From Candidatus Latescibacterota bacterium (GTDB taxonomy: Bacteria > Latescibacterota > UBA2968 > UBA8231): DNA of 64,000 nt. The notes below the pieces were generated by a model. That model saw only the letters and a list, made by a program, of their open reading frames with translations. It was not told the DNA's origin and made no database searches. The stretch covers positions 1,760,001 through 1,824,000 of the forward strand of contig OZ253462.1 of assembly GCA_965261395.1 (NCBI GenBank), read 5' to 3'. Shown piece by piece: positions 1 through 64,000 of this stretch. Made by a program: the position numbers and the translations under genes. Position 1 is the stretch's first letter. Every line of letters starts with the position of its first letter.

Positions 1-51
1 AACGCAACGCCACCTAGCGCAACAACGCGCCATATAGAAGGAGCCGCTTCC

Positions 52-945
52 ATGCCCATCCACTTCGCTTTCCTCACCGACACTCACCATTACCCCGACG
101 CCCCCGAAGACTACGGCGCGCCCAAGATGCTCACCCGCAGCCAAGAGGTGCTCGACGCGATACCCCCCGCCCTCAATGCGCAGGCTTTCGACTTTGTCGT
201 CCACGGCGGCGACTTTCTCTGCGGTGGGTCGTCCTTTGACCTGCCCACCGATACCTATTTGCGCTCGGTTGACGAGGCGGCTACGGCCTTCGCGCGGATT
301 GAAGCTCCTTTCTATTCAATCCCCGGCAACCACGACTGCGACGCTCAGAGCGGTTCCTTCGCCGGCTTCGCCGCCCGTTTCCCCTATCCCGACCCGCTGA
401 CCGTTGTCGATGCCGCCCCGCGTCTGCGACTGGCACTGGCCAACGTTTTCCACGGCTGCGATGTCTTTGAGAAAGGGTCTGGCGTCTGGACCGACGCGCT
501 CGACGAGGCCCTGCGCGCTGCCGCTTCCCAAGCCCTAGCCGATGGCTGTGCCCTGCTGCTCGTCCTCCACACTTGGATTCTGCCCGACTTCGCCTGGGAC
601 CGTGGCGTGGTGGAAGGCGCGCCTCGTCTAGTCAAAACGCTCGACGAAAGCCCTGCTATCGTCGCCGCCTTCACCGGCCACCGCCACATCAACCGCATCA
701 CCGCCTACCGCGACTACCTAGTCGTCGATACGGCCTGTCTGATCGGCTTTCCTCTGGGATATCGCAGCGTTGTGCTCTCTGACGATGGCTTTTTCAAGAC
801 GCGCTTCCACACCCTCGACCTGCCGGATCTGCTGCGAGATTCCTACGACCGCTCGACGCCCGAGGAGAACCAGGTCTGGGAAGGCCACATCTTCGACCGG
901 GACGTGGACATTCTGCTGCCTCGGCTCAGGGCGCTGTGGAGCTGA
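52..945 (+). CDS. Calcineurin-like metallophosphoesterase
   Basis: Motifs DxH (LTDTHH), GD (HGGD), GNHD, H and GHxH (TGHRH); RBS AAGGAG upstream. Confidence 0.85.
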   Translation: MPIHFAFLTDTHHYPDAPEDYGAPKMLTRSQEVLDAIPPALNAQAFDFVVHGGDFLCGGSSFDLPTDTYLRSVDEAATAFARIEAPFYSIPGNHDCDAQSGSFAGFAARFPYPDPLTVVDAAPRLRLALANVFHGCDVFEKGSGVWTDALDEALRAAASQALADGCALLLVLHTWILPDFAWDRGVVEGAPRLVKTLDESPAIVAAFTGHRHINRITAYRDYLVVDTACLIGFPLGYRSVVLSDDGFFKTRFHTLDLPDLLRDSYDRSTPEENQVWEGHIFDRDVDILLPRLRALWS

Positions 946-1070
946 GTCGCCTACGGCGGATGATTGTCTTGCCAATCGCTTCCTAGCATCTTTAAGGCCC
1001 GTGTAATTGTAGTCTCACAGGCAAATTGGGTGTCTTGCCGAGCGACGCGTTTATGGAAGAGGCCTGCAAC

Positions 1071-1541
1071 ATGACCAAAGCGATCAAATTAAGGGTCAAT
1101 GGGGGAACCCATCGCCTCGATACCGACCCGGACGCGCCGCTTTTGCAAATCCTGCGCAACGACCTTGGGCTCAAAGCCGCTAAGTTCGGCTGCGGCCTAG
1201 AGCAATGCGGTGCCTGCAAAGTGCTGATTGACGGACAAGCCGTGCCCTCCTGTGCCACGCCCGTCTCCGCCGTAGGCGACGCCGAGATCACCACCTTAGA
1301 AGGCCTCGGCACACCCGCTGACCTCCATCCCCTACAACGCGCCTTCATCGCCGAGCAAGCCGCCCAATGCGGCTATTGCAGCGCCGGGTTGATCATCGCC
1401 GCCAAAGCCTTGCTCGATGATAATCCCCATCCCACTCGCGACGATATCTGCCGCGCCCTCGACGTACATATCTGTCGCTGTGGCACCCACAACCGCATTA
1501 TCCGCGCCATACAGCGCGCCGCCCAAGAGATGGCCCCATGA
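1071..1541 (+). CDS. (2Fe-2S)-binding small subunit of a xanthine dehydrogenase family molybdoenzyme (CoxS/IorA-like)
   Basis: KFGCGLEQCGAC...C and QCGYC...CRC motifs; ATG at 1071 after GGAAGAGG; overlaps the next start (ATGA). Confidence 0.92.
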   Translation: MTKAIKLRVNGGTHRLDTDPDAPLLQILRNDLGLKAAKFGCGLEQCGACKVLIDGQAVPSCATPVSAVGDAEITTLEGLGTPADLHPLQRAFIAEQAAQCGYCSAGLIIAAKALLDDNPHPTRDDICRALDVHICRCGTHNRIIRAIQRAAQEMAP

Positions 1542-3682
1542 GCATCGACCCCCTCATTCGCTTCGACCCCGACGGTCAAGTGATACTCAAAGTCGCCCAT
1601 GTCGAGATCGGCCAGGGCATTCTGACCGCGGTCGCGCAAATCGCCGCCGAGGAGTTGGACGTTGACTTCGCGCGGATCCGCGTTGAGCGCGCCGACACCG
1701 AGCACACGCCCACTGCCTCCTACACCGCCGGCAGCAACTCAATCCAGACCGTCGGCTCAGCCTTCCGCCAAGCCGCCGCGGCCGCGCGACATCTATTATT
1801 AGCCAAAGCCGCCGCGGCATTAGAGGTCCCCGTCGAAAATCTCGACATCACAGATGGTACCATCAGCGATGGCAATAACGATACGACCTATTGGGCTCTA
1901 CAAGGCGGCCAGCTCTTCGGCGCGACCGAGCCTGGCATCGGCCAGCCCAAATCACCCACCGACTACACCCTCGTCGGCCGGTCGCTACCGCGCCTCGACC
2001 TACCGGCCAAAATCGCCGGCACCCCTTCGTTCGTGCACGACTTGGATCTGCCCGACATGGTGCATGGTCGCGTGATCCGCCCTCCGACTTACGCCTCTAC
2101 CTTGGCGACCTTAGACCAAGGCTGCGCCGCCGCCCTGCCCGGCGTCCTCGCTATAATCCGCGACGGCTCTTTCATAGGCGTGTTAGCCGAGCGCGAAGAG
2201 CAAGCCGAAAAAGCCGCCGCCGCGCTGCGTCAAAACGCGCGCTGGCATCCAGCCCCGCTGTCCTCGTCAGACGCGCTCTACACCGACCTGCTCGCCAAAC
2301 CGTCCGCAGACTTCCTCGTCGTCGACGGCGTTCCGCGGAACGGGCCCGTTCCGCTGATCGAAGCCCCGCCCCGCGCCGTGCAAACCCTCGACGCAACCTA
2401 TTACCGCCCCTATCACATGCACGCGGCCTTGGGGCCGGCCGCCGCCGCGGCCCTGTGGCAGGACGACCACCTCAAGGTCTGGAGCCATACCCAAGGCGTC
2501 TATCCCTTGCGCGGCTCTCTCGCTTCCGCCCTCGGCTTAACCGACGAGCAAGTCCGCGTCCTCCACCGCGAAGGCCCCGGCTGCTACGGCCACAACGGCG
2601 CCGACGACGTAGCCCTTGACGCCGCGCTTCTAGCCCGCGCCTTGCCCGGCCGCCCCGTGCTGCTCAAATGGTCGCGCGCCGACGAGCACGCTTGGGAGGC
2701 TTATGGCTCCGCCATGGTCGTCAAGACCCAGGCCAGTCTCGACGCCGCGAGCCAGGTCTGCGATTGGAATCACGACGCCTATAGCTACTCCCATTCGAGC
2801 CGCCCCAGGCCAATCGACGGTGCCTCCAACCTGCTCGCCGCCCGCTATCTCGCCGACCCGCTGCCCCCACCGACACCCAGCCCCGGCAAGGGCTCCCACG
2901 GCGGCATCCACCGCAACGCCGACCCGCTCTACGCCTTTGCTCACCGCCGCGTCGTCAAGCACTTCGTGCCCGACTCGCCGCTGCGCACCTCGCCGCTGCG
3001 CACCTCGCCGCTGCGCACCTCGGCGCTCCGAGGATTGGGTGCCTTCGCCAATGTCTTCGCCATCGAATCCTTTATGGACGAACTGGCTTATGCCGCTGCC
3101 GCCGACCCCGTAGAATTCCGCCTGCGCCACCTCGAAGACCCGCGCGCCCGCGCTGTCATCGAAGCCGCCGCCACAGAAGCCAACTGGCGTTCCGGAGTAC
3201 GCGGCAACGGTCGGGGCCGCGGCCAGGGCCTCGGTTTTGCCCAATACAAAAACGCCAAGTGCTATGTCGCCGTCGTCTTCGCTGTCGCGGTAGATACAGC
3301 AAGCGGTCAGATCCACCTCGAAAACGCCGCCATAGCCGGCGACGCCGGCCAAATCGTCAACCCCGACGGCCTGGCCAACCAGCTCGAAGGCGGCGTGCTA
3401 CAGGCCGCTAGTTGGACCCTCAAAGAACAGGTGCAATACGGCCCCGACGGCATCACCAGCCGCGATTGGGAGACGTACCCCGTCTTGCACTTTGCAGAAA
3501 TCCCCCCCGTCTCGGTCAAACTGCTCGACCAACCCGGCTCGCCCAGCCTCGGCAGCGGCGAAGCCGCCCAGGGGCCGACACCCGCCGCCATCGCCAACGC
3601 GGTCTTCGATGCCGCAGGGGTGCGATTGCGCCAAATGCCCTTTACGCCGGAGCGCGTCGGGGCCGCGTTGCGGGAACTATAA
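1538..3682 (+). CDS. Molybdopterin-binding large subunit (IorB/nicotinate dehydrogenase B-like)
   Basis: EIGQG, LRGLG, ESFMDELA, NPDG..NQLEGG, GSGE and IANAVFDA.G.R motifs; coupled to the 2Fe-2S subunit. Confidence 0.9.
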   Translation: MSIDPLIRFDPDGQVILKVAHVEIGQGILTAVAQIAAEELDVDFARIRVERADTEHTPTASYTAGSNSIQTVGSAFRQAAAAARHLLLAKAAAALEVPVENLDITDGTISDGNNDTTYWALQGGQLFGATEPGIGQPKSPTDYTLVGRSLPRLDLPAKIAGTPSFVHDLDLPDMVHGRVIRPPTYASTLATLDQGCAAALPGVLAIIRDGSFIGVLAEREEQAEKAAAALRQNARWHPAPLSSSDALYTDLLAKPSADFLVVDGVPRNGPVPLIEAPPRAVQTLDATYYRPYHMHAALGPAAAAALWQDDHLKVWSHTQGVYPLRGSLASALGLTDEQVRVLHREGPGCYGHNGADDVALDAALLARALPGRPVLLKWSRADEHAWEAYGSAMVVKTQASLDAASQVCDWNHDAYSYSHSSRPRPIDGASNLLAARYLADPLPPPTPSPGKGSHGGIHRNADPLYAFAHRRVVKHFVPDSPLRTSPLRTSPLRTSALRGLGAFANVFAIESFMDELAYAAAADPVEFRLRHLEDPRARAVIEAAATEANWRSGVRGNGRGRGQGLGFAQYKNAKCYVAVVFAVAVDTASGQIHLENAAIAGDAGQIVNPDGLANQLEGGVLQAASWTLKEQVQYGPDGITSRDWETYPVLHFAEIPPVSVKLLDQPGSPSLGSGEAAQGPTPAAIANAVFDAAGVRLRQMPFTPERVGAALREL
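2974..3022 (+). repeat. In-frame 15-bp tandem repeat (CTCGCCGCTGCGCAC x3.3, encoding SPLRT x3)
   Basis: Read directly from the sequence: three perfect copies plus CTCG. Confidence 0.95.
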
Positions 3683-3717
3683 AATTCCCATCACATCTTT
3701 CTCTGAGGAGTAATCCC

Positions 3718-4524
3718 ATGAGCCGCGATCTTCCCCGGACAATGTTAGGCCGCACCAATCTCGAGGTTACCCGATTCGGCATCGGCGGCACGTATTGCGA
3801 GTCGGTCGATGGGTATAGGGCGGCGCTCGATTGTGGCGTCAACTACGTCGATACGGCACGCAGCTATCAGGGCGGTGAAGACGAGAAGTTGATCGGCCAA
3901 GCGATCGAGGGCCGGCGTCACGGTCTCATCGTAGCCAGCAAATCCGCGCGGCGCGACGCCGCAGGGGCGTGCCAAGAGTTGCAAACCTCTTTGCGTGCGC
4001 TCAAAACAGACTACCTCGATATTTTCCAGCTCCACCATTTAAACACTGAAGAAGAACGCAACCAAGCGCTGGCCCCCGGCGGAGCATTAGAAGCCGCCCA
4101 ACAAGCCCGCGAAGAAGGCCTAGTGCGCTTTATCGGCGTCACCGGACACGATTGGGTGCAAGTTGAACAGGCGGTCCGCACCGGTCATTTTGATACCGTA
4201 CTTTGCTGGTATAATTGCGCGATGAAAGAGCCGGAAGAAACGGTTTTTCCCGCAGCACAGGCCGCCAATACCGGCGTGGTGATCATGAACGCCTCGCGCA
4301 ACGAGCGGTTGCTAAAAGGTCCCGGCGCGCCCGCCCCTGAACAATTCTATCGCTACGTGCTCAGTCACGACGCCGTGCATACCACGGTCATGGGTTTGCG
4401 CAATGTCGATCTCTTCGCACAAGTTGCCGCTGGTTTGGCAGAGCGCGAGATACTCACGCCCCAAGAGCGGGCTGAGCTTGAATCCTATGGAGCACAACAG
4501 CGGGCGTCCGGGGTGCTGGAATAA
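3718..4524 (+). CDS. Aldo/keto reductase
   Basis: LGRTNLEVT.FG.G, DTARSY, LKTDYLD.FQLH and G.VRFIGVTGH motifs; RBS GAGGAG before ATG 3718. Confidence 0.92.
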   Translation: MSRDLPRTMLGRTNLEVTRFGIGGTYCESVDGYRAALDCGVNYVDTARSYQGGEDEKLIGQAIEGRRHGLIVASKSARRDAAGACQELQTSLRALKTDYLDIFQLHHLNTEEERNQALAPGGALEAAQQAREEGLVRFIGVTGHDWVQVEQAVRTGHFDTVLCWYNCAMKEPEETVFPAAQAANTGVVIMNASRNERLLKGPGAPAPEQFYRYVLSHDAVHTTVMGLRNVDLFAQVAAGLAEREILTPQERAELESYGAQQRASGVLE

Positions 4525-4640
4525 GTGCCAACAGCGAGAACTGGATGGTTAAGCCGTTCACTGGTAAAACCGGCTGCGCTCGGCTCGCAAATGCTTACAA
4601 AAGGAGATGTTGAAGATGTGGATAGGATGCAGCGGCCCCA

Positions 4641-6173
4641 TCAATGGCTGGCGATAAAGGCATTGAGAAACGGCAAGAGCATACCCACCAATCCCCCCAG
4701 TACCGCCCCCAGCAAATTGATATAGCGCAATTGGTCGCTGATGATATCCTTGATCAGACGCTCCACCCGCAACAAGTCGAACTTCATAATCTTGGCGTAT
4801 ACCATGCTTTGGATATCGAATCGTTCAATCAGTACGGGTACATTCACCTCCAGTAGCTTTGTCGCCTTTTCCTGTGTCCACTGAATCAGCGCTTGCTCAT
4901 CATCTCGTCCTAGGCCGGTCCACTCCCGCAACGGCGCGCGACTGTGCTGTAGGCGTTCCCGCAAGAAAGTGCTCAACAGCACACTCCAGGGTTCAATCTT
5001 ATCGCGGGGCAACCGCAACGCCTTTGACAAGCGCTGGCGCATGGTGCGTCGCACCCCCTCTGGCACCCCCTCGTCGAGTTGACGCTTGCTGTGCTGATGG
5101 TACTGGAGGCGCAAAAAGCTCCCCAGTGCTTCCTGCGCCTCCACGCTCGAAATCCAAGTCGCAGTAATAGAACCGACGCGCTGGGCCAAAACATGGCGGT
5201 GATCTCCTACCACCTCTACTACTGGCTTGCGCAATAAGGCGTTGACACTATCGAGTAGCTGCCTAGCGATCTGCTCCCGAACTTCCTCGCTGTGCAAGTA
5301 CTCTCGGGCCAATCGGGGAATGCGCTGGTGCAATGCTTGGGTGATCTCTTCCCGGAAAAAGTGCAATCCCAAATTGGTAATGAGACTCTTGAGCCAATTC
5401 GCTTGTCCGGCGTATGTCTCCAGAGCGTTTAAGATTCGCTCGACCAGAGACTCCACATTCTCGGGATCCCTCAGCCAGCGGGCTATACGCTCCAGTATTT
5501 CTGGGATTTCGCGCTGCAAACGGTCGTGCAATACATCGCGCAATTCCGCAGGGAGGATTTGCTCTATCGGCGTATCCGATCCGAGATAGCCTTCCAATCG
5601 CTCCTGCAGGGAATGCGTCAGGTGCTCTCGCGTTTCCCGCTTGGCCAATACGCCGCTAACCGCGGAAATGAATTCATCGAGCTGTTCTGCCGACAGCACC
5701 TGTCCGACTTGCAACTCGCCCAAGCGTGCTTCCAGCGCGTCCAAAAGCCACTGCTTTAACTCCAGTCCCGATTCGCTTTCGCTCCAATCGGCGATCCATT
5801 TGAGCAATCGTCGCGTTGTTTTATCCAAGCCCTCCTCGCGCCAGTCCGGCGGCAATTGAGCAAAGCCAGAGGCCAGACTGGCACTTAATAACCGATCTAT
5901 CTGAACGGCGACAAAGCGATGCAAACTCTCCTGCAAAGTCGCGTTCTGTAGCTGCTCTAACAAATAGTCTCGAGCCAATAAATCGGTCCCCACAACCTTG
6001 GAGATATTGCTGGCTAGTTTCTCCTTATTGCGCGGAATAACCCCTTGCCAGCCTAGGCTGTACCAGCGCGGTCGCAGTGGACGGAACAGCGACTTGATGG
6101 CCAGCCAGTTGGTGCCAAAACCGATTAGTGCCCCCAGCGCGGCGCTGGCGACGATTTGGCTTGCAGTGATCAA
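4641..6173 (-). CDS. DUF445 family membrane protein
   Basis: N-terminal GALIGFGTNWLAIKSLFRP...GVIP and C-terminal L.YINLLGAVLGGLVG are typical of DUF445/YheB. Confidence 0.88.
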   Translation of the reverse strand: MITASQIVASAALGALIGFGTNWLAIKSLFRPLRPRWYSLGWQGVIPRNKEKLASNISKVVGTDLLARDYLLEQLQNATLQESLHRFVAVQIDRLLSASLASGFAQLPPDWREEGLDKTTRRLLKWIADWSESESGLELKQWLLDALEARLGELQVGQVLSAEQLDEFISAVSGVLAKRETREHLTHSLQERLEGYLGSDTPIEQILPAELRDVLHDRLQREIPEILERIARWLRDPENVESLVERILNALETYAGQANWLKSLITNLGLHFFREEITQALHQRIPRLAREYLHSEEVREQIARQLLDSVNALLRKPVVEVVGDHRHVLAQRVGSITATWISSVEAQEALGSFLRLQYHQHSKRQLDEGVPEGVRRTMRQRLSKALRLPRDKIEPWSVLLSTFLRERLQHSRAPLREWTGLGRDDEQALIQWTQEKATKLLEVNVPVLIERFDIQSMVYAKIMKFDLLRVERLIKDIISDQLRYINLLGAVLGGLVGMLLPFLNAFIASH

Positions 6174-6316
6174 TAGGAAATCTCCTATTTATATCGTTTT
6201 TAATTGGGGACAAAAATCGAGGTTGAAACCCACAGCGAAACTTGGGCCTGTCCGCGGCGACGGTCAACAACCGGCTGCGCTCAGCTCGCAAACACCTACG
6301 CAAGGAGATGCTGAAG

Positions 6317-8014
6317 ATGGCTAAACGGGAATTGCCGGGACAGGCCCCTTCGCGCGACGAGCGCTTCGCGCAGCGGGTCGCGCATCTGCTCCAGCCCGAA
6401 GACATGAAGACTGAGCACTACCAATACGGAATCGAGGCCGTGGACGGGCATCAGGCATGGGCGCTCTTTTGCGCCAGCGGGGCCGGCGATCTGGCGCGGG
6501 TCAGCGCGTTGCTCGACCGCGACCCCAAATTGGTCAACGCCCAGTACTGGTACCAGTTTCCCATCCACATGGCAGTGCGCGAGGGCCATGCCGAGGTGGT
6601 CCAGCTATTGTTGCAGGCTGGGGCCGATCCGGGCCAGTCGCGCTATACCTATAATTCGTGGGACAAGCTACTAGCCATCGCCGAGGAGCGCGGCTATGGG
6701 GAGATGCAGGCGCTGCTGGTGGCGGCGATGCGCGAGCGCTTTGGCTACGATCCGGGTTTTGTCGCGCTGGCCGAGGCCATCAAAGGCCGCGACCGAGCGC
6801 GGGTCGAGGCGGTGCTATCCGAGCATCCCGACTTTATCCGCGCCGCCGACGCGCTGGGCAATGGGCCGCTGCACTGGGCGGCGCTGACGCGGCAAAACGA
6901 CTTGGTGGATTTCTTTGTCGCACGGGGTGCCGACCTCGAAGCCCGCCGCGCCGATGGCCAGACTCCGCTGTTGGTCTCGCTCAACGGCGACTACTGGTTT
7001 CGGACGCGCGATCTGCCGGCGGAAGCGCCGCAAGACCCGTGGGTTATCACCCGCCACTTGCTCGCTTGCGGCGCGGAGTACGCCCTGAGCATCGCCTGTG
7101 CGGCCGGCGATGAAGACCGCGTCAATCCGGTGCTGGCGGCCGATCCGGCCCATGCCCGCACCCTCGATGCCGGATGGCGCAGCCCGTTGTCCTATGCCGC
7201 TTGCAACGGTCATACCCGAATCGTCGAAAAACTGCTGGACTTGGGTGCTGATCCCAACCGGCCCGAAGAAAACGCGCCGCGCGGCGGAGCGCTCTTCGGC
7301 GCTTGCGCGGGCAACCACTTGGAGACGGCGAAACTGCTTCTCGAACGCGGTGCCGATCCCAACGCCGGGGTGGACTCTTCGGGCTCGTGCTTGACCATTG
7401 TCGAGGTCAGGCACGGCAAGAAAGGCCAACAAATGCAGGCCCTGTTGCGCGAACACGGTGCCGTGATGCCGCCGTTTGCCATGGACGACGCGGCGCTGGA
7501 ACGGGCTATGCGTGAGGGGGAGGCTCCCGTTGCGCACCCACAATTCTTGCACGAATTGATGGGACGGGACAATCCCGCGCTCATTGGCGTCTTCTTGGAA
7601 ATCACGCCGGATGTAGGCGACCTGTTTCAACTGACCGACATCTGGGGCGGCAACTACCCTTCAGACCCCGATACAATCCGCGCCTTGGCCGACCGCGGCC
7701 TCGACCTACATCGCGCCAACTGGATCGGCCGCACCTTTCTGCACGGCTGTGCGGAAAAGGGCGATGTGGCGGCGGCTCGCGTCTTTTTGGAATTGGGGGC
7801 CGATATAGAGGCGGTCGAGTTGGAATACGGGGGGACGCCTTTAGCCGCTGCGGTGCGCAAGGGGCAGGCGGAGATGGTGCGGTTTCTATTGGAGCAAGGC
7901 ACCGATCCGGCCGCGCCGGCCGAGTCACCTTGGGCGCAGCCGCTTTATTGGGCGGAGAAGGAAGGGCATGGGGAAGTGGCGGCGCTACTCAAAGGCGGGG
8001 AAGGCGCTGCTTGA
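6317..8014 (+). CDS. Ankyrin repeat protein, preceded in frame (from 6242) by an ECF sigma region-4 remnant
   Basis: Multiple G.(T/P)LH.AA..G...V..LL..GAD repeats; RBS AAGGAG near ATG 6308/6317. Confidence 0.88.
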   Translation: MAKRELPGQAPSRDERFAQRVAHLLQPEDMKTEHYQYGIEAVDGHQAWALFCASGAGDLARVSALLDRDPKLVNAQYWYQFPIHMAVREGHAEVVQLLLQAGADPGQSRYTYNSWDKLLAIAEERGYGEMQALLVAAMRERFGYDPGFVALAEAIKGRDRARVEAVLSEHPDFIRAADALGNGPLHWAALTRQNDLVDFFVARGADLEARRADGQTPLLVSLNGDYWFRTRDLPAEAPQDPWVITRHLLACGAEYALSIACAAGDEDRVNPVLAADPAHARTLDAGWRSPLSYAACNGHTRIVEKLLDLGADPNRPEENAPRGGALFGACAGNHLETAKLLLERGADPNAGVDSSGSCLTIVEVRHGKKGQQMQALLREHGAVMPPFAMDDAALERAMREGEAPVAHPQFLHELMGRDNPALIGVFLEITPDVGDLFQLTDIWGGNYPSDPDTIRALADRGLDLHRANWIGRTFLHGCAEKGDVAAARVFLELGADIEAVELEYGGTPLAAAVRKGQAEMVRFLLEQGTDPAAPAESPWAQPLYWAEKEGHGEVAALLKGGEGAA

Positions 8015-8016
8015 GG

Positions 8017-8700
8017 TTAGAGCGTTATCGTCCACCAGTGGTACTCTCCCTTTAATTCTGCTTGATCTAGCAATGCAGCGTCCAGACGGGACGGATCGGC
8101 GATCAGGGCACCGCTGGGGCCGCGACCCTCTCGGGCGCAATAGGCGCGGGCCTGTTGCACGGCACGGCGCTGAGTCTCTGGGCTAGCGTCGGCAAGCCCT
8201 TCGAGCCACACGCCGCGATAAGTGATAGTATCGACCGGCAGCAGGCGGACGGGATCGGTCTTGCCGTTGGCGGCACTTGCTTGCGGTGGCCAGATATAGA
8301 GGCTGTATGAGCGCCGCTCGGTTGCATAGCCGCAGTGGGCAAAGCAGCTCTGGCTCGGTGCGTTGTCGGCGCGGATGAGCGCGCGCGACAGGCGAAATCC
8401 ATGGCGGCGGGCTGTCGTCCAGGTTGACTCGATCAAATGTCGGCCATAGCCGCGGCCTTGGCTTTGCGGATGGACGGCAAGGCTATCGACAAACCAAGGG
8501 TTGTCTGCCGCGCCGTCTAGGGAGAAGGCGGAAACAAAGCCGGCGACTTCGTCCCCTTCGACAGCGACGTGGAGGTCAATGGTGGGGTCGGCGATCTGGC
8601 GTAGGCAAACTTCGGGTTCGATCTGCTCCGCGAAGGCTGCCTCGCAGACCCAGGCGATGCCGGAGATATCGCTTGCGGTGGCGTGGCAGACAGCACGCAT
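8017..8700 (-). CDS. GNAT family N-acetyltransferase
   Basis: LAVHPQSQGRGYG acetyl-CoA motif A and N..S..F...GY motif B. Confidence 0.85.
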   Translation of the reverse strand: MRAVCHATASDISGIAWVCEAAFAEQIEPEVCLRQIADPTIDLHVAVEGDEVAGFVSAFSLDGAADNPWFVDSLAVHPQSQGRGYGRHLIESTWTTARRHGFRLSRALIRADNAPSQSCFAHCGYATERRSYSLYIWPPQASAANGKTDPVRLLPVDTITYRGVWLEGLADASPETQRRAVQQARAYCAREGRGPSGALIADPSRLDAALLDQAELKGEYHWWTITL

Positions 8701-8781
8701 TAAGAAATCATGATTTCGTCGGTTCTTCGTGCTTTCCCCGTCTGGTCCAGTGCCGGGGCAAAAATCGTCGGGTCGAGCTTC

Positions 8782-9390
8782 TTACGGAATGGGTGCGGGC
8801 GTAGGATGCAGATTCGCAATTCGCTCAATGAGTCCCGGTCGTTCCTTTAAGCGAGCATATTCACGGGAATCTGGCTCGAGCCCAGCGGCAAGGTCTAGTC
8901 CTCGTTCTGCTTCCCGCTGGAGGAATGAGCTAATCTGACGGACGGCCCAAGCCACAGGGTCCCCATCCTGTGGGCTATGAAAGGCAGCGCGGTCGCGGAT
9001 AGATTGCCAGACTGAACGCAGAACCCGCTCCTCGTCTTGTCGGAGAAAGAACAGCGGTAGAACAATGGTTTGGAGATCTCCGCCGGCCTCGCGCAGATTT
9101 TCTTCTAATAGATAGGCCCACACGAGTTCCACTATCCCCCAGCCTCGTGGCTGATCCAGCATTGCATTGGTTACGAGGAAAACGGTATGACGACATTTCA
9201 ACACTCCGTCCCGAAGTGCCTTGAGCGAAGGGCGACCGTATGGATAATCGTGACGATCAACCCAAGGGATGATGGCTTCTTGGCGCAATGATTCGTATAA
9301 AGGGTCTATCAGCCATTCCATATCCTCGCGACAGTGGGATAGAAACACGTGATAGGCACACTTAGGGAAAGACTGGAGCTGCCAGAACAC
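8782..9390 (-). CDS. TIR domain protein (TIR_2-like)
   Basis: YHVFLSHCRED, PWVD, LRDGVLKCRHTVFLVT and W..VEL with the conserved catalytic Glu. Confidence 0.85.
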   Translation of the reverse strand: MFWQLQSFPKCAYHVFLSHCREDMEWLIDPLYESLRQEAIIPWVDRHDYPYGRPSLKALRDGVLKCRHTVFLVTNAMLDQPRGWGIVELVWAYLLEENLREAGGDLQTIVLPLFFLRQDEERVLRSVWQSIRDRAAFHSPQDGDPVAWAVRQISSFLQREAERGLDLAAGLEPDSREYARLKERPGLIERIANLHPTPAPIP

Positions 9391-9400
9391 GACTGCTTTT

Positions 9401-9724
9401 CTACGTTGGCAGCGCAGGCAACTCCGGCACTTGGACTACCGGGGCGCTTCGGCCGGTAATGATACTGATCAGGCGCTCGCCAAGCTGAGTCGGATGCACA
9501 AAAATTCTGTGTTTAATCTCGACTAGGTTACGCTGCTCTAGCTGCTCGCAGGCCAAGATGATTTCACCTAAGCGGAAGCTGTCCAAATCTGCCGCAAGGG
9601 TTTGAAACGCTAGACCGTAGCCCTGTCTGCGGTTGGGTTCCATCCGCGGAAAGGCGGTCAGGATTTCTCGATAAATGGATGGGAGCGATTCAGCATAGCT
9701 TTTCAGTTGTTCATCGGTTACCAT
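9401..9724 (-). CDS. Small hypothetical protein, probable winged-helix fold
   Basis: RBS AAGGAG; the pattern CEQLEQRNLVEI....VHPTQLGERL resembles a wHTH wing; 10 bp upstream of the TIR gene. Confidence 0.7.
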   Translation of the reverse strand: MVTDEQLKSYAESLPSIYREILTAFPRMEPNRRQGYGLAFQTLAADLDSFRLGEIILACEQLEQRNLVEIKHRIFVHPTQLGERLISIITGRSAPVVQVPELPALPT

Positions 9725-9849
9725 ATTGCGTCTCCTTGCTACCCTCGGTGATCAAGGCCGTTTTATTCTTGTGTTCCGGTGGCACGGTGAACCTCATACC
9801 CTGAACAGTGAGTCGTCTCAATTAGAACTTGGGATTTATAGCTATGCGG

Positions 9850-11025
9850 GGCTTTGGTGCATGGATCGGTATTTTTGGGTTTCTCGGTTGAATAAAGACA
9901 GGCTCCTCAGTAGATTGGGCATGACTTTTTTGCGAAAAGACTCTATGCCTTCTCTTCCAAGGAACCTGTCCTGTCCAACGTATCGTCTGCTCCGTCTTCG
10001 GTCAAGCCCCGTCGCCGTCGCTCGAAGGTTGTGTATCGGGTGCGTAATTGGCCTGATTATGATGCGGGGCTTACCCAGCGCGGTAGCCTGACGGTGTGGT
10101 TTTCCCCCCAAGCGGTCGAAGCGTGGTATTATCAAGGGCCGCGCCAACGGGGGGCGCAATATACCTTTTCGGACGTAGCCATCCACACGGCGTTGACGTT
10201 GCGGCTTATGTATCACTTGCCGCTACGCCAAACCGAGGGGTTTGTCGCTTCCATTGTAGCCTTGATGGGCTTGGCTATACGGGTGCCGGATCATACGACC
10301 CTCTCGCGGCGTCAGGCTGACTTGACAGTAGCGTTGCCTACCCAGCCCACGGATCAACCCCGGCATTGGGTCGTTGATTCGACGGGGTTGAAGGGGTATG
10401 GCGAAGGCGAGTGGAAGGTGCGTCAGCACGGCTGGGGCAAGCGGCGCACCTGGCGCAAATTGCACCTTGGGGTCGACGAAGCCACCGGCGAGATCGTCGC
10501 CCAGACGTTGACGGCCAATCGCCCAGATGATGCCGGGCAGGTCGAGCCGTTGCTGGAGCAAGTCGCGGCCCCCATCGCGGCGGTGGGCGGGGATGGAGCC
10601 TATGATAAACGCAAGGTGTTTGAGGCGTTGGCTGCGCCGGACCGAGGGCCGCCGATCCGGCCGATCATTCCGCCGCGCAAAGACGCCAAAATCCAGCAAC
10701 ATGGCAACTGCAACGCGGAGCCGTTGCCCCGCGATGAGACGATCCGAACCATCCGTAGCCGGGGCCGTCGAACCTGGAAAAAAACCAGTGGCTATCATCG
10801 CCGATCCCTCGTCGAAACCCAGATCGGCCGCTACAAACAGAGCCTCGGCGACACCTTGCACGCCCGAACCCTATCCCACCAACAAACCGAAACACGAGTG
10901 GGATGTGCCATACTCAACCGGCTATTGCATTTGGCTAAGCCCGAGTCCTATCCGATAACCAAGGAAGTCTAAAACACACCAGACAAGGGGCAACACGGCC
11001 CCGACAGTTTTCATGCACCAAAGCC
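9850..11025 (+). mobile_element. IS5 family (IS903 group) insertion sequence
   Basis: Perfect 14-bp terminal inverted repeats GGCTTTGGTGCATG (9850-9863) and CATGCACCAAAGCC (11012-11025); no target duplication seen. Confidence 0.92.
10031..10972 (+). CDS. IS5/IS903-type DDE transposase
   Basis: YRVRNW..Y...L..RGSLT, VDSTGLK.YGEGEW, WRKLHLGVD, DGAYD and GYHRRSLVET motifs; the true start may be about 60 bp upstream. Confidence 0.95.
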   Translation: MYRVRNWPDYDAGLTQRGSLTVWFSPQAVEAWYYQGPRQRGAQYTFSDVAIHTALTLRLMYHLPLRQTEGFVASIVALMGLAIRVPDHTTLSRRQADLTVALPTQPTDQPRHWVVDSTGLKGYGEGEWKVRQHGWGKRRTWRKLHLGVDEATGEIVAQTLTANRPDDAGQVEPLLEQVAAPIAAVGGDGAYDKRKVFEALAAPDRGPPIRPIIPPRKDAKIQQHGNCNAEPLPRDETIRTIRSRGRRTWKKTSGYHRRSLVETQIGRYKQSLGDTLHARTLSHQQTETRVGCAILNRLLHLAKPESYPITKEV

Positions 11026-11284
11026 GAAATGGATTGTAAAAGTGATGCAATAGCCTACGCCACTCTTGGTACGATTCGGACTCTCTAAAACCAACAGTAT
11101 GATCTTCAAGCGTCTGCCAGTTCACCAGCAGGATATAACGGTTGCCTTTTTCAATACACTTCTGTAGCTGATGGGAAACGTAGCCATCCATGCTTGATAT
11201 GATCTTTTGCGCCTCGCCAAAAGCAGCTTCAAATTCCTGCTCACGACCAGGCTTAACGTCCAGTATTGCAACCTCTAAAACCAT
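11026..11284 (-). pseudogene. Antibiotic biosynthesis monooxygenase (ABM) family protein, 3'-truncated by the IS5
   Basis: MVLEVAILDVKPG.E.EFE.AF...W.TLEDHT.GFR.S..YQEW..LLHHFY.PF, after which the frame runs into the IS right end. Confidence 0.85.
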
Positions 11285-11331
11285 TGTTTAGTCCTGTGAT
11301 TTTGTTGAAATGATTTCAACAGAGGCGCTTG

Positions 11332-12030
11332 TTAGCTAGTTTCTGTCGGCACCATGCAACCGTAGTAAAAGAATTGTCCGGTTGTTCCAACTGAGCCATT
11401 CCAGCCAAGATCGCGTAATTGCCGTTCCAACTGAGCCGGGTCGTGGAATACCTTTACGATGTTAAAAGTCTGACCATCGTTCAGCTTTCTTTCCATTACG
11501 CCGGAATCGTCAATTTCAGCGTGATCCCGTGCGGTTGACTCTTGCGTTGCCAGACCATCGACAAAGAAAGCTCTGCCCCCCGGCTTTAGAGCGGCGCGAA
11601 CCATCTCCCAGAACCGATTGAATTGCTGCATCGGAACGTGTGACAGCCAGAAACTAAAAAAGACAAAGTCATACGTTTCGGTTGGCCACCACTCGAAAAG
11701 ATCCGCCACCACATACTGCACCGGAGCATTATCGATCTTGGTGCGATTGATCTCAATCGTCTCGGGAGAAGCATCTATGGCAGTCAGGTCAGCAGCACCT
11801 TGCGCCAGACATGCCGTCCACAATCCCGTGCCACAAGCAAGCTCAAGACACTTGCCAAACGGCCTCTCCCGCTCAAGTGCCGATCGCACCGTATCCAACT
11901 CTGCATGCCACTGGAGATTATGCTCGTCGCCCCGGTCGTATCGTCCTTGGCGTGAATGCCACTCGTCATACTCAGCAGCTCGCGCCCGGTAATAGGCGAC
12001 TTGCTCTCTCAGAATTGATCTGTCAACCAT
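11332..12030 (-). CDS. Class I SAM-dependent methyltransferase
   Basis: YYRARAAEYDEW, LELACGTGLWT and FWLSHVP motifs. Confidence 0.9.
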   Translation of the reverse strand: MVDRSILREQVAYYRARAAEYDEWHSRQGRYDRGDEHNLQWHAELDTVRSALERERPFGKCLELACGTGLWTACLAQGAADLTAIDASPETIEINRTKIDNAPVQYVVADLFEWWPTETYDFVFFSFWLSHVPMQQFNRFWEMVRAALKPGGRAFFVDGLATQESTARDHAEIDDSGVMERKLNDGQTFNIVKVFHDPAQLERQLRDLGWNGSVGTTGQFFYYGCMVPTETS

Positions 12031-12077
12031 AGTTTGTCAGCCGATTCTTTGTCGAAGTTTAAGAATTTTCTACTCGT

Positions 12078-12848
12078 TTAGGCCTGCGCCGTCACAATGG
12101 GTTGAAAATAGCCAGACTGTTCAAGCTCATGCCAAGCGATCTTTGCAAATCCGGCCGACTCCAAGGCCGCAGTAAGCTCGTTGCGTGTTAGTGCCCTGTA
12201 GCGAGTCCTGATCTCCTTCACCCGCCAGGCACTCGCTGCCCGACTCATTCTAAAAAGCCGCAATAGATAGGTGTCTGATTCCTTGGACCAGTCCCAGATC
12301 TGAAACATTATTACTTCTTGCTCAGGTACACCCCCGCCGGGATTCATAGCTACAAACGATGGTTTTTCGGCGAGCAACCGATCGTAATCGCGAATACTGG
12401 CAACAAACAGTCCTTTGTCCGTCAGTACGTGCCGGATATTTCGGAGAGCAAGAGTTAAATCGTCGTCAGTCAAAAGGTGCGGCAGGGAATTGTCACAGCT
12501 AATCACTACATCGAATTTCTGGCTAAACGCACATTCCAACGCACGAACATCGGCAACAGCGAATCGAATGTTCAGCTCCCGCTTGACTGCTTCTGATTTT
12601 GCCCTCTCGATCGCCTCCGGGCTAAGATCGGACGCAAAAACTTCGTATCCTCGCTGCGCCAAACCAATTGCTTGGGTGCCGATTCCGCATGAACAGTCTA
12701 AGACAACCGGTACACTCGCTGAAGACTCACATCGAATCAACTGATCTAGCACGGACGATTGCCGTTCGATTGCCGATTCCCAGTCGGCGTAAACGCGATG
12801 GTACTCAGCAGCTAGATCATCGTAAAAGCGTTTGACGGACTCACTCAC
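12078..12848 (-). CDS. Class I SAM-dependent methyltransferase (glycine/sarcosine N-methyltransferase-like)
   Basis: FYDDLA..YH, VLDCSCGIGTQ, DNSLPHL and SIRDYD motifs. Confidence 0.88.
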   Translation of the reverse strand: MSESVKRFYDDLAAEYHRVYADWESAIERQSSVLDQLIRCESSASVPVVLDCSCGIGTQAIGLAQRGYEVFASDLSPEAIERAKSEAVKRELNIRFAVADVRALECAFSQKFDVVISCDNSLPHLLTDDDLTLALRNIRHVLTDKGLFVASIRDYDRLLAEKPSFVAMNPGGGVPEQEVIMFQIWDWSKESDTYLLRLFRMSRAASAWRVKEIRTRYRALTRNELTAALESAGFAKIAWHELEQSGYFQPIVTAQA

Positions 12849-12890
12849 ATTGATGGCTCTCTCAACGAGTCTATGCTTCTTGACTGAACA

Positions 12891-13745
12891 CTATCTATCG
12901 TCCGATAACTCCACATAATCAATTTCCATCGGCTGCTTGAGCCGCTTCTCTATCTCCAACAGATCCGATCGGCCAGCCGGCACATCTTTCTCCATAGTCC
13001 CATCCGGATGCACCGTCACCGTGGTCGTCACCTCCATAAACGCCTTCTCTGCCCTCGTCCGCGACACCTGAATGCCGTCTTCCGAAATGGCCATGCGAGA
13101 ATGTGCAATACGTCCCTCGCCGATAACCCGAAAAAGAAGAGCTAACACGCCGGACTTTGGACGCCCTGTAATCCCCTCAATCTCATCGTAAACAGCCCAA
13201 TCCCCAAAATCCAGCAAGCGATAAGTAATCACCTGCCGATTAGTCACCTTAAAACGCGGCGTCGAAAGTGTATCCAGGTACGAATACCAGTCTGACTTGC
13301 CCGGCCCGTCCTCCCATCTGATCCGCACATTCACGGCCAATTCCGGCATCGGCCCTTCCTCCACCTCCCGGATAACCCGGTCTAGCCGATAGTCCACTTC
13401 CATATTCTGTTCGTAGCGATAGCTCAGCAGGGCGTACTGCGGAGCTGTGTCCTCCGTCCGTCCGGTCGCCGCCAAAAACGACCGGAACCAGTCCTCGTGT
13501 CCGATAAACAGTGGCAGTCCGTCTGGATCGCGCTCCCTAGCTTGCCGTGCAAGATACAACAGCACCTCCGCTTGAAACCGCGCGCCATTGGTCGTCGCCG
13601 TCGGATCGTAATCACCATAATGCTGCCGCATCGCCTCCAGCACCTCCGACCGCCCCACTACATTATACGCTCCCTCTACACCTGCCAGCGGACCGGGCAG
13701 TACCAAAAAACAGAGGACGGTTGCAATCCTCAATCTCCCGCCCAT
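12891..13745 (-). CDS. Hypothetical secreted protein
   Basis: ATG 13745 lies just after the paralogue's stop; signal-peptide-like N-terminus MGGRLRIATVLCFLVLPGPLAG. Confidence 0.75.
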   Translation of the reverse strand: MGGRLRIATVLCFLVLPGPLAGVEGAYNVVGRSEVLEAMRQHYGDYDPTATTNGARFQAEVLLYLARQARERDPDGLPLFIGHEDWFRSFLAATGRTEDTAPQYALLSYRYEQNMEVDYRLDRVIREVEEGPMPELAVNVRIRWEDGPGKSDWYSYLDTLSTPRFKVTNRQVITYRLLDFGDWAVYDEIEGITGRPKSGVLALLFRVIGEGRIAHSRMAISEDGIQVSRTRAEKAFMEVTTTVTVHPDGTMEKDVPAGRSDLLEIEKRLKQPMEIDYVELSDDR

Positions 13746-13746
13746 A

Positions 13747-14130
13747 TCACCTATCGTCCGGGAACTCCACATACTCAATTTCCATTGGCTGCTTGAGCCG
13801 CCTTTCCAGTTCCAGCAGATCTGGTCGGCCAGCCGGCACATCCATCTCTATAGTCCCATCTGGATAGATCGTCACCGTGGTCATCACTTTCATATACGCC
13901 TTCTCTGCCCTCGTCCGCGACACCTGAATGCCGTCCTTTGCAATAGCTATGCGAGAATGTGTCATATGGCCCTCGCCGATGAGCCGAAAAAGAAGAGCTA
14001 ATACGCCGGACTCTGGACGCGCTGTAATCCCCTCAATCTCATCGTAAACAATCCAATCCCCAAAATCCAACAAGCGATAGGTAATCACCTGCCGATTAGT
14101 CACCCTAACAGTCGGCGTCGAAAGCGTATC
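13747..14130 (-). pseudogene. C-terminal remnant of a tandem paralogue of 12891-13745, truncated by IS630
   Basis: Near-identical DTLSTP..VTNRQVITYRLLDFGDW...LKQPMEI.YVE..DDR; homology stops at the IS end. Confidence 0.88.
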
Positions 14131-15269
14131 TATAGCAATCCTAAATCATTTAAGAGATATTGCATATTGTTTCAACTTGGGGAAATGGAAGTATCTGCTC
14201 TGTCGAATTCCCTTGACGAATAGGTCTTTAATCTGTTTAAAACAGGTGGTCCATAACGCATGGGTGCGCACAAAGGTTTTGCCTTTTAACCAGAGGTCTT
14301 CGACCGGATTTTCTTGCGGTGCATACGGGGCCAATCGCGTACCGTCGATCTTCCACTCGTGGGGTGCTCGATCGGCTTGGAGCGCTTGCAGAAAATCACG
14401 CATGGCCCGTTGGTGATAATAGGAAACGCCGTCCCCAAAGATCAACAACTTTTGCCCGGGACGACGCTGTTGTAGGTAGCGTACAAAGTCCACGGTATGC
14501 TGTGAGTTGGCCTTCGGGTAGCTTTGCATGAGGAAGGTGCCCTTGACCACATCCAAGGCTCCATAATAGGTTTGTCGTTGGCGGCCATTTTCAATGGAAA
14601 CCTCAAGCCGTTGGTCTTGGCGTCCCCAAGCATAGCCACAGGCTTCGTCCCCGTGCAGGTGCGACTCATCAACGAAAAAGGCACTGACGTGGCCGGCTTC
14701 AAGATCGGCTTTATGATCGGCTAGTTTTTTTTAATGACTTCTCGCTGGTCCATCGCCTGTTGCAGATCAGCTTTCGGCCTACGGGCTTGCGTCTTTTTCC
14801 AGCTATAGCGAGCCTGCGAAAGTAGGTCGTAATAGCTTTGCGACGAGCGAAAGACCACGCCAAACTGGGTTTGGATATAGGCGGCTAACCCGGCGACCGA
14901 AGGCGGCGGTTGGGTGGCTAACCACGCGTGGATTTGTGCACATTGATCGGCCGACAAAAAAGGCTGCGACCCGGTATAAGCCAAGCGCAAACCGTCCACG
15001 CCCTCGGCCTGATAGCGTTTCTTCCACGTGCTAATGAAGCTCGACGGTACGCCGAGAATGGATTGAATCACCCGTTGTTTGAAGCCCAACTGCGTCCTGT
15101 GAACCGCTAACGCCCGTTTCAATTCCCGTGCATCGGGATTGCTGGCGATAAACGCCGTAAGAGAAGTATCCGAAGGCATAGATATGCTCCTAAAAAAGGG
15201 GGGCCATACCAAACGCAGGATAACATAGAAAAATTAAATAATGCTCTCAACTCATTCAGGATTGCTATA
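14131..15269 (-). mobile_element. IS630 family insertion sequence
   Basis: Ends TATAGCAATCCTAAAT and ATTCAGGATTGCTATA (inverted repeat, one mismatch) with TA at both termini. Confidence 0.92.
14146..15179 (-). CDS. IS630 transposase in two ORFs joined by a probable programmed -1 frameshift at A8 (14725-14732)
   Basis: ORF A is an HTH protein ending VIKKN. ORF B reads LADH...FVDE...YGAL...GDG..Y...APYAPQENPVEDLW (DDE). The slippery sequence is ATT AAA AAA AAC TAG. Confidence 0.88.
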
Positions 15270-15277
15270 GGACGAAG

Positions 15278-16397
15278 TTGTTCGCAGCCGGTGAGCCGCG
15301 GCCGCCCTTTATCCTTGGTCTTGACCTTGCCGAAGGATTCTTCACGGACCTGGTGCGCCCGATGCTTGAGGCACACTCGCCGGACATGCGCTACTCGGCC
15401 GCCGTCCTCGCTGGTGGGTCGGATGTGTTGGGATTCGACACAGAGATGTCCATGGACCACGACTGGGGACCGCGGGTCATGCTCTTCCTGAAGCAGGAAG
15501 ACTTCGAGACGCGACCTCAGGCAATCCGAGCGCTTGCCATGAAGCATTTGCCCCTCACGTACAGGGGCTACCCGGTGCACATCTATACTCGCGACGTTCG
15601 GGATGCCGGGGTGCGAATGCGGCAGAGGCCGAACGATCCCGGACTCGAGCCGAGAATCGAGATCTACACGATTCACGACTTCTTCCAGAAGCAGCTCGGA
15701 GTTGACCCAGACAAGCCCTTGTCGGCGGCTGATTGGCTGACGATGACCCACCACCGGCTCCGCTCCATGATCAACGGGCGTGTCTTCCGCGACGACGTGG
15801 GAATCCAGGCTATGCGCGACCGCTTCTGCTGGTACCCGCACGACGTCTGGCTCTATGTTCTTGCTTCGTGCTGGGCTTCGGATCAACGAAGACGAAACCC
15901 TGACGGGGAGGGCGGGAAGCGTAGGCGACAATCTGGGATCGGCGGTCATCGCATGGCGCCTTATCCGCGATATGATACGTCTGGCTTTCCTGATGGAGCG
16001 CTCCTATCCGCCGTACCCGAAATGGCTCGGCTCGGCATTCGCGCAGTTACAGTGCGCCCCCGCACTCCTCCCGCTGCTGGAGCGCGTCGGAGCTGCCTCT
16101 GATTGGAGGGAACGCGACGAAACCCTTGTCGATGCTTATCGCAAGCTTGTGGAAATGCACAATGCACTGGAACTCACACCTCCGGTCCCGTGCGAACCAA
16201 TGCGTCGGTTTGAACGACCCTTTACAGTCAGCCAAGCGGGGGCCATTGCGGGAGCCCTGAGGAAGGAAATCCGAGATCCGTCTGTCCGTGCGATAGCCGA
16301 GAGGTGGATGATCGGCAGCATAGACCTCTTCAACGACAATCATATGCTGGATGATGATCCGGCACAGAGACCGCTGCTGTTGAAGCGTTATGAGTGA
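15278..16397 (+). pseudogene. DUF4037/nucleotidyltransferase-like cassette gene with a +1 frameshift at GGG 15873-15875
   Basis: GSDVLGFD..S.DHDWGPR, NG.VF.D and WYPHDVW in one frame; GRAG.VGD.LGS and YPPYPKWLG in the next frame. Confidence 0.85.
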
Positions 16398-16430
16398 TTA
16401 TGCGTACGACAAGCACGAAGAGACATAACA

Positions 16431-16487
16431 AGCGAACCATCGGCTCCAGCGGACGGCTGAGCGCCGCCGCTAAACCGCATGTTGTTT
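16431..16487 (+). other. attC site 1 (short type, degenerate)
   Basis: GCGAAC...CAGCGGACGGC-TGAGC-GCCGCCGCT...GTT; its R'' GCGAAC complements GTTCGC at the cassette start (15280). Confidence 0.7.
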
Positions 16488-16534
16488 GGCTCTATTAGCT
16501 CTATTTATGTATGGAGGAGCTTAAATCCCATATC

Positions 16535-16627
16535 AGATATCACAGCAATTCACGCTGCGTCGCTTACGCTCCTTGGGGCTCCGCCCACCCCGCATGTGCG
16601 GGGTCGTGAATTGTGAGCCCGTTAACT
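16535..16627 (+). other. attC site 2 (R'' decayed)
   Basis: L boxes CAATTCACG...CGTGAATTG and R' GTTAACT; similar in sequence to attC3. Confidence 0.8.
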
Positions 16628-16685
16628 GCAATGCGGCTCAAATGCTCAATTTGACAGCCATTCCGGCTGTAGTTGGAAGGGCGGT

Positions 16686-17615
16686 ATGGAATTGCAAGAC
16701 AAAGATGGGGACGAGGGCGACAACTTGGCCGACCCGTTCGAGGTGGCGGCAGAGGCAGCAGAAGCTCTCATGGCCTGTACGACCGCGCGAGCAGTGCTTT
16801 TGACCGGGTCCTTGGTTCAAAAAGAAAAGTCCAACTGGGACGATATCGACCTGCTTTTCTTAACAGATGAACCACGGCCAAAGTCGGAATCAGTATTGGA
16901 CGAACTTAAACAGAAATTCGGTTCAGTCCATCCGGAACCTAGCCCAGGTTCGCCAAATCGCGTCCGATGTAGGGGTTGGTGGATCCATGGCACTAAGGGC
17001 TGGTCTACTGAACTGGTCGAGCGGCTTGTTGAAGAGGCCTTGAAGGGCAACTTGATAAATGGGGGCCCAACGATCATGTGCGACACGATAGTGAGGTGTC
17101 ATCCACTAATCGATCCGACCTCGTTGGTGGCCACTTGGCGAGAGCGCCTGGCAGTCTATCCTGAAGTTCTGAGGCGCAACGTGATCGTGGAAGGCCTTTG
17201 GGAATTGGTAACTCGCGGAAGGCAGGTTCAGAGAGCCATCCTTAGGGAGGATTACCCCTTCTCTATAATGGGGCAATCTGCGATTATCGAGCGTGTACTT
17301 CAGGTTATATATGCTGTAAACAGGGCTTGGTATCCAAGTCCAAAACGGCAGAGGGAGCGCTTATTGCAACTGGGATTGCTTCCGGAAGATATTCATGTTG
17401 ATCTGGACAAGCTAGGATCGAGAGGAACGGAGAGGGCGGATCACAGATTCATTTCCGACGATCTCCGAAATGTGCTGAGCAAGGTATTCTGCTGGGTGGG
17501 CGATAATTGCAGGGACATCCCGGTCAATCTTCAATGGCTGGAGATCCTCGGCTCGAATGAGGGAACATCTGACAACCCACCCCTCCGCCCAGCTCCGGAG
17601 CCGCACAACAGTTAA
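16686..17615 (+). CDS. Pol-beta-like nucleotidyltransferase domain protein (DUF4037-like C-terminus), gene cassette
   Basis: LTGS...DDIDL motif and YAVNR.WYP..K; the stop codon TAA lies inside the attC R'' box. Confidence 0.75.
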   Translation: MELQDKDGDEGDNLADPFEVAAEAAEALMACTTARAVLLTGSLVQKEKSNWDDIDLLFLTDEPRPKSESVLDELKQKFGSVHPEPSPGSPNRVRCRGWWIHGTKGWSTELVERLVEEALKGNLINGGPTIMCDTIVRCHPLIDPTSLVATWRERLAVYPEVLRRNVIVEGLWELVTRGRQVQRAILREDYPFSIMGQSAIIERVLQVIYAVNRAWYPSPKRQRERLLQLGLLPEDIHVDLDKLGSRGTERADHRFISDDLRNVLSKVFCWVGDNCRDIPVNLQWLEILGSNEGTSDNPPLRPAPEPHNS

Positions 17616-17699
17616 CACAGCGGTTTTCGCTGCGGCGCTTGCGCGCCTTGGCCTCCGGCAACCCACTTCGTGGGTTCTCAAACCGGCAAGACGTTATCG
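17609..17699 (+). other. attC site 3
   Basis: R'' CAGTTAAC is the exact complement of GTTAACTG at the cassette start (16621); inner arms CGGTTT...AAACCG; R' GTTATCG. Confidence 0.88.
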
Positions 17700-17819
17700 G
17701 CAATCGCCCCAACCCCACCCGGAAAAAGCGTTAAAGCGTGCAGTAGAAAAGACGTCTATTCATTATCGTAATCACATTCGCTTATGATATTTGGGCAGGC
17801 TGAATCAATGGGTCAATGA

Positions 17820-18454
17820 ATGGAAGCAATGTTCCAGTACAAAGATGTCGTCGCTCGTCTTCAAGTAGCCTATGACGGTAGCGCAGAAGAACGCGATCAG
17901 CGTGAGAAAGCCCCGTGGAAGCTGACTGAGCGTGCAGACTTTCTCAGTCTCGTACGCACCGAGGGTAAGGTGAGTCTTCTGGAGATCGGTGCCGGGACAG
18001 GTCAGGATGGCTTGTTTTTCCAGAAAGGTGGGTTAGAAACAGTTGTGACTGATCTTTCACCGGAAATGGTTGCACGCTGCCGCGCTAAAGGTCTCGTGGC
18101 TTACCAGGCTGACTTTCTAAATTTGGGCTTTCCCCTAAGCTCTTTCGACGCAGTCCATGCAATGAATTGCCTGCTTCATGTCCCGAATGTCGATTTATCT
18201 GACGTACTGGCTGCTATCCGAAACGTCTTAGTTCCAGGCGGTCTCTTTTTTTGGGCGTGTACGGGGGTGACCCGTTTGAGGGCGAAGCGCCTAACGACTG
18301 GCACGATCCTCCTCGATTCTTTTCTTTTCGAACCGACGATCAGATGCATGGATATGTACGGGAGTATTTCGATGTCTTGGATTTCCACGTAGTCGAGCCC
18401 GATGGCGTGCACTTCCAGTCTTTCACTTTGCGAAAACCGGTGCTGACAAAATGA
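17820..18454 (+). pseudogene. Class I SAM methyltransferase cassette, frameshifted at a T7 run (18246-18252)
   Basis: LLEIGAGTG and NCLLHVP motifs; one extra T would restore GLFFLGVYGG...PRFFSF...HFQSFTLRK. Confidence 0.85.
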
Positions 18455-18539
18455 ACAAAGCACGCTGAATCTATGGTGCACGCTCTATTGTCGCCCCGAT
18501 CTCAAGAGCTGAAAGTGACGAAACCACCCCTTCGCCACA

Positions 18540-18677
18540 GCCGATAACGGCGAGTTGCCGAGACCCAACCCAACTACAACCCAACCAAAATGGCCGCAAC
18601 CGAAGGGTTGGACTGATTGTAAGCCCCGGTCTGTCTGCTGATGTGCGGCCACATCGGCAACCCGCGGAACGTTAGCC
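18540..18677 (+). other. attC site 4 (long type)
   Basis: R'' GCCGATAAC complements GTTATCGGC (17693); arms GCGAGTTGCCGA...TCGGCAACCCGC; R' GTTAGCC. Confidence 0.9.
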
Positions 18678-18717
18678 GGCATCACCAAATACGACACGAG
18701 ATGATCTTCTAGGCAAT

Positions 18718-19311
18718 ATGCCAGAGTATTCTGAAACCGACTTGGCCGAACTCATAAGAGAGGCCAACGAGCGAGCCCATCCTGGCCGGATGGAACGGCT
18801 CAGGTTCCTACTCTCTTTCCAGGATGACGATTTCGCACCCGTCCCAGTGTTGGCCTATGAGTATTTCGAAGAGGCGAGGCTGTGTTGGCTTGTGGGTGCA
18901 TTCGTCGCATCTATTGTGATGACCCAACTAGCATTTGAGGAATTGATTCGCTCGCAATACCGGGTAGCAAAGGGAGTGGGAGGCAAGCTCGATCACGGGA
19001 AGAAGGTAGACGACGCCGGCTTTGCGGACCTAGTAAGGCAGGCCCGAGCTGATGCTTCGTTGACTCCGTCGGAAAGCGAAGATCTTGACCGATTGCGAAA
19101 ACTGTATCGAAATCCTTACGTTCACCCCAAAGACACTTCGAAGAACAAAACTGTTAAGAATGACTTTGTCCAACAGGCGATGAAGATCCAAGCACCCCAG
19201 CTTGGTCAAGGTGACGTCTCGGAAGAGGCAAAAGATGCGATCGGATTACTTCAAAGGATGTTCTTTCCACTTGCTCGTCGATTATGGGGCGTGGACTCTT
19301 CCGGAACATGA
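18718..19311 (+). CDS. HEPN/DUF4145-like protein, gene cassette
   Basis: EEA..C...G.F.ASIVM...AFEE.IR helix and an RNxxxH motif (YRNPYVH). Confidence 0.65.
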   Translation: MPEYSETDLAELIREANERAHPGRMERLRFLLSFQDDDFAPVPVLAYEYFEEARLCWLVGAFVASIVMTQLAFEELIRSQYRVAKGVGGKLDHGKKVDDAGFADLVRQARADASLTPSESEDLDRLRKLYRNPYVHPKDTSKNKTVKNDFVQQAMKIQAPQLGQGDVSEEAKDAIGLLQRMFFPLARRLWGVDSSGT

Positions 19312-19317
19312 GGCGAC

Positions 19318-19405
19318 GCCGGCTAACACGGGGGGGGTGCTCCGGTCGCTTCGCTCCCTCCGCATCAACCTGCTACGCAGGTTCACACCCCCCAAGACGT
19401 TAGAG
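19318..19405 (+). other. attC site 5
   Basis: R'' GCCGGCTAAC complements GTTAGCCGGC (18671); arms GGGGGGTG...CACCCCCC; R' GTTAGAG. Confidence 0.9.
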
Positions 19406-19427
19406 GCGTTCTTAAAACTAGGGTTTC

Positions 19428-19481
19428 GGTATCAACGAGATCGTGTTGGGGAAACGAGGTATTACTGCTGATACGGCCCTG
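19428..19481 (+). pseudogene. Fragment of a HigA/VapI-type antitoxin gene
   Basis: Translates to GINEIVLGKRGITADTAL, matching the HigA signature INEI..GKR.IT.DTAL. Confidence 0.7.
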
Positions 19482-19575
19482 AGCACTCTATGCGCGTTGT
19501 GTGGACATAGCAACGGAAAGATGCCATTCCCAGTTGCAACAGTTGCGCGCGGCGTCTTCGTCATTCCGCACTTAT

Positions 19576-20625
19576 TCAGACGAGCGTCAAGTCGGCCCGG
19601 TGGCCCTCTTCGAGAAAGGCGGTCAGCAGATCCACGGCTGCTTGCAAGTCGCCTTTGTCAACCAGCTCGACCGAGGTGTGAATGTAGCGAGTCGGCACTG
19701 AAATCGTCGCCACTGGCACACCAGTACGGACCCTTTGCATGGCACCGGCGTCCGTGCCGCCTAGAGGGAGGATTTCCAATTGGCACTCAATTTTCCTCTT
19801 CTTCGCTAGCCCTCTGAGCTGAGCCACCAAGCCTGGGTGCGAGATCGCCGACGAGTCCAGCAGTTTAATCGCTGCGCCCTGCCCTAAGCGCGTCACCTGC
19901 TCGTGCTCGGGTATCCCCGGAATATCGGCCGCCAGCGTCACGTCGAGGGCTACCCCCAGGTCCGGCTCGACCCCAAACGCGCTTACCTGCGCGCCCCGCA
20001 AGCCAACCTCCTCCTGCACAGTGGCCACCGCATAGGTCTCACAGCCAAAGGTCTTGGCCTGCTGCATGGCGCGGATCATCACGTAGAGCGCAACCCGATC
20101 GTCCATGGCCTTACAGGAAACTCCGTCGCCGATCTCGGCGAAATCCCGCTGCAACGTCACCATCGCACCAAGCTCGACCTCGCGCTTGACCTTGGCAGGT
20201 GACAGGTACAGATCGACGATAAAGTCGCTGATGGCCAACTTGGCATCGCGGTCGGCCGCCGTCTGGATGTGCGGTGGTTTAATACCTGGGTAGAGCAAAC
20301 CCGGTAGATCGCGCTTCTTGCCCCTGACGACGACCCTTTGGGCCACCATATTGCGCGGGTCGTGCCCGCCTAAGGGCACCAGCCGCAAAAGGCCCCGCTC
20401 GTCGATGTGTGAAACCACGAAACCGATCTCGTCCATGTGCGCGGCGATCATCAGCTTCTTGGCCTTTTTGCCCTTGCTCGCCTTCTTCACAGCGATCAGG
20501 TTGCCCAAGGCATCCACCCGCATCTCGTCGGTCAGGGGCGCGAGCTCCCGCCGCACGATCTCGCGCAGCCGATCCTCTCGGCCGGGAACCCCCGCACTTT
20601 CGCATAGCTCTTTGAGTAGCTTCAA
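19576..20625 (-). CDS. M42 family aminopeptidase
   Basis: AAHMDEIG, KAMDDR, QEEVGLRGA, GTDAG and RYIHT motifs; probable TTG start after AAGGA. Confidence 0.92.
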   Translation of the reverse strand: MKLLKELCESAGVPGREDRLREIVRRELAPLTDEMRVDALGNLIAVKKASKGKKAKKLMIAAHMDEIGFVVSHIDERGLLRLVPLGGHDPRNMVAQRVVVRGKKRDLPGLLYPGIKPPHIQTAADRDAKLAISDFIVDLYLSPAKVKREVELGAMVTLQRDFAEIGDGVSCKAMDDRVALYVMIRAMQQAKTFGCETYAVATVQEEVGLRGAQVSAFGVEPDLGVALDVTLAADIPGIPEHEQVTRLGQGAAIKLLDSSAISHPGLVAQLRGLAKKRKIECQLEILPLGGTDAGAMQRVRTGVPVATISVPTRYIHTSVELVDKGDLQAAVDLLTAFLEEGHRADLTLV

Positions 20626-20641
20626 TTGGCATTCCTTATCA

Positions 20642-21196
20642 TCAGGGCTTGACGAGCCTGAAGGACGCGAAAAACCGCTCGATATCCGAGGGGTCGTCAA
20701 ACGCATAGGGTGCTCCGACCGCCATCAAGCTATAGAGCCGTTGGCCCACCTGTAGGCACTGCAATCTCAGCAGGCTTTCGTCCTCAGCTTGTATCTGCGT
20801 CTGCCAAGCGGAATGCCCGTCCATCTCAACGGCGGCTTCCGACAGGATCGTCCCCTTCACCTTCCGCAAGATGGCATCGCGGCGCGCGGCAATCGCACTA
20901 TCGGCTGGGACGGTCTCGGGCACGTCCCCATAGGCAACAGCGTATTGCACGTCGTCGCGCTCGAACATCAGGTATTGGAACTCTACCTCGCCAAAGGACA
21001 ACGGCTCGCGTAGCTTGCGCAGATTGGGCCGGCCGGCCACCTGTACGGTGAAGTCCCCCGGCTCATAGCTCCGCTCCTCCCATTCCGGCGCGCCGCGCAC
21101 CCAATTAACGACATTGTAGGCCGCAATGGCTCCTAGGACGACCAAGAAGAGCTTGACGGACGATAGGTCCGTTTTGGTCTTAGGTGCTCGGCCCAT
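20642..21196 (-). CDS. Hypothetical membrane-anchored protein
   Basis: One N-terminal TM segment, C-terminal RFFASFRL; lies in the operon between the epimerase and the peptidase. Confidence 0.7.
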   Translation of the reverse strand: MGRAPKTKTDLSSVKLFLVVLGAIAAYNVVNWVRGAPEWEERSYEPGDFTVQVAGRPNLRKLREPLSFGEVEFQYLMFERDDVQYAVAYGDVPETVPADSAIAARRDAILRKVKGTILSEAAVEMDGHSAWQTQIQAEDESLLRLQCLQVGQRLYSLMAVGAPYAFDDPSDIERFFASFRLVKP

Positions 21197-21200
21197 CGGG

Positions 21201-22019
21201 TCAGGCCAGTCCCAGCTTCTCTTCGGCGCTGTCTGCTGGGATATAGCCCAAGACCTCGCGTGGGTGGTCAATATCGACCCAGCGCCAGCGGTTGTTGGAC
21301 ACTCCGTAAAAAATATCAAAGCGCAAGTCCGCGGACGCTTCGATGGCGCGCTGCACGAGTTGTACCACGTCGCGCTGGCTGCACCAGGTAGCCCCGCCCC
21401 GCTCGTCGCGCGGATGGTCCTCGGCATTGACCCAGCCGATGCGCAAACAGGGCACCGACATATTGTGTACGTCGACGTAGTAGCGCGCTAGGGCCTCGCC
21501 CCAAATTTTGGTCGCCGGATAGAGGCCAGTCGGCCGATGCGGCCACTCGTGAGTCACGGCCTGTACCTGACCGGCATTGACCGCGTCGAAGCGCCCTTCG
21601 GAGATTGCTTTGTACGGATCCTCTTGCTGGTAGCCCCAAGACACCATGATCGAGCTGGCGAAGACCACTCTCCTGACGCCAGCGCGGCGCGCAGCCTCTA
21701 GCACATTGCGCGGCCCGACTATATTGCTGCCGAGCAAGCTCTCCCAGCTAGCGTCTGGCCGCGGGTCGGCTGCCAGTTGCACGACCACGTCCATACCCTC
21801 GACGGCCTTTGCTATCGCGTTGTAATCGGTCAGGTCTGCGAGGGTGAATTTCTCTGCGGGAATTTCCAACTCTGCGTTTCTGGGAGTCCGCTCCGAAAGC
21901 TGGGACCGCCGCGCTAGGCCATAGACATCATAGCGGTCGGGTTGGGTGCGCAGATGCCGATACGTAGCCCCGGCGATTAATCCGTAAACGCCGGTAATTA
22001 AGACTTTCTTGGGGACCAT
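21201..22019 (-). CDS. NAD-dependent epimerase/dehydratase (uronate dehydrogenase-like)
   Basis: VLITG..GLI, VVFASS, YxxxK (LYPATK), LRIG and YGVSNN motifs. Confidence 0.88.
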   Translation of the reverse strand: MVPKKVLITGVYGLIAGATYRHLRTQPDRYDVYGLARRSQLSERTPRNAELEIPAEKFTLADLTDYNAIAKAVEGMDVVVQLAADPRPDASWESLLGSNIVGPRNVLEAARRAGVRRVVFASSIMVSWGYQQEDPYKAISEGRFDAVNAGQVQAVTHEWPHRPTGLYPATKIWGEALARYYVDVHNMSVPCLRIGWVNAEDHPRDERGGATWCSQRDVVQLVQRAIEASADLRFDIFYGVSNNRWRWVDIDHPREVLGYIPADSAEEKLGLA

Positions 22020-22039
22020 AGCTCCTCTTCTCCTCTATC

Positions 22040-22585
22040 TCATCCGATGGCGGCGATGTAGCGCAGGGCGCGGTAGCGCTGGTCGCAATCCATGCCGTAG
22101 CCGACGACGAACGTGTCTTCAATTTCAAAACCACAATAATCTATCTGCACTGGAAACTCCCTGCGGGCGCGTTTGTCCAGCAACGTACATGCTCTGAGCG
22201 AAAGAGGTTGCCGCGACTTTATCATGGCCATTACAAAATCTAGGGATCGGCCCGTATCGACTATGCCATCGACGATTAGCACGTCTCGCCCGGCCACTGC
22301 GACGACGAGGTCTTTGGTCAGCTCGATCTGTCCGGTGTGCTCTGTGCCTCGGTAGCTCGAAACACCGACAAAGTCGTAGTCCAATCGTGCCAACAGCTCC
22401 TCGGGCAAGTGGTCCATCAGAGCCATCATAAACTGCATGGCTCCGTTGAGGAGGCCGACAAACAAAGGAGCCGCCCCAGCGTAGTCGGCGGCTAGTAGCT
22501 GGGCCAACTCGCCGATGCGCCGCTCTACTTGTTGGCGCTCGATTAGCACTCTTAAGGCGGGAGTTTCCAACGGACTGCGGAGCAT
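22040..22585 (-). CDS. hpt: Hypoxanthine phosphoribosyltransferase
   Basis: VSSY, VLIVDGIVDTGRSL PRPP motif, LLDK and FVVGYGMD...YR.L. Confidence 0.9.
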   Translation of the reverse strand: MLRSPLETPALRVLIERQQVERRIGELAQLLAADYAGAAPLFVGLLNGAMQFMMALMDHLPEELLARLDYDFVGVSSYRGTEHTGQIELTKDLVVAVAGRDVLIVDGIVDTGRSLDFVMAMIKSRQPLSLRACTLLDKRARREFPVQIDYCGFEIEDTFVVGYGMDCDQRYRALRYIAAIG

Positions 22586-22592
22586 GCCTTTG

Positions 22593-22620
22593 ATTATACG
22601 GCATGGACTGGTTTTTGCAA
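22593..22620 (-). promoter_or_regulatory. Sigma70-like promoter of hpt (TTGCAA-16-TATAAT), 7 nt before the ATG, so probably leaderless
   Basis: Direct sequence match; no SD between the -10 box and the ATG. Confidence 0.55.
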
Positions 22621-22622
22621 AC

Positions 22623-22652
22623 AAAAGGCACCGGAGCAAAAACTCCGGCGCC
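22623..22652 (-). terminator. Intrinsic terminator after the recA-associated small gene
   Basis: GGCGCCGGAG-loop-CTCCGGTGCC followed by TTTT. Confidence 0.7.
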
Positions 22653-22693
22653 CGTGTTGGCCCACCCTAAAGGCTGGCTGTGTCGCGGCTTGG

Positions 22694-22957
22694 TCAGGCG
22701 GCTTGCCGGGTGTTGTGCAGCATTTCCGGATCCGGATCTAAGAGCGCCTCGGCGGGGATGCTGGGTTGCTCGGGCACCTTTAGGGCGGCAGCCGCCACCA
22801 AGGTACTCAGCTCGTCGGCGCAGGACAGATCGAGCTCGCCGCGCTGGTAGGCGGCGTCGATGTGCTCGCACAGCAACGCCAAGTCGGCCCAAGAGCGAGC
22901 GCGGCCAATGCGCGCTTGCAAGGGGATGGCCGTGGGGTTTAGTCTGGCAGTCTGCAT
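22694..22957 (-). CDS. Small hypothetical protein downstream of recA
   Basis: Strong SD AAGGAGGTGA, followed by a terminator. Confidence 0.75.
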   Translation of the reverse strand: MQTARLNPTAIPLQARIGRARSWADLALLCEHIDAAYQRGELDLSCADELSTLVAAAALKVPEQPSIPAEALLDPDPEMLHNTRQAA

Positions 22958-23071
22958 GATTTCACCTCCTTGGGGGAGTTAAGGAGTACGCGCGGGTGCG
23001 AGGCGCTGCGGCCGCCTTGGCGTGGGGTCACCAAAGCAGCCTTGGCACCTCGACCCGCGAGAGCGCAGAGG

Positions 23072-24154
23072 CTAGGCCAGTTCGGCCTCTGCTTCTTTGT
23101 GTTCAGGCACTTCTGCGACCTTCAGGTTGAGGGCTTGGCGCACCTCGGTCTCTAGGCGCGTGCGGACTTCGTGGTTGTCGCGGAGGAAGACGCGCGCGTT
23201 CTCGCGCCCCTGGCCCAGCCGTTCGTCACCGTAGGAAAACCAAGTGCCGCTTTTGGCCACAAAACCGCTGTCGACACCCAAGTCGAGCAGATCGGCCTCG
23301 CGCGATATGCCTACATCGTCACCGCGGAACATGATGTCGAACTCGGCCTCGCGGAAAGGAGGAGCGACCTTGTTCTTGACGACCTTGACGCGGGTGCGAC
23401 GACCGATGATCTCGTCGCCGTCCTTGATCGAGCCAATGCCGCGGATGTCGAGGCGAACCGAGGAATAGAAGTTTAGGGCACGACCGCCGGTGGTGGTCTC
23501 GGGACTGCCGAACATCACGCCGATCTTCATCCGCAATTGGTTGATAAAGATCACCGTGGTCCCTGACTTCTGAGACGACCCGGTGAGCTTGCGCAGGGCT
23601 TGGGACATCAGCCGCGCTTGCAACCCTACGTGGGAGTCGCCCATATCGCCTTCGAGCTCGGCCTTGGGCACTAGCGCTGCTACCGAATCGATCACGACGA
23701 GATCGAGGGCACCGCTGCGCACCAGCGTATCCGTAATCTCTAGGGCCTCTTCGCCCGAATCCGGCTGTGAGACGAGCAAATTGTCGATATCAACGCCCAG
23801 CCGACGGGCAAAATTCACGTCGAGCGCGTGTTCGGCGTCGATGAAAGCTGCCGTGCCGGTTTGTTGCGCCTGGGAGACGATGTGCAACGCCAGCATGGTC
23901 TTGCCCGCGGCTTCAGACCCGAAAAGCTCGACGACCCGGCCTCTGGGCACTCCGCCGACCCCGAGGGCCGCGTCTAGCGAAATGGCACCAGTGGAAATGA
24001 CTTCGATGTCCATTGCCGCTGACTCGCCTAACCGCATGATGGCCCCTTTGCCAAACTGCCGTTCGATCTGAGCGAGCGCCAAGCCGATGGCCTTGTCCTT
24101 ATCCTCGCCGAAGGGCTTGCCGTTAGCACTGGCCCTGCCTTTGCCCGCTACCAT
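23072..24154 (-). CDS. recA: Recombinase A (divergent)
   Basis: [54 protein letters not shown] and KNKVAPPF motifs. Confidence 0.97.
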
Positions 24155-24217
24155 GATTTCCTCCTCGCGTGTCCTATGAGATGTTTATTACACCGCCACC
24201 TGAACAACCTGAACAAA

Positions 24218-24246
24218 AAGATAGTGAATCAATGTTCAGGTGTCAA
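24218..24246 (-). promoter_or_regulatory. recA sigma70 promoter (TTGACA-17-TATCTT) with a LexA-box-like palindrome TGAACATTGATTCA in the spacer
   Basis: Direct match; resembles the GAAC-N4-GTTC SOS box with one mismatch. Confidence 0.7.
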
Positions 24247-24290
24247 GCGTTTTTTAATTGAAGCAGATTAAACTGCCCTACCCATTTATA

Positions 24291-24305
24291 ACAAATGCCG
24301 TGCCA
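24291..24305 (-). promoter_or_regulatory. Putative sigma54 promoter (TGGCACG-N4-TTGT) upstream of recA
   Basis: Matches the -24/-12 consensus with one mismatch; AT-rich tract upstream. Confidence 0.45.
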
Positions 24306-24418
24306 AGCGGCAAGAATACACACAATTTATTGTTTAATAATATGTTAGGAAAAGGAGAAGAATGCTGCGGAAACCAAAATTTGGGATCTACGAGGAACAG
24401 CTCTGTGAAGAAAAGGGA

Positions 24419-25792
24419 CTAGCTTGAGCCAAATGCGAGCGCTTCGACCGCCTCCAGCCCCCCCACCCCAACCACCTCCATCCCCTCCGGCCGCTTCCAA
24501 CCCTGCAAGTTGCTCCGTGCCACCAAACACTGCTCAAACCCCAAACTCCGCGCCTCGGCCACCCGCCGGTCAATCTGGTTCACCGGCCGGATTTCCCCCC
24601 CCAACCCGACCTCGCCAATGGCCACGGTCTTCGCGTCAATGGGCTTGTTGCGGAAGCTCGAGATAATCGCCAGCCCCACCCCCATATCCACCGCTGGCTC
24701 GTCGAGGCGGATGCCCCCTACGACATTGACGAAAATGTCCTCGCTCGACAGGTCGTGGCCGCAGCGCTTTTCGAGCACCGCGATAATAATCGAGAGCCGC
24801 TTGGCGTCGATGCCGGTCGCGACCCGCTGCGGATAGCCAAAACTAGAGCGCGAGACGAGGGCCTGAATTTCGATCAAGAGCGGCCGAGTGCCCTCCATGC
24901 TACAGACGATGGCCGAACCCGACACGCCTTCGGCGCGCTCGGCCAGCAGAAGCTTGGAGGGATTGGAGACCTCGATGAGCCCTTGGTCCCGCATCTCAAA
25001 AATCCCGATCTCGTTGGTCGAACCAAAGCGATTTTTGGCGGCGCGGAGAATGCGGAAGTGGTGGTGCCGCTCGCCCTCTAAATAGAGTACGGTATCGACC
25101 AAGTGCTCCAGCACCCGTGGCCCGGCGACCGTGCCCTCTTTCGTCACGTGTCCCACCAAAAACGTGGGAATGCCGCTCTCTTTGGCCAAATAAACGAGCC
25201 GCGCAGCGCACTCGCGCACTTGGGTCACGCTGCCGGGCGCGCTCTCCAACTCGGGCATGTAAATGGTCTGGATCGAGTCGATGACGACAGCCAGCGGGCT
25301 AGCGGATCGCAACTGGTCGAGAATGGCCGCGAGACTGGTCTCGGCCATCACGTGCAGGCTTTCGCACAACGCTCCCAAGCGCCCGGCGCGCAGGCGGATC
25401 TGCGCGGGCGACTCCTCGGCGGAAATGTACGCGATGCGAAAATCAGAGGCTGCTAGCTGTCCGGCCATCTGCAACAGAAGCGTCGATTTGCCGATGCCTG
25501 GATCGCCGCCGACTAAGACGACCGAACCGGGCATGATGCCGCCACCTAGGACCCGGTCGAACTCGGAGATGCCGATTTGCAGCCGCTCGTGGTCTTGGTC
25601 ATCGACTTGAGTGATGGGCTGCAATTGGGCGCGGGGTGATACCGTTAGATGTTCTCGCCGACTGTCGGGTGCTTGGGGCCGCTCTTCGACGCAAGTGTTC
25701 CATTCGCCGCAGGCCGCACAGCGCCCAAACCAGCGCGCGGCACTGTGGCCGCAGGACTGACAGACGTAAGAGGAACGGTTCTTTTTGGCCAT
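24419..25792 (-). CDS. radA: DNA repair protein RadA/Sms
   Basis: C4 zinc finger, GGDPGIGKST, KNRFG and a Lon-like C-terminus. Confidence 0.97.
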   Translation of the reverse strand: MAKKNRSSYVCQSCGHSAARWFGRCAACGEWNTCVEERPQAPDSRREHLTVSPRAQLQPITQVDDQDHERLQIGISEFDRVLGGGIMPGSVVLVGGDPGIGKSTLLLQMAGQLAASDFRIAYISAEESPAQIRLRAGRLGALCESLHVMAETSLAAILDQLRSASPLAVVIDSIQTIYMPELESAPGSVTQVRECAARLVYLAKESGIPTFLVGHVTKEGTVAGPRVLEHLVDTVLYLEGERHHHFRILRAAKNRFGSTNEIGIFEMRDQGLIEVSNPSKLLLAERAEGVSGSAIVCSMEGTRPLLIEIQALVSRSSFGYPQRVATGIDAKRLSIIIAVLEKRCGHDLSSEDIFVNVVGGIRLDEPAVDMGVGLAIISSFRNKPIDAKTVAIGEVGLGGEIRPVNQIDRRVAEARSLGFEQCLVARSNLQGWKRPEGMEVVGVGGLEAVEALAFGSS

Positions 25793-25806
25793 GGCCCTCA
25801 ACTCGT

Positions 25807-26670
25807 CTAAGCAGCCGTACGCGCGACAACGACTCGGGGGATTTGGTTTAAGTCCGGTCTTATCTGAACCTCAGTCAAGCGTTCAGACCGCGCAAGTAGG
25901 TCCTCCACGGCCGCGCTTTGGCCGTCTCCTACCTCTAGAAGTAGATAGCCTCCGGGACGAATAAATTCAGCAGCCTCCTGCGCGATGCGGCGATAGTACA
26001 CCAAGCCGTCCTCGCCCCCATCTAGCGCGAGATGAGGTTCGTGGTCGCGAACTTCCGGCGCTAGTTGCACCAAGTCGCTACGGCGCACATACGGCGGATT
26101 GGCCACGACGAGGTCAAAAGGCTCGGTACCGCAAAGGGGCGCGAAAAGATCGCCGCAGTGCCACTCGACGCGCTCAGCTAGCCCGCAGCGCTGGCCGTTG
26201 GCCTTCGCTACTTCTAAAGCAGCGTCCGATACGTCGGCTGCCACTACCTCGGCCGCTGCCGCCTCTTGGGCCAGCGACAGGGCGACCGCGCCTGAGCCGC
26301 AACACAGGTCGAGGACCCGGCCGTCTTCGGGCAAAAACTCCAAGGCCGCATCGACGAGCACTTCGGTCTCGGGGCGCGGGATCAACACCACGGGCGTCAC
26401 GGCCAGTTCTAGATGGCGAAAGGCGGCCACACCCGTGATGTACTGCACGGGCACGTGCTGCAACCGCTGGCGCACGTATTCTCGGTAGCGATCCACTTCA
26501 CTGCGGTGCAAGGGGCGTTCAAATTGCAAGTAGAGATCAAGGCGTTTGACACCGAGCACCGCGGCGAGCAGCAGCTCCGCTTGTAGGCGGGCGTTTTCCA
26601 ACCCCTTCGACGCGAAGAAACGACTCGTGTTTTCGAGGATATCGAGCAGCCGCCAAGAGCGCCCGCTCAT
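25807..26670 (-). CDS. prmC: Release factor glutamine methyltransferase
   Basis: LIPRPETE, DLCCGSG, NPPY and ALDGG.DGL motifs; follows prfA. Confidence 0.96.
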   Translation of the reverse strand: MSGRSWRLLDILENTSRFFASKGLENARLQAELLLAAVLGVKRLDLYLQFERPLHRSEVDRYREYVRQRLQHVPVQYITGVAAFRHLELAVTPVVLIPRPETEVLVDAALEFLPEDGRVLDLCCGSGAVALSLAQEAAAAEVVAADVSDAALEVAKANGQRCGLAERVEWHCGDLFAPLCGTEPFDLVVANPPYVRRSDLVQLAPEVRDHEPHLALDGGEDGLVYYRRIAQEAAEFIRPGGYLLLEVGDGQSAAVEDLLARSERLTEVQIRPDLNQIPRVVVARTAA

Positions 26671-27734
26671 AGGTCTGCCGCGAGCGCGTCCTGCTGAGAT
26701 GCGAGGGCCAATTGCTCTACGAATTTTTCAAAATCACCGTCGAGGATTTCCTCTAGGCGATAGAGGGACAAGCCGATGCGGTGGTCGGTGACCCGGCCCT
26801 GCGGGAAGTTGTAGGTGCGAATTTTCGCGCTGCGGTCGCCGGAGCCGATCTGGCCGGCGCGGGCGGCGTCGCGTTCGGCCTTTTGCTCGGCCTGCACTTT
26901 GTCGTAGAGCCGGGCGCGGAGGACCTTCAAGGCCTTGTTCTTGTTCTTTAGCTGCGACTTCTCGTCTTGACAGGAGACGATAATGCCCGTTGGGATATGG
27001 GTGATTTTCACGGCCGAATCCGTGGTGTTGACGCTCTGGCCACCAGGGCCGCTGGAGCGGTACACTTCGATTTTCAAATCATCAGGAGCGATTTCCACCT
27101 CCACCTCCTTGGCTTCGGGCAAGACCGCCACCGAGGCCGCCGACGTGTGAATCCGGCCCGAGGCTTCGGTTTTGGGAACCCGCTGCACGCGGTGTACCCC
27201 GCTTTCGAACTTGAGCTGGCCGAAGGCGTCCGCGCCCGAGACCGCGAACACCACCTCCTTAAAGCCGCCGGCCGGATTCTGACTAGAGGAAAGCTCCTCG
27301 GTTTTCAAGCCTTTGCGCTCGGCGAAGCGGTGATACATGCGGTATAGATCACTGGCGAAAAGCCCGGCTTCGTCGCCGCCGGTGCCGGCGCGGATCTCGA
27401 CGATGGCGTTGCGACCGTCGTTGGGGTCTTTGGGAATCAGCAGCACTTTGAGCGTTTCTTCTAGTTGCGCCACCTGTCCCCGCAGTTGGTCGCGTTCGGC
27501 CGCGGCCAATTCGACTAGCTCTGCATCGCTGCCATCGGCGATGATCTCCTCGGCCTCTGCGAGCTGTGCGAGTGCGGCGCGGTACTGGCCCGCTAAATCC
27601 ACCACTTCCTGCAAGTCGCCCATCTCCCGCGCCAGCTTCTGGTACTGAGTCGGATTTTGGGTTATGGCCGGATCGGCCATAAGCGCGCCTAGCTCCTCGT
27701 AGCGCTGCTCGTATTCGTTCAATTTATCTAACAC
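26667..27734 (-). CDS. prfA: Peptide chain release factor 1
   Basis: RVPKTE (PxT), GPGGQ and RTYNFPQ motifs. Confidence 0.97.
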   Translation of the reverse strand: MLDKLNEYEQRYEELGALMADPAITQNPTQYQKLAREMGDLQEVVDLAGQYRAALAQLAEAEEIIADGSDAELVELAAAERDQLRGQVAQLEETLKVLLIPKDPNDGRNAIVEIRAGTGGDEAGLFASDLYRMYHRFAERKGLKTEELSSSQNPAGGFKEVVFAVSGADAFGQLKFESGVHRVQRVPKTEASGRIHTSAASVAVLPEAKEVEVEIAPDDLKIEVYRSSGPGGQSVNTTDSAVKITHIPTGIIVSCQDEKSQLKNKNKALKVLRARLYDKVQAEQKAERDAARAGQIGSGDRSAKIRTYNFPQGRVTDHRIGLSLYRLEEILDGDFEKFVEQLALASQQDALAADL

Positions 27735-28675
27735 GATGGATTGGCCTCGACTTCTTCATTTAGGGCGCAACGCAGCGCAAACAGGGCGACCTCTAGCTGG
27801 TCGTCATCCGGCTCGCGGGTCGTAATGCGCTGTAACCACAGCCCTGGGGCACTCAGCAATCGGACCAGCGGGGCATTGCGCTTCTTGCCCGAGAACTTGA
27901 GCAACTCAAAGCTCGTCCCCGCGATAAAGGGCAGCACCGCAAAATGGGTGGCAAAGCGCTCAAGAAGGCTCTGCGTGTGCTCAAAGACGACCGGGAACAG
28001 CGAATCCACGCAGGCGAAAATTAGAATCGCAAAGAGCACTACGATCAGCATGAAACTGGTTCCGCAGCGCGGGTGCAGCCGACCGAAACCCCGCGCCGTT
28101 GCCACCGTCAGCTCGGCACCGGCCTCTAAAGTGAAGATGCTTTTATGTTCAGCACCGTGATATTGAAAAACTCGCTGGATTTCGCGCCACTGGCTTATCG
28201 CCCATAGGTAGAGGAGCAAAAGCGTCGCCCGCACGGCACCGGCCACTAGGTTGAATTCGAGAGCGTTCTCCTGTAAGCCGAAGAGCTGGGCAGCTAGCAG
28301 CGGCAAAAAGAAGAACAGGCCCACGCCCAATCCCACGGAAAATACCATCGTCGTCCACAAGGCCAATTGCTCCCGCCAGCTCTCCTGCTGCCGCTCGACC
28401 TTCCCCACTTCCTGTCTGGCGACATCGGCCGAGAAATTGAGGGCCTTCAGCCCGATGAGCATCATTTCAAAAAAAGAGAGGGCACCGCGTAATACGGGCA
28501 GGCCCAACAGGCGATAGCGCTGCGCTAGGGAATCGTAGGCTTCCTCGCGCACCACGATCTGGCGGTTGGCCGCCCGCACCGCGGTGACGATTTTGCCGGG
28601 CACGCGCATCATCACTCCTTCGATGACGGCTTGGCCGCCGACCGGTAGATCTTGTGTGAGTTGCTCTCTGTCCAT
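27728..28675 (-). CDS. DUF1385 family membrane protein
   Basis: GGQAVIEGVMM, YHGAEHK, HPRCGTSF and TTREP motifs; usual position between rpmE and prfA. Confidence 0.93.
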   Translation of the reverse strand: MDREQLTQDLPVGGQAVIEGVMMRVPGKIVTAVRAANRQIVVREEAYDSLAQRYRLLGLPVLRGALSFFEMMLIGLKALNFSADVARQEVGKVERQQESWREQLALWTTMVFSVGLGVGLFFFLPLLAAQLFGLQENALEFNLVAGAVRATLLLLYLWAISQWREIQRVFQYHGAEHKSIFTLEAGAELTVATARGFGRLHPRCGTSFMLIVVLFAILIFACVDSLFPVVFEHTQSLLERFATHFAVLPFIAGTSFELLKFSGKKRNAPLVRLLSAPGLWLQRITTREPDDDQLEVALFALRCALNEEVEANPSC

Positions 28676-28752
28676 GGATTCGCGTACACGAAAAAGGCGA
28701 TACGATCGCCCTCGGGAGGACGTCCTATCACCTCTTTGCACGGAGTGAATAG

Positions 28753-29010
28753 CTAGGCTTGCGCGCTTGTGCCGTAGCGGCGATTGAACTGGTCGATGCG
28801 CCCGCCTCGATCCATGATCTGCTGGCGCTTGCCCGTGTAAAAAGGATGCGACGCCGAGCTGATTTCGACCCGAATCACCGGATAGGAATTCCCGTCTTCC
28901 CACTCCATCGTCTCTTCGGACTTCATCGTCGAACGCGACAGTACCTTATAGTCACAGCTAGTGTCGAGAAAGATAACCGTTTGGTACGGGGGATGCATGT
29001 CTTTTTGCAC
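28753..29010 (-). CDS. rpmE2: 50S ribosomal protein L31 type B (Zn-free)
   Basis: K.MHP.Y..V.F.D, WEDG..YP and [10 protein letters not shown] motifs; no CxxC pairs. Confidence 0.93.
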
Positions 29011-29095
29011 CTTTACACTCCTCTGTTTCCTTGGCGGTGAAACTCGGCTACCGAGTTAATAAAAATAGAAGCTTGAAGCTCAAAAAACAAGGCGA

Positions 29096-30370
29096 CTAGT
29101 CGTTCATGGCCTTGAGGAATTCCTCGTTGGATTCCGTACCCTGCATGCGCTCTTGGAGGAACTCCATCCCCTCAGTGACTCCCATCTGATTGAGTATGCG
29201 GCGCAGTACCCACGAGCGGTTCAATTCAAACTCCGTGAGCAGTAGCTCTTCTTTGCGGGTGCTCGTCGCCGTCACGTCAACGGCCGGATAGACGCGGCGG
29301 TTGCTCAGCCGGCGGTCTAGCTGCACCTGCATATTGCCCGTGCCTTTGAACTCTTCAAAGATCACTTCGTCCATGCGACTCCCGGTCTCGACCAAGGCCG
29401 TGGCGATAATCGTCAGGCTGCCGCCTTCTTCGGGATTGCGAGCGGCGGCGAAAAAGCGGCGCGGCCACTGCAAAGCCGTCGAGTCAACGCCGCCGGTGAG
29501 AATCCGGCCCGAATGCGGCGTCACCGTATTGTAGGCCCGCGCCAAACGCGTGATGCTATCGAGCAGGACGACCACATCCCGCTTGTGCTCGACTAGACGC
29601 CGAGCCTTCTCGATCACCATATCCGCCACCTGCACATGCCGCGTAGCCGACTCATCAAAGGTCGAACTGACGACTTCGCCCTGGACCGAACGCAGCATAT
29701 CGGTGACTTCTTCGGGGCGCTCGTCGATGAGCAAGACGATGAGAATCGCTTCAGGGTGATTGGTGGTAATGGCGTTGGCGACCTTTTGCAGTAGCATGGT
29801 TTTGCCGGTGAAGGGCGGCGCGACGATTAGGCCGCGCTGCCCCTTGCCGATGGGCGAGAGCAAGTCGAGAATCCGCGTCGTCATGTCCTTGGGATTGTGC
29901 TCTAACTTGAAGCGATCCGTGGGATGCAAGGCCGTCAGGTTCTCGAAGATCGTCTTGCTCTTGGTGACTTCTGGATCGTCAAAGTTGATCGCCTCGACTC
30001 GCAGCAGCGCAAAGTACTTCTCGTCGTTTTTCGGCGGGCGGATCTGACCGGAGATCGTGTCGCCCGTGCGCAGACTGAATCGCTTAATCTGCGAGTGGGA
30101 AACGTAAATGTCGTCGGGGCCAGGCAAGTAGTTGTAGCTCGGCGAGCGGAGAAAGCCAAATCCCTCTTCCAGCACCTCCAAAGTGCCTTGGGCAAAGATC
30201 AGCCCACTGCGCTCGGTCTGGTGCTTGAGGATGGAGAAAATCAGCTCCTGCTTGCGCAGAGAAATGCAATCTACAACTTCCAATTTCTTGGCCAGCTCTT
30301 GGAGATCCAAGATGTTCATGCGCTGGAGTTCGACGATATTCATCTTCTGCGTTCTATTGATAGGCGGCAT
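29096..30370 (-). CDS. rho: Transcription termination factor Rho
   Basis: [25 protein letters not shown] and FEEFKGTGN motifs. Confidence 0.98.
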
Positions 30371-30652
30371 CTCTTCCTTGCGACCTTTCTTGCGGTTAAA
30401 GTGCAGGGACTCGAAGCGGATATTAGGTGCGGTGCGGCACTAGAAGCACCTAGGGCTATTGCGAGGTATTGGATTGTTAAAAGCGGTAGTACCGCTAAGA
30501 CACTAAAACCTAGGGTAGGCCGCACCTTGGCAAAGTTCTTTAATCGCTACAGGAGGTCTATCGCGAAGAATATCTAAAGGGAGAGTGGAATTTCAAGCGG
30601 AATAAACCGCCGAGGTATTTGCTTTGAATAGGAGAGGTGCGAAAGAGATTAA

Positions 30653-30681
30653 AGAATACAGATAACTTCTTTGTTTGTCAA
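30653..30681 (-). promoter_or_regulatory. rho promoter (TTGACA-17-TATTCT)
   Basis: Direct match, immediately after the upstream terminator. Confidence 0.65.
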
Positions 30682-30691
30682 GGAGTACTAC

Positions 30692-30730
30692 AAAAAAAGA
30701 GGACGCTCACTCGTCGAGTGGGCGTCCTCT
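30692..30730 (-). terminator. Intrinsic terminator
   Basis: AGAGGACGCCCACTC-loop-GAGTGAGCGTCCTCT followed by a T run. Confidence 0.8.
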
Positions 30731-30746
30731 GCAGCTTGGCGTGCCT

Positions 30747-31430
30747 TTATTGATCGACACCGACGGTCATCGCCGTCCGAGCTACATCTTCATTGGAAGC
30801 AAAAGGTGCGACAACGCCAGATTCGTTGTCTCCGTCAAAGGCCCTCACGTCATAGGCATAGGAGGCTCCACTGACGACATCACTGTCGACGAATTCGGAG
30901 ACACCCGGCCCCAGCGTAGTGATCAACCTTTCACTGCCCTGTTCCTGAGTTACGGCCTTGCCGAAATCATCGGCGAAACGAAGAAAATCATCGACATCAA
31001 TTTGGCCATTGGGCACTATATCGAAGAACAAGGCAAAATCCGCATCGGCGTTAGAAGAGCCGAAGCGATCGGCTAAGAGGAAGAAGTCGTCGAAGTCAAC
31101 TCTGTCCCCCTCGCGCGTAAACCAGCCGAGCACTACCTCGCCGCTATCGTCCACGGGCGGGAAGAAATCCGTCCGGTACACGCGATAGCCGTGTACATCG
31201 CCCGTGGGGACCACCTGGTCACCAAAGGTCGTGAACGAACGAGCGTCATCTGTTGATAGCGTCCAAGAGACCGATACGGATAGATCATCGCCGGATGTGA
31301 CTTGTAGGTTGGTCACAGGTGCAGGAGGAATATTATCGACGGAAGCTACGGGCCCAGAGGTAGCCAACTGAGCGGCCGCGGGAACAGCGCAAAACGCGGC
31401 TAGCGCGACGATGCGGATATACTCTCTCAT
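30747..31430 (-). CDS. Secreted FN3-like protein with an internal dockerin/EF-hand-like module
   Basis: Signal peptide; PPAPVTNL...VSWT; VDFDDFFLLADRFG and IDVDDFLRFADDFG; YAYDVRAFD. Confidence 0.7.
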   Translation of the reverse strand: MREYIRIVALAAFCAVPAAAQLATSGPVASVDNIPPAPVTNLQVTSGDDLSVSVSWTLSTDDARSFTTFGDQVVPTGDVHGYRVYRTDFFPPVDDSGEVVLGWFTREGDRVDFDDFFLLADRFGSSNADADFALFFDIVPNGQIDVDDFLRFADDFGKAVTQEQGSERLITTLGPGVSEFVDSDVVSGASYAYDVRAFDGDNESGVVAPFASNEDVARTAMTVGVDQ

Positions 31431-31484
31431 CGAACTATACTCCTTGTAAAAGGATGGAATACATAGCTAGCTTGAGGCCGGCAT

Positions 31485-32150
31485 CTAGTACAAATCGGCA
31501 CCTAGGTTGTCGGCCCAAAGGAAAAAGTCCTCGAGGTCAACCACGCCGTTGCCGTCGATATCTGTGGCAGAATTGAATTCGGCTTGGCCAAAGTTGGCTT
31601 GGAAAATGCCATAGTCTAAAAGGTCCACATCGCCATCGTAGTCAAAGTCGCCGAGGAGCAACATGTTCTTGACTTCAGCGGATTCGATGGGAGCGCTCTC
31701 GTTGCCGCTAGGATCGACGACCGAGACCATGTAGAAATACCGCCTGCTCCCCGCGCTCACGTTGATCGAGGCATCAATTAAGGACGTCACGCCGGCACCA
31801 ACGGTGCCGACTATTGCCAAGTTGCCGTCAGAGTCATCGGCGAGACGACGCCATATATTGTAACCAGCGACATCGTTGACGTTGGCAAAGGTGCCGCCCG
31901 TCGTAAAGTCGCTACTCGTCGGAGTCTGGCGCGTGCCGTCGTCGCCAGACAAGGTCCAAGAGATAGTGACACTCCTTCCGCCTTCGTTGAACCCAGCCTG
32001 TACTTCGCCGACAGGACTGGGTGCAAGATCGTCTGTATCCACCACAGCCCCAGAGACCGACAACTGCGCTGCCGCCGGACTCGCACACAGAAAAACGCCG
32101 AGTCCCAACAAGGCCAAACTCGCGATAGCTCCCTTTATGCCTTTCGACAT
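31485..32150 (-). CDS. Secreted FN3-like protein with a C-terminal dockerin/EF-hand-like module
   Basis: RBS GAGGAGG; signal peptide; GYNIWRR...YMVSVVD.SGNES; GDFDYDGDVD..D and DIDGNGVVD..DFFLWAD. Confidence 0.75.
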   Translation of the reverse strand: MSKGIKGAIASLALLGLGVFLCASPAAAQLSVSGAVVDTDDLAPSPVGEVQAGFNEGGRSVTISWTLSGDDGTRQTPTSSDFTTGGTFANVNDVAGYNIWRRLADDSDGNLAIVGTVGAGVTSLIDASINVSAGSRRYFYMVSVVDPSGNESAPIESAEVKNMLLLGDFDYDGDVDLLDYGIFQANFGQAEFNSATDIDGNGVVDLEDFFLWADNLGADLY

Positions 32151-32374
32151 ATCTGATCTCCTCCTCTTAATGCTCAATGGGTCAAATTCTGATTTGGCCC
32201 CAGCATAGGCCATGAATAAACGTTTAATTTATCAATAATACCAACAGTTCGCTACAAACTCAAGGAATTAACGCAAATTAGCGACGCTAATTGCACTTTC
32301 TTGACCCGGTTAATGGGCTGCCATATTTTACGTCAAAGACGCTGGTAATATAGAGAAAAAGGGCCCTGTTAGCA

Positions 32375-34210
32375 ATGCCGCGCATCCCCGAAGACATCCT
32401 CCAACGCATCCGCGACGCCACCGACATCGTCGACTTGGTCTCTGAACACGTCCAACTCGTCAAAAAGGGCCACAATTACTCCGGTCTCTGCCCCTTCCAC
32501 GACGAAAAAACCCCCTCTTTCAGCGTTGATCCCGACCGCCAATTCTACCACTGCTTCGGCTGTGGCGTTGGGGGCAATGTATTCAAATTCATCCAAGAGA
32601 TCGACCGCGTCACTTTTGTCGAAGCGGCCAAATTCCTCGCCGAGCGTACCGGCATCGCCCTGCCCGAGCGTTCGGGGCTATCGCGCGAGGAGGACGTAGC
32701 AGCCGACGAACTCTACCGGGCCAACGACCTAGCGCGAAAGTACTTTCACCATCTGTTGCTTAACGACGATGTCGGCGCTAGTGCCCGCACGTATCTACAG
32801 ACCCGCCGCCTCTCAGGCGAAACCATCGAGCGCTTCGGCTTGGGCTATGCGCCGCCGGAGTGGGACGCTTTGCTCAAAGTGGCCGGTCGCCGAGGCTTGA
32901 ATCCCCAGGTCTTGGAGCGGGCGGGGTTGGCTCTGCCGCGCTCCACAGACAGCGGCCACTACGACCGCTTTCGCGACCGAGTCACTTTTCCCATTGCCAA
33001 TCTCTCCAATCGGACCATCGCCTTTGGTGCCCGCGCCCTCCAGCCCGACCAAGAGCCTAAATACTTGAACTCGCCCGAGACGCCCATCTATCACAAGGGC
33101 CGAGTGCTCTATGGCCTGTCCGACACCCGTGACGCTATTCGTCGCCAAGATGCTGTACTAGTAGTCGAAGGCTACATGGACCTCATCAGCCTAGCGCAGG
33201 CCGGCATCCAGCACGTGGTCGCCACCTCGGGCACGGCCCTGACCGAAGACCAGTGCCTCACTCTCGCCCGCTATGCCCGCCAAGTCGTGCTACTGTTCGA
33301 CGGTGATGCGGCCGGTTCCACGGCTGCCATGCGTGGCCTAGCAGTACTCTTGGGCACCGGCCTACCTAGCCTAGCGGTATTTTTGAGCAAAGGCCTAGAC
33401 GTCCGCTTCATTTCGCTGCCCGCTGGGCACGACCCCGACAGTTTCGTGCAAAAACACGGCCCAGATGCGCTGCTCAACCAGGCCGAAGAAGCCCAGTCGG
33501 TCCTCAATTTCTACCTCGAACAACTCGCCCAGCAGCACGACCTCTCCAGCGTCGAGGGCAGGAGCCGCGCAATAGAAACGTTCAAACCGCTCATCGCCAA
33601 GTTGAACAAACCCGAAGATCTAATCTTCCGCGATCTGCTGCTGAGAGAAGTCTCCCAGCGCCTTCCGGTTGACGAACAATTCCTGCGCGATAAGCTGCAA
33701 GCCTCAATGCGCCGTCCTCACCCATCGCGCAAGGCACTGGCCGAGCCGCCTCCAACGGATGTACCCGACCTGCCGCGTCACGAGCTCGAATTCATCGGCT
33801 TGTTGATCAAATTCCCGCAGTTTATACCTCAAACCGTCCGGGGATTCGCTCCTGACTTGCTAAGCGACGACCGCACTCAGGCCCTGTGTCGCACGCTCTT
33901 TGACCGCCATGCCCAAGGCAAAGCCATCGATCTTGGAATGATCATCAGCGGGCTAGAGGACGACGCACTCGCACGCCTAGCCGCCCAATGCGCGGCCCAA
34001 GGTTCCGACGAGGAACAAGTCGAGCGGCAATGGCGCGACTATTTGCTTTACTTTCAGAAAAATGCGCTGGACAAGCTCATCACCAACGCGCGTCAAGCCC
34101 TCGCCGAGGCATCCAACGCATCCGACGACAGCGAAATTGCGCGTATCAGCGCCGAACTTGTAGCGCTCAATCAAGAGCGTCAAGCGGTCGCTGCCCAACA
34201 AAGCTCTTGA
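32375..34210 (+). CDS. dnaG: DNA primase
   Basis: CPFH...CFGC zinc finger, KYLNSPET, EGYMD and FDGD.AG (TOPRIM). Confidence 0.97.
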   Translation: MPRIPEDILQRIRDATDIVDLVSEHVQLVKKGHNYSGLCPFHDEKTPSFSVDPDRQFYHCFGCGVGGNVFKFIQEIDRVTFVEAAKFLAERTGIALPERSGLSREEDVAADELYRANDLARKYFHHLLLNDDVGASARTYLQTRRLSGETIERFGLGYAPPEWDALLKVAGRRGLNPQVLERAGLALPRSTDSGHYDRFRDRVTFPIANLSNRTIAFGARALQPDQEPKYLNSPETPIYHKGRVLYGLSDTRDAIRRQDAVLVVEGYMDLISLAQAGIQHVVATSGTALTEDQCLTLARYARQVVLLFDGDAAGSTAAMRGLAVLLGTGLPSLAVFLSKGLDVRFISLPAGHDPDSFVQKHGPDALLNQAEEAQSVLNFYLEQLAQQHDLSSVEGRSRAIETFKPLIAKLNKPEDLIFRDLLLREVSQRLPVDEQFLRDKLQASMRRPHPSRKALAEPPPTDVPDLPRHELEFIGLLIKFPQFIPQTVRGFAPDLLSDDRTQALCRTLFDRHAQGKAIDLGMIISGLEDDALARLAAQCAAQGSDEEQVERQWRDYLLYFQKNALDKLITNARQALAEASNASDDSEIARISAELVALNQERQAVAAQQSS

Positions 34211-34250
34211 CCTACTTGGGAAAAATCCTAGGTTTTTAGCTAACCTTAAT

Positions 34251-34327
<77 letters not shown>

Positions 34328-34391
34328 TTACTTTTGCGATATGCGCGGTTACGAGGATTGGGGCAGCCAATTTTTGTAGCCGTTTTTTATT

Positions 34392-36587
34392 ATGCAGAGC
34401 GTTATAGCCATCCTTCTATGGGCCACAGCCGTCTTGGGGCAGGTGGACGCCGGCGTCGATCGCGGGGATTCGCGTTTTATGGCGACGGTGCTGGCGCGCC
34501 TTGCCCAGCGGGCCGATCCCATTGCCAACATATATCTGAACCAAGCCCGCGCGGAGGGCCTTAGTTCTCTGCTGAGGCAACCGATGAGCGCGGGCAAGCG
34601 GCTGAATATGCGCCTGCGGATTGCCCAAGAGCGGGTGCGGGCCGGAGATTTGCGCTCAGGTATCGAAGAGATGCAAGACATTCTAGCTGCCGTAGAGGCC
34701 GGGCAGGTACCGGCGACCGAGGGCTTCGTCTATGGGCTGCACGACCAGCTCGCCATCGCCTATCTGCGCCTCGGGGAGCAGGAGAACTGTCTGCGTAACC
34801 ACACCACGAATTCCTGCTTGATCCCGATCCGCGACGACGGCGTCCATCGCTTACAGGAAGGCTCCCGCCGCGCCATCGAGCACTACACCATAAACCTGGA
34901 CAAGCGCCCAAGCGATCTGGGAACGCGCTGGCTGCTGAACTTGGCGTACATGACCTTAGGCGAATACCCGGAAGGGGTGCCAGACCCCTGGCGCATTCCC
35001 CCGCGTGTATTCGACGGCCACAGCGGTGGGATCCAGCGCTTCCGCGACGTGGCACCGGCGGCTGGAGTCGCGGCTGTGGGCCTAGCAGGCGGCAGCGCGG
35101 TCGAGGACTTCGACGGCGACGGTCTGCTGGATATCGCAGTCTCCTCGTGGGGGCTGCGCGATCCCCTACGCTACTTCCACAACGAGGGCGACGGCACCTT
35201 TATCGAGGCCACGACAGCGGCCGGGCTAAGCGGGCAAATCGGGGGGATCAACCTAGAGCAGGCCGACTACGACAACGACGGCGATGTCGATCTGCTCGTT
35301 TTGCGCGGTGCCTGGATGGGGGAAGAGGGCCGCATGCCCAACTCCTTGTTGCGCAACAACGGCGACGGCACCTTTGCGGACGTGACGCGGCAGGCAGGCT
35401 TGTTCACCTTGCACCCGACCCACGCAGCGGCCTTTGCCGACTACGATAACGACGGCTGGTTGGATCTGTTCGTCGGCAACGAATCCGGCAAGCGGCCCCA
35501 CCCATGCCAGTTGTTTCGCAACCAAGGGGACGGCCGTTTTGTCGATGTAGCCCCCGCGGTCGGCGTCAATCACGTGGGCTTTATAAAGGGGGTTGCCTGG
35601 GGCGATATAGACAACGACGGTTTGATCGACCTGTATGTATCTCAGTTCTACCGCGAAAACGTCCTCTACCGCAACCTCGGCGACGCGCCGGAGGGCTGGC
35701 GCTTTGCGGCAACGGTCGTCGCGCCGGGGCCGACTGAGAGCTTTCCCACTTGGTTTTGGGACTACGACAACGACGGCTGGCTCGATTTGTTTACCGGCGG
35801 CTACAACATGGACGACCTCGGCGATATGGCGCGCGCGTACCTCGGCGAGGAATTTGCCGCCGACCGCGCACGCGTGTACCGCAACGACGGCGACGGAACC
35901 TTCACCGAGGTCACCGAATCGCTGGGGGGCTTTGGGCAAGTCATCCTAGCTATGGGTGCCAACTACGGCGACTTGGACAACGACGGGTTCCCCGACTGCT
36001 ACGTGGGCACCGGGATTCCCGATCTGCGCTCGCTCACGCCCAATCGCATGCTGCGCAACGACGGTGGCGCTCGGTTTTTGGACGTCACCACAACAGGCGG
36101 TTTCGGCAACGTGCAGAAAGGACACGGCGTGTCCTTTGCAGACTTCGACAACGATGGAGACCAAGACGTCTTCGAGGTCATGGGCGGCGCCTTTGAAGGC
36201 GACCTCTACCAGAACGTACTCTACGAAAATCCCGGGCACGGCAATCGGTGGCTGCGGCTGTTTCCCCAAGGCGTGCAGTCGAACCGAGGTGCTATTGGCG
36301 GCCGCGTGCGCGTGCGCGTGCGGCGACCGGACGGCAGCACTCGCGACATCCACCACCTCATCGGCTCGGGCGGCAGCTTTGGGGCCAACCCACTCGCACC
36401 GCAACTCGGGCTGGGGGACGCTGTGGCATTGGAGTTTGTAGAAATCACCTGGCCGGCGACTCATCAGACGCAGCGCTGGCAGGAGCTGAAGCTCGACCGA
36501 GCGTATCGCCTGCGCGAGGGCCACCAGTCGGCGACTGAAGTAACCCTGCCGAAATTCCACTTTGCCACCAGGCACAACGGACATTGA
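34392..36587 (+). CDS. CRTAC1-family FG-GAP/VCBS repeat protein with ASPIC/UnbV C-terminus
   Basis: Repeated D(Y/F)DNDG..DL and RN.GDGTF motifs; C-terminal SNRGAIG.RV...GLG...I.WP. Confidence 0.9.
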   Translation: MQSVIAILLWATAVLGQVDAGVDRGDSRFMATVLARLAQRADPIANIYLNQARAEGLSSLLRQPMSAGKRLNMRLRIAQERVRAGDLRSGIEEMQDILAAVEAGQVPATEGFVYGLHDQLAIAYLRLGEQENCLRNHTTNSCLIPIRDDGVHRLQEGSRRAIEHYTINLDKRPSDLGTRWLLNLAYMTLGEYPEGVPDPWRIPPRVFDGHSGGIQRFRDVAPAAGVAAVGLAGGSAVEDFDGDGLLDIAVSSWGLRDPLRYFHNEGDGTFIEATTAAGLSGQIGGINLEQADYDNDGDVDLLVLRGAWMGEEGRMPNSLLRNNGDGTFADVTRQAGLFTLHPTHAAAFADYDNDGWLDLFVGNESGKRPHPCQLFRNQGDGRFVDVAPAVGVNHVGFIKGVAWGDIDNDGLIDLYVSQFYRENVLYRNLGDAPEGWRFAATVVAPGPTESFPTWFWDYDNDGWLDLFTGGYNMDDLGDMARAYLGEEFAADRARVYRNDGDGTFTEVTESLGGFGQVILAMGANYGDLDNDGFPDCYVGTGIPDLRSLTPNRMLRNDGGARFLDVTTTGGFGNVQKGHGVSFADFDNDGDQDVFEVMGGAFEGDLYQNVLYENPGHGNRWLRLFPQGVQSNRGAIGGRVRVRVRRPDGSTRDIHHLIGSGGSFGANPLAPQLGLGDAVALEFVEITWPATHQTQRWQELKLDRAYRLREGHQSATEVTLPKFHFATRHNGH

Positions 36588-36625
36588 CTCAGTAGCCATG
36601 GGAGGCTAATTTAAAAAATGCTCTT

Positions 36626-36702
36626 GGGCGATTAGCTCAGTTGGTTAGAGCGCCGGTCTCACATACCGGAGGTCCGCAGTTCAAATCTGCGATTGCCCAC
36701 CA
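36626..36702 (+). tRNA. tRNA-Val (CAC)
   Basis: Cloverleaf with anticodon arm CCGGT-CT CAC AT-ACCGG, T-loop TTCAAAT and CCA end; promoter TTGACT-17-TAATTT at 36584-36612. Confidence 0.93.
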
Positions 36703-36708
36703 TCCGCA

Positions 36709-36757
36709 AAGGCCGTGCGAAGCGCATCTTTGCTTCCACGGCCTTTTTCTTTTTTTT
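36709..36757 (+). terminator. Intrinsic terminator after tRNA-Val
   Basis: AAGGCCGTG.GAAGC...GCTTCCACGGCCTT followed by a long T tract. Confidence 0.7.
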
Positions 36758-36760
36758 GCT

Positions 36761-36794
36761 AAAAAAGGCACCTACCCGCAAGTAGGTGCCTTTT
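36761..36794. terminator. Bidirectional intrinsic terminator
   Basis: AAAAAAGGCACCTAC-loop-GTAGGTGCCTTTT between convergent units. Confidence 0.85.
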
Positions 36795-36809
36795 GTTCTG
36801 CAATCCGCA

Positions 36810-37484
36810 CTATGGGTATAGACGCTCTTTTACTAAGGCCCAAGGCGTCGGTAAAATGTTCGTTCCCATGACGCGCTCGGGCGCTTCACCCCCGTCCAAA
36901 AGCAGGTAGGAGGGAATGGATCCCGGCGTGCCCAACTCGCTGGCGCCCGCATCCCAGCCGCTTTGTTCGGTCGCCGTCGCCCAGCTTTCGGGCTGGTCGC
37001 CGGGCTGATCCAAGGCAATGCGCACCATGGCGCTTTTGTTGGCCGAATCGCCGGCGAAAGGAGCTCCGCGGCCATCGTCGGCCACGTCGATGAGCTGGCC
37101 TCCAGCTTGCGGGTCGCCGTCGTACAGATGTAAGAGCAGCTTGGTGTTGGGCAGCGAAACGGCTGCGTCAACGCGCTGAGGCTCGACGGCGAGGAGGGAT
37201 TTTTGGTGATCAGCGGCGTAGTTGGCGATGAGAAAGGTCTCTCCGGCGGGGATCGCAGCGGCCTCGAGGACGAGCATTACCTTGTCCTCGTCGCCGCTGC
37301 GGTAGGTCAAGGTCCAGCCGGCTAGATCAACCGTTGCCTCGCTGGAGTTGTAGAGTTCGATCCACTCGTCGGCAGTAGATGCCGTACTACCCGTCCACAT
37401 CAGTTCGGAGATGACGACCGGGCCGGCTTGGGCCGAGATAGGTGCGGCGAGAGCGAAAAATACAAAGGCGATAAAAGGGCGCAT
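36810..37484 (-). CDS. Secreted lamin-tail-domain protein
   Basis: Signal peptide; VVISELMW...DEWIELYN...VDLAGWTL; GTPG; RBS GGAGG. Confidence 0.85.
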   Translation of the reverse strand: MRPFIAFVFFALAAPISAQAGPVVISELMWTGSTASTADEWIELYNSSEATVDLAGWTLTYRSGDEDKVMLVLEAAAIPAGETFLIANYAADHQKSLLAVEPQRVDAAVSLPNTKLLLHLYDGDPQAGGQLIDVADDGRGAPFAGDSANKSAMVRIALDQPGDQPESWATATEQSGWDAGASELGTPGSIPSYLLLDGGEAPERVMGTNILPTPWALVKERLYP

Positions 37485-37529
37485 GGCAGCCTCCAGGTTG
37501 GGGTGAGATGGCAATTGCCATGCGTTTAA

Positions 37530-37545
37530 TGCAATATGCGTGCCT
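37530..37545 (-). promoter_or_regulatory. Sigma54 promoter (AGGCACG-N4-TTGCA) of the lamin-tail gene
   Basis: Good -24/-12 match with an AT-rich, IHF-like tract upstream. Confidence 0.65.
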
Positions 37546-37648
37546 ACGATTTTATTTTTTATAACATATTGTAAAACATATAAATATAAAATTCGCACTG
37601 CGCACCCTACCCGCGCTTAGCGCATCTGTTCGGCAACAGTTCTGACAC

Positions 37649-39076
37649 CTAGTCGATACAGGGCGCGCGGGCTGTGAGCGCTGCGCACAGCTTCTGTTGC
37701 AGGCCGCCGAAACCGCCATTGCTCATAAAAACCACCAAATCGCCCGGGCGGGCTTCCGCAGTCAAAAAAGCGACCATCGATTCGGTGTCGGGCAGATAGT
37801 GCGCCGGCTTGCCGGTAGCGCGGAGACGCTCCACTAAGCGCTCGGGCGAGAAAGGCTCGTCCTTTCGGGCGCGTTCGGGACGGGGGACCGGGGTTGCGAC
37901 GAACGCGTCGGCCAAGGCGAACGCCTCGACATAGCGGTCCTCAAAGATAGCGCGAGCGTTGGTCGCGCTGGCTGGCTCGAAAACCGCGACGAGCCTGCGG
38001 TCGGGATGGGATCGGCGCAGCCCCTCTAGGGTGTGGGCAACCGCGGTGGGATGATGGGCGAAGTCGTCGATGAGGAGAATGTCGTCGATGAGGCCAAGCT
38101 GCTCTTGTCGGCGCTTGACGCCGGCAAAGCTGGCCAAGGCCGCGTGCAGATCACCGGCCGTCAGGCCAGCGCGGAAACCAGCGGCCAAGCTGGCGAGAGC
38201 ATTGCAGACGTTGTAGTCGCCGCTCAGCGGCAGGTCGAAATCCCCCACCTCTTGCCCTGCCCGACACAAGGTGAAGCGCGTGCCCTCGGCACGGGCCTGG
38301 AGGTTGGTGGCGCGCCAAAATGCGCCTTCTTCGAGGCCAAAGGTCTCTACGGGTGCTAGCGCGTTGGGAAGCAGTTCGGCGATATTGGGATCGGTGCCGT
38401 AGGCTAGAATCAGGCCGTTTTGCGGCACCATGTTGACGAGTTGGCGGAAGGCTTTGACGATTTCGCCAAGGTCTTGGTAAATGTCGGCGTGGTCGAATTC
38501 GATGTTGTTGACGATTAGTACATCGGGCAAGTAGTAGAAGAATTTCGCCCACTTGGCAAAGAAGGCACTGTCGTATTCGTCGCCTTCGACGATGAAGTGA
38601 GTGCCTTGGCCGAGCCGGTAGGAGCGGTCGAAGTTTTGCGGCACCCCGGCAACGAGAAAGGAAGGGTCTAGGTCGCAAGCGGTGAAGAGGTGGGCGATGA
38701 GTGCGGTAGTGGTAGTCTTGCCGTGGGTTCCGGTTACTACCACCGAGCATTTGCCGCGGATGAAGAAATCGCGCAGCACTTCCGGTAGCGACAGGTACGG
38801 GATCCGGCGCGAGAGCACGGCCTCGGCCTCTGGGTTACCACGCGAGACTGCGTTGCCAATGACGACCAAATCCGGTGCTGGCACTAAGTGATCCGCCGAG
38901 AAGCCGGCCTGCACGTCGATCCCCAAATCCGCGAGCAGGGTGCTCATCGGAGGATAGACGTGGCTGTCCGACCCGGAGACGCGATACCCCCGCTCGCGCA
39001 ACATGCCGGCCAAAGACCCCATGGCCGTGCCACAAGCGCCAATCAAATGAATGTGGGAACCCAAGGGAAGCTGCAT
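37649..39076 (-). CDS. mpl: Murein peptide ligase
   Basis: G.CGTAMGSLA, YPPMS, GTHGKTTT, EGDEYDSAFF.K.AKF and DDFAHHPTA motifs. Confidence 0.92.
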   Translation of the reverse strand: MQLPLGSHIHLIGACGTAMGSLAGMLRERGYRVSGSDSHVYPPMSTLLADLGIDVQAGFSADHLVPAPDLVVIGNAVSRGNPEAEAVLSRRIPYLSLPEVLRDFFIRGKCSVVVTGTHGKTTTTALIAHLFTACDLDPSFLVAGVPQNFDRSYRLGQGTHFIVEGDEYDSAFFAKWAKFFYYLPDVLIVNNIEFDHADIYQDLGEIVKAFRQLVNMVPQNGLILAYGTDPNIAELLPNALAPVETFGLEEGAFWRATNLQARAEGTRFTLCRAGQEVGDFDLPLSGDYNVCNALASLAAGFRAGLTAGDLHAALASFAGVKRRQEQLGLIDDILLIDDFAHHPTAVAHTLEGLRRSHPDRRLVAVFEPASATNARAIFEDRYVEAFALADAFVATPVPRPERARKDEPFSPERLVERLRATGKPAHYLPDTESMVAFLTAEARPGDLVVFMSNGGFGGLQQKLCAALTARAPCID

Positions 39077-39187
39077 GTCCGTATATACCGTTGGGGGGAC
39101 GCAGGTGTCAAGAGAATCGAGCCGGTTTGTGTTCGGCAATCGGCGATTGTTTTATTGGTGGGACACTTGCTTGCAAGAGAGGAGACC

Positions 39188-40156
39188 ATGGGCCAAGAGA
39201 AAGAAGCGGCAGGGGAGGTTTTTCTTTCCCTCGTCATTCCCGTTTTTAACGAAGAGGAAAGCCTGCCCCATCTGTGGGTCCAGATTGACCGCGCTCTCGC
39301 AACCGCGGAATGGGCTTGGGAGGCCATTTTCGTGGACGACGGGAGCACGGACGCCTCGTTTGCGGTCTTGGGAGAGTTGGCCAAACAGCATCCACAAGTG
39401 CGCGCCTTGCGCTTCCGCCGCAACTACCGCAAGGCCGCGGCTCTCGCCGCCGGCTTCAAGCAGTCGCGCGGCCAAGTCATCGTCACTATGGACGCCGACC
39501 TGCAAGACGACCCGCGCGAAATTCCCCGGCTGCTGGCCGAGCTCAACCGAGATTACGACTTGGTTTCGGGCTGGAAGGCAAAGCGCCGCGACCCCTTGAG
39601 CAAGACCCTCCCCTCCCGCTTGTTCAACTGGATCACCTCGCTGGTCTCCGGGGTTCGCCTGCGCGATTTCAACTGCGGCCTCAAGGCATATCGGCGCGAG
39701 GTAGCCGAAGACGCGCTGCCTTACCTTTACGGAGAATTGTATCGGTTTTTGCCCGCCGTGGCCCACTGGATGGGCTATCGAGTCGGCGAGATTCCGGTGC
39801 AACACCACCCCCGCCGCTTCGGCCATTCCAAATTCGGGGCCAAGCGGTTGCTAAACGGGTTTTTGGACCTGCTGACCGTGACCTTTGTGGTGCGCTTTAT
39901 GACCATGCCCATGCACATCTTCGGCACTTTGGGGCTTGGCTCCACGCTTTGCGGATCGGTCATCTGCGCCTATGTGGCCTTGTTGCGCTACGAGCACGGC
40001 AACATCCAAAACCGCTATCCCCTGCTCATGCTGGGTATCCTGCTGATCATCGTCGGCATTCAGTGCTTCTCCATCGGTTTCTTGGGAGACATGATCGCCA
40101 GCATGCACCAGCGCGGCGGGCGTACCCCGCGCATTGCCGAGCGCTTAAACGGGTGA
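39188..40156 (+). CDS. Glycosyltransferase family 2 (ArnC/polyprenol-phosphate glycosyltransferase-like)
   Basis: IPVFNEEES, VDDGSTD, DADLQDDP, DFNCGLK and two C-terminal TM segments. Confidence 0.92.
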   Translation: MGQEKEAAGEVFLSLVIPVFNEEESLPHLWVQIDRALATAEWAWEAIFVDDGSTDASFAVLGELAKQHPQVRALRFRRNYRKAAALAAGFKQSRGQVIVTMDADLQDDPREIPRLLAELNRDYDLVSGWKAKRRDPLSKTLPSRLFNWITSLVSGVRLRDFNCGLKAYRREVAEDALPYLYGELYRFLPAVAHWMGYRVGEIPVQHHPRRFGHSKFGAKRLLNGFLDLLTVTFVVRFMTMPMHIFGTLGLGSTLCGSVICAYVALLRYEHGNIQNRYPLLMLGILLIIVGIQCFSIGFLGDMIASMHQRGGRTPRIAERLNG

Positions 40157-41209
40157 CAGCTCTTTTAGGGCGGTCAGTAACGCGGCGATCTCCGCGTCCG
40201 TGCCCACCGAGATGCGCAGGCAGTCGGCCAAGCGCGACGGTGCGGCAAAGTAGCGCACCAAGATCCGGCGCTCTTTGAGCTGCTCGTAGAGCGCATCAGC
40301 GGCGCAGTTGGCCCAGCGCTCACCGAGCTTGGCGAGCACGAAGTTCGCCTGCGAATCCCACACGTAAAAACCCAACGCCCGCAGCCCAGCACACAGGCGT
40401 GAGCGCGTCGCGCAGACGCGGGCGGCGTTCGCGCGCATTGCGTCGATATCTTCTAGGGCAGCCTCGGCGGCCACCAAGCTCAGCCGATTGAGGTTGTAGT
40501 GGTCCTTGACCTTCCACATCCCCTCGATTAGCGCGGCCGGAGCAAAGGCAAAGCCAATGCGCATGCCGGCGAGGGAAAAGGATTTGGACATGGTGCGCAC
40601 GACGATGGCGTTGGGGTGTTCCTCGATGAGCTGAACGCAGCCACCCTGCGAAAAATCGACATACGCTTCATCCACGACCAAGACGCCGTCAACCCGCGCA
40701 CAGAGCGCGGCGACCTCGTCGTAGGGCACGAGAGTGCCCGAGGGCGCATTGGGATTGGCGAAAAAGGTGATGCGGGCCCCGGGCACGGCCATGCCCTCGG
40801 GAAGGGCGAAGTCCTCTCCAAACTCGACCGGGACCGCCTCAGCTCCCTGGATGTCGATCAGCGGCTTGTAGTAGCCGTACGTGGGATGAGGATAGGCGAT
40901 TTTGTCGCCCTCGCCGGCGAAGCTGCGGATGATGACATTGAGCAACTCATCCGAGCCGTTGCCGACCATAATCTGTTGGGGGGCAGTGGCGAATAGCTCG
41001 CCTAGCTTGTGGCGCAGGGCCCAAGCATCTGGGTCGGGATAGAGGCGCAGATCAGCTGAGCAGGCATCGCGCAGCCGCGCTAGCACTAAGGGGGAGGGCG
41101 GATAGGGGTTTTCGTTGGTATTGAGCTTGATATAGCCCTTGTCGCGAGGCTGTTCCCCGGGGACATAGCCGCGCAGACGGGCGATATTGGGGCGAAACAG
41201 GTCCGACAC
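40145..41209 (-). CDS. hisC: Histidinol-phosphate aminotransferase
   Basis: KLNTNENPYPPS, GNGSDE, DEAY and RTMSKSFSLAG.R motifs. Confidence 0.95.
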   Translation of the reverse strand: MSDLFRPNIARLRGYVPGEQPRDKGYIKLNTNENPYPPSPLVLARLRDACSADLRLYPDPDAWALRHKLGELFATAPQQIMVGNGSDELLNVIIRSFAGEGDKIAYPHPTYGYYKPLIDIQGAEAVPVEFGEDFALPEGMAVPGARITFFANPNAPSGTLVPYDEVAALCARVDGVLVVDEAYVDFSQGGCVQLIEEHPNAIVVRTMSKSFSLAGMRIGFAFAPAALIEGMWKVKDHYNLNRLSLVAAEAALEDIDAMRANAARVCATRSRLCAGLRALGFYVWDSQANFVLAKLGERWANCAADALYEQLKERRILVRYFAAPSRLADCLRISVGTDAEIAALLTALKELSPV

Positions 41210-41211
41210 AG

Positions 41212-43413
41212 CTAAGGCAGCAGGTCGCCGTTTGCAGGCTCATCCACGCGCAGCACTTCCAAAACGCCCTCGATGCGCTCGATTTGATCTATGGCCTGGC
41301 GCAGTTGCTCGCTGTCGGTGACGTCGATCCAGAAGTCCTGTTCGGCGATGTGGCCATCGGTGCGGGTAGTGGAGTCGCGGATGTTGGAGCCAGCGTCGCT
41401 GATCGCCCGCGAGATGTCCGCGAGCAAGTACGTGCGGTCCCAGCTACGGGTGCGTAGCTGAACGGTAACGGCCGGTTCGTCCTCTATTTTCCACTCGACC
41501 GCGAGCAGGCGGTCTGGCTCGGCGGAAATCCGGCCGATGTTGGGGCAGTTGGTGCGGTGGACCGTGACACCTCGGCCTCGGGTGACTAGGCCGACAATAT
41601 CGTCGCCCGGGATGGGACCACAGCACTTGCCGAAGAGGATCATCAGGTTTTGCATACCTTGGATGCGGATGTCTCTGCGGTCTTGGGGCCGGAGCGCGCG
41701 CCGCTTGGGTTCGGGCGGAGCTATTTTGCCGATGACCTTGCCGATTGACAGGTCCCCGTTGCCTAAGGCCGCGTAGAGGTGCTCGGCGTTGCTAAACCCG
41801 AACTCCTTGGCCACAGCACTGAGGTCGGGTGGGTCGCCGGCCTGATCGGGCTTCAGCCCCCTGTCGAGTGCCTCCTTGCCGAGGCGCACGTTGTGGTCGT
41901 ATTGCTCCTCCCGCAGCCAGCGGCGGATGGCTTGGCGGGCCTTGGCGGTCTTGACTTGATCCAGCCACGTGAGTCTGGGCTTTTGCTGCGACGCGGTGAC
42001 AATCTCCACGGTTTCGCCGCTGCTCAACGTCGCGCTCAGCGGCACGACTTGATCGTTTACTTTGGCGGTCGAACAGTGCAGCCCGATGTCGGTGTGGATG
42101 GCAAAGGCGAAGTCGATCGGTGTGGCCCCCTTGGGCAACTGGTGTAGGTCCCCTTTGGGGGTGAAGACGAAAATCTCGTCCTGAGACGCCAGCTCGGTCT
42201 TCAGGTTTTCCATGAATTCGACCGGGTCGGTGGCCTCTTGTTGCCAGTCCATGAGTTGGTGCAGCCAACTCATGTGTTGGTCTAAATCGCTGGGACCCGT
42301 GTCATTGGATTTGTAACGCCAGTGGGCGGCGATGCCGATTTCGGCTGTGTGGTGCATCTGCGCGGTGCGGATTTGCACTTCGACATATTGGCCTTTAGGA
42401 CCAATTACCGAAGTGTGCAGCGACTGGTACATATTGCTCTTGGGAGTCGATATATAGTCTTTGAAACGTCCGGGGATGGGGGTGTAAATTTGGTGGACCC
42501 AGCCGAGAATTTGATAGCATTCGCGCTCGGTGCTGGTGATGATGCGCATAGCCAGCAGGTCGTAGATTTCGTCAAAGGGCCTACCCCGCGCCTTCATCTT
42601 GTTGTAGATGCTGTAGAAGTTCTTGGCGCGGCTCGTAAACTCGGCTTTAATGCCATTGGCGTGCAGGCTCTCTTCGATCGGGACCTTAAATTCCTTTATA
42701 TAGTCTTCGCGCTCCCGGCGCGTCATGGCCACGTTTTCGCGCAGTTCTTGGTAAGTTTCGGGTTCGAGGAATTTGAGGCTTTGGTCCTCTAGCTGCCAGC
42801 GGATTCGGGCCAGCCCAAAGCGGTGGGCCAGCGGGGCGTACACTTCGAGCGTTTCGCTCGCGGTCCGCTTGCGGGATTCGGGACTTAGGTATTGGAGCGT
42901 GCGCATGTTGTGCAAGCGGTCGGACAGCTTGATGAGCATGACGCGGATGTCCTTGACCATGGAGAGCAGCATCTTGCGATAGGTCTCGGCTTGGCGCGCC
43001 TCGCGGCTCTCGTAGGTTATCTGATCAATTTTGGTAACCCCGGCGATCAGTTCGGCGATCTTGTCGCCAAATTGCTCGGCGACCTCCTCATACGTGGCCG
43101 GTGTATCTTCGATGACGTCGTGCAAAAGCCCGGCTGCAACCGTAGTGTGATTCAAGCCCAACTGGGCTAGGAGCCGAGCCACTTCGACGCAGTGGGCTAG
43201 GAACGGCTCGCCGGACTTGCGAATCTGGCCCTTGTGATGCTCCTTGGCGAAGTGGTAGGCGCGGTTGATCAGCGCGAAATCGGCTTGGTCGTTGCAGGAG
43301 GAGACCTCGATCAGCAGCATCGACAGCCGCAGTTCGTCGCCTCCCTGCTCGACGAGCTCGTCCAGGTAGGTATTCGGGAGGGCCGGAAGAGGCGTGGGAG
43401 TGGTTTCGACCAT
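41212..43413 (-). CDS. relA: Bifunctional (p)ppGpp synthetase/hydrolase (Rel/SpoT)
   Basis: HD motif LHDVIED, DRLHNMRTL, RFKDY, YQSLHT, plus TGS and ACT domains. Confidence 0.95.
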   Translation of the reverse strand: MVETTPTPLPALPNTYLDELVEQGGDELRLSMLLIEVSSCNDQADFALINRAYHFAKEHHKGQIRKSGEPFLAHCVEVARLLAQLGLNHTTVAAGLLHDVIEDTPATYEEVAEQFGDKIAELIAGVTKIDQITYESREARQAETYRKMLLSMVKDIRVMLIKLSDRLHNMRTLQYLSPESRKRTASETLEVYAPLAHRFGLARIRWQLEDQSLKFLEPETYQELRENVAMTRREREDYIKEFKVPIEESLHANGIKAEFTSRAKNFYSIYNKMKARGRPFDEIYDLLAMRIITSTERECYQILGWVHQIYTPIPGRFKDYISTPKSNMYQSLHTSVIGPKGQYVEVQIRTAQMHHTAEIGIAAHWRYKSNDTGPSDLDQHMSWLHQLMDWQQEATDPVEFMENLKTELASQDEIFVFTPKGDLHQLPKGATPIDFAFAIHTDIGLHCSTAKVNDQVVPLSATLSSGETVEIVTASQQKPRLTWLDQVKTAKARQAIRRWLREEQYDHNVRLGKEALDRGLKPDQAGDPPDLSAVAKEFGFSNAEHLYAALGNGDLSIGKVIGKIAPPEPKRRALRPQDRRDIRIQGMQNLMILFGKCCGPIPGDDIVGLVTRGRGVTVHRTNCPNIGRISAEPDRLLAVEWKIEDEPAVTVQLRTRSWDRTYLLADISRAISDAGSNIRDSTTRTDGHIAEQDFWIDVTDSEQLRQAIDQIERIEGVLEVLRVDEPANGDLLP

Positions 43414-43551
43414 GGGATCCTTCGTTCTCTATTTGCCCGTCAATATAAACAAGCATATAGAAAAAAAACAAGTACATACAAGCAGAAGTTCCTCGCTCGT
43501 TTGCACGCGCGGTAGAAGTTAAATTAAAATGGGAAGAGAACAGGACGCAGG

Positions 43552-43941
43552 ATGTGGCGGCTAAATACCGAAAACGCACCAGTGCTGACGCGAGCGGATA
43601 AAATCCTCGCGCTCGTCGTGGGCTTGAGTGCGATCGGGCTGGTACTCTACGGCCGCTACACGGCCGAAGCCGGCGGCGTGCTCATCGTCGAGTTGGCGGG
43701 GGCCACGCCTGCCACACATGCCCTCTCCAACTACGGAACTTTGTCGGTTGTAGGACCTTTGGGAGCGAGCGAGATTGAGATCGGCCCCAAGGGCGCGCGC
43801 GTGATTTTCGCGCCCTGCGTCCACAAGATCTGCATGCGGCAAGGCTGGATGCAGCGGGCGGGTGCCGTGACCGCGTGCGTGCCCAACGGCCTAGTGCTGA
43901 GGATCGCTGGAGCCGCGCCCCTAGACGCGATGATTCGCTGA
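43552..43941 (+). CDS. NusG domain II-like (DUF1312) membrane-anchored protein
   Basis: N-terminal TM; GPLG...I....RV..APC..KIC...GW......CVPN. Confidence 0.85.
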   Translation: MWRLNTENAPVLTRADKILALVVGLSAIGLVLYGRYTAEAGGVLIVELAGATPATHALSNYGTLSVVGPLGASEIEIGPKGARVIFAPCVHKICMRQGWMQRAGAVTACVPNGLVLRIAGAAPLDAMIR

Positions 43942-44462
43942 TGTTTGCGCGACCTAGAGACGTGGCCCGCTTGGGGCTTATGGCTAGTGCGGCCATTGTG
44001 CTCTTCGCCTTTGAATCGCTGGTGCCCAAACCCTTGCCCTGGATGAAGTTGGGGCTTGGCAATTTGCCGGTTTTGGTCGCACTGGTGAGCTTTGGCGGCC
44101 GCCCGGCGTTGGCGATTAGTGCCACCAAGCTCGCAGTCGGCGGCTTGCTCAGCGGGGGCTTTGCCGGTCCGGCCTTTGTCATCGGCGGTGGGGCTAGCTT
44201 GACGAGCTGGCTGGTCATGGTTGCGGTCCGCCGCATGGGAACGCGGCTTTTCAGCGTCGTGGGCCTGAGCATCTGGGGCGCGTTGGCGCACCAGCTCAGC
44301 CAGCTCGTTATCGCCGCTGGCTATATCGGCCATAGCGGTCTGTTCGCGCTTTTGCCGCTGGCCTTGTTTAGCGCTTTAGTGAGCGGGGGCGCGATCGGCC
44401 TGTTGGCTTGGTGGACCTTGGAGCAACTAGCGAAAATAGGCTGGTTGGACCAGGATCAGTAA
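43941..44462 (+). CDS. Gx transporter family protein (putative ECF S component)
   Basis: ES..P.P.PW.KLGL.N and S.VG.S..GA..H...QL motifs; start overlaps the upstream stop. Confidence 0.85.
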   Translation: MFARPRDVARLGLMASAAIVLFAFESLVPKPLPWMKLGLGNLPVLVALVSFGGRPALAISATKLAVGGLLSGGFAGPAFVIGGGASLTSWLVMVAVRRMGTRLFSVVGLSIWGALAHQLSQLVIAAGYIGHSGLFALLPLALFSALVSGGAIGLLAWWTLEQLAKIGWLDQDQ

Positions 44463-44495
44463 ATGTACATGCCTTTTCTCCTATAGATCGTATCA

Positions 44496-46460
44496 ATGCC
44501 GCAAGAGCCTACCTTTCAGGCCCCAGCACGAGCCGAGACGGTCTTCAGCGCCAAAGCGCTAGTGGCGGGCACGCTAGGATCGCTGTGCATCGCCGTGGGA
44601 GCACCGTACGGCAACACGGTCATCCGCGGCTCCTACATGTCGATTGATTTCAGCGCGGCGGGTGCCCTATTCCTCTTCTTCGTACTGACGGGCTTGTTCA
44701 ATGCCTTGCTGACTCGCCTCGCCGCTCCTGTGGCCCTCGGGCGCGGCGAGCTCATCGTCGCGTACATTATGATGCTGACGGCCTCGGCCATCCCCACGAT
44801 GGGCCTCAGCGAGTACTGGCTAACGATCATCACCGGCGCCCAGTACTACGCCACCCCGGAAAACGAGTGGGCCTTGCACATCCTGCCGCACCTTCCCGAG
44901 TGGATCGCGCCGCAGGATCCCGAGTCGATCAAGTGGTTTTACGAAGGAGCACCACGCACCGCTGGGGTGCCTTGGGCCGTCTGGGTCGGCCCGCTGTGCT
45001 ATTGGGCCGTGCTAATCGTGGCCCTGTACTTGGTTATGATCTCGTCGATGGTCATTCTGCGCCGCCAGTGGGTGGAGCGGGAGCGGCTGGTTTACCCGCT
45101 GGTGCAAGTGCCCTTGGCTATGGTGGAGAGCGGAGGCCGCGGACAGGCGCTAGGTCCTTTCTTCAAAAACCCGATCATGTGGATCGGCTTTGCCCTGCCC
45201 GTGTTCGTCAGCAGCCTCAACGCCCTACACGCGTACTTCAACTTCATTCCCGCCATCCAGCTCGTCTCCTCTGTGCCGATCCTGCGCAACACCACCAGCC
45301 TGATCTTCCGCCTGAGCTTTCCCATGGTGGGGTTCGCCTATCTAATCAACCTCGACATCGCCTTCAGCTTGTGGTTTTTCAACACCATTGCCAAGCTGAT
45401 CCGAGGGGGGCTGGGGATTTTAGGGGTCGGCAGCACCGAAAAGCTGGGCATCTACGGTGCTCCTAGCGAGCCAATTCTCGCCCACCAAGGGCAGGGGGCG
45501 ATGATCGTCTTAGTGCTTTTCGGCCTATGGGTCGGCCGCGAGCACCTGCGTGATGTGCTGCGCAAGGCCTTCAAGGGCGACGACCGCATCAACGACAGCG
45601 GCGAGATGCTCTCCTATCGAGCGGCGGTCTTAACCTGGCTCGCCGGAGTCGCGGTGATGACCATCTGGCTGTGGCAGTCCGGCTTGCCGCTGTGGGCGGC
45701 CTTTTTGACCCTGATGCTGGCCATCCTTATCTTCGTTGGCCTAACCCGGGTGGTAGTAGAAGGAGGCGTGGCCGCGGCAGTCGGGCCGATGATTTCTTCG
45801 TCGGCCTTGGTCTCGGCCGTAGGCTCTTCGGCGCTCGGCCCGGCGGGCATGGTGGGCCTCGCGTACACCTATGTGTGGGCGGCGGATATCCGCACGTTTG
45901 TCATGGCTTCCTGCGCGCACGGCCTTAAATTGGGCGAGGAACTGGGGCCGCGGCTGCGCCCGCTTTTTTGGTACATGCTGCTGGCGATTTTTGTCAGCAT
46001 TGTCGGTTCGGTCGCAGCGATTTTGTACCTCGCCTACGAATACGGCGGCATCAATCTCAACGGGTGGTTTTTTGGTGGTGGAACTCGCGCCCCTTTTGAT
46101 TATATTACCACCAAGTTAAGCGCGCCCACCAAGCCGAACATCGATGGCTGGATTCACACTTTTGTCGGCGGGGGCATCATGGCCCTGCTCATGTGGGCGC
46201 GCCAGCGGCTCTTGTGGTGGCCGCTGCATCCCATTGGATACCCCATTGGTGCCGTATGGCTGATGGATCAGTTGTGGTTTAGCATTGCCCTTGCTTGGCT
46301 CTTAAAGCTATTGGCGATGAAATACGGCGGTCCCAGCCTTTTTCGCCGGGCGCGTCCCTTCTTTTTAGGCCTGATCATAGGCCAGTTTTTCATCGCCGGG
46401 CTTTGGTTGATTATCGACTTTTTTATGGGCATGACCGACAATGTGGTCTTCTGGATCTGA
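44496..46460 (+). CDS. DUF6785/DUF6784-like polytopic membrane protein (OPT-like)
   Basis: Many TM segments; RRQW.E.ERL.YPL, WWPLHPIGY and K..G......R.RPFFLGL..G. Confidence 0.8.
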   Translation: MPQEPTFQAPARAETVFSAKALVAGTLGSLCIAVGAPYGNTVIRGSYMSIDFSAAGALFLFFVLTGLFNALLTRLAAPVALGRGELIVAYIMMLTASAIPTMGLSEYWLTIITGAQYYATPENEWALHILPHLPEWIAPQDPESIKWFYEGAPRTAGVPWAVWVGPLCYWAVLIVALYLVMISSMVILRRQWVERERLVYPLVQVPLAMVESGGRGQALGPFFKNPIMWIGFALPVFVSSLNALHAYFNFIPAIQLVSSVPILRNTTSLIFRLSFPMVGFAYLINLDIAFSLWFFNTIAKLIRGGLGILGVGSTEKLGIYGAPSEPILAHQGQGAMIVLVLFGLWVGREHLRDVLRKAFKGDDRINDSGEMLSYRAAVLTWLAGVAVMTIWLWQSGLPLWAAFLTLMLAILIFVGLTRVVVEGGVAAAVGPMISSSALVSAVGSSALGPAGMVGLAYTYVWAADIRTFVMASCAHGLKLGEELGPRLRPLFWYMLLAIFVSIVGSVAAILYLAYEYGGINLNGWFFGGGTRAPFDYITTKLSAPTKPNIDGWIHTFVGGGIMALLMWARQRLLWWPLHPIGYPIGAVWLMDQLWFSIALAWLLKLLAMKYGGPSLFRRARPFFLGLIIGQFFIAGLWLIIDFFMGMTDNVVFWI

Positions 46461-46477
46461 GAAAGGCACTTACAATT

Positions 46478-49400
46478 ATGCCTAAGTTCGCGGTGAGGTG
46501 GATGGCCTTTGGCTGGGTTCTGGCCGGCGCAACACTAGCCCAAGCCGAGGTCGATTTTGCCGAGTTGGCGCGCACGACCCCAGTCGAGCGCGTGCAGCAG
46601 ACGATGGACACCTTTGCCAGCTTGGGATCTAGAATCGCCGGCTACCCAGGTGCCGACCAAGCGGCCCAGATCGTGCAGGAGCGCTTCCGCGCAATCGGCC
46701 TCGACGACATCACAATCCACGAATACGATGTATCGATTCCTGTCGATAAGGGCGGATTCCTGCGGGTCGTCGAAAGTGGCGAACAAGTGCCAATTCACGG
46801 CCTCTGGCCCAATCTAGTCAAAACCTCGACGCTGCCCGAAGGCGGGGTGACCGGGCGCTTGATCGACGCCGGCGCGGGCGAGTACGCGGATATGGACGGC
46901 AAACAAGTCGAAGGAGCCGTGGCCCTGATGGACTTCAATTCGGGCGACGCCTGGCTCAATGCCGCCTATCTCGGAGCGCAGGCCATCGTCTTTATCGAGC
47001 CAGATTCCACCGTGTACTTGGAGGGCGAAAAGAAATTCCTCTCCATGCCGCTCGACCTGCCGAGGTTCTGGATCAATCGCCAAGCCGGTCAGCACTTGCG
47101 CCGCCAGTTGGCCGCCGAGGGCGAGCAGACGCTCCACCTAGAGTACCGCATGGATTGGGAGCGACGTCCCGCTTGGAATATCCTCGGCACGATCCCCGGA
47201 TACGATCCCTTGATGAAAGAGGACGTAATCGTGCTGGAGGCGTACTACGACGCCATGTCGGTCGTGCCGGCCCTCGCCCCGGGTGCCGAGCAGGCCTCCA
47301 GCATTACTGCGCTGTTGGAACTAGCGCGCTATTTCCGCGCAAACCCGCCGGCGCGCACGGTCGTCTTCCTCGCCACTTCGGCCCACCACTTGGGCTTGCG
47401 CGGGGTCGATGATTTCATCCAGCGCTATTTGCGCAAAGAGGATCCCTTTATCGAACACATGCTGGTGCGGCGGGTCGTCGATGCCGCACTCGCGCGGAAC
47501 ATGATCGCCCAAGACGGCATCCACTACGCCATCGGCGAGGAGGAGTTTACCGGCAAGGAAGCCCTCGTGCGAAGCGTTGCCGAAGGGCGCACCGACTTGG
47601 CCGCGCACATTGCCGCCGCCGCCCTCACCGAAGGGCTGCTGGGCCAAGAGGAAGACGCATCCAGCAGTTCATGGGGCTTGTGGAAGAAGACAATAGAGGG
47701 CATTAAGGGGCTGCTGAGTCGAGGAGAAGGCGCACTGCACCTCGCTGGCAAGCAATTCGAAAACCGCCACGAACTGGTTGACCAGCTAGACTCGGACGAC
47801 GACTTGCGCCTCGCCCTCTACAAGCGCTGGGTTGATCCCAAAGTCGATTCGCTCGCGGTCAAGCTCTTCATTAGCCTCGACCTTTCGTCGCAGACCGACG
47901 AGCTCGGGGTCTGGAATAGCAATACCAGCTTTTACTACAAGCGCTACTTCGCGCCCTTCGGCAAAAACTTCATGGCTTATGCGCGCAAGATCAGCCGCGA
48001 GCTGAACTACCAGCGGCGCGACGTGCTGGTCAATGGCATCAGTCCCGAAGGCGGGATGAGCTGGCAGACCTTTGTGCCGGGCGAAATATCGGTCAACAGC
48101 GAATTGGTGTTGGCGACCGGTACGCCGGCATTGGCCTTTGTCACCGTCAACGACGCGCGCTTCCTCGTCGATACGCCCTTAGACCGAGCTGAGCACGTCA
48201 ACCACGCCAATCTCGCCAAACAGATCCGGGTGCTCGCCGGCATGTTCGAGATGGCCTTTGAAGACCCAGAGCTTTTCCCGGATTTCAAGATGCGCCTGCG
48301 CGACAATCTGCGCTCGCTGCGCGGCCGGACTATGGTCTTTCCGCGCCGCAGCATCATTCCCGACCTACCGCGCGCAGACGCAGTGGCCGTCGTGCGCAAC
48401 GGCAAGAAAAAGTCGTACAAAGGCGTGCGCGGAGAATACTACGAAGTCGTCGATGATAAGGGGGCCTTTTACGTAAATCGGGTGCGGGTCAACAACGTGC
48501 AGATCGAGGGCTACTACATGGACCCGATCACCGGGCGCATTACCTATGCCCCGGACCGCGGCGTGCAAGGCGACGAGATCTACCCGATGAAGGTCTCCAT
48601 GGACTGGCGCGACAAGCAGTGGATGGTCATCCTCTTCCCCTGCGTGCCCTACAATTTCTTCGACATCGTCGATCCGCGCTATCTCACCAAACTATCCAAC
48701 GTGCAGGTCTTTGACGAGACGAACGGCGCGCCCGTGGAGTACGGTTACACCATCGGCGAAGGTCCCTCGGCCCAAAACGAGCCAGTTGGAGTGCTCTTCG
48801 CGCGGCCTGGCTCGCGCATAAAGATGGGTTTTGGCGCTGGCTTACTCGGTTTCCGCTCGCTATTGCTCAACGCCACCAGCGCCACCGACAAAGACAAGGC
48901 CGAGGGCGAGGGCTTTGAGATCCGCCCCGGCACCTCTTTTGCCCGCACGACCTTCCAAGCCGCCCAAGACATGTGGAATCTCGACGAGTCGCGGATGCGC
49001 GAGTTGCGGAGCTTTGCGATTGAGAACCAGCGTCTCAACGACCTCCACTACCGGGCCAAGACCGAGTTAGATCAAGCCGCGACGGCGGGTGCCGAGCAGC
49101 GTTGGCGCGACTTTGTGCGTCACACGCGCGCGGGCTTTGGGCTGGAGTCGCGCGCCTATCCAGACGTCAAATCCACCCAAAACGACGTCGTTCAGGGCAT
49201 TATCTTCTTTATGGCCCTCGTCATTCCCTGCGCCTTTTTTACCGAGCGACTCATTTTTACCGCCGCCACGATCCGCAATCAGATCATCGGATTCGTCGGG
49301 GTATTTCTAGTGATCTGGATCGTGCTGTGGATGGTGCATCCGGCCTTTCAGCTTTCCAATCCCTTCGTCATTCTGCTGGCCTTCATCATCATCGCGCTGG

Positions 49401-51304
49401 CCGTTCTCGTGATGTCGATCATCTCCGGCCGCTTCAACGAGCAGATGAAGAAGCTGCGCACCGAGGTGGCCGTGATCCACGACACGGACGTCAGCCGCTC
49501 TTCGGCTTCGGTGACGGCTTTCCAGCTCGGGATTTCCAATATGAAGCGGCGCAAGACGCGCACGGTTCTCACCTTTACCACGCTGTTGCTGCTGACCTTT
49601 ACGGTGCTCTCCTTCACTTCCATCCGCACGGGCCTGCGGTTCAACCAAATCAACCGCGACAATGAGGGTCTCTACGAGGGCATCCTAATCCGCAGTAAGG
49701 CGTGGAATCCGATGGAGGATTCAGTCCTCGAATACGCCCGCAGCAATTTCGGTGATCGGGCCGCAGTCGCGCCGCGCAGTTGGTATAGCAACAAGGCCAA
49801 GGCGCACATCAAAATAAAACACGGCGACAAGGCCCATAACGCGCTCGGCGTCCTCGGATTGACCCCGGAGGAAACCGAGGTCACCGGGCTGCACCAAGCC
49901 CTAGTCGCCGGGCGGTGGTTTGAGCCGGGCGAGGGCAAGGTCTGCATCCTGCCCATCGACATGGTCAAAGAGGCCCATCTCGACATCGACCTCGCCGATG
50001 TCGGCCAAGCGCAGGTCCGCATTTTCGGCGACTTGTTCACGGTCGTTGGCGTCCTCGACTCCAAGCGGATGAAGGACCTCAAAGACCTCGACGATGAAAT
50101 CCTGACGCCAGCCGACTTCGCCGTCACCGGCGGCCAAGCCGTGCAGGAAATCGCCGAGGAAGAAAAGCGCGAGAAGCAGGGCTTGGAGGACGCCAAGGTC
50201 GTCATCAAGCCCTTTGTCCATCTAGAACCGGCCAACATCCTAATCGCGCCCTACCACACGCTGCGCAACGTCGGCAGCGGCAACCCCCTGCAATCCGTGG
50301 CCGTGCGCTTTCCCGAGGGCAGCGACGTGCGCGGCGAGGTCGAGGAGTTCCTCTCGCGCCTCGCGGTGACGCTGTTCGCCGGAGTCAAGGAGCCCGGCGA
50401 TGAATACATCAAGGTGTCGATCTATTCATCGCTGGGGATGACCTCCTTTTCCGGGATGAGCAACTTGTTCATACCCATGCTGATCGCCTCGCTAATCGTG
50501 CTCAACACCATGATGGGCAGCGTGTACGAGCGCTTCCGCGAAATCGGCATCTATTCTTCGGTGGGCCTAGCCCCCGGCCATATCTCTTGGCTCTTTATCG
50601 CCGAGAGCTGCGTCTATTCGGTGCTGGGCGTCGTCGCCGGTTATCTCAGCGGCCAAGTAGTCGCCAAAGTGCTCATCGAGTTCGACCTGCTGGGTGGCTT
50701 CACGCTCAACTACTCCTCAGTGGCCGCGGTGCTCTCCTGTATGCTGGTGATGGCCGTGGTCATGCTCTCGACGATCTATCCAGCGCGCAAGGCTTCGCAG
50801 ATGGCCGTGCCGGACGTGACCCGCAAGTGGAAGCTGCCGCCGCCCGACGGCGACCAATGGGATTTCGAGTTCCCTTTTACGGTCAGCGGCCACGAGGTCT
50901 TGGGCTTGAGCGTATTCCTCATTGGCTACTTCGACTCCTACAGCGAGGAGTCCATCGGCACCTTCTACACCGACGGTGCCCAGCTAAGCCGCGAAGAAAC
51001 GCCCAACGGCGAAGGGTACCTCATCGACATGAATATCTGGCTGGCTCCTTTCGATTTGGGCGTCAGCCAACACGTCACCGTGCAGGCTATGCCAGAGGCC
51101 GAGCACAACATTTACGCAGTCGGCCTGCAAATCAAGCGACTCAGCGGCGAGGACGCCTCGTGGCGGAGGGTCAACCAGCGCTTTATGAACGTCATCCGCA
51201 AACAGTTCCTCATCTGGCGCACGGTGGATGCCGAGGCCAAAGAAGGCTACCGCCAACAGGGTGCGGAAATTTTGCAAGGACTGCGCAGCGAAGTGTCGGC
51301 GTAA
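46478..51304 (+). CDS. Large fusion: signal peptide, PA/M28-peptidase-like domain, Ig-like region, TM block, and MacB/FtsX-like permease with C-terminal domain
   Basis: SR.AGYPG, NI.G.IPG, YYD..S.VP.LAPGAE; N..RRK.RT.LT; V.ER.REIGI...VG......LF..E. Confidence 0.82.
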   Translation: MPKFAVRWMAFGWVLAGATLAQAEVDFAELARTTPVERVQQTMDTFASLGSRIAGYPGADQAAQIVQERFRAIGLDDITIHEYDVSIPVDKGGFLRVVESGEQVPIHGLWPNLVKTSTLPEGGVTGRLIDAGAGEYADMDGKQVEGAVALMDFNSGDAWLNAAYLGAQAIVFIEPDSTVYLEGEKKFLSMPLDLPRFWINRQAGQHLRRQLAAEGEQTLHLEYRMDWERRPAWNILGTIPGYDPLMKEDVIVLEAYYDAMSVVPALAPGAEQASSITALLELARYFRANPPARTVVFLATSAHHLGLRGVDDFIQRYLRKEDPFIEHMLVRRVVDAALARNMIAQDGIHYAIGEEEFTGKEALVRSVAEGRTDLAAHIAAAALTEGLLGQEEDASSSSWGLWKKTIEGIKGLLSRGEGALHLAGKQFENRHELVDQLDSDDDLRLALYKRWVDPKVDSLAVKLFISLDLSSQTDELGVWNSNTSFYYKRYFAPFGKNFMAYARKISRELNYQRRDVLVNGISPEGGMSWQTFVPGEISVNSELVLATGTPALAFVTVNDARFLVDTPLDRAEHVNHANLAKQIRVLAGMFEMAFEDPELFPDFKMRLRDNLRSLRGRTMVFPRRSIIPDLPRADAVAVVRNGKKKSYKGVRGEYYEVVDDKGAFYVNRVRVNNVQIEGYYMDPITGRITYAPDRGVQGDEIYPMKVSMDWRDKQWMVILFPCVPYNFFDIVDPRYLTKLSNVQVFDETNGAPVEYGYTIGEGPSAQNEPVGVLFARPGSRIKMGFGAGLLGFRSLLLNATSATDKDKAEGEGFEIRPGTSFARTTFQAAQDMWNLDESRMRELRSFAIENQRLNDLHYRAKTELDQAATAGAEQRWRDFVRHTRAGFGLESRAYPDVKSTQNDVVQGIIFFMALVIPCAFFTERLIFTAATIRNQIIGFVGVFLVIWIVLWMVHPAFQLSNPFVILLAFIIIALAVLVMSIISGRFNEQMKKLRTEVAVIHDTDVSRSSASVTAFQLGISNMKRRKTRTVLTFTTLLLLTFTVLSFTSIRTGLRFNQINRDNEGLYEGILIRSKAWNPMEDSVLEYARSNFGDRAAVAPRSWYSNKAKAHIKIKHGDKAHNALGVLGLTPEETEVTGLHQALVAGRWFEPGEGKVCILPIDMVKEAHLDIDLADVGQAQVRIFGDLFTVVGVLDSKRMKDLKDLDDEILTPADFAVTGGQAVQEIAEEEKREKQGLEDAKVVIKPFVHLEPANILIAPYHTLRNVGSGNPLQSVAVRFPEGSDVRGEVEEFLSRLAVTLFAGVKEPGDEYIKVSIYSSLGMTSFSGMSNLFIPMLIASLIVLNTMMGSVYERFREIGIYSSVGLAPGHISWLFIAESCVYSVLGVVAGYLSGQVVAKVLIEFDLLGGFTLNYSSVAAVLSCMLVMAVVMLSTIYPARKASQMAVPDVTRKWKLPPPDGDQWDFEFPFTVSGHEVLGLSVFLIGYFDSYSEESIGTFYTDGAQLSREETPNGEGYLIDMNIWLAPFDLGVSQHVTVQAMPEAEHNIYAVGLQIKRLSGEDASWRRVNQRFMNVIRKQFLIWRTVDAEAKEGYRQQGAEILQGLRSEVSA

Positions 51305-51317
51305 GGGAGGATAGCGA

Positions 51318-53738
51318 GTGCTCGGAAGCAAAAATAGAAACCCGAACCAAGAGATCGAAGAATATCGGGATCTAATGCAGGTCCCGGACCGCTTCGAGAA
51401 CGGCTTTACGATCAAGGCCATCCTCGGCGTGTTCTTCGTTGCCTTTATCATGGTGCCGGGCAACATGTACTTGAGCCTGATGATCGGCGGCTCGCTAGGG
51501 GCGGCGGCCGAGTGGGTGACGATCATCCTCTTCGCCGAAATCACCAAGCGCTCCTTTTCCACCCTCCGGCGCCAAGAAGTCTACGTGCTGTTCTACGTGG
51601 CCGCCTCGCTGATTGCCGCTGAGACCGGTGCCTTTGAGGGCTTGCTCTACAACCAGTACTTGGTGCAATCGCCAGCGGCCAAGCAGTTTGGCATCGCCAA
51701 GCTGATCCCCACCTGGGTGGCACCGCCAGTCGACTCCCAAGCCATCCTCGAGCGGACCTTTCTGCACGCGGATTGGGCGATGCCGATCGTACTCTTGGTC
51801 TTGGGGATGATCATCTGGCGCGTCAACTGGTTTACCATGTCGTACGCGCTCTTCCGGCTCAACTCCGACTACGAGCGCCTGCCCTTTCCCTTCGCGCCCG
51901 TAAACGCCCAAGGCGCTACGGCACTGGCCGAGACTACCCAAGGACTTGAGACTTGGCGCTGGCGGGTATTCTCGGCGGGGGCAATGATCGGCTTGGTTTT
52001 TGGCACGATCTACGTGGCCCTGCCGGCGATTACCGGCGCACTGCTGACCGAGCCGATCCAACTCATACCCATTCCCTTTGTTGACTTCACGCAAGTCACC
52101 GGCAACTTCATCCCGGCAACTCCGCTGGGATTTACCGCGCACTTGGGGCCGATCTTCGTCGGTTTAGTAGTGCCGTTCTGGGGCGTGGTTGGCACCTTTA
52201 TCGGCATCGTCGTCGCCGCCATTGCCAACCCGCTGCTCTATACTTGGACGCCTTCGTGGCGCGAGGAGCCTTACCTGAACCTGTGGCGGCAAGGCATGGG
52301 CTCGATAGATACCTTCTTCGTCAACAACGTTGATTTCTGGATGAGCTTTGGCATCGGCACCACCATCGCTATCGCCATCATCGGCATCTATCAGGTAGTT
52401 CAGAGCGTGCGTGGAGCCAGGGCCAACACCGGGGAGGAAGGCGAGCCCAAGCGCAGTTTCGCCACCCCCGAGGGCCGCGGCGATTTTCCCATCTGGGTGG
52501 CGCTAGCCCTGTACGCCTTGGCCACGGCCGGCCTGATCGGCATCGCCGCTTGGCTGCTGCCGGGCATTGCCCAATTTATATGGTTTTTCCTCTTTTTTGG
52601 TTTCGTATTCACGCCCTTTCAGTCCTTTGTCAACGCTCGCCTAGTCGGGATGGTAGGGCAGACGGTGGACATCCCCTTCGTGCGCGAGGCGACGATTATT
52701 CTCTCTGGGTATCGCGGCGTTGACATCTGGTTCATTCCGTTTCCCTTGGGCAACTACGGTGCCCAGACCCAGAAGTTCCGCGAGATCGAATTAACCGGCA
52801 CCCAGTTTACCAGCATCATCCGCGCCGAGATTTTCATGGTGCCAATCGTGCTCTTTACCAGTTTTCTCTACGGCTCCTATATCTGGAAACTGGCACCGAT
52901 CCCATCGGCATCCTATCCCTATGCCCAGCTATTCTGGCGGCTGCGGGCCTATCAGCAATGCCTCTTTATTACCGGCACCATGCGCAGCGAACTCGCCATA
53001 GACAACGATCGGGCGGGATGGACCCCGGCTAACCTGATCGAGAACGAGTGGTGGTACTGGCGGGTGCGGTTGGTGGATCAGGAGTGGCTGGACTCCAATG
53101 GCAAGCTCGGTCAAATCGGCCCGTGGATGCCGACCCAAGTTTTCTACTCGTACTTCGACCAAGGGTCACCCGACATCGTCGCCGAACGCTACCTGCGCGA
53201 CGAGCAGCTAGCCGAAGAGGACATTGTCGCGGGCTTGCCGGCAATTGCGCCGCTAGGGCCGGCCATGGACACCGTCATCCGCGACCCCCGCCCAACCCTC
53301 GAAGTGAAGGTCGGGCGAGCCGTGCCCGCGGGATGGTCCTTCTACTTCGAGGTCGATGCCGATCCGCTCTTTACCAGTTCCTGGATCCAGCGTTCCACCG
53401 ACGAGCCTTGGCTGTATAAAGCGCTCAAGCCAGAGGTCATGGCCTTCGGAGCCGGCTTCGGGCTGGTGAGTTTCATTCTGCTCTCCATCCTCGGGCTGCC
53501 GATCCTGTTGATCTTTGGCTTCGTGCGCTCGCTGACGGTCCTGCCGCATCTTGTGGTGACCGAGATCGTCGGCGCGCTCTTGGCTCGCTACTACTTCTGG
53601 AACAAGTACGGGCGACAGGAGTGGCGACAGTTTGCCCCGATTCTGGCGGTGGGCTTCTCCTGCGGCATGGCATTGATGGGGATGGCGGCGGTGGGGGTCG
53701 CCCTGATCCAGAAATCGGTCTCCGTGCTGATCTTCTAG
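51318..53738 (+). CDS. OPT-like 'peptide transporter' membrane protein with a soluble insert
   Basis: GFTIKA..G..F, EWVT.ILF.E, ERLPFP.AP and IPS..YP motifs; RBS AAGGGAGG. Confidence 0.78.
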   Translation: MLGSKNRNPNQEIEEYRDLMQVPDRFENGFTIKAILGVFFVAFIMVPGNMYLSLMIGGSLGAAAEWVTIILFAEITKRSFSTLRRQEVYVLFYVAASLIAAETGAFEGLLYNQYLVQSPAAKQFGIAKLIPTWVAPPVDSQAILERTFLHADWAMPIVLLVLGMIIWRVNWFTMSYALFRLNSDYERLPFPFAPVNAQGATALAETTQGLETWRWRVFSAGAMIGLVFGTIYVALPAITGALLTEPIQLIPIPFVDFTQVTGNFIPATPLGFTAHLGPIFVGLVVPFWGVVGTFIGIVVAAIANPLLYTWTPSWREEPYLNLWRQGMGSIDTFFVNNVDFWMSFGIGTTIAIAIIGIYQVVQSVRGARANTGEEGEPKRSFATPEGRGDFPIWVALALYALATAGLIGIAAWLLPGIAQFIWFFLFFGFVFTPFQSFVNARLVGMVGQTVDIPFVREATIILSGYRGVDIWFIPFPLGNYGAQTQKFREIELTGTQFTSIIRAEIFMVPIVLFTSFLYGSYIWKLAPIPSASYPYAQLFWRLRAYQQCLFITGTMRSELAIDNDRAGWTPANLIENEWWYWRVRLVDQEWLDSNGKLGQIGPWMPTQVFYSYFDQGSPDIVAERYLRDEQLAEEDIVAGLPAIAPLGPAMDTVIRDPRPTLEVKVGRAVPAGWSFYFEVDADPLFTSSWIQRSTDEPWLYKALKPEVMAFGAGFGLVSFILLSILGLPILLIFGFVRSLTVLPHLVVTEIVGALLARYYFWNKYGRQEWRQFAPILAVGFSCGMALMGMAAVGVALIQKSVSVLIF

Positions 53739-53739
53739 C

Positions 53740-54732
53740 ATGAGCGATCGGGTGGATTTTGCTTGGCAAGGACTGCGGTTGTCCGTGCCTGACGACTGGA
53801 ATCTCGGCCGAGTTGACGGGGATTTTGAAAAGGGCTATGCCCGCCTCGACGACGCCGAAATCGTGCGCGCCGAGATCGAATGGCGGCGTCTCAAAGGCCG
53901 CGGCGAGGCCCTGCGCCTGACCGAGCTGGTAGATCGCTACTTGGCCAACTTGCAAAAGAAGGCCCAAAAGGTCGATGCCCCCTTTGAGGTCCAGCGCCGC
54001 GCCCGATTCCTCAAAAACAAGAAATTCCTCGAAGGCCGCGACTACGAGGTCTTCATCTGGGAGGCCGACTTTCGCGCATACAATCTAGCGCTCGCCTTGA
54101 AGTCCGGGCGGGTAGTGCTCCTGAGAGTGCTGGCTAGGCTAGACGAGTCCCTGCCCGAGCAAGCCGAGGCCGTGTTCAGCTCGCTCGTCGACCAAGAAGG
54201 CGAGGCCGCCTACCTGTGGAGCGTGTACGGCTTGCGGTTTTTCGCGCCCAGCGACCTCAAGCTACAAAGCCATGCCCTCAAGTCGGGCCACATCCAGCTA
54301 GAGTTTACCCTCGGCAAACAGGTTCTGCGGGTGCATCGGTTGAGCATGGCCCGAATCATGCTCAAAGAAGCGCACATTCAAGACTGGTATCCGGTTTTTT
54401 TTAAGAAGCAATTGCGCGACTTCGTGGTGGACATTGCTCCAGAGGCCGTGCAGGAACACGAGGGCATTCGCGTCGAGGGGCGGCCGCGCAGCCGCTGGCG
54501 TCAGTTGATCCGTCCCCTGCCCTTTATGAACCCGAGGCCGCGCCTGTATCTGCGAGGGCGCGTCTGGCGCGATGCTAGCCTCGACAAGATCTTCATCGTC
54601 GAGCACCTCTACCGCAAGAAAGACACAGCAGACGAGCTAGTCTCCAAGGTAGTAGATGGGCATTTTATCGAAAGACAAGGGACCCAAGCTGAGCCGGGCC
54701 GCCATGCTGGCGTCGCGGCCAACACGCAATGA
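53740..54732 (+). CDS. Hypothetical cytoplasmic protein with two PsbP/DcrB-like halves
   Basis: Internal repeat FAWQGLRLSVPDDW / WSVYGLRFFAPSDL; starts 1 bp after the upstream stop. Confidence 0.7.
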   Translation: MSDRVDFAWQGLRLSVPDDWNLGRVDGDFEKGYARLDDAEIVRAEIEWRRLKGRGEALRLTELVDRYLANLQKKAQKVDAPFEVQRRARFLKNKKFLEGRDYEVFIWEADFRAYNLALALKSGRVVLLRVLARLDESLPEQAEAVFSSLVDQEGEAAYLWSVYGLRFFAPSDLKLQSHALKSGHIQLEFTLGKQVLRVHRLSMARIMLKEAHIQDWYPVFFKKQLRDFVVDIAPEAVQEHEGIRVEGRPRSRWRQLIRPLPFMNPRPRLYLRGRVWRDASLDKIFIVEHLYRKKDTADELVSKVVDGHFIERQGTQAEPGRHAGVAANTQ

Positions 54733-55087
54733 GTCCCTGAGTTGGGAGAACAACGACAACGGCGAGGTTCAGGTCTCAATAAAGCGCCAAGAGACCTGGA
54801 AGGTGAGGCTGCTGTCCAAGTTTTTCTACATACCCAGGCAGCGCAAAATCACCCTCGACGAGGTCGGCAGCGAGGTCTGGCGGATGTGCAACGGCCGCAG
54901 TTCGGTCGGCGAGATGATAGAAGAGCTCAGCGACAAGTACCAGCTCAACCGCAAGGAGGCCGAGGTCTCTCTGCTCCAATATTTGAAAACTCTCGGGCAG
55001 AAGCGCTTTATCGGCTTTGTGCTAGCAGGCGACGAGAGGCCGCCCGATCGCGGCACGGCCAGCGGCAAAAAATGGCAAAAGAAATAG
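54656..55087 (+). CDS. PqqD family protein (RiPP recognition element)
   Basis: LDEVGSEVW..C.G..SV.E....L...Y......AE.....YL..L.....I pattern. Confidence 0.85.
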   Translation: MGILSKDKGPKLSRAAMLASRPTRNESLSWENNDNGEVQVSIKRQETWKVRLLSKFFYIPRQRKITLDEVGSEVWRMCNGRSSVGEMIEELSDKYQLNRKEAEVSLLQYLKTLGQKRFIGFVLAGDERPPDRGTASGKKWQKK

Positions 55088-55692
55088 AGAGGGGCGAGCA
55101 ATTAGCTCGTCCCTCTTTTAGTCTGCACCCGCACCGAGTCGCACGCTTCCTCTCGCACTTGCTCAATCCCGCGTTGTTGGCGCTGTTGGTCTTTGGCGTC
55201 CAAGCGCACGTGCTGGGCGACTGGCGCGGTGGCGCGGTGGCCATTGGCACCTTCTCTGTTGTACCTGGGTTGCTACTCTGGCACTTGGTGCGCTCGGGCT
55301 ATCTCGATAAAGCCTATACAGACGACCGCAACAAACGCGGCACCCTGCTCTTGTTGGGCGCTTGTTGCTACGCTTTGGGGGGAGCGGCCCTTTACGGGAT
55401 CAGTGTCCCGCCCCTGATGCTGGTCACAGCCGCGTCCTGTGTCATCAACACGCTCTTGGTCTGGTGGATCAATCGCTCCTATAAGATCAGCATTCACGCG
55501 GCTGGCGTCGGAGGGGCGACCTACATATTGTTGATCAGCGTCGGCAGTGCGGCGTGGCCCTTTTTGCTAAGTTGGCCGGCCGTCGCCTGGGCGCGGCTTT
55601 ACTTGCGGGCGCATACTCCCATGCAACTCGGCGCGGGCGGTGCGCTGGGCGTTGGGAGTACGGCACTACTGTACAATGCTTTCATGTTGTGA
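55072..55692 (+). CDS. PAP2-superfamily-like membrane protein
   Basis: KISIHAAG and WARLYLRAHT..Q...G motifs; about 6 TM segments; start uncertain. Confidence 0.7.
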   Translation: MAKEIERGEQLARPSFSLHPHRVARFLSHLLNPALLALLVFGVQAHVLGDWRGGAVAIGTFSVVPGLLLWHLVRSGYLDKAYTDDRNKRGTLLLLGACCYALGGAALYGISVPPLMLVTAASCVINTLLVWWINRSYKISIHAAGVGGATYILLISVGSAAWPFLLSWPAVAWARLYLRAHTPMQLGAGGALGVGSTALLYNAFML

Positions 55693-55701
55693 GCACGGCA
55701 C

Positions 55702-57876
55702 ATGAACCAATCGTATAAGGGCTTTATAGATCGCCTGACCTACCACAACCCGGAAAACGGCTATACCATTGCGCGCTTAGTCGTCGAGGGCCAGCGGGAG
55801 CGGATCGCCATCGTGGGGGCTATTGCCTCCATCCAAGAGGGCGAGAGCATCGAAGTCGAAGGCGTGTGGACCAATCATCCCCAATACGGCAAACAGCTCA
55901 AGGTGGAGCGCTATAAGGCCGTTTATCCCTCGACCCTCGAGGGGATGCAAAAGTACCTCGGGTCCGGTTTGATCAAAGGCGTCGGGCCGAGGTCGGCCAA
56001 GCGCATCGTCGATCACTTTGGCGCGGAAACGCTCGACATCATCGACGCGGATCCCCACCGGCTAGCGGAGGTGCCCAAGCTGGGCAAAAAGAGAGTCGAG
56101 CTGATTGCCGAGGCTTGGGACGAGCAGCGGCACATCAAGGACGTGATGGTCTTTTTGCAGTCGCACGGGATTACCACCGGCTACGCGGTGAAAATTTTCA
56201 AGACCTACGGCCAAGAGGCCATTCACAAGGTGCGCAGCGATCCCTATCGCCTAGAGCGCGATGTGGATGGGATCGGCTTCCGCATCGCCGACCGCATTGC
56301 CCAGCGCTTGGGCCTAGACCACGATGCACCCGAGCGCGTGCAGGCCGGCATCCGCTACCTGCTCTCCGAAGCGGCCGACGAAGGCCACGTGTATCTGCCG
56401 GCCGTCGAAATGATGGAGCGGGCCGTCGAAATTTTGGACATCAACGCCGAACTGCTGCCGCAGGCATTAGAGGCCCTGCGCGCCAGTGACGGAGCAGTCA
56501 CCGAAGATCTGCGATACTATCTGCCGCCGCTTCACCGCTCCGAAGTGGGTGCAGCATCGTCGCTAAAGCGGCTTTTGCGAGCGCCGGCCGAAGCGTTGGC
56601 CGTGCCCGCAGAAGCGGAGGACGGGCTGGAATTGGCCCCGGCGCAAATACAGGCCGTGGAACTGGTCGCCACCAGCAAGGTGCTGGTGCTAACCGGCGGG
56701 CCGGGCACCGGCAAGACTACGGTCACGCGGCGCATTTTGCACCTCTTGGAGGAAGGTGGCCTCAAAGTCGGGCTGTGTTCGCCTACGGGCCGCGCCGCCA
56801 AGCGACTGAGCGAGGCCAGCGGGCGCGAGGCCAAGACCATTCATCGGCTGCTGGGATTTCAGCCGGGTGAGCGGCAATTCAAAAAGGGCTACGACGACCG
56901 CCTCGAACTCGATGCGCTGATCGTCGACGAGGCTTCGATGATCGACGTGGTGCTGATGAACGCGCTCCTGCGCTCCCTGCCCGACCACGCTCGGCTGGTG
57001 CTAGTCGGCGACATCGACCAGTTGCCCTCGGTGGGGCCGGGCAACGTGCTCCGCGACATCATCGACTCTGCAAAAGTGCCGGTGGTGCGCCTGACGCAGA
57101 TTTTTCGCCAAGCCGAAAAAAGCCACATCATCCGCAACGCGCACCGCATCAACAGTGGTGAGATGCCCATCGTCGAGAACCATGCGGACGCGGATTTCTA
57201 CTTCATCCAAGAAGGCGACCCAGAGCGGGTAGTCGAGCTGGTGGAAGAGTTGTGCGCCACGCGGCTGCCCAGCTATCGGGAGTGGGATCGGCGCGCCGAC
57301 ATCCAAGTGCTTGCGCCCATGTACCGCGGCGAGACCGGCGCGCTCAACCTCAACCAGCGGCTGCAACAGCGCCTCAACCCGCACGGCCAAGTGCACCGCC
57401 ATCGCGGGGCTGAGTTCCGGGTCGGCGACAAGGTCATGCAGGTCAAAAACAACTACGACAAGGGCGTTTTTAACGGCGACATCGGCACGGTCGAGCGGCT
57501 CGACGCAGAAAAGCAGGTCCTCTACGTGCGCTTTGACTACACCTTGGAATACGATCAAGTCGATCTCGACCAGCTCACCCTCGCCTACGCCATCAGCATC
57601 CACCGCTCTCAGGGGTCGGAATTTCCCGTGGTGGTGCTGCCGCTAACGACGCAGCACTACGTGATGCTCCAGCGCAACCTGCTCTACACGGCGATTACCC
57701 GCGCCAAGCAAATGGTTGTCATCGTCGGCACCCCCAAGGCCCTCAAGCTGGCCATTGCCAACGACAAGGTCGCCCAGCGCTACACCACGCTCAAAGAGCG
57801 GCTGCGCGGCGAGGTCGGCGCGGTGATGGAAGCAGGACAAGCCATCCCGCTGGAACCGACACTGCCGAGCGATTGA
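55702..57876 (+). CDS. recD2: ATP-dependent RecD-like DNA helicase
   Basis: KGVG HhH, TGGPGTGKT, PTGRAAKR, DEASM, GD..QLPSVG, H.SQGSEF and LYTA.TRA motifs. Confidence 0.95.
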   Translation: MNQSYKGFIDRLTYHNPENGYTIARLVVEGQRERIAIVGAIASIQEGESIEVEGVWTNHPQYGKQLKVERYKAVYPSTLEGMQKYLGSGLIKGVGPRSAKRIVDHFGAETLDIIDADPHRLAEVPKLGKKRVELIAEAWDEQRHIKDVMVFLQSHGITTGYAVKIFKTYGQEAIHKVRSDPYRLERDVDGIGFRIADRIAQRLGLDHDAPERVQAGIRYLLSEAADEGHVYLPAVEMMERAVEILDINAELLPQALEALRASDGAVTEDLRYYLPPLHRSEVGAASSLKRLLRAPAEALAVPAEAEDGLELAPAQIQAVELVATSKVLVLTGGPGTGKTTVTRRILHLLEEGGLKVGLCSPTGRAAKRLSEASGREAKTIHRLLGFQPGERQFKKGYDDRLELDALIVDEASMIDVVLMNALLRSLPDHARLVLVGDIDQLPSVGPGNVLRDIIDSAKVPVVRLTQIFRQAEKSHIIRNAHRINSGEMPIVENHADADFYFIQEGDPERVVELVEELCATRLPSYREWDRRADIQVLAPMYRGETGALNLNQRLQQRLNPHGQVHRHRGAEFRVGDKVMQVKNNYDKGVFNGDIGTVERLDAEKQVLYVRFDYTLEYDQVDLDQLTLAYAISIHRSQGSEFPVVVLPLTTQHYVMLQRNLLYTAITRAKQMVVIVGTPKALKLAIANDKVAQRYTTLKERLRGEVGAVMEAGQAIPLEPTLPSD

Positions 57877-57890
57877 TCCGTGGCGGGCCC

Positions 57891-60800
57891 TCAAGCGACT
57901 GAAACCTTGTCTTCCTCAACCGTTACCGCGCCGTCCTGCACCAGCTTTTTCAGCGCGGATCCTACCTTCCGATTCGCTTTGGCCGTTACGCGGCGAAAGC
58001 CCATCAGCGATAGGGCCTCAGAAATGGCCTCTTCTTCTGACATGCTAAAGGCCGCACGGATTGCCGAGATCAAGGCCGCACGAATTTCCTCGTCGGGCAC
58101 CAGTTCGATTTTCTTAACGGTGGGAGGCATGTCCGAGCGGTCTCGCACCCGTACAGGCTTATTGCTATCGGCAAACAGGAAGTCGCCTTCTAAGTGGAGA
58201 AAGCCGTTCCTTTGACCGTATTCGGCGGCCCGTTTTATATGCCCTAGCATTCTCGAACCCACACGGGCAAAACCGGCCGATTCAGCGAGTCGTCGCGCCG
58301 CCTCTGTCAGGTGAACGGAGCCTTCAATGTCAATCACCTTGCGCATGGCTTGAGCGACATTGCCTAGTGGCAACTCGTGGATTTCGGCGAATTCAGCAAT
58401 GCCCAAATCGCCCGTGGCCAACACATAGGCGTCGGCCCGCAAGGTTTTTTCCGTCGGCTCGTCGCGCTCGATGCGCTTGGGCTGCGCTGCGGCACGGGGT
58501 TGCTCGGCGTGGGTTTCTTCCGTCCCGTAAAAGCGTAGCGCTCGGTCAATAGAATCCTTGAGGCGCACGCTTTCTCCATGGGGGTCCCGGAACCAGTCGG
58601 TACTCCAAATGCGATGGAAGCGCCAGCCCAAGCCCTCTAGCACGCTTTGGCGCAAACGGTCGCGGTCGCGGGCCGTTGCCGAGCTGTGATAACTCGCGCC
58701 GTCGCACTCTACTGCCAAAATATAGCGGCCGGGCTTTTCGGGGTCGCGCACGGCAATGTCAATATAGAAGCCTGCCGAACCCACTTGCGGCTCAATGTCA
58801 TAGCCTAGATGGCGAATGGCGTCGCTCACGGCCTCTTCAAACGGCGAATCCGCCTCCTTCCCGGTTTCGTGGCGATGCTCTAATTCACCGGTCTGAGCGT
58901 AGTGCAAGAAGCTCTTCAAGGCGCGAACCCCAAACGGCGAATTGCTCTCGGTTTTAATGTCGTCCGCCATAAAATTGCTAAAGACCTCCATCGCCAAGCG
59001 TGCGCGCGTGATCAACACATTCAAGCGGCGCTCACCGCCCTCGCGGTTCACCGGACCAAAACTCGTGCTTATGTTGCCAGCGGCCGTACGGCCATAGCCA
59101 ATGCTGATGAAAATTACATCGCGCTCATCCCCCTGCACGTTCTCCAAGTTTTTTACAAAAAAGCCTTCTAGCGCGCCCGTAGTAAAAAATTCCTCACAAC
59201 TCGGCTCTAAACGCCGCAACCGCTCGATTTCCAACAAAATACAATCGCGTTGAGCCGTCGAAAACGCGACCACTCCCAAGGTCATATCCGGGTGCGCTTT
59301 GGCGTGGCGCATGACCGCCTCGGCTACGGCGCGCGCCTCCACCGGGTTAGTGCGCGAACTGCCGCGCTCGTACACTGACTCGGGCAGATGGTTAAATGTC
59401 AAGCCCTTGGCGTAGGGATTCACCCCGGGGCTGGGGAAGATCATCAAGCGGCCATCGTAAAATTCCCGATTGGAAACGGCAATTAGGGAATCGTGTCGGC
59501 TCCGATAGTGCCAGCGCAACATGGACTCCGGTACCCCTTGCGACAAGAACATACTCAGAATACTCTCAATGTCGGCGGTCTGACTCTCTTCGTCGTCTAG
59601 CTCCAAGGCTTTAGTAAAGAAGTCCGTCGGCGGCATCTGGCGCGTGTCCCCAACCACCACAACCTGTTTGCCACGCAGAATCGGGCCGATTGCATCCACT
59701 ACTTTCACTTGACTGGCTTCGTCAAATACCACCAAGTCAAAGTCCAACACCCCTTGCTCCAAGTAGGTCGCTACCGACATAGGGCTCATCATAAACACGG
59801 GCTTTATTTGCTGGATCGCGCGGCCGGCTTGGGTGATTAGCCGACGAATCGGCATGTGGCGGCGCTTCTTGTTTATCTCGCGGCGAATAATCGCCATCTC
59901 ACCAGCAGCGTTGGCCGCCGGCAAGCTGTGGTAGTGTTTCAAGACCAACTCTTCTTGGGCGTGATACAACAGATCTTCATCTAAGCGTCTAAATTCAGCG
60001 ATGGCGCTTTCGTGGCTCATCCGATTAAACCGCTTGAGCGTCTCACTCTTGTTATACGCCTCATTCACCAAGCCCTCGTAATAGGCTTTCTTCAGGGATG
60101 TCAGCAACAAAGCTGGTGGCCATGTCCAGTCGTAAGACAATCGGTCGATTTGTTCCAACTCGCTGGCGCAAAGTTTTTTTCTCAGATGGTTATAGCGCGC
60201 CATCTGCTCTAAGGTGCCGATTCGATCGCGCCAACGATTGAGCTCGTCTTCCATTGCGCCCAACGGTTGCTCTTCAATGGATCGCGCTTCCATCCCCAAA
60301 CGCTGGTTCACCTCGTCGATTAGCTTTTTCAGTTCGCCAGCGGTGCGCTCAAGCGCCTCCAACTGCTCCTCGCCGCCTTTGAGTTTTCTGCCGCTCTCCA
60401 AGAATTTTAGCAAGCCTTCCGGCACCGTGCCCTCGCCTACTTCTTTGTACAACTCGACGACCCAGGCACTAAGTACCTTCAGTGAACTCCAATCGCTACG
60501 CGGCCCTTTCCATTGTATCCCCAACAGGCTTTCGCCCAAGCACTCGTGCTCGGTGTATGGCTCGCGCAGGGCTTGGTATTTGAGAATGTCGTCGATGAGT
60601 GCCACGCATGCTTCCGCACCGGCTGGCAGTTCGCCTTTCACCAAACCTTGCAGAGTGCGTTGGGCTCGGCGGAAGCTGGGAAAAATAAAACGCCACCAGT
60701 GACGGCCCGTAGTGGCCCACGCTTGGCGCACACTCAACAGGTTGGCCTGCCAAGCCTGCTCGATCAATTGCTCGCGCCGCTTGTCTTGCAACGCCGTCAT

Positions 60801-62552
60801 TTCTTCGCCGGCTTGGATCAGAGCCTCAATTTGCTCACCGCGGTGTTTCCAATCCGAAGCGGTTAGCTGTACTCCCTCCAAGGACGGTGCATTCAGCACG
60901 CGCTCGCCAGCGCGGTAAATGGCCCTCATGTCGGCGAGGTTTTCTGGGCCGTCTAGACCCATCTCTTCGGACAGGGTGTCACCCAATTTCCAGCAGTCGC
61001 TGAGCGATGCGAGTGCTTTAGTCAAGCAAGTAACTACTTCGTTTTGCTCAATCGGTGAAATGTGCTCTAGTGTCGATTGGGCAAAAGGATTCTGGGCCGG
61101 AGTGCCCATCGCCTCTAAATGTTCAACCAGTTCGCGCACATTCGCGCAGGCGTTTGTAAAAGCATCCCCGTCCCAATGGCGGAACTCGGCAAAGTCCAGT
61201 GCTGGCACCTCGCGCTCACTAGCTTCTTCTTTCAGATTCAGGAGGTGCCCTTGGGCATTTATATAGCTCGTTCCCGAAATCAGAATGGGGCGGTTCACCT
61301 CGCTACAATACGCATCGAGTTGTTCGCGTAACTGGGTGTGGCGACGCTTTTTGGCTGCGTGATTCTCCACGGCCGGCGGGCCGAGTTCCAACGTGCGCTT
61401 CAGTTCTTGCAGAACGGCACTCTTATTGCTCTTGTGGCTGTGAAGCTCCAGCACGGCATCGCCCAAGTGGCATTCGTCGAGGCGACGTTTTACCACCTCT
61501 AAGGCAGCCATTTTTTCGGCTACAAAAAGCACAGTTTTTCCGTCGGCAAGGGCCTCGGCGATGATATTGGTAATGGTCTGCGATTTGCCCGTACCCGGAG
61601 GGCCTTGAATTACCAAATTGGCGTCTTGCTTCACCGCCATGACTGCTTGCGTTTGGCTGGAGTCCGCGTCTAACACAAAGTGGAGATCCGTGAGATCGAG
61701 CAACTCGGAGGACGTCTCTTCACTCGGCGTTGAGAGTAATCCATCGCCGACGCCCCCAAATCCGCTGTCGAGCAATCTTTGCAACACCTCGTGGTCGTAG
61801 GGCTTGTGGTCTTCAGGCCAATTATCCGGATCTAAGTCCTGATACATCTGGAACTTGCCAAAAGAAAAAAACCCGAGCGCGATCTCATCTGCCTGCACCA
61901 ACCAGCGCGGCTGGTGATCCACGCTATCGGCCACTTCTTTTAAGTACTCATCAATGTCCAACTCTTCCCCGAACTCCGGCAGCGTTATCTCGAACTCGCT
62001 TTTTAATTTGTTGGCAAGCGTCAGATTCGGGCCAAAATCGGCCTGAGTGTACGCTACCTTGTAGCGCGCTCTCGCACTGCCGCGCTCCAGAGCAACCGGC
62101 ACCAATACGAGCGGTGCTTTGCGGGGTATGGAGGAGCTTTCGTGTTCATACCAAGTCAAGAAGCCCAAGGCCAAATACAAAAGATCAACGCCCTGCTCTT
62201 GGTAGTAGCTCTCGGCCTCCGTGCTGATCTTCAGTAGGCTTTTATCCAGCGCATCCGCGGTGAGTTTGGTTTGCAGGCGGTTGTCGGTATGGCGGCGGTC
62301 TGCGTACTGGTCTTCCAAAATTTGGTGCAGTGCTTGCTGCTCGCTTTCGTCCTCCAGCGACGCGGGCACCGGAATAAATGCCATGGCTTTTTTTTGCTCA
62401 GCGACCAATATCCGAAACACCTCTCTCGACTTCTCGTCGATCACTTCAAGCGTTTTCGCGCCGGGACGAAAATTGAGCAGCGTATTACCACGCAGGCCCA
62501 TATCCAATAATTCCGACCGGCTGACTTTCAGTTTTTCTGCTAAAGATTGCAT
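57891..62552 (-). CDS. DUF4011 / SF1 (Upf1-like) helicase / Vsr-like REase / DUF3320 protein (Hhe-like)
   Basis: LLD..LR.N.LLN, GPPGTGKSQTI.N, FDEASQ, GD..Q.PP, HYRS, ENVQGDERD, SPFE and ECDG..YHS...RDRD.LR...LE..GW. Confidence 0.9.
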   Translation of the reverse strand: MQSLAEKLKVSRSELLDMGLRGNTLLNFRPGAKTLEVIDEKSREVFRILVAEQKKAMAFIPVPASLEDESEQQALHQILEDQYADRRHTDNRLQTKLTADALDKSLLKISTEAESYYQEQGVDLLYLALGFLTWYEHESSSIPRKAPLVLVPVALERGSARARYKVAYTQADFGPNLTLANKLKSEFEITLPEFGEELDIDEYLKEVADSVDHQPRWLVQADEIALGFFSFGKFQMYQDLDPDNWPEDHKPYDHEVLQRLLDSGFGGVGDGLLSTPSEETSSELLDLTDLHFVLDADSSQTQAVMAVKQDANLVIQGPPGTGKSQTITNIIAEALADGKTVLFVAEKMAALEVVKRRLDECHLGDAVLELHSHKSNKSAVLQELKRTLELGPPAVENHAAKKRRHTQLREQLDAYCSEVNRPILISGTSYINAQGHLLNLKEEASEREVPALDFAEFRHWDGDAFTNACANVRELVEHLEAMGTPAQNPFAQSTLEHISPIEQNEVVTCLTKALASLSDCWKLGDTLSEEMGLDGPENLADMRAIYRAGERVLNAPSLEGVQLTASDWKHRGEQIEALIQAGEEMTALQDKRREQLIEQAWQANLLSVRQAWATTGRHWWRFIFPSFRRAQRTLQGLVKGELPAGAEACVALIDDILKYQALREPYTEHECLGESLLGIQWKGPRSDWSSLKVLSAWVVELYKEVGEGTVPEGLLKFLESGRKLKGGEEQLEALERTAGELKKLIDEVNQRLGMEARSIEEQPLGAMEDELNRWRDRIGTLEQMARYNHLRKKLCASELEQIDRLSYDWTWPPALLLTSLKKAYYEGLVNEAYNKSETLKRFNRMSHESAIAEFRRLDEDLLYHAQEELVLKHYHSLPAANAAGEMAIIRREINKKRRHMPIRRLITQAGRAIQQIKPVFMMSPMSVATYLEQGVLDFDLVVFDEASQVKVVDAIGPILRGKQVVVVGDTRQMPPTDFFTKALELDDEESQTADIESILSMFLSQGVPESMLRWHYRSRHDSLIAVSNREFYDGRLMIFPSPGVNPYAKGLTFNHLPESVYERGSSRTNPVEARAVAEAVMRHAKAHPDMTLGVVAFSTAQRDCILLEIERLRRLEPSCEEFFTTGALEGFFVKNLENVQGDERDVIFISIGYGRTAAGNISTSFGPVNREGGERRLNVLITRARLAMEVFSNFMADDIKTESNSPFGVRALKSFLHYAQTGELEHRHETGKEADSPFEEAVSDAIRHLGYDIEPQVGSAGFYIDIAVRDPEKPGRYILAVECDGASYHSSATARDRDRLRQSVLEGLGWRFHRIWSTDWFRDPHGESVRLKDSIDRALRFYGTEETHAEQPRAAAQPKRIERDEPTEKTLRADAYVLATGDLGIAEFAEIHELPLGNVAQAMRKVIDIEGSVHLTEAARRLAESAGFARVGSRMLGHIKRAAEYGQRNGFLHLEGDFLFADSNKPVRVRDRSDMPPTVKKIELVPDEEIRAALISAIRAAFSMSEEEAISEALSLMGFRRVTAKANRKVGSALKKLVQDGAVTVEEDKVSVA

Positions 62553-62782
62553 GTTAGTGAAGAGTGATGAGTGGTAAGTAGTGAGTGGATTCGTCCGCAC
62601 TGAGATCGCAATTTCAGCCTCTTAAAAATGCGTTTGGGGATGCTCTTGAAGCGTCAAAAAACGGCGTGCAGAACACGTCTTTCTTTTACCGATAGACGCG
62701 GACGATGTCGGCGGCCACTTTGTTCGGTGCAGCGACCCCCCCAAAACTACCGAGCCCGATCATCGCTAGCTACCGAGTTCCT

Positions 62783-63511
62783 CTACAAGGAGTCGCGCAG
62801 CAGCCAGCGCACGGCGTTCTGCTGCAACTTCTCGTAGGACGGGTTCCACAGCGCGGGGATGGTGTGCCCTGGTGACAGATAGCACACTCGGCCCGCGCCA
62901 TAATCGTAAGCCCAAGCCGCCTCGCAGGTAGTGCCCAAGTCCTGCCAAGTGTGCCCGTCGTCGTTGACGCTGACGGCCAAGACATGGGCTGGGTCCTTGT
63001 CGTAGTGCATGAAGTGCTGTTCGTCCTCGACGACAAAGTCCTCCACACCGCGCGTTATGGGGTGGTCTGTGCGCGTGATGTGAACTCGGTAGGGACGCAC
63101 CGCCGGGTGCCCTTGCGTAGCGGCCCCTAGCACGTGGCGGAAGTCGTCGCTGCCCGGGGCGATGTACGTGGAATTGTGGTAGAAAAGAGCCGCTCCGCCC
63201 GCCTCGACAAAGCTCCGCACGGCACGGCCTTGGTCCTCGGTAATCCACTGCACGGGACGGGATTCCTCGGCTTGGACGGGCGGCTCGCTGACGGACGCAG
63301 CCTCTATACCGTAGCCATTGGGCCAAATCATGCCGTCGCGGAAGACGATCAGCAGCCGGTAGCTCGACAGATGTTGGGCGTTGAGCAGGGTGAGCTCGTC
63401 GGTAAAATCAACGGACAATCCCATGCCTTGGACCAAGGTGCGGCCCAAAGCCGTGCGGATGTAATCAGACGTGTGATAACGGTCGCCCACTAGGGCAAAG
63501 GCCGTAGCCAT
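62783..63511 (-). CDS. ThuA-like domain protein
   Basis: FVE.GG....H, HPIT.GV..F...DE and YG.GRV.Y...GH motifs; RBS GAGGAG. Confidence 0.85.
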   Translation of the reverse strand: MATAFALVGDRYHTSDYIRTALGRTLVQGMGLSVDFTDELTLLNAQHLSSYRLLIVFRDGMIWPNGYGIEAASVSEPPVQAEESRPVQWITEDQGRAVRSFVEAGGAALFYHNSTYIAPGSDDFRHVLGAATQGHPAVRPYRVHITRTDHPITRGVEDFVVEDEQHFMHYDKDPAHVLAVSVNDDGHTWQDLGTTCEAAWAYDYGAGRVCYLSPGHTIPALWNPSYEKLQQNAVRWLLRDSL

Positions 63512-63565
63512 AAGTCGTCTCCTCAACGTAATTTCGCGTCTGCAACTGGCGGCGCGCTCGCCGCC

Positions 63566-64000
63566 TTAAAACCGTTCCAACTCCGGGAATTTTTCCTCGC
63601 CGCCATGCACGTGCATGGCCCCGCCTTCAGCGCACCGCCGCAAGGTGGGAAACACCTTGCCTGGATTCAATACCTGCTGCGGGTCAAACTCGGCCTTGAC
63701 TCGCTCTTGGGCGTCCAAATCCGCGTCCTTGAACATGCACGGCATCAAATCACGCTTCTCAATGCCAATCCCGTGTTCCCCACTCAACACGCCCCCCACC
63801 TCGACACAGAGCTTTAGGATCTCGGCCCCCAGCGACTCGGCCTTCTCCAGATCGCCCTCGACATTGCTGTCGTACAGCACGAGCGGGTGCAGGTTGCCAT
63901 CGCCCGCGTGGAAGACATTGGCTACCCGCAGGCCATACGCGGCCGACAGCTCTCCGATTCTCTGTAGCACTTGCGGCAGCGCGCCCCGAGGGATGGTCCC
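63566..64000 (-). CDS. glcD: FAD-linked glycolate oxidase subunit GlcD (C-terminal part, runs off the window)
   Basis: NVFHAGDGNLHP, GEHGIGIEK and FDP...LNPGK.FP motifs. Confidence 0.85.
   Translation of the reverse strand, partial: GTIPRGALPQVLQRIGELSAAYGLRVANVFHAGDGNLHPLVLYDSNVEGDLEKAESLGAEILKLCVEVGGVLSGEHGIGIEKRDLMPCMFKDADLDAQERVKAEFDPQQVLNPGKVFPTLRRCAEGGAMHVHGGEEKFPELERF

Follow-up and report, generated by a model that had tools for sequence, protein, structure and literature searches.

To our knowledge, all characterised type VII ABC systems, such as MacB, LolCDE and FtsEX, act outward or as mechanotransducers, and we know of none that imports anything. In MacB, an N-terminal basic helix in front of the transmembrane (TM) segment contacts the ATPase, and in FtsEX-EnvC an FtsX scaffold is paired with a catalytically dead peptidase-fold domain. 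Characterised members of the OPT family are importers. In M28 enzymes, the HxD, GAxD and EE motifs provide the co-catalytic zinc ligands and the catalytic Glu.

Here we describe a locus in a Latescibacterota genome (G000) whose parts come from known superfamilies but whose combination appears to be undescribed. The literature on DUF6785, DUF6784, PF20581/PF20580, FtsX with peptidase M28, and PqqD with FtsX yielded no description of it, nor did we find in the literature searched a described type VII system with OPT-fold partners or PqqD/PsbP-like adaptors. We propose, at what we judge to be an even chance, that g3-g7 of this locus supply the membrane subunits and the adaptors of a conserved and so far undescribed type VII (MacB/LolCDE/FtsEX-like) ABC machine with peptides or proteins as its substrate.

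Layout of the locus

The window, by which we mean the whole 64-kb stretch analysed, contains eight co-oriented, closely spaced genes at positions 43552-55692 (ORF analysis), followed by a ninth:

g1, 43552-43941, + strand: NusG_II protein (Pfam)
g2, 43941-44462, + strand: Gx/Hpre_diP_synt_I protein (Pfam)
g3, 44496-46460, + strand: polytopic membrane protein of 654 aa, DUF6785 plus DUF6784; optional member of the module
g4, 46478-51304, + strand: permease of 1608 aa, M28-like plus MacB_PCD plus FtsX
g5, 51318-53738, + strand: membrane protein of 806 aa with a predicted OPT fold
g6, 53740-54732, + strand: soluble protein of 330 aa with two predicted PsbP/Mog1/DcrB-like domains
g7, 54656-55087, + strand: PqqD-type (RRE-like) protein of 143 aa
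g8, 55072-55692, + strand: membrane protein of 206 aa, weakly PAP2-like
g9 (RecD2), 55702-57876, + strand: ninth co-oriented gene, 9 nt past g8

The ATG of g2 lies at 43941 and overlaps g1 by 1 nt (TGATG). Gaps of 33, 17, 13 and 1 nt separate g2-g3, g3-g4, g4-g5 and g5-g6, and g6/g7 and g7/g8 overlap by 77 and 16 nt, respectively. Contigs from the RNA libraries of one study span the g4/g5, g5/g6 and g6/g7 junctions (X10 record 5, 49444-55164); because such contigs may contain DNA, they do not prove a single transcript.

A preliminary description of this DNA had listed eight ORFs with these orientations, overlaps and gaps, all of which the coordinates and junctions bear out; g9 lay outside its count. 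Its reading of the eight genes as one unit did not survive comparison, as g1 (NusG_II), g2 (Gx), g8 (PAP2-like) and g9 (RecD2) are local neighbours that adjoin the conserved core only within the window's own family, and the DUF6785 gene is optional. Upstream g1 and g2 are confined to that family and were not found upstream in two deep Latescibacterota loci (L062 and L063). The g8 gene, whose PAP2 match (E 0.0014, 18.9 bits) falls under the cut-off of 27.2, is not beside g7 in the loci of other families and is split from it by about 1.7 kb of other sequence in L023, L024 and L027.

A giant permease with a degenerate M28-like head

Above their Pfam cut-offs, g4 matches FtsX (56.8 bits, cut-off 25.5), MacB_PCD (33.9 bits, cut-off 27) and Peptidase_M28 (36.2 bits, cut-off 21.3), the last yet covering only profile positions 1-79 of 193. 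Its parts are arranged as follows:

g4, N-terminal part: signal/anchor helix, M28/PA-like ectodomain whose active site is degenerate, some 550 aa of periplasmic sequence with no domain assigned, three TM segments
g4, C-terminal part: MacB-type unit (TM segment, periplasmic core domain, three TM segments), conserved cytoplasmic tail of about 175 aa

By hydropathy, on a simple Kyte-Doolittle scan rather than a topology predictor, a TM segment at 1031-1049 and, after a loop of some 270 aa, three TM segments within 1324-1433 make up a four-TM MacB-type unit, and three more TM segments (904-982) follow the large ectodomain. The unit is complete, including the N-terminal basic helix that precedes its TM segment. 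Among PDB chains, g4 matches MacB (5lil, E 1.8e-9) as well as YtrF and LolC/LolF. It thus resembles MacB, LolCDE and FtsEX in its FtsX domain, MacB periplasmic core domain and TM pattern, and differs from them in being 1608 aa long and in having an additional ectodomain of some 880 aa and a partial second TM bundle.

The M28-like head matches YwaD (E 3.5e-9 with the single sequence, 2e-19 with the family profile), and the family profile also finds nicalin (E 7e-7), the transferrin receptor (E 3e-5) and, weakly, nicastrin (E 0.24), along with active M28 enzymes. In the alignment to YwaD, HYD becomes YYD, GANDN becomes GAEQ- and GAEELG becomes SAHHLG. The motifs are degenerate in all ten family members compared: HxD reads YYD in eight and HYD in two, and EE reads H[HF] in every one (the C-terminal ligands resisted alignment). 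With the canonical catalytic and metal motifs replaced in these ten members and in the YwaD alignment, we rejected g4 as an active M28 aminopeptidase. In this the g4 head resembles the non-catalytic M28-like ectodomains of nicastrin, nicalin and the transferrin receptor, and by analogy with them it is likely to be a receptor carried on a membrane complex. Those proteins come from eukaryotes and work in complexes unrelated to this one, whereas in g4 the head and an ABC-type permease form one fused polypeptide. The joining of an FtsX scaffold to a dead peptidase-fold domain is shared with FtsEX-EnvC.

OPT-like membrane partners

The g5 protein has no Pfam match, and scores only 21.8 bits against NCBIfam OPT_sfam, far under the cut-off of 128.35; 3 of 22 members of its family match Pfam OPT weakly (best E 6.2e-4). 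Its AlphaFold2 model, of middling confidence (pLDDT 69.9, pTM 0.71), matches barley YS1 and nothing else convincingly in Foldseek: 7wst at E 4e-9 (probability 1.00) and 7wsr at E 1.4e-8, with TM scores of 0.67-0.68 when normalised to target length; the next match, an unrelated one, comes at E 0.05. The g3 protein matches DUF6785 (E 4e-126) and DUF6784 (E 8e-31) in Pfam and has no OPT match even at E<=1. Profile alignment of g3 to the g5 family (hhalign, probability 93.9%, E 1.6e-7, about 210 N-terminal columns) indicates that the two are distantly homologous. An OPT/YSL fold is therefore predicted for g5 from its model, and backed indirectly for g3 through g5. As OPT family members by sequence (PF03169 / TIGR00728), both g3 and g5 were rejected, having no match above the curated cut-offs. 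Unlike known OPT/YSL proteins, g5 has some 150 aa of beta-rich inserted sequence (residues ~555-705) that varies among paralogues, nearly always adjoins the giant FtsX protein and, in one paralogous locus of G000 (paralogue B), contains a PDZ domain.

Two small proteins, g6 and g7

No sequence-family match was found for g6 in Pfam or NCBIfam, and it is called cytoplasmic, with no signal peptide or TM segment predicted. Its model (AlphaFold2, pLDDT 85.7) contains two PsbP/Mog1/DcrB-fold domains: residues 2-152 align with CyanoP (2xb3; VIA-align Z 12.6, rmsd 3.0, 137 residues aligned) and residues 182-312 are closest to SciW (6xrr; Z 10.8, rmsd 3.0, 113 aligned), an Eag-type chaperone that binds transmembrane helices in the cytoplasm. 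Foldseek also returns Tli4/TplEi, as well as PsbP at E 6e-5 to 4e-3. The predicted tandem arrangement is that of the T6SS immunity protein Tli4; unlike Tli4 and SciW, g6 has no T6SS context and no sequence-family match. The wider g6 family comprises 1390 cluster representatives without a Pfam model. Cys/His positions conserved in at least 90% of it, possibly a metal site, are missing from the window's g6.

Pfam assigns g7 to PqqD (45.8 bits, cut-off 23.4). Against the PqqD equivalog TIGR03859 it scores 29.9, under the cut-off of 46, and its weak best NCBIfam matches are RiPP chaperones (GeoRSP, lasso), far under their cut-offs. A classical PqqD with a radical-SAM partner was rejected on that equivalog score and on the motif search of the window described below. 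Unlike PqqD, g7 has no PqqE-like radical-SAM partner; the partners conserved with it are instead g6 and a short FtsX protein with an ABC ATPase.

The assignments in the preliminary description thus agree with ours. Pfam supports its DUF6785, M28-like/FtsX and PqqD calls, the last as a stand-alone domain; the structural match to YS1 and the homology to DUF6785 favour 'OPT-like' for g5; 'PsbP-like' is consistent with the structural matches of both halves of g6, which has no predicted membrane segment; and 'pseudo-peptidase' fits the motif loss in ten family members.

A candidate motor encoded in trans

A regular-expression search of ORFs of at least 120 aa in the 64-kb window found none with Walker A plus LSGGQ and none with CxxxCxxC, so that neither an ABC ATPase nor a radical-SAM enzyme is seen there, as the preliminary description had claimed for both. 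By the same approach, the sequence up to 14 kb from each of the seven g4 paralogues of G000 proved free of ABC ATPase motifs. The genome does encode a single-copy pair of a short FtsX protein and a LolD/MacB-type ABC ATPase at G000:C1:3040659-3042148, 1.23 Mb from the locus and next to glycosyltransferase genes. The short FtsX protein (233 aa) is almost devoid of a periplasmic domain. The best-scoring models for the ATPase are LolD, MacB and FtsE, and it also resembles the darobactin exporter ATPase DarD, all under cut-offs. Unlike in MacB, it is not fused to the permease and, in G000, not adjacent to it; its accompaniment by a separate 233-aa FtsX protein sets it apart from MacB, LolCDE and FtsEX alike.

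The pair follows g7 directly in L062 and L063, where the order is g4-g5-g6-g7-sFtsX-ABC, and by coordinates the short FtsX gene lies about 1.2 kb or less from g6 in six genomes (G008, G024, G025, G026, G029 and G030); in most Latescibacterota families the pair is not near g6. Of five Armatimonadota genomes, two have sFtsX-ABC-g4-g5 and three PqqD-sFtsX-ABC, and the ATPase is 67-73% identical between the two phyla. The link of the ATPase to g4-g7 is one of gene neighbourhood in other genomes. The system as a whole is probably not ATPase-less, with this pair, encoded elsewhere in the genome, as its candidate motor in trans; the absence of an ATPase thus holds for the window and not for the system, given the pair's position beside g7 or g4-g5 elsewhere.

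Conservation and paralogues

The order g5-g6-g7 is kept in 28/28 loci of close relatives, so the arrangement is not due to chance; with the empty literature search, this matches the preliminary picture of a conserved membrane system without a described function. The g4 gene adjoins g5 in all 15 phylum loci, in three deep-lineage loci and in five of six Armatimonadota g5 loci. Among 16 loci of other families, g6 and g7 are adjacent in 12, and g4-g5 lie alongside in just three of the 16. The five suggested core genes are thus not always found together; the conserved core consists of one pair, g4-g5, to which DUF6785 may be added, and a second pair, g6-g7. Three of four same-family loci (L043-L045) lack DUF6785 at the orthologous position, as does L027. 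Within the family, g4 and g5 are 71-73% and 66-72% identical, compared with 56-64% for the flanking RelA and RecD2 (RelA 58-64%).

G000 has seven g4 paralogues and five g5 paralogues, whereas g6 is single-copy; one g4 paralogue is fused to DUF6785 in a 2124-aa ORF. Across the phylum, g5 is present in 154 of 168 genomes, g6 in 149 and the short FtsX gene in 148, and the phyletic pattern of the short FtsX/ATPase pair matches that of g5 and g6. In the tool-defined family f10, g5, g6 and short FtsX are each found in 0/13 genomes, and DUF6785 (0/5) and a g4 orthologue (not found in 5/5) were likewise missing from five genomes that are 93-97% complete. As f10 is one clade, this joint absence may be a single event.

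Proposed mechanism and alternatives

The domain and fold assignments, the loss of M28 motifs, the paralogy, the fusion of g4 to DUF6785 and gene neighbourhoods that link all seven components are observations; that the components assemble, that this ATPase drives them, and what kind of substrate they move in which direction are inferred, as are the heteromeric OPT channel and peptide substrate of the preliminary description. In the proposed machine, g4 would be a mechanotransducing permease whose dead M28/PA periplasmic head is a receptor that recognises the termini of peptides or proteins. The OPT-fold polytopic partner g5, joined by the DUF6785 protein g3 where present, would form the membrane conduit. 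The motor would be the LolD/MacB-type ATPase and short FtsX half-permease at 3040659-3042148, with g7 and the tandem PsbP/Mog1-like g6 as cytoplasmic adaptors on it. ATP hydrolysis would move the g4 ectodomain, which would capture extracytoplasmic peptides or unfolded protein ends and pass them to the OPT-fold subunit. We lean towards peptides or proteins because the g5 of paralogue B contains a PDZ domain, g7 is of the PqqD type and an M19 dipeptidase gene adjoins the Armatimonadota cluster. As to direction, we lean towards import, at somewhat short of an even chance, over export or envelope biogenesis, which we rate slightly lower; that no type VII ABC importer is known to us argues against import.

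A role in envelope biogenesis or quality control, similar to LolCDE or FtsEX-EnvC, is possible if on balance improbable. Here the ATP-moved head of g4 would act on an envelope component, for instance a lipoprotein, a surface protein or an enzyme that works on peptidoglycan, by extracting it, passing it on or activating it; the OPT-fold proteins would serve as exporter or flippase, and g6 and g7 would chaperone a cytoplasmic substrate or tail. The outward or mechanotransducing action of characterised type VII systems favours this reading, and the conservation of g4 and g5 above RelA and RecD2 fits a housekeeping role. Pointers to a role in maintaining the envelope rather than in nutrition are the YbjN/CesT-like and PspA genes after paralogue B, a PPIase near paralogue F and the presence of LysM in 19% of the g4-like proteins that make up one Atlas cluster. 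The envelope reading is also in keeping with a TPR protein between DUF6785 and g4 in L062 and L063, with the likeness of the g6 C-terminal domain to Eag/SciW, and with relatives of g6, not beside g4-g5, that adjoin FtsW/RodA in four of six Armatimonadota loci by ORF order (Pfam-confirmed in two). Against it, the seven g4 paralogues of G000 and the 10-37 matches to DUF6785 in each Armatimonadota genome are more reminiscent of uptake diversified by substrate, the OPT proteins characterised so far are importers, and the cluster has no conserved substrate gene.

The components may instead belong to two systems, g4-g5(-g3) performing ATPase-independent, proton-driven peptide uptake with g4 as a mere periplasmic receptor, and g6-g7 with the short FtsX/ATPase pair being a separate system often parked nearby. 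The lack of an ATPase motif around the seven g4 paralogues, the separation of g6-g7 from g4-g5 in 13 of the 16 other-family loci and the single copy of g6 against multiple copies of g4 and g5 speak for such a loose association. We nevertheless consider it unlikely: the three gene orders described above tie both sets together in two phyla, both are jointly absent in f10, and g4 retains a full MacB-type unit with its N-terminal basic helix. Least credible by far is the export of a RiPP-type peptide, with g7 recognising the leader peptide and the FtsX and OPT proteins exporting the modified product. The PqqD-type domain of g7, its RiPP-chaperone matches and the sub-cut-off resemblance of the ATPase to DarD would suit it, but those chaperone matches are all far under cut-off, no ORF of at least 120 aa in the window has the radical-SAM motif, no modifying enzyme occurs among the cluster genes or Pfam-scanned neighbours, and near-universal single-copy presence across the phylum is unlike a natural-product cluster.

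Within the type VII machine that we favour, a more speculative and rather doubtful form is a hybrid-energised transporter. A MacB-type mechanotransducer (giant FtsX, short FtsX and ATPase) would gate or load an OPT-fold channel, coupling ATP-driven capture by the dead peptidase to passage through a secondary-transporter fold under the cytoplasmic control of PqqD/PsbP-like proteins. Such a substrate-diversified platform for uptake or export would occur widely in Latescibacterota and Armatimonadota and probably also in further phyla that have been little studied, Poribacteria among them.

Significance

The system is near-universal in one phylum and has expanded heavily in a second, and conservation of its main subunits exceeds that of RelA and RecD2. 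Were the assembly real, type VII ABC mechanotransmission would reach as far as OPT-fold partners. Two Pfam DUFs would acquire a function, as would the g5 and g6 families, which have no Pfam model. The head of g4 would be a bacterial example of a dead M28 ectodomain acting as a receptor, comparable to nicastrin and nicalin, and the RRE/PqqD fold would be seen at work outside RiPP biosynthesis.

Organization and expression of the locus

The reading frames and junctions that the preliminary description gave for eight co-oriented genes (g1–g8) were borne out in coordinates, gaps and overlaps. They are listed here with the RecD2 gene (g9) that follows and their Pfam and NCBIfam matches.

Genes of the locus, by position in the window
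g1, 43552–43941: NusG_II
g2, 43941–44462, 1-nt overlap with g1 (TGATG): Hpre_diP_synt_I ('Gx transporter')
g3, 44496–46460, 33 nt after g2: DUF6785 and DUF6784
g4, 46478–51304, 17 nt after g3: Peptidase_M28 (partial), MacB_PCD and FtsX
g5, 51318–53738, 13 nt after g4: C-terminal OPT_sfam match, sub-threshold, the sole match
g6, 53740–54732, 1 nt after g5: no Pfam or NCBIfam match
g7, 54656–55087, 77-nt overlap with g6: PqqD
g8, 55072–55692, 16-nt overlap with g7: PAP2-like, below cut-off
g9, 55702–57876, 9 nt after g8: RecD2 (890 bits)

A RelA/SpoT gene lies upstream on the opposite strand. Convergent to RecD2, a 1,569-aa open reading frame on the minus strand (57891–62600) carries a Walker A motif and looks like a large helicase-type protein. 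The window occupies C1:1760001–1824000 of genome G000, and its close relatives are Latescibacterota assembled from metagenomes, some of which carry the label Gemmatimonadetes. Throughout the window's family, the g1–g2 pair (43552–44462) stands ahead of g4 or g3, an arrangement not found in deeper lineages.

Contigs assembled from RNA libraries of one metatranscriptome study (sets X8 and X10) cover g3 to g7. Record 5 of X10 (49444–55164) bridges the g4/g5, g5/g6 and g6/g7 junctions and enters g8; record 25 of X8 bridges g3/g4, and record 28 spans 52641–55038. Depth falls past g7 and is thin over g1–g2, although contig depth cannot rank genes. These data are only consistent with expression of the locus, as DNA can be present in RNA libraries and an assembled contig does not demonstrate a single transcript. 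Scans of 43000–58500 were uninformative for both promoters (2 promoter-like sites versus 3.9 expected) and terminators (21 terminator-like sites versus 15.2 ± 3.5).

A permease with an M28-like head and two OPT-like proteins

By hydropathy, g4 begins with a signal or anchor helix and about 880 extracytoplasmic residues, followed by three transmembrane (TM) segments at 904–982. A MacB-type unit comes next, made up of a TM segment at 1031–1049, a loop of about 270 aa with MacB_PCD and three TM segments at 1324–1433, and the protein ends in roughly 175 cytoplasmic residues, with many positions invariant across two phyla. The head can be aligned to YwaD, a PA-domain M28 aminopeptidase, in which HYD, GANDN and GAEELG correspond to the zinc-binding and catalytic motifs known for the M28 family; g4 has YYD, GAEQ and SAHHLG in their place. 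Among ten members of the g4 family, the EE motif reads H[HF] in all ten and the first His is kept in two. We dropped the idea of an active M28 aminopeptidase, and the earlier term 'pseudo-peptidase' is supported for the alignable part of the head. The family profile also matches nicalin and the transferrin receptor and, weakly, nicastrin, all of which are non-catalytic M28-like ectodomains.

Neither g3 nor g5 reached OPT sequence thresholds, and PDB sequence searches with both proteins and their family profiles returned nothing meaningful. A g5 model built from 22 sequences (pLDDT 69.9, pTM 0.71) matched the OPT-family transporter barley Yellow Stripe 1 (E values of 4e-9 and 1.4e-8; TM 0.67–0.68 by target length) and nothing else, the next hit being at E 0.05. 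An hhalign comparison finds the g3 family homologous to the g5 family along some 210 N-terminal columns (probability 93.9%, E 1.6e-7). Taken together with the g5 model, this makes the proposal of two OPT-like proteins correct at the level of fold. The ESM Atlas gave only weak leads for g3, at 0.77–0.79, to 'peptide transporter' and OPT clusters.

Folds and wider family of g6 and g7

The g6 model (42 sequences, pLDDT 85.7) consists of two PsbP/Mog1-like domains. Residues 2–152 superimpose on CyanoP (2xb3; Z 12.6, rmsd 3.0 Å, 137 aligned) and residues 182–312 on the Eag-type chaperone SciW (Z 10.8, rmsd 3.0 Å, 113 aligned). This tandem is like that of the type VI secretion system (T6SS) immunity proteins Tli4/TplEi, but a T6SS immunity locus was rejected because the case for it is one of fold resemblance alone. 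A PQQ-biosynthesis or RiPP cluster was also considered and rejected. Since g6 has no hydrophobic segment, it is probably cytoplasmic. Complex prediction for g6 with g7 from family alignments scored 0.27 against a mark of 0.32, which counts neither way.

A profile search with g6 recovered 1,390 cluster representatives at E ≤ 1e-3, with named members in Poribacteria, Armatimonadota and WS1. In this wider family, Cys/His positions (consensus CxxC, WHC and CH) are kept in at least 90% of sequences and possibly form a metal site; the window's g6 and the proteins nearest to it differ at these sites. Loci of the divergent family were retrieved with a single protein, P0275, as query. In Armatimonadota (L029–L033), the g6-like gene follows FtsW/RodA (SEDS) and precedes an overlapping gene of 570–650 aa. 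Of two such downstream proteins run against Pfam, one matched TPR and the other gave no match. The 593- and 650-aa products are without similarity to g7, and neither g4 nor g5 adjoins the g6-like gene in the loci examined. The FtsW/RodA setting is thus a different conserved context for the g6 family.

Two modules and an FtsX–ATPase pair

We surveyed 168 Latescibacterota and five Armatimonadota genomes. Matches to g5 occur in 154 of the 168 and to g6, always in single copy, in 149. Around close relatives, the order g5–g6–g7 is kept in 28 of 28 loci. In two of these (L019 and L020), g4 and g5 are separated by at least 6.4 kb of extra sequence, which may be a mobile element; wherever the remaining close relatives have the two genes, the end of g4 and the start of g5 are no more than tens of bases apart.

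In 15 further loci, centred on the best g5 match, g4 is always adjacent (15/15), a DUF6785 gene is present in eight, and g6–g7 come next in four, all of the window's own family. Three of those four lack g3, and identities across all four are 71–73% for g4 and 66–72% for g5, against 58–64% for RelA and 56–61% for RecD2. Conversely, among 16 g6 loci of other families, g7 adjoins g6 in 12 (it was not detected in L057, L058, L064 and L065), and g4–g5 lie directly upstream in three (L059, L062 and L063, of families f8, f11 and f12). Given these 4/15 and 3/16 linkages, the genes form two modules, g4–g5(–g3) and g6–g7, joined in some lineages and apart elsewhere. The five core genes proposed earlier thus do not always occur together.

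L062 and L063 read DUF6785, a TPR protein, g4, g5, g6, g7, a 228-aa FtsX-domain protein (sFtsX) and an ABC ATPase, followed by unrelated housekeeping genes. The window's genome, G000, has the orthologous pair behind glycosyltransferase genes (C1:3040659–3042148; 59% and 73% identity). The ATPase scores highest on LolD, MacB, DarD, YbbA and FtsE models, all below cut-offs. The sFtsX gene is single-copy and present in 148 of 168 genomes (E ≤ 1e-30). Its coordinates place it no more than about 1.2 kb from g6 in G008, G024, G025, G026, G029 and G030, and at a distance of some 13 kb in G009 and G010; in most Latescibacterota families it is not close to g6.

Family f10 has none of g5, g6 and sFtsX (0/13 each). 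Five of its genomes (93–97% complete) lack DUF6785 (0/5) and give only generic FtsX matches for g4 (E ≥ 1e-7). As f10 is one clade, this joint absence may represent a single event.

The five Armatimonadota genomes each have 2–6 g5-family and 10–37 DUF6785 matches; control genomes have no DUF6785 (0/14). Two carry sFtsX, the ABC ATPase (69–72% identical to that of G000), g4-like and g5-like genes in a row (L076 and L079), with an M19 dipeptidase close by in L076; the other three carry a PqqD-like gene (35–36% to g7), sFtsX and the ABC ATPase (67%; L081–L083). Because three different gene orders across two phyla link them, g4–g5, sFtsX/ABC, g7 and g6 form one neighbourhood network. Other g4–g5(–DUF6785) sets of the same genomes are without an ATPase (L074, L075 and L077), and L080 (G170:C125:60000–79999) carries a tandem triplet of DUF6785 genes without g4 or g5 close by. 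Directly upstream of PqqD–sFtsX–ABC lies a protein of about 820 aa (L081:6687–9182, L082:6740–9181 and L083:11203–13344), with CarboxypepD_reg in both copies scanned with Pfam (L081 and L082); a g5-like identity for it was rejected (hhalign probability 0.06%).

G000 itself holds seven g4-like genes, most accompanied by DUF6785 genes, five g5-like genes and one g6. Paralogue D, outside the window, is a 2,124-aa reading frame (C1:5207158–5213532, minus strand) that aligns to g4 until about residue 1470 and contains a complete DUF6785 protein at residues 1479–2124; a g4-like M28/FtsX permease and DUF6785 are thereby linked by fusion. Sulfatase and CreD genes lie alongside it. Paralogue B, whose g5-like protein has a PDZ domain, is followed by YbjN/CesT-like and PspA genes, and a PPIase is close to paralogue F. 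In a regular-expression scan, none of the G000 paralogues had an ABC ATPase motif pair closer than 14 kb.

A putative type VII ABC machine

The best-supported reading is that g3–g7 and sFtsX/ABC form a type VII ABC machine. In such a machine, g4 would be the permease with a dead M28 receptor head, the OPT-fold proteins its working partners, and sFtsX with the ATPase the motor, encoded in trans in G000, for which g7 and g6 would serve as cytoplasmic adaptors. Literature searches for DUF6785, DUF6784/PF20581/PF20580, FtsX with peptidase M28 and PqqD with FtsX found no paper, and one on Latescibacteria, FtsX and oligopeptide transporter gave nothing that seemed relevant in titles and abstract openings.

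The machine may work as an importer, in keeping with the paralogue expansion and with the known behaviour of OPT proteins. It may instead act in export or envelope upkeep, in line with the behaviour of all type VII systems characterised so far; the strong conservation of the window copy, the neighbouring FtsW/RodA, PspA, PPIase and TPR genes and the LysM in g4-like proteins point that way. For the type VII machine in either direction, the OPT fold, the PqqD-type domain, the M28/PA head and the PDZ insert seen in one paralogue suggest that its substrates are peptides or proteins.
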